Shown here one piece after another: positions 1 through 20,000 of a stretch of DNA of 20,000 bases. The DNA comes from Chiloscyllium plagiosum (Eukaryota). The DNA is taken from positions 18,931,011-18,951,010 of the forward strand of contig NC_057719.1 in the NCBI RefSeq assembly GCF_004010195.1, written 5' to 3'. How positions within the stretch are numbered: position 1 is the first letter of the stretch; each line of letters begins with the position of its first letter. The position numbers were made by a program, and so were the translations under genes. Under the pieces are notes generated by a model. The model was given only the letters and a program-made list of their open reading frames with translations. It searched no databases and was not told where the DNA came from.

Positions 1-21
1 CTTAGGCAATAGCTACTTAAC

Positions 22-640
22 ATTCGCTACTCACAGTGTGGTCTCCTCTACAGTGGGGAAATGAAGTGTAGACTGGGTGACGGCTTCGCAAAAAATAGCA
101 TGAGCTTCCAGTTGCCTGCCACTTTAACACACCACACTGTTCCTGAGCCAACATCTCTGTCTCAGGCTTACTGCAGTATTCTAATGAAGCTCAGTACAAG
201 CTGGAAGAACAATACCACTTGGGAACCCTGCAGCCCTCTGGACTTAATATCAAGTTCAATAATTTTAGGCCCTGAACTCTCCCATATCCAAGCCCCCTAC
301 CCCACACACCAGGCCTTATTATCACATAGGCTGTCATTACACCTAACCTATTGTTAGCCACGAACAGTCTCCATTAACAGCTATTCACCTGCCTAGCCAG
401 ATCGTTATCTATTCCTTTGCATGTTCATCCGATCTTCTCTCTTGTTTACTCCTTACCCCCTCCCCCCAACCTATCTTTTGTATCTTAACCAACATTTTCC
501 AGCTACCATCAGTTCTGAGGAAGGGTCACCGGACCTGAAACATTATCTCTGATTTCTCTCCACAAATGCTGCCAGACCTGCTGAGCTTTTCCACCAACTG
601 CTGTTTTTGTTTCTGATTTACAGCATCCGCGATTTTATTT
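22..640 (+). mobile_element. Penelope-like retroelement (PLE) 3' remnant: decayed GIY-YIG endonuclease C-terminus plus 3' region carrying a hammerhead motif
   Basis: From 22 the frame reads IRYSQCGLLYSGEMKCRLGDGFAK (cf. PLE I-x-C-x2-C-x3-YIGET-x-R-x-L-x2-RF-x-EH). After a frameshift it reads ELPVACHFNTPHCS*...KLEEQYHLGTLQPSGLNIKFNNFRP* (stop 273-275), matching the PLE C-terminal LGTLxPxGLN motif. The tail at 508-636 resembles the short cassettes elsewhere in the window. Confidence 0.85.
508..553 (+). ncRNA. Minimal type-I hammerhead ribozyme motif (decayed) in the PLE 3' region
   Basis: ATCAGTT-CTGAGGA(515-521)-A-GGGTC-accg-GACCT-GAAA(537-540)-CATT-ATCTCTGAT. Stem II pairs. ATCAG (508-512) pairs with CTGAT (549-553) as stem I. 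CATT is plausibly CpG-decayed CGTT. Confidence 0.7.
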
Positions 641-1370
641 AGGTTGAAGGGTGTGTTGCTTAAAAAGGAGGCAATTGGGGTCTCAATATTAGGGTTCTTT
701 GTATAATTGCACAATAAAGAATGGGTGAAATTAACCCTCTTGATAATTTTAGTTAAAAATGAGAAAAAGAATAAGAAACCATTTTATACTTGGCAGTTTC
801 CTCTTGTTAAAATTATGTATAGGAGCTTTCCAATTGCAAAGAATTGTGGCTATTATTAGCATTGTTTTGTTTTAATCTGTCAGTTTTCCCATCTTATTTG
901 TTTGGCTTAAATGAATTACAGAGTTTGCCTGCAAGGGAGTTGAACTGTTATCAATACAGATACAATCATAAAACTGTGAACGATTCAGCAGCAAGTGTAT
1001 GTTAATTCAACCCCCTCACATTAGTAATCCTTTTCAAACTGCTATCCTCCCAAAGATGACATCAGGTTTCCATGTGTAAAGTTAAAAAAAACGGAAACCA
1101 AGATCAATAAACAAAAATAAATATCAATTGCAATTCCTAGTTATTTCACTTTGCAAAGGACCCTTCTGACAGAGATTTTAGTTATTTAGTCTATTAATGT
1201 GCTTCAATCAGATTCATAGCAAAAAAAGCCTCTGAAAAGTTTTGCTTCTGCAAGAATCTTGTTGACTCCAGTTTCTAACAGTTCATATTAAACACATGGT
1301 AACCAGTCAACATGAGAAAAAAACAGACAGAAGCCACAATGCTATCCCGATAAATTTAATCGTATCCATC

Positions 1371-1630
1371 TTGGTTCAGTGGTAGCTCTCTGGCCTCTGT
1401 GTTGGGAATAAAAAGTGACATGTTCTATAATGGGTGTGTGATCTGTGGTTTACTGCCTCCTAAGCAACGAAAATGAAAATTACTCTTATAATCTGGTCAC
1501 TTATCTTATCACTGCTTATGGGACTTTGTGCTGTGCAGATTAGCTGTTGCATATCTCCCAGCACTTCAAAAGCACATGATTTGCCTGAAAAATGATTTTA
1601 AGCTGCTCTGTGAAAGCAAGCTCTTCCTTT
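1371..1630 (+). mobile_element. Ancient DeuSINE-like (SacSINE1/AmnSINE1-type) SINE relic, internally deleted
   Basis: tRNA-like head TTGGTTCAGTGGTAGCTCTCTGGCCTCTG (1371-1399). 3' part ATCTGGTCACTTATC...GGGACTTTGTGCTGTGCAGATTAGCTG...CACTTCAAAAG...GCAAGCTCTTCCTTT resembles the DeuSINE 3' region as recalled. Confidence 0.6.
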
Positions 1631-1696
1631 AGGCTCTCTTCAGCCTTTAACTTTGCAGAGAATCAAATGCTGATGCGATATGTACACAGCTGAATG

Positions 1697-1835
1697 TAAA
1701 GTAAAGTCACCATAGTTTTACAAGACCATAGGGCTGCTCTCTTATTCGGGAGAGATGTCTGGCTGCTGGTTTAACCAAAAGCTAAACCCAAGGGAGAGAT
1801 TGAGAATGAGAGTCCTTCATGGTAACTTCAACTAG
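1697..1835 (-). mobile_element. Fragment of a chondrichthyan tRNA-derived SINE (3' half)
   Basis: TAAAGTAAAGTCACCATAG...GACCATAGGGCTGCTCTC...GTCCTTCATGGTAAC resembles a common shark SINE in reverse orientation with a (CTTTA)n-type tail. Recognised from memory only. Confidence 0.5.
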
Positions 1836-2925
1836 TTGGACGTCTGAATATATCTGTAAGGGTGAAAACTTGAATATGTCTGTAAAGCAGAAAGGCTATT
1901 GCAAAGAAAAAGGAACGCATTACCAATGTATTGTATTGAACAGTTCACAGAATAGTATCTGAATGTACATAAAGTCAACCGAGCGTGCTAGATTTCAGGA
2001 AGATCGATAGCCTAATATTTTTAAAGTTGGACCCTATCTAGTTTTCCATCATTACATATTGAGGACTATGTGCTGCAGCCTTATACCATATCTCCCATGT
2101 TTACTTTCAGCTGAAATCCTTTTTGAAGAGTAAAAGATTAATCTTGCAAGGGCTTTGTGTAACAGCACCACCACCTTTAGGCCAAAGACTGGCTCAACTT
2201 CACATGCCAGTAAAGGAAATTAATTTCATATTTGAAGGTGACAACATAAGCCTTTGCTAATACCCACTCGACCCACAACAGAAACTCACTAGTATTCATA
2301 GCTCCTAATTTAAAAACCATTAGGCTGTTCTGCTTGGTGAACCGGATCTAAATATTCTTTAAGGGGTGTTTTAATTTAATCAGAGTCTTAACAAGCCCCC
2401 TTTTAAAAATGATGATCCGCAGAATTCAGGGGATTTGTTTTTTTTTGGAATCTGATCCAATAACAGGCTTTGCACCAAGACACCACAGTCGCATCTGATT
2501 TAGCATCGAACGGGCGATAATCAGGAAAATTGCTTTGCATATTTAATCACTGTGAAAACACAAGCAAAACCACTTTCTAGAGATTACTTTTTAATGTGCT
2601 ATGCCACTGGCATGCCAATGACCCTGACTTCAGCTGAAACACTGGGCAGGGAGCACAGCTCCAAATGAATTCAGTCAATGTGCTATTCAGTCCAGTTTAG
2701 TCTCCAGTATCCTGCTGTATCTCTATTAGACAGTAATGGAAAATTAAAATTGTTCTTTTTTTTCCCAAAACAAGGCTGATAGAAGCAGTTTTTCTTTTTA
2801 AAAAAGGGTCCAGCAGAACCAAATGTTTTCTGTTAACACTATCTTGCTCATGACTCTTAAAAGAGTAGATTCTCAACTTGTAACCCTAGAATGAGTCAGT
2901 AGAAGTAGGTTTCTAATATAGACAG

Positions 2926-3057
2926 GGTAAAAACAAGGACTGCAGATGCTGGAAACCAGAGTCTAGATTACAGTGGTGCTGGAAAAGCACAGCAGGTCAG
3001 GCAGCATCCAAGGAACAGGAAAATCGACGTTTCGGGCAAAAGCCCTTCATCAAGAAT
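2926..3057 (-). mobile_element. Short non-autonomous PLE-type cassette with hammerhead motif; 14-bp TSD
   Basis: Minus strand reads ATTC-TTGATGA-A-GGGC-TTTT-GCCC-GAAA-CGTC (core 3053-3026), then GATTTTCCTG...GATGCTGCCTGACCTGCTGTGCTTTTCCAGC...CAGCATCTGCAGTCC. The direct repeat TCTAATATAGACAG lies at 2912-2925 and 3065-3078. Confidence 0.85.
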
Positions 3058-4301
3058 AGGGCTGTCTAATATAGACAGCCAATTGCAACCCCAATTTCAG
3101 TTCTGGACGTCAAATTGAGAATCTACCCATGAAATCTTAACTAACGCTTTCTGCCACAATGTCAAATTTATTTTTCTTTGAAGCAATCTATTGACAGCAT
3201 TATGTTCAGCATTTAACATTATCCAGTAAGGAAGTGATGGATATAAGGAGTATGAGTCATCATTTTTGGAAATAGACTTCGAAGTGTGCATTCAGGGGGT
3301 ATGAACACATCAAACATTTAATGTTATAAACAGACGTTTTAGTTTCCAGAATTTCATGAGGGTTACTATTAGCTTTAAGAGAGTACCTCAGCTCTGACAT
3401 AATCACAACTCACGTCCCACATGTTATTCTGATTATTAGTTTGTTCTGATCACGGTTGACTATGAGCATTTATCATGACCTGGAGTCGGAGCCACTGGGA
3501 GCCAAACTGTGCAATGTCTGCTGCATTTTGCATAGGACACCTTGAGAATTTCACACAAGGGAAGGGGGTCTTTCATTCCCCCGACTCAATAGCAATTGAA
3601 CTCAGAACCATGTTGTAAGAACAGAGTACAGATTCACTGCACACCAAGATTACTCTGCCTGGAGTACTAAAAGAAGTGTAAAAAAAAGTTTAAATTGAAT
3701 GAATCATCTGTGAGATGCCGATTATGACAGTAGATTATTCTTTGTGCATGCTATTTCTTGCTGAATTACTTAGACTAAATAGCCGACGGGTAGTTCTTAT
3801 TTCACACGATGGTTGCATTCTTGTGCGATAACCCACTACATAAAAATTGCCTAATAAAAATAACACTTGAAATGTTAGTGATGCAATTGCCTTAGAGCCA
3901 ACACACGTTTTTGAAAGTTTGAGCTTTAGAACCAGCATCCTCTATTCGTCAATCGAGTTACAGTTAATTCACATTGATGAAAGGCACGTTATAGCAGAAT
4001 GACCTGTACTATGTACACATTGTAGGAAAGTATGGAATGATGTACTGTCAGGAGATTGTCAGTTTCATATCACAATGTGATACAAAAGGTCTTGGAAGGG
4101 TGTTTCACTAGTTCTCTTGCATGCCTCACCCTGCCACCCCACAATTTCACACCAAAGGGACTAAAAGGGGTGAGAATGCACCATGGCACCTTCATGCACG
4201 AATTCAATTTTCTGGTATAAACAACATGTCAACCACAGGCCAGGGGCCATTACACGGGCAAGTAAGAGTTGCTCTTTACTGGTGCAGGAAAGAATGCACT
4301 G

Positions 4302-4453
4302 CAATGTTCCCTCTAAGCTAGAAGGCCAAGTGGTTTGGATGGTCTGTGCATGCTGATTGGGATGTGGACATATTGACTTCTGATTCAGATAGACGCTGTC
4401 GCGAATGAACCTCAGAGCTCAACAAAGCGACAGGAAAAGTTAAGGGAACACAG
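4302..4453. mobile_element. hAT-like MITE (152 bp)
   Basis: Imperfect TIRs CAATGTTCCCTCTAA (4302-4316) and TTAAGGGAACACAG (4440-4453). The flanking 8-mers ATGCACTG (4294-4301) and AGGCACAG (4454-4461) match at 6/8, consistent with an aged 8-bp hAT TSD. Confidence 0.6.
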
Positions 4454-5469
4454 AGGCACAGACTTGGGGTTGGGAAGGGTCAAGTTACTTGTCTACATTG
4501 TTTTTGCCTTCGTCACACCTACTGCTTATGCTGAGTGAAGATGAAATATAAAATGTGGCCTCTTTAAAAACCCATCAAAAGAATGAATTTCATTCAAGTT
4601 GGATTTTTGATTTGTGATGCTTATAATGGCAAATGCAAGTTGAATCAACCATTCATTACACTCCCATTTGGTGCTATAAATGGGGTATTAGATTAGCTCG
4701 AGGTGCTAACATAGCAACTGCTACCATAGCGACTGTATCTCAGTACAATCAGTGAAGGAGATGAACATTCAAGACTGCTGTGAATTTTATAACAAAGATA
4801 TTCTGGAGAGTTTTGAAAAAAAAAGTGTGTTTTCATTAAAAAAAGCATAAGCTCCTCAACAAGAACTTCTTTCTTGTGAATCATACATTCTTGATGCTAC
4901 ACTCCATACATTCTTTGTGAAGAAATAATATTGAACTGAAGACTACAACATGGTCTTTTTTTTTAACAAAACAATTAACTTAGCTTATCAAATCTAAATA
5001 AATGCTCAATTGATACCCTGGAATTCTTCACTCAGTTACTTCAAGGACTTTGAGGTTTGCTATATGACATATTTGTGGTTGATTGAAGAACATCAATTAA
5101 GTTATGAAAGGCCCAAGATAATGTGAATTGCACATGTTCAGCTGGAAAGAGTAAGCTTAAGGGTCTCAATGGCCTTTTCTCGTTTTTCATAAATTCAGAG
5201 CTCTGAAACAATAAATTCTAAACTACTTCCCATTCCTCCTATTGTATTGAATTACTATTGCAAGTATGGTCTGTATGCCAATTACTTATTTCATAACACC
5301 AAAGCATTAAATAGGTCTCCCATATAGTCCAGCATAATGACGGGTATATTGTTAAATGTCAATTTGATTTTTATTATGATTAAATGAAATTCAAAATTAT
5401 AATAACTAATTTAGTGAATAAATAGCGATAATGATCAATAGACTTGTGTCTGACTTAGTGAGTGAGATA

Positions 5470-5820
5470 TAGGTTCACGGTCAACAGTAATACTCAAAGC
5501 ATGCTCTAAACAGCTATCCTAGTGCAGTCCGGTTGGGATGCTCCTTTGCTGAAGGCTTGAACCTTCAGATGAGACATCAAACCGAGGTCTTGTCTTATCT
5601 CTCCATCCCAATTATTGATATCAGTTTAAATACACCATGTTGCTGCTCAACGTTCAGGAAATTGCCCTGTGTCCCAGTGTCTGGGACATTTCTTACACAA
5701 CCAAATGTATAAAAAAATCAGATTGGGGGAAAGAAAATCAGATCATTATTATTTGTTAGATATTACTGGCACAAATTAGTTGCCATTGCAACTCTACGCA
5801 ATATAGTACATACAATTTCA
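5470..5820 (+). mobile_element. Ancient DeuSINE-like SINE relic containing the Deu domain
   Basis: GTGCAGTCCGGTTGGGATGCTCC...CTTCAGATGAGACATCAAACCGAGGTCTTGTCT...GCACAAATTAGTTGCC resembles the Deu-domain consensus (TTTCGGATGAGACGTTAAACCGAGG) as recalled. Confidence 0.6.
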
Positions 5821-7239
5821 CTTTCAATCCATCCCATTTGATGTTTTGAATTCCCCAGGTTTTACTGCTGTGAACACAAGGTATGAAATTGAAGGATATA
5901 AGCTTTCCAATATAGGCAAGTGCAACTCCTTTCCCATCACAAATTCTAGGATATCAACATAGCTCATTTTTGTCATTTGATATCGCCTTATACATTACTG
6001 CATGTACAGTGTTACAGCAATACAGAGTTGTCCTTTACAGAACAAGAATACTGCCTTTTCAAATCAAAGCAAGCAGATTATATTTAACAAATCCACATTA
6101 GGCAAATCACCTCTTTCATGTGATCTGAGATCATTTGAAGCATTTTTTTTTTGTCTCCTTTCCTTTATGTGTTTTAATCATCTCAAGGAACACAACTGCA
6201 GGGTGACCTCCGAACTCAGAGAAATGGAATTTGAAAGGAGAAGGCGCCCCACCTCTTCGAACAAGCACACCAGTTATTAACTAAAGAGCACTCGGGCTAA
6301 CACACAAATTGTAGGTTCCTTTCTAAGGGCTGCATGCATAATTTATCTGGATAGAGATCTTAACAACTCCTAAAGAAGTCTCCTAGGCATTCCAGTACTT
6401 AACCAGAAAAGGCTGTGTTTTTTTAAAATGCTGATATTCTATTTCAAGGAACAGAGGGCTATTTCGTATCAAACGATTCTTGCAGAGGTGTGGTTTGCAA
6501 ACTTCCATGGCTGTTTAAGACAGTCGTCAATGCGGATGTTAATTGCAAACCATCTTTCAGAATAAAACCTCCAAGCATGTCTGTGTAAACAAAATACCAG
6601 CTGCATAGCCCGGACATAGCTTGCGCTAATTTTAAGAGCAAATGTTCAATTCTTAGTTAACCACAGCTCCTTTATTTTCAATACCAACCAATTGGACGAC
6701 TTAAAATGCTTTCTGCATTGTTACATACTGTAGCAGAAAACAGCAATTGTGAAATAAAGAACAGAAAAGACAACACAACTAAAAAAAAGCAAACCATAAG
6801 TGCAAACAGACATTGAAATTCACACATTATTGTCGGAATTTACATAAGAGTAATTTCCGGATGGTGTTAGCACGACTTTAAATGAAAGTGAAATTTAAAG
6901 GAAAGGTTTTGTGTTTACTATATCTAAATTAGAAACAATTGGGGACAAACCTAGTTTCATGCCTAGTGCTGGACGGTCTTATATCTAGATATGTGCTGCT
7001 ATTTTCAATTAGCTAAAGGGATTCTGTAGGCTGTATGTGACTGGGTAGGTGGAATCACAATATCACAAAGCACGCAGAAGATCATTAAAAGGTATATGGT
7101 TTAAACCAAATACCGTGGGAAAGGGGTGATAAAATGAATGAATTATTGATGAAGAATGAGACTTTTTACTTGACATGACCAGATACTGATGCATTCAAAA
7201 TTTGAGATATTGCACTTTCTTCGTACAGTGTGGATGCTT

Positions 7240-7690
7240 AGAAACAGACTTTTTGACCAACCAGTGCCGACCGGTGTTTATGACCCACTCATTGCTCCTC
7301 CTGCCTGACACTATCAGCATAACCCTTTATTCCCTTCTCCCTCATACACTTACCTAGCATGCCTTGAATGTATGTTTTCCACTTACCTCATCAACTGTTT
7401 ATGATCATGAGTTAAATATTCTCACCATTCACGAGATACAGAAGTTTCTTCTGAATTCCTTATTTGATTTCCCGGTGATAACTGACACTCTGTGTCTAAT
7501 CAATCATAAGCTTTCATAATTTTAAAACCATCTATTAGGTATTCTCAGCCTTTTTTTTTGCACAAGATAGCAGTCCTATCCTATTCATCTTTTTCTGACA
7601 AGATAAAATGTTGCATCCTTGTATCATACCTGTAGATATTTCTTGCACGCTTTCCTGTGTCTCTGGATCCCTTTATAATTTGGTAGCCAT
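7240..7690 (-). mobile_element. Old CR1-type LINE 3' fragment
   Basis: The minus strand of ~7505-7555 gives KRLR../LID/FKIMK, like CR1 RRLRGDLIEVFKIMK. The 7240-7330 segment looks like a reversed LINE 3' UTR. Heavily decayed. Confidence 0.55.
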
Positions 7691-7692
7691 TC

Positions 7693-7746
7693 AAATATTT
7701 TCTCTACAACAGTCAGAGAAAATATCAGAGAAATATTTTCTCTGAC
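7693..7746. repeat. Micro direct plus inverted duplication
   Basis: AAATATTTTCTCT occurs at 7693-7705 and 7731-7743. A perfect 14-bp inverted repeat GTCAGAGAAAATAT (7712-7725) / ATATTTTCTCTGAC (7733-7746) overlaps the second copy. Confidence 0.85.
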
Positions 7747-9104
7747 ACAGCTACAGTATTGTTACGTTACAGGGGAGTTTCAAAACACGTGGAGACTGCT
7801 GGCATTGCTCAATCTACAATAGCAGCCATTTTAAGATCCTTTAGCATACAGTAGTCCCGTAAGGGAAACAGCTGACTTGCATTGTATTAGAGTGTCTTCA
7901 AGGTCTTAATGGAATATGTCAACATATGTGGAAGTATTTAAGTACATTATTTCTCCCCTGCCTCAGGATTTCATAGTGCCAATGTTTATTCAACAGATTG
8001 AGCTAATACTTTGTTAGAGAATACATCAATGCATAATGATAATGAGGTTGTGTAAATAGCTTGCAAGAGGAAGGCTGGTGAAGCAGTACTTAATGCTTCA
8101 GTACAATCACATAAGGCAGCCTGCAACATAAAAGTTGGCCCTTCAACTGAAGTGATGATATTGATGCTTGCAATTCTCTGTGATTTAATGTGCAGTCACC
8201 AAAAGTTCACAGTTATACCATTTTCTGTGAATGAAAAACATACAGATCAGATACTGCTCTGGTAACTGCTCCATAAGAGTGATTTGAATTATCCAGTACA
8301 ACAATAAACAAAGCTCATTCCAAACATTACTTTACCTCGGCAACAACTTGGAACTGTAATGATGCAACAAAAGTTAATTAGATGTTACAGCTTTTGAGTA
8401 CCAAATGTTCTTTGCAGCTTTTTAAAAAAAAGTTTTTTTTATTAAATAACATTTTACAAAATTGAGTTTTAGGATCTTGGGATCATGAACACATAATCCA
8501 CATGCAATAATGTTATGGTTATTCATTTTTAAATGAAGATAAAGTTACGCTTATTTGAAATTTGACCATACTCTAACAGGATTATTTAAAATGCAATTAC
8601 AAAATGAAACATGTTCAGTAATAAATTGAGGCTGTGACCAAGCACCTTTAAGTTGTTTCTATACAATAATGCAATTAAGTAATTGTGTTATATGTTAAAA
8701 TGTGTCATTATTCATTACAGAATTAAATAGCTTTTCTAAAATTAGTCAGATAAAGTGACAGAGAAACTCTTGCAATTTTCCTTTGCTTTGTTTTCTTCAT
8801 TATATGGCAATGGCACATTTTAGATAGTGCTGCAAGAAAATCTGACAGCATTTACCTATTATATTAGATATTTGTATTGAAATTTCAGAGTTCCACCCAC
8901 AATGCCATGATAATTATAAACCAAAAGCAAAAGGTATCAGGAATAAGAAACAGCACCATGTTAGGTTTCTTCTTATCCTGTCGTTAATAGCAGCATAATT
9001 TTGATAATATGAAGTTAGACTTTTCTTGTGTAAAATAAAGATTTGCTCGACATTGGCCATTTGTAGAATCGGTTCTCCATTTCAAGCAGCAGCAAGACTT
9101 AATA

Positions 9105-9248
9105 AATCAATCGATTTTGGGACACAAGGGAATCAAAGGATGTGGAAAAAGGACAGAAAAGTGAGATTGATGTAAAAGTTCAGTCACAATTGTGCTGGAT
9201 GGCTCGAGATGTTGAGCAGCCTACTCTTCTTCCTAGTCTTTATATTCT
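9105..9248 (+). mobile_element. Old CR1-type LINE 3' end/UTR fragment
   Basis: AAGGGAATCAAAGGATGTGG...GGCTCGAG...GCCTACTCTTCTTCCTAGTCTTTATATTCT resembles the fish/shark CR1 3' terminus (GGCCTACTCCTGCTCCTA...TATGTTCT). Confidence 0.55.
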
Positions 9249-9289
9249 GGACTTGTTGCCTTGCCAAAAAGTGCAGCAGCTTTTAAAAT

Positions 9290-9690
9290 CAGCTTCTCAC
9301 ACAAAAGTTTTGAATGAAGGAGGCAAGGTACAGAGATCATTTTCTGTGTAAGAACCCCGAAGTACTTCCTGATGTCTATCTCTAATCTTTCCATTCTAAA
9401 ACTGGACACACGTATCTTGTTTTCTTCACCACTCATCATTCTGTATTCTAATTAGTATCGTACACTGGTTTTATAAAATATCTCCTCCTCGGTGCCTTTT
9501 TCAAGCTGGAGGGCCCCAGTTCCTTCAATAATGCTGTCCTGACTTTTCTTCCTGTTATCACCTTTAGTGTCTGGCTAGCATCTGACTGCATGTCAGCAAC
9601 CAGAACTGCAGAAGTGTATCCTCAACAAATCAATATATAACATTGACATAAGATCTGGACATTTAAATTCAAGGGAGTCAAGCATAAAGC
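9290..9690 (-). mobile_element. Very old CR1-type ORF2 C-terminal fragment
   Basis: Minus-strand peptides RLEIDIRKYF..TQKMI (ORF 9233..9439; cf. RLDIRKYFFTQRVI), QFW near 9600 and EFKCPDLMSMLY near 9635-9670 (cf. EYKSxDVMLxLY) occur in the expected order. Confidence 0.5.
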
Positions 9691-9923
9691 AGCAAACTGG
9701 TTATTGTGTTTGCTGACACCTCATATTATTTGAACATTGCGCCTGATGAGTGGATTAATAACTCTCTCTTCCAGCTTTTTCCTTGGAAAGTTCTATCCCA
9801 CCCATGGATTACTCATGCCTTCTATTTTTGTAATATCAGATTAATCTATTTGTATGTCATCTGCTGAGGAGGTTTTCAGTATGGTTACTAGAAGGTTAAG
9901 TTTTGTAGCTTTTCTCTTTCTTT

Positions 9924-10143
9924 AGATCAGAGCTGAAAACGTGTTGCTGGAAAAGCGCAGCAGGTCAGGCAGCATCCAAGGAGCAGGGGAATCGACGTTT
10001 CGGGCATGAGCCCTTCTTCCTGAAGAAGAGCTCATGCCTGAAACGTCGATTCTCCTGCTCCTTGGATGCTGCCTGACCTGCTGTGCTTTTCCAGCAACAC
10101 ATTTTTAGCTCTGATCTCCAGCATCTGCAGTCCTCACTTTCTC
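9924..10143. mobile_element. Head-to-head inverted PLE-type hammerhead cassette; 13-bp TSD
   Basis: Arms 9924-10019 and 10022-10117 are reverse complements (96 nt, 6 mismatches by my count, all transitions) around a 2-nt CT spacer. The + copy continues to 10143. CTCTTTCTTTAGA is duplicated at 9914-9926 and 10144-10156. Confidence 0.9.
10020..10047 (+). ncRNA. Minimal hammerhead ribozyme core
   Basis: CTGAAGA-A-GAGC-TCAT-GCCT-GAAA-CGTC. All core residues are present, stem II is weakened by two transitions, stem III is the palindrome ACGT, and the predicted cleavage is after GTC (10047). Confidence 0.7.
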
Positions 10144-10304
10144 CTCTTTCTTTAGAATAAATGAGTTTAGGAGTAGATCTGATAGTGCTTTCATAATTAT
10201 GAGGATAAGATAAATGAAGAAAAATTATTTCCGTTCTCCAGACTTGTAAACTGGAAAACATAAATTTATGACCACACAAAGCAGAAAGAAGTCTCCATGC
10301 TAAA

Positions 10305-11436
10305 ACTTTTGGAATACTGTGTTTAATTCTGGTCTTCCTGCTATAGGAAGGATATTGCGAAACTTTAAAGGGTACAGGAAAGATTTACAAGGATGTTGCC
10401 AGGGTTAGAAAGTTGGAACTATAGGGAGACGCTGAATAGGCTGGGGCTATTTTCTCCCACAGCACCAGAGATAAACCTTTATAAAGGTTTAAAAAATCAT
10501 AAGGTACATGGATAAGGCGAATAGTCGAGGTCTTTTCTCTAGGATCGAGGAGTCCAAAACTAGACGGCATAGGTTAAGGTGTGAGGGTAAAGATTTAAAA
10601 GCGACCTAAGGGGCAACATTTTCACACAGAGGATGCTGCATGTATGGAATGAACTGCCAGAGGAAGTGGTGGAAGTGCTATAGACCAGGCCAGGCCACAT
10701 GCCCTCAAAACAGTTTAAGAAGGTAGCTCAGAATCTGACTTTTCTAGTTGCTTTAAGCAGATGTAAGATGAATATTCCAGGAGTAAGGCAGCTGGTCAAA
10801 CCACTTGGTTTTAAACAAAACAGAATTTATTTGCACAAGAGCAAAAGAAAACTGAATTTAGAATAACAGAACTAATTGAAAACCCAACTGACATGATTTC
10901 TTCCAACATCCCATAAACACACCCCTTGGCAAAAAGGTAAATTCAAACACAGTTTCTTACAGCAGAGAGATGTCAGAGAGAGAGAGGATCAGCATGGAGC
11001 TGTTTCTTTGGGTCACCAGCTTAAACCAATCCAAAACTAGAAAAAACCCTGAACTGGGAGAACTGGCCACTCCCCTTTCATAGTGCAAATTAAAAAAAAA
11101 CTGAAAGCCTTTTCTGATTGTGGACGAGGCAACATCTGTTAGCTATTATTAAAGTACCCACTTCAGAAATTTCGGCACTTCTGCCTTGATGACCCCTCTC
11201 GAAGAAGAAAGAACAGAATTACCGTTTTAAAGAAGCAGTATCATCACAGAGGCTGGGACAATTACAACATTTAAAAGACATCTGGATACATACATGAATA
11301 GGAAGTGTTTAGAAGGATAGGGACCAAATGCTGGCAAATGGGACTAGATTAAGTTAGGACATCTGATCGGCATGATGGGTTAGACCAAGGGTTCTGTTTC
11401 CGTGCTGTTCATCTCTACGACTCTATGACTCTAAGA
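10305..11436 (+). mobile_element. CR1-clade (HER-like) LINE 3' end, split by an LTR insertion (pieces 10305-10675 and 11249-11436)
   Basis: Peptides LLEYCV*FW..YRKDI, RFTRMLPGL and WNELPEEVVE|AGTITTFKRHLD join across the insertion. The element ends in the CR1-type microsatellite tail CTCTACGACTCTATGACTCTAAGA. Confidence 0.9.
10676..11248 (-). mobile_element. Solo LTR (573 bp; Gypsy/ERV-type)
   Basis: TG...CA termini (minus strand TGTGA...TAGCA), a 4-bp TSD GAAG (10672-10675) / GAGG (11249-11252), and AATAAA on the minus strand at 10831-10826. It interrupts CR1 coding sequence cleanly. Confidence 0.8.
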
Positions 11437-11440
11437 TGTC

Positions 11441-12222
11441 TTCGGTAGTGGGCAAGTTGTTGGAGGGAATCCTGAGGGACTGGATGTACATGTATTTGGA
11501 AAGACCAGGACTGATTAGGGATAGTCAACATGGCTTTGTGCATGGGAAATCATGTCTCACCAACTTGATTGAGTTTTTTGAAGAGGTAACAAAGAGGATT
11601 GATGAGGGCAGAGTGGTAGATGTGATCTATATGGACTTCAGTAAGGTGTTCGACAAGGTTACCCATGGGAGACTGATTAACAAGGTTAGATATCATGGAA
11701 TACAGGGAGAACTAGCCATTTGGATACAGAACTGGCTCAAAGGTAGAAGACAGAGGGTGGTGGTGGAGGGTTGTTTTTCAGACTGGAGGCCTGTGACCAG
11801 TGGAGTGCCACAAGGATCGGTGCTGGGTCCTCTACTTTTTTGTCATTTACATAAATGATTTGGATGCGAGCATAAGAGGTACAGTTAGTAAGTTTGCAGG
11901 TGATACCAAAATTGGAGGTGTAGTGGACAGCGAAGAGGGTTACCTAAGATTACAACAGGATCTTGACCAGATGGGTCAATGGGCAGAGAAGTGGCAGATG
12001 AAGTTTAATTCAGATAAATGCGAGGTGCTGCATTTTGGGAAATCAAATCTTAGGACTTAAACACTTAATGGGAGTGTTGCTGAACAAAGAGACCTTGGAG
12101 TGCAGGTTCATAGCTCCTTGAAAGTGGAGTCGCAGGTAGATAGAATAGTGAAGAAGGCGTTTGGTATGCTTTCCTTTATTGGTCAGAGTATTGAGTACAG
12201 GAGTTGGGAGGTCATGTTGTGA
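11441..12222 (+). pseudogene. CR1-clade LINE ORF2 reverse-transcriptase fragment (truncated at both ends, frameshifted)
   Basis: ORFs 11436..11858 and 11800..12060 contain QHGF, YMDFSKVFDKV, GVPQGSVLGPLLF, YINDL and KFAGDTK (FADD decayed). There is a frameshift at the T-run ~11836-11841 and a stop at 12058-12060. Homology continues with ERDLGV...EYRSWEVML*L to ~12222. Confidence 0.95.
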
Positions 12223-12368
12223 CTCTGGAAAAGTGATGAGATTTAAAAAGGATGGTTTCTGACCAGAATCATCAGATTTATTAATCCATGGCAGACTCAA
12301 TGATCTATCAGTTAAGTGTGAATGACTCCAGAGCACTGTTAATGACTGACCAACTTCATCAGTTTATT

Positions 12369-12495
12369 GGTTCTAATAAAGAATCACTACTCTTGAAGCA
12401 TTAACTCTGTTTTCTTCCCAAAGGTGTTGCCAGACTTGCTGAGTTTCTCCAGCAATTTCTGTTTTCATTTCAGATCTCCATAATCTGCAATTTCC
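12369..12495 (+). mobile_element. Old, strongly decayed PLE-type hammerhead cassette
   Basis: GGTT-CTAATAAAGAATCACTACTCTT-GAAGCATTAACTCTG...GTTGCCAGACTTGCTGAGTTTCTCCAGCAATTTCTGTTTTCATTTCAGATCTCCA..ATCTGCA aligns by eye with 511-630. The ribozyme core is destroyed. Confidence 0.65.
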
Positions 12496-13279
12496 AATAA
12501 TTGTTTTCTTTTATCATTTCTTTATGCTGGAAGGTGTGTTGTTTCAGGTAGGTATACAGCATAACCCCAGAACATGTTTGGAGTCACTATGCTTCATCTC
12601 ATTCCAATTTGTGAACAGATCTCTGGAAGGAGAAAGTGTGAATTCCTGATCAAACAACCAGAAATGCAGCCTGTGCGGAATTCAGAACATCTTGATCCAG
12701 AGACTCCTCCAGATTTGTTTTGTTTAAACTGAACCAAATGAAATGTGAATGAAAACTTGCCTTCTCCATGAATGTGTGCATATTACATTACAATATCAAT
12801 GCAATCCTTCTTCTCCAAATGTAGAAAAATTGGAAAAGTAAAGCATCATCTGAAATGTAAACTGGAAGTTCGTAGCAACTTGTGCTCTTTTTATTACATG
12901 CATTTTAAATGTAAAATATTAACACCAAGAGTAAATTTCTGTCAGTTGCTAAAGTCTGAAGTACTAGAATAACATTATTGCAACATTGTGCTTGTAATTA
13001 TAACCAGCATATGCAACTTGAAAACATTCATTTTAATGATTATATAGAAATCAGACTGCAGTGAAGCAATTTACATTCTGTTCACCTGCAGACATTGGAC
13101 ATGTTTTGTGGAGGGATTTTTGCAACAAGGCTTTTCAGGTTTTCTCTCCATATCTTACCAAAGTTGCCTCAATATCTACCTGCCTAATGCCTCATGTCCA
13201 CTTCAGAATTTACCAGCCTCTGTTGTACCCTCACCACCTTTAAGTGGTCTCTGAGCCCTTGCTGGCACTTGACCTATAC

Positions 13280-13800
13280 ATGGCAGACAAATGGAAATTG
13301 ATGCCCATTTCGTGGGCAGTGTCTTGAAAGCCCAACTGGATGGGCGAATGCAGATATAAGAGTTCCTCTTTGCCAAGAGCCACCAGTGGAGGCCACAGCA
13401 CCAGACAATGTCAGTCTGTTCTGGGTTTGCCACACAAGCAGCCTCAGTAATGTAAGAAAAGGATCAATGTCCTTACCTACTGCCCCAATGTAAGTGTCAC
13501 TGTTTTCACTGCAATATGTTACACTCACTCTATCTCTGCTCCTGTACCGCCTCCCCACCAAGGCTCAGGCTCTACCACTCCCTGTATTACCTGCAACCTC
13601 GACCCTCACTCACTGTCACCCACACCAATCTTGAAACCATTGACATTGCATGCCCTCTGTGTCACTTGGTCACTCATTCAGGAGAATTCCCTACCTACAC
13701 AAAAGTTAATAGCTATGCCACACACACATTCAATTCTCATAATACCTGCCTCTTTCCCGCACCAGGAGAAAACAGCCCATAGTAGGGCAGAAAGACTTCG
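13280..13800 (+). pseudogene. Decayed PIF/Harbinger Myb/SANT-like DNA-binding gene with a phase-0 intron (13490-13765)
   Basis: From ATG 13280, with frameshifts: MADKWKL..HFVGSVLKAQLDG..*EFLF..HQWRPQHQT....CKKRINVL..N | GTAAGT...CTCAT...TCTTTCCCGCACCAG | EKTAHSRAER. This resembles Harbinger MSANT proteins (RF...L..L.D.V..R..LF...W..VA...QCRKR.NDL...EK.AHNR.ER). Confidence 0.65.
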
Positions 13801-14575
13801 CTCCCTCCCCGCTCTCCCCCCCCCCCCCGATTCACTGAGATCAAGGCAAGCTTCCTGTCTTTGTGTCTGCACTAAAGAGCAACGTAATGTGAGCAGGGTA
13901 TCTCTGGGTGAAGGGAGAAAGCACAAGCAAAGCAAGGCAACATGAGACAGGGACAGTCTGGACATTCAGGTAGGCACTGGGTGCATGAGTGCTATGAAAG
14001 TGATTGAGGAGCCCAGAAATGCAGCCTAGTCCAGTCCAGGTGTTGTGTCCTTGCAGCCGTACTACAATGATAGTTGTCAGTGAAACCCGAAATGTAGCAT
14101 TCAGGGGCAGAATTGTTCTGTAAGTGGATCACAGAAATACCACAAGGGATCTTAGAGGCTGGATGTGGAGTGTCTGCAGCTAGTGCCCAAGGAGTGGACA
14201 CTGAGATGTTGGTGCCTAGTGTCCAACATAGAGGCCACTTCGGCAAGCAGTGAGTTGAATTCACCAGATATCTGCTCTAATTTCCAATTCAAGGTTTACT
14301 GATGTCTAGCTTACTCAAGGAAGGTAGAAATATGAATATTAATAAGGTGGGTTTGGCTATCAAAAAGCATTAAACAAGTAATAATTCCCCTTATTGTTGC
14401 CTATTCCTAACTTGCCGTGCCATTTGCGAAAAGCAAATAAGATGTAGTGATATGCATTTGATGTAGAGATGGGTACTGCTAGAATTCTCAACTAATTCTG
14501 CTCTAACTCCCATCATGACCCATATCACTCAGATCCCTGTGCCCAGTGTCAGGCATTCAAGAACTTTTAAATATT

Positions 14576-14888
14576 ATAGAAACCCTACAGTGTAGAAGCA
14601 GGCCATTTGGTCCATCAAATCCATGCCAAACAAAGAACACCCTACCACAGTCACCTCCATCTTTGTATCCATACATTTCCCCATGTACGCTAATCCACCT
14701 ACCCCAGACATCCCTGAACACTATAGGGCAATTAACATGGCCAGTCCAACTAACCTGCACATCTTTGTGGAAGGAAACCGGAGCATCTAGAGGAAACCCA
14801 CATAGACACATGGAGAATGTACAAACTCCACACAGTCAGTTGCCAAGGCTGGAATCAAACCCAGGTCCCTGGCGCTGTGAGAGCAGTG
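14576..14888 (-). mobile_element. HE1-like V-SINE (tRNA-derived, elasmobranch), 5' clipped
   Basis: Minus strand shows a B-box GGTTTGATTCC (14861-14851), the V-domain GTGTGGAGTTTGTACATTCTCCATGTGTCTATGTGGGTTTCCTCTAGATGCTCCGGTTTCCTTCCACA, and a LINE-derived tail GGACCAAATGGCCTGCTTCTACACTGTAGGGTTTCTAT. Confidence 0.85.
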
Positions 14889-15149
14889 GTCTCTCTCTTT
14901 CCACAGCAGATGTTTGTACATTTCAATGACTTGTACCATTTCTTGACTACTTCTGTTTATGTTCCCACATGTCTCACTGCCCACAGAAGTATTGGACCTT
15001 GATTGTTGTGTTTTTACTTTCCTCTTTATTCCATGCATCTGTTGCTGAATCCATATCTCACCGGCAACCAATCATTATGTGTCTCTTCCGGATGTTGCCA
15101 GAGTTCCTGCCTTACAATGCTTGGAGATATTTCCAGCCTTATTATGTGA

Positions 15150-15325
15150 TTATGCATCTCCACATCTGTACCCAAGTAGTTTTCGGACAAATCAGTAGTT
15201 TTTATGGTCATTGTTAACGAGGTATGCAATTGCAGATTTATTAATGAACTGAATTTAAATTCTCCAAGCTGCCTTGGCTGAGTTCAAAGCTTAAGTGCCA
15301 GTAACATAACCATTATGTAACCATT
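15150..15325 (-). mobile_element. Old tRNA-derived SINE relic
   Basis: TTTTATGGTCATTGTTA...CAGATTTATTAATGAACTGAATTTAAATTCTCCAAGCTGCC...CCAGTAACATAACCATTATG resembles a reversed shark SINE 5' half. Recalled similarity only. Confidence 0.45.
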
Positions 15326-15428
15326 CTTTGGTGCAAGCTTTCCTATGGAAATTCATAATGAAGATTTAAGTGCTTGAAATGATATTTTACACACGTGGTC
15401 ACCTTCACAAAAAGCAACATTCCTCATA

Positions 15429-15546
15429 TGCAGATACTGCAGATGTCATTCTTGATGAAGGGCTTTTGCCCAAAACGTCGATTTTCCTGCTCCTCAGATG
15501 CTGCCTGACCTGCTGTGCTTTACTAGCACCACTCTAATCATGACTC
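15429..15546 (+). mobile_element. Short PLE-type hammerhead cassette, 3' clipped, with inverted tail fragments at the 5' junction; 9-bp TSD
   Basis: ATTC-TTGATGA(15452-15458)-A-GGGC-TTTT-GCCC-AAAA-CGTC (G12 lost, probably by CpG decay), same subfamily as 2926-3057. TTCCTCATA occurs at 15420-15428 and 15547-15555. Confidence 0.8.
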
Positions 15547-17309
15547 TTCCTCATACAGTGCCCAGGCTTGCTTATGTGCCTGGGGAAGCCTGGAAATCTG
15601 AAACAGATCCTTTTCCTTTTTATAGCGCCTACAAATTCAGTGTCAGGGAGAGCACTGTAAGGCCAACAGCGTCATTTTTGAAGGTGCCCCACACAACAAA
15701 AAAGCCAGCTTTTATCTTCTTCTTATAAGGTTAGGATCAATTGTTCTGTAAAGCTAATCACCAGTATCTAGTTATAAGCTGTGTTTTCCTGACGTTTGAG
15801 AAAAAAAATTGTAAATAAAGTAACCGCAGTATAATAGCCGCAGCATTCCAAAATTCTCATAATGTTTTCAGTGTCTGTAATAATCTCACCCACAAATGTA
15901 CATTAGGTCAATCATCATTGGGAGGCAATCCAAACTCGACACAAGAAAACACACATGCATGTTAATGCTATTTGGAGGCACAGAGCCGTGAGAAATCAAT
16001 GAGTGCATATGGTGATTTACCACGGATTTAAGCTGGTTGCAAACAGCATTGATATCATTGATTTTTTTTTCAGGATCCTTGCTTTTGTTTTGTCAAAAAT
16101 ACACAGTGATAGCTTTAACTCTTTAAATCTCCACCAACTATAGTCCAAGTCCAGTGTGGCTGAATTGTCACATTGCACTGGAAGCTCATTTTTCTTCAAT
16201 TCTACTTGAAGTCTGTGATGAAACTTGAACAATTCAATCCCCTTTCTGGATTTATCCTATGTCTTGCTTTTCTCAGGTATCTCTCACTTTTTCTAAACCC
16301 TGTTCCCTAACCCTTCCCTGGTGAGCAGCACTCTTTCCTGGCCAACATTTTTGTCCAATGTGACATAATCTTGTCAACAAGAAACCTTTCATGTTTGACA
16401 ATTTATTTATTTTTAACATTTTAACATCACACCCGACCCAAGCACACATTTCTCGTGTTGAAAATCGCCTCTGTATTTCCACAAGAACAAAAAGAAACGC
16501 AGTTTGGCCGTCTGAGAACTATTGCGAATTGCAACATGAGATTGTGTCAGTCAATTATGGGCTGGCACTCATAAATCACTACTGTGAGCTACCGAGTGTC
16601 CAGAATCAATAGGCAGCTAAAATGGAACATTTTGCATATTCACTCACCTGAAGCTGTGAAAAAAAAATCTATTTGCCAATTACTTTGGTTGAATATGAGT
16701 TCAGTACATATTCAACTGTATGTGACCATCTAGAAAATTGAGTTGTTAGATCATTTTCATGCCAATTTCGTTCCTCCTTACTCTGAACTTTTCCCAAGTG
16801 TGTGCCCATGGTTCTGCAAAGGACAAAAAGGCAAAAGATAAGCAACACTAAGCAGCCATTTAATATTAATAAACAGCTTTGTTCTATTTTTATTATATCG
16901 AATGTAGCTTTAGATATCATTATCAATATTTGCACCATACCAGAATCTCTAGATGTTTTAACTGCCTAATTATTTAATTTCTAGGCAGAGCATCTACACT
17001 GTAATTTTTTAAATATTTTGTTACAATTGTGTCTGCACAATCTATTTGCAGCTCTGGTCTTTTTTTCTTTTGCAGTATAAATGCTAAGGCCTTTGTAATT
17101 TCGTTTGTAGTTGCACAAATGAATTGCTGTTCAGATGAGCAGAGATGCAATAATGAAAATCTTCAATCAAATACAATGGATGGAATCACATAGGAATCTG
17201 AGCGATGGGAAGTCTGACGAGGGGCCCATCTCAATGTTGGGAGTATCTTACACCAATGTGAATGCTTCTCACAAGTAGCATGGCACATTTCTCTCTCTCG
17301 TTATTTTTA

Positions 17310-17456
17310 GTTATCCATTGCTGACTGGGTCAGCATTAATTGCCCATGCCTGGTTGCCCTTGAGTAAGTGTTGGTGAATTGCCTTCTTGAACCGCTGCAG
17401 TCCATGCTCCACAATGCGCTCAGGGAGGGAATTCCAGGATTCTGACCCAGAAGCGA
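17310..17456 (-). mobile_element. CR1/L2-type LINE ORF2 C-terminus and 3' end fragment
   Basis: The minus strand translates to SGSESWNSLPERIVEHGLQRFKKAIHQHLLKGN, the WNSLP...FK terminal motif of CR1/L2 ORF2. Confidence 0.75.
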
Positions 17457-17769
17457 TTTGCGAATTAAGGGTGATTACTGCTTGTGAAACATCTTGTTTA
17501 CTGCATGACCCACCTCATTAATATTGAGTTTCCTATCTTGTCAAACACGCCAAATATGGTTGTTGTTGAAAGAACTTGATATGGAAACCAGAGTGGGTAC
17601 CTGGTGATTCGTTCGGTGCTTATTCTGGCAACCTCCATGCTGAGTTTGATCAAACAGCACTGCACAGAATGATCCACAGGCACAAGCCATAGGTACCCAG
17701 CATGCATGAACATTGGCATCAGATGCTTGCTACCTCATAATGATACATCTCTCTAATACATTTACAGAC

Positions 17770-18420
17770 ACTTATGAATGACAGGCATCTTGCAGGGTGC
17801 ATTGACAACTGGTATTGGAAGGTTGCAGCAGGACATTCCTCTCCTGGTACCCTGTGAAAGGTACTGCTGCACTATATTTCCACGCCACAGGCTTTTCCCC
17901 AGGAGCCACAGGTGTGCCAATGATGAATGCCATCTGTGCAAGGCCACACCAGTTCAGTTTTCTTCCCCCATGGCGAGGGCATGCCCTCAGGTGTAGTATG
18001 CCATTGGCTGCACACACGTGGCACTGAGAGCTCCATGCCACAACACTGTGGAAATTCATCAACAGGAAGGAGTTCCATTGCAGGTGATCCGCCGTCGGTG
18101 CTATCACTTCATGGGTAGTAGCATCTCACTACCCTGGTAGATACCACAACTTCTACATCCTGGGAGCACTCTCACATATCTGCTATGTTTGAGGGCCTGT
18201 GCCTGCAGCAAGGGTGGCTACTGGGGCAAATGCTGCCCACTGTGACCATAGCTCTCTTCAGCAATGCACAGCCCCCTGACTGATGCAGAATGAAAATAAC
18301 AATGTTATCCATGGTTTTGAAGGGTGGAGGGAAGAACGGGTGTAGTCTTCCAACGGTGAGGAGGAAAACAAGGATATGGGGAAGAGGACCTTGGCCATTG
18401 TGGAGCACAGCTATATTGAG
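17770..18420 (+). pseudogene. Decayed PIF/Harbinger (HARBI1-like) DDE transposase
   Basis: Ordered motifs across frameshifts: PVKGTAALYFHATGFSPGATG (17851), CPQV*YAIGCTHVALRAP (cf. FPxVxGAIDCTHV), KFINRKEFH (18052; cf. FxNRKGFHS), YPGRYHNFYIL (18130; cf. PGSxHDSxIL), GWLLG (18212; cf. WLLGDxGYP) and PLTDAE*K (cf. PxTxAExxYN). The catalytic Asp residues are mutated. Confidence 0.85.
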
Positions 18421-18446
18421 TGCTACAAACCAGAGAGGACTTCATT

Positions 18447-18551
18447 GACACAAAAGCAGAGAATGCTGGAAAACCTCAGCAGGACTGGTAGTATTCTGTG
18501 GCAAGAGAAACATAGTTAATATTTCAAGCCCAGAATGACTCATCTTCAGAC
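18447..18551 (-). mobile_element. Old PLE-type hammerhead cassette
   Basis: Minus strand reads CTGAAGA-T-GAGTC-ATTCTG-GGCTT-GAAA-TATT-AACTATG (core 18549-18518), followed by CCACAGAATACTACCAGTCCTGCTGAGGTTTTCCAGCATTCTCTGCTTTTGT, homologous to 555-612. Confidence 0.7.
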
Positions 18552-18649
18552 ATTATTCTATCCTGGCAGTTCTGGTGGAGCGGTGGCAAGTGTGGTAAGG
18601 GTTAATTTCAAATGAGGCATCCAAGATGGCGTTAGGTGATTATTTGATC

Positions 18650-18785
18650 AGACACAACATGCATGATTATGGACAATGTAACAGGAGAACAGCACCAATC
18701 TAGGAAGCTCATCCAGACCACTGGTATAAGCATAAAGGGCTGAATGGCCCCTTTTTGCACCATAACAATTCTGTGATTTTGTAAT
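18650..18785 (+). mobile_element. LINE/SINE 3' tail fragment
   Basis: GGGCTGAATGGCCCC...ACAATTCTGTGATTTTGTAAT is the typical CR1/V-SINE terminal hairpin plus (ATTCTRTG)n-like tail. Confidence 0.5.
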
Positions 18786-18999
18786 ATTCCTAAATCTGCA
18801 GTGTGATAGATCCTCGTGGCAAGGTTGGTGACTAAAGGACAACAATTGACAAGAAAACAAATGGGAGACAAAGAAAAAGAAAAGAATTGGCATGTTCATT
18901 CAAGGCCATGGGCTGAAACAACCAGCATTATGCTTTAGATAACTTTAGATATAGCCTGTTAAAATACCTACTTTAGAACGACCTATCTCACAGTCAACA

Positions 19000-19405
19000 G
19001 GAAGACATCACAGGCAGAGTGCAGGACATCCTCAAGGACGAAGGTGAAGAGCCAGAGGTGGTGGTACATGTCAGCACAAATGATGTCGGGAAGAAGAGGA
19101 GGAACATACTACAGCGGGACTTTGGAGAACTAGGAAGAAGGCTGAAAAGCAGGACGTCCATGGTGGTTATCTCCGGTTTGCTTCCAGTTCCTCGGGCTGG
19201 TGAGGCCAGAAACAGGGAGATAATGGACTTGAATGTGTGGCTGGGGAACTGGTGCAGGAAGCAAGGATTTAAATTCTTGGATCACTGGGGTATGTTTTGT
19301 GGTAAGCTTAAATTATATAAGAGAGACGGTTTGCACCTTAATAGGTTAGGGACCAGCATTCTGGCAGGCAGGTTTGCTACTGTAACACAGCTACATTTAA
19401 ACTAA
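19000..19405 (+). CDS. CR1-clade LINE ORF1, SGNH/GDSL esterase-like domain (5' truncated)
   Basis: ORF 19019..19405 contains VVVHVSTNDV (block III GxND), VVISGLLP and YKRDGLHLN (block V DxxH), and ends HLN* (TAA 19403-19405). Confidence 0.9.
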
Positions 19406-20000
19406 GTAGCGGGGGGAAGAGGACAAACTGGATGTTTAAGAAGGAAATTGAAGGGAAAGTTAGAACAAGGGAAGTCAAGAAAGACAACTGTATCAATGAG
19501 ACAACTGTATCAAAAAGGGATCATGCTGTAAGGTTGAGTGAAATAGGAGTTGATGGGAAGGGTGAGGCCAGTAACAAATTAAAAACACTATACATGAATG
19601 TGCGAAGCATTAGAAATAAGATGGATGAGCTTGAGGCTCTTTTGGAAATTGGCAGATACGATATTGTGGGGATAACTGAGACGTGGCTTCAAGTGAACTG
19701 GGCCTGGGAAATGAATATTCAAGGCTATACGTGCTTTCGTAAGGACAGACTGACGGGCAGAAAGGGTGGGGTGGCCATGTTGGTAAGGGATGATATTCAG
19801 TCCCTTGCATGGGGGGAACTAGAATCAGGGGATGTAAAGTCAGTATGGATAGAGCTGAGAAATTCTAAGGGTAAAAAGACCCTCTTGGGAGTTATCTACA
19901 GGCCCCCAAACAGTAGTCTGGATGTTGGATGTAAGTTGAATCAGGAGCTGAAATTGGCCTGTCGCAAAGATGTTACTACAGTTGTATGGGGGATTTCAAC
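19402..20000 (+). CDS. CR1-clade LINE ORF2 N-terminus, APE-type endonuclease (runs off the window; frameshift near 19986)
   Basis: Open frame from 19402 (first ATG 19432): LYMNVRSIRNK, YDIVGITETWL, GYTCFRKDR, KGGVAMLV, SVWIEL and GVIYRPP. MGDFN is shifted by a 1-nt deletion. It is missing from the ORF track because no stop falls within the window. Confidence 0.9.

Follow-up and report, generated by a model that had tools for sequence, protein, structure and literature searches.

The repeat units in this 20,000-nt window of Chiloscyllium plagiosum DNA (the whole stretch that was analysed) are, as their sequences indicate, pseudo-LTR ends that carry hammerheads and belong to several Neptune-type Penelope-like families, and we consider it reasonably probable that most of the short copies among such units are run-off cDNAs covering the first 100-130 bases of an uncut, probably capped, element RNA. 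The window contains seven units from six insertions (Table 1), none of them in tandem. A genome sample of 100 stretches, 974,592 bases in all, gives 253 repeat matches and its reversed control none; the corresponding density of ~260 units per Mb, with ~2.5% of the sampled DNA made up of repeat units, extrapolates to roughly 0.9 million units and about 0.7 million insertions in the genome. An initial annotation of this DNA described six loci of a very high-copy mini-retroelement spanning several age classes. The places are correct, the repeat is clearly above chance, and both the high copy number and the range of ages are borne out, although the two-stranded locus at 9994-10047 is a single insertion, and the description as a mini-retroelement fails for copy 1, which extends upstream by way of a 3'UTR as far as a GIY-YIG remnant. 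Matches to miRNA-like Rfam families in the window were rejected, as they reflect merely the inverted pair at 9927-10143.

Table 1. Repeat units and associated element remnants in the window
Feature	Coordinates	Strand	Remarks
Copy 1, GIY-YIG remnant	22-296	+	Decayed, C-terminal, older Penelope-like family C; tblastn with P0002, E 1.3e-9, 39-48% identity
Copy 1, pseudo-LTR (3'UTR and putative part of promoter)	297-510	+	Common to other family C copies; decayed TATA-like site ~30 nt upstream of position 511
Copy 1, unit (hammerhead and tail)	511-630	+	Core 515-521, stem II 523-536, GAAA 537-540, predicted cut after 544; 15.2-16.2 pair gone
Copy 2, family B	2926-3057	-	Begins at +1 and has the long 3' end; U at C3; 14-nt target duplication 2912-2925 / 3065-3078, plus 7 filler bases
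Insertion 3, short arm, family A, inverted	9927-10024	-	Without CUGA; ends at short site; 13-nt target duplication of the whole insertion 9914-9926 / 10144-10156
Insertion 3, long arm, forward	10017-10143	+	Start at +2; mismatch in stem II
Copy 4, old family C	12372-12491	+	Decayed core
Copy 5, family B	15429-15546	+	19-nt inverted tail piece 15429-15447, then unit that begins at +1 (15448) and has the short end; U at C3, A at G12; 9-nt duplication 15420-15428 / 15547-15555
Copy 6, old family C group	~18450-18553	-	Recognisable in core and stem II, decayed in stems I and III

The identity of the parent elements is indicated by the reading frames that adjoin the units. Units directly follow ORFs with matches to PF00078 and PF01541, and also directly precede an ORF start. 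Two ORFs, of 893 and 749 aa, stop ~150 nt upstream of a unit; PF00078 scores above the cut-off in both, and PF01541 just under it (21.2-21.5 against 22.6). On translation there is a CCHH zinc-finger motif with two Cys within the GIY-YIG core, a motif that belongs to the definition of EN+ Penelope-like elements (Craig et al. 2021, PMC8557442), and the linker between reverse transcriptase and endonuclease in P0001 and P0002 reads C-X4-C-X2-C, which is the Neptune CX2-5CxxC pattern, described also in Nematis. Sequence comparison of the ORF with solved structures returned no match. The pseudo-LTR arrangement, with a unit ahead of the ORF start and again past its end, is observed in separate copies, and no contiguous full-length element was seen as a single copy. 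In this layout +1 is the first base of stem I, the hammerhead occupies +5 to +32, and 3' end sites lie at ~+95 and ~+130; an ATG near +170 opens the ORF (reverse transcriptase, Cys linker and GIY-YIG), which is followed by a 3'UTR of ~150 nt and then the unit again. The short copies end upstream of the ORF start.

The majority sequences of the families have the features of the minimal hammerhead (min-HHR), namely the core, an extra base after A9, G10.1-C11.1, a palindromic 15.2-16.2 pair and stems I and II, in agreement with the initial assignment to minimal type I hammerheads of the Penelope type, in which the palindromic stem III is ACGT. The individual copies are more worn. GAAA-CGT(C/T) is exact in three of the seven window units (3057-, 10017+ and 10024-) and decayed in those at 511, 12372 and 18553, with the unit at 15448 carrying A at G12; units 3057 and 15448 carry U at C3 and retain G8. 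No window unit is fully intact: under a strict test of core and stems all seven fail, whereas 39 of the 255 sampled units pass, a proportion that extrapolates to ~140,000 intact hammerheads genome-wide. The Rfam search that had been recommended finds no hammerhead family in the window. Covariation, in contrast, is present: 85.1% of alignment cells are paired against 79.8% when shuffled, and there are 46 double changes in hammerhead pairs against 21 when shuffled and at most 12 when slid, figures that come from a few events in five families related to one another. Six rows of the alignment show a swap of C3-G8 for U3-A8. The stems thus covary across families much as the proposal of an ever-paired stem II implied, with the mismatched arm at 10017 as an exception. 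That mismatch was rejected as a subfamily marker, having been seen in query-selected matches whose partner arms do not carry it. In our reading the hammerhead is maintained by selection in the source elements and would probably cleave weakly as a dimer. The constrained fold of a 224-nt tandem double hammerhead lies 5.7 kcal/mol above the minimum, and cleavage of hammerhead dimers is attributed to Lunse et al. 2017 in a review (PMC6765202).

The 5' boundary of the copies, previously proposed to be fixed, is a strong and non-random hot spot but not a fixed end. Of the 91 young units in the sample, 45 have their start between -10 and +9 relative to the boundary and only four in the next 50 nt upstream, and 21 of 55 solo copies start within the same -10 to +9 interval. 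Exact patterns for one young family find 14,420 copies starting at +1/+2, 365 at the cleavage site and 319 at a control site, ratios that are rough because the patterns differ in acceptance rate and subfamily coverage; once pattern acceptance is corrected the +1 peak is ~10 times larger than the cleavage-site class. Since the cleavage site is 32 nt downstream of this boundary, ribozyme cleavage does not set it. Judged by sequence features, +1 is likely the capped transcription start of the element RNA, because a TATA-like box lies ~30 nt upstream (read by eye at ~-30 in five families with differing UTRs) and an extra G frequently precedes +1. G occupies -1 in 48 of 100 among the matches listed, with 26% expected (hand tally; p 2e-6), an extra G lies outside the target duplication in four of seven duplication-bounded solo copies, and three of the joints to +1 in public contigs, among the matches listed, carry G or TG. 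The extra base in family B is a purine in 49 of 100 among the matches listed (p 0.07, not significant), and a local census, with 13 of 39 non-C, is also not significant. The inverted arms that flank +1 are purine-rich, a property that may inflate the G count. RNA data add little: one single-cell run gives 638 reads that match the element, on both strands, 90% of them continuing into unlike sequence and with no pile of starts, and such reads are uninformative on the transcription start because they mirror genomic copies; in a second run no read matched the element.

The 3' ends of units are bimodal, falling at a long or a short site, and 41 of 96 solo copies end at the short one. Paired units in the genome sample are head-to-head in 58 cases and tail-to-tail in nine, and 33 of 35 sampled head-to-head pairs consist of one long and one short arm (p 1e-8). 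Target duplications of at least 8 nt bound 14 of 19 pairs, with none in controls, and just five of 29 solo copies, a scarcity that counts against a run-off origin. The two arms of a pair agree in subfamily at 802 of 878 diagnostic sites, or 91% against 54% when shuffled; the agreement is also expected under fold-back. Fold-back has been suggested for rotifer Penelopes (Arkhipova et al. 2013, PMC3846280), and with the element itself unchanged the pairs could arise by fold-back or self-priming of a single cDNA, or on an antisense template, +1 then being a point of snap-back or stalling favoured by palindromes and structure. We regard such an origin as rather unlikely. Besides the shared subfamily of the arms it can call on a palindromic overlap at three of the 12 junctions in which each arm extends to +1, but solo copies share the hot spot and commonly end at the short site, G precedes +1 on both arms at two junctions, and stalling should produce a peak at the 3' foot of stem I (~+36), where none is present.

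Under the run-off route that we favour, transcription would start at +1 from a putative TATA/Inr-like promoter in the upstream 3'UTR, and the element protein would nick the target with a stagger of 12-16 nt. Reverse transcription would begin inside the RNA at two sites, in the manner shown for the anole element. Initiation on the 5' leader would run off at +1, in many cases with one more base placed opposite the cap, and integration of this product would leave a short, dead copy; extension of both target strands, one per site, would give a head-to-head pair of one long and one short arm, and initiation on the 3' pseudo-LTR would give ordinary 5'-truncated copies such as copy 1. Hammerhead cleavage would not determine the ends of copies. 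In vitro, reverse transcription of the anole element begins at two internal sites and extends both target strands, and the hammerhead is dispensable; the anole protein uses the start sites without strand preference (Frangieh et al. 2024, PMC11167929). The genomic pairs are strictly asymmetric, unlike this in vitro behaviour, which counts against the run-off reading. We lean towards the broader view that several hundred thousand strong-stop-like insertions record a Penelope intermediate in vivo, in which capped uncut RNA from the first base of stem I, fixed long and short priming of the two target strands, run-off at the cap and head-to-head joining would be combined.

It is improbable that the short copies derive instead from dedicated SINE-like or retrozyme-like non-autonomous sources with RNA starting at +1. 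Internally deleted tandem derivatives with periods of 224, 236 and 320 nt do occur at many loci, one derivative junction is common to nine loci, and the fold of the 224-nt double hammerhead described above speaks for such a source; the derivatives keep the ORF start, however, and would feed the same run-off route. The short copies include neither the promoter region upstream nor the region of the ORF start, which the anole protein is described as needing on its template. The SINE-like non-autonomous module of the initial annotation is not supported as the source of the short copies, as these share subfamilies with the long, ORF-bearing copies (in a comparison of 63 short and 30 long units, a short copy has 92.2% identity to its nearest short and 92.1% to its nearest long neighbour) and there is no tRNA head, no tRNA or Rfam family having been found at gathering score in the window. 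A splice acceptor at the boundary, with spliced RNA as the template and an exon starting at stem I, is very improbable: Cervera and De la Pena 2014 (PMC4209133) do describe a Drosophila virilis intron whose end coincides with the 5' start of helix I, and families C, D and E show AG at +1/+2 behind a pyrimidine tract, but families A and B, the source of most copies, have AT at these positions, the A at +1 is retained in 66 of 100 among the matches listed, and the flanks listed share no common upstream exon. That hammerhead self-cleavage defines the 5' ends is scarcely credible, the slight excess at the cleavage site over the control site having to be set against ~45 point mutants per 100 among the matches listed for that comparison, against the many cleavage-site matches that are palindromic junctions of inverted arms, and against the size and upstream position of the main peak. 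A minor cleavage-derived class of copies is possible; a family A pattern for U-rich sequence joined at the cleavage site gave 12 matches, none common beyond point mutants.

The motif class and most of the structural features have already been published, so that the value of these repeats lies in a mechanistic clue rather than in a new system. To our knowledge only one Penelope-like protein has been reconstituted so far, and ~0.7 million insertions offer base-level statistics on the 5' terminus of the template, both start sites and the stagger at the target, from which one can directly predict the outcome of cap mapping and of in vitro assays; the +1 hot spot hints at the way in which Penelope-like elements insert. 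In the literature searched, mostly open-access and without Repbase or Dfam, we found no published shark case and no strong-stop or cap reading; the supplements of PMC4209133 and of Li et al. 2026 may list shark motifs.

Minimal hammerheads in the pseudo-LTRs of metazoan Penelope-like elements were described by Cervera and De la Pena 2014 (PMC4209133), and the shark units resemble them in being type I with no real helix III, a palindromic 15.2-16.2 pair and a short helix I, in the extra base between A9 and G10.1, G10.1-C11.1 and the U3-A8 core variant, and in occurring mainly as single dispersed copies, ascribed there to truncated elements. They differ in number, with ~4,000-9,000 per vertebrate genome there and ~0.9 million units here by a different method, and in that copy ends are mapped here and not in the available text of that paper, which does not name sharks. 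Animal non-LTR retrozymes (Li et al. 2026, bioRxiv 10.64898/2026.07.22.740005), reported in one chondrichthyan, are likewise hammerhead repeats derived from Penelope pseudo-LTRs and include dispersed monomers; they are defined by at least two tandem units with complete hammerheads, whereas the window copies are solo or head-to-head and only the 224-320 nt derivatives at other loci correspond. Penelope elements of Adineta vaga (PMC3846280), together with the general scheme of Craig et al. 2021 (PMC8557442), share the inverted 5' pseudo-LTR, a one-ended tail of 30-40 nt, short target duplications, and TATA and Inr-like pseudo-LTR motifs; the copies there are few and long, unlike the mainly 100-260 nt, ORF-less insertions at very high copy number here. 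An experimental parallel is the Poseidon element PAc of Anolis carolinensis (PMC11167929). Its ATG lies at stem II, while here it lies ~40 nt past the distal end site; the Cys linker and the asymmetric use of two sites in genomic pairs also set the shark elements apart, and neither a run-off 5' boundary nor an extra G is described for PAc in the accessible part of that paper. PAc nevertheless has a hammerhead at the junction of pseudo-LTR and ORF, two internal reverse-transcription start sites that match genomic 3' ends, extension of both target strands, and uncut RNA as its substrate, as proposed here.

The window carries seven units of one repeat, each a more or less decayed minimal hammerhead with a conserved tail (~100-130 nt); +1 denotes the A that opens hammerhead stem I. 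The six loci proposed in the initial annotation stand as six places, one of which holds two units in one insertion, and the motif by which they were recognized is present as a repeat, but in its exact form in only three of the seven units. A strict hammerhead test, which requires the core, at least 4 bp in stem II, at least 3 bp in stem I and a palindromic 15.2-16.2 pair, is passed by 39 of 255 sampled units but by none of the seven here, and an Rfam search of the window gave no hammerhead match. The repeat family is nonetheless real and Penelope-linked.

Features of the window
Feature	Position	Remarks
GIY-YIG remnant upstream of copy 1	22-296	E 1.3e-9
Copy 2 (family B)	3057	C3 to U; 14-nt target duplication
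Copy 3	9927-10143	single head-to-head insertion of two units; 13-nt target duplication on its flanks
LINE RT fragments and LINE 3' part	10304-10962, 11248-12232	PF00078 at 11376-11855
High-copy short repeat	14569-14890	~320 nt
Copy 5 (family B)	15448	C3 to U; 9-nt target duplication
LINE 5' part	18977-20000	GDSL/SGNH esterase-like frame (PF13472, below cut-off), then AP-endonuclease frame (PF03372)

The majority of family B has C at position 3; the change common to both window copies either marks a minor lineage or arose twice independently. The LINE fragments at the center of the window, which recur many times among sampled loci, are presumably CR1; the esterase-AP-endonuclease order at its right end we take to be typical of CR1/L2-type ORF1-ORF2, and the short repeat presumably resembles a shark SINE (HE1/V-SINE).

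Several of the 30 best genomic matches extend upstream through a common UTR into coding sequence. Two open frames (893 and 749 aa) encode an RT (PF00078), a C-X4-C-X2-C linker and a GIY-YIG domain (PF01541, slightly below cut-off) and terminate ~150 nt upstream of the unit; downstream, other copies run ~40 nt beyond the usual 3' end to an ATG and the ORF N-terminus. Since the unit adjoins both the end and the start of the ORF, its sequence context identifies it as the pseudo-LTR of an EN+ Penelope-like element, and the proposed Penelope attribution is borne out by these frames and by the GIY-YIG remnant before copy 1. The linker points to a probable Neptune or Nematis affiliation, of which it is a feature (PMC8557442). 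The ORF halves come from different copies overlapping in a Pro-rich linker, and no contiguous full-length element was seen in the loci examined, many with assembly gaps. Candidate matches fall from 80,546 in the RT thumb region to 9,807 at the RT start and 1,241 at the ORF start (first-look counts, not copy numbers), which fits heavy 5' truncation. The closest named relatives of the protein are in Chiloscyllium punctatum, Rhincodon typus and Mobula hypostoma. In the youngest family (L220 and related loci) a 42-codon upstream frame starts in the conserved tail from +50 onward and overlaps the main ATG; it may regulate translation.

A profile search of 100 evenly spaced 10-kb stretches (contigs C1-C21, 974,592 non-N bases) recovered 253 units, with none in the reversed control. 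The density in these stretches is ~260 per Mb, or 2.5% of bases, and the seven units in 20 kb of the window are near this average; for a genome of 3.56 Gb the total is roughly 0.9 million units, provided that small contigs resemble those sampled. The youngest subfamily is 2.4% divergent, and dozens of copies have open frames of 800-1000 aa; the family has therefore been active recently.

Clustering of 237 units gives five main families, A-E, with divergence within clusters from 2.4% to ~30%. At stem I pair 2.1-1.1, families A, B and E carry C-G where C and D carry U-A; at stem II pair 10.4-11.4, A and B have C-G and the other three families U-A; and in family D U3-A8 replaces C3-G8. The expected covariation is present: in 41 real copies picked by centrality or score, 85.1% of cells are paired versus 79.8% when shuffled, with 46 double changes versus 21 shuffled and at most 12 with partners slid; the 46 go back to a few events in related families and are not independent of one another. 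In the four family A/B copies and the family D copy the tail is predicted to fold into a closing stem with an inner hairpin; in families C and E this is less clear.

A fixed 5' boundary had also been proposed, and it is real with a sharp center, but spread over some 20 nt. When 91 young sampled units were each mapped against the nearest long reference, 45 started within -10 to +9 of the +1 A; upstream of that interval, four lay in the adjoining 50 nt and 19 beyond them, and the other 23 began deeper within the unit. Exact patterns found 14,420 family A copies genome-wide with a non-reference base at -1, compared with 365 starts at the predicted cleavage site, 32 nt downstream of +1; a control site 4 nt beyond the cleavage site gave 319 (~45 of its 100 listed being point mutants by hand count). 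After a rough correction for pattern acceptance, starts at +1 are about ten times those at the cleavage site. Because starts center on +1 and not on the cleavage site, the boundary is not produced by the ribozyme.

The +1 A lies in what we take to be an initiator-like context, and a TATA-like motif, read by eye, is present at ~-30 in five families with different UTRs; PMC3846280 describes TATA and Inr motifs in a pseudo-LTR. Among the first 100 family A places listed, all on C1 and counted by hand, 66 have A at +1 and 48 have G at -1 (26% expected, p 2e-6); within the 66, G occurs at -1 in 30/66 versus at -2 in 15/58 (p 0.02). The G is absent from the target copy in 4/7 duplication-bounded solo copies, an extra G is present in 4/12 full inverted junctions, and three contig joints to +1, among those listed, carry G or TG. 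Weighing against this are family B (G in 49 of 100 purines among matches listed, p 0.07), the local census (13/39 at -1) and RNA reads, in which no start pile was found. On balance we infer a capped transcription start at +1; PMC3287187 ascribes the untemplated G found at full-length L1 and SVA insertions to cap copying. Family B junctions with G before A have T at -2 in 19/31 of the matches listed, and in some of these the element's opening bases look duplicated over a short stretch. Among places listed, G at -1 with T replacing the +1 A recurs in 7/100 for family A and 13/100 for family B, which could arise if the first nucleotide beside the cap is modified and so misread.

The 3' ends fall at ~+90-105 or sharply at ~+130, and solo copies comprise 52 long, 41 short and three intermediate. 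In the profile sample 58 pairs are head to head and nine tail to tail. Of 35 sampled head-to-head pairs, 33 have one long and one short arm (p 1e-8), as do 47 of 51 at loci preselected for a long end, and arms agree in subfamily at 802/878 sites. Target duplications of at least 8 nt, mostly 12-16, flank 14/19 pairs versus 5/29 solos and no controls. The suggestion of a SINE-like non-autonomous module as the source of the short copies is not supported, in that short copies are equally close to long copies (nearest identity 0.921) and to each other (0.922; 63 short, 30 long). Both the promoter region upstream and the ORF-start region, the latter needed on the anole template (PMC11167929), are missing from short copies, which are therefore probably dead on arrival. 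Non-autonomous derivatives proper do occur, as tandems of 224, 236 and 320 nt in which the ORF start is retained; tandem loci L260-L289 and L298 are very young and internally deleted. The 320-nt forms differ in crossover points but not in length, which suggests template switching in register.

A published shark case, or a reading of such short copies as strong-stop (run-off) products, was not found in the literature covered, most subscription journals and repeat databases being outside its scope. The unit's predicted hammerhead agrees in all features with the min-HHR of PMC4209133, which includes the U3-A8 variant, and the tandems resemble the retrozymes of a 2026 preprint (bioRxiv 10.64898/2026.07.22.740005). 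The one-ended tail of Penelope-like elements (PMC8557442, PMC3846280) matches the long/short asymmetry seen here, and the two 3' ends agree with the two internal start sites shown for the anole protein, by which both strands are extended and for which the ribozyme is dispensable (PMC11167929).
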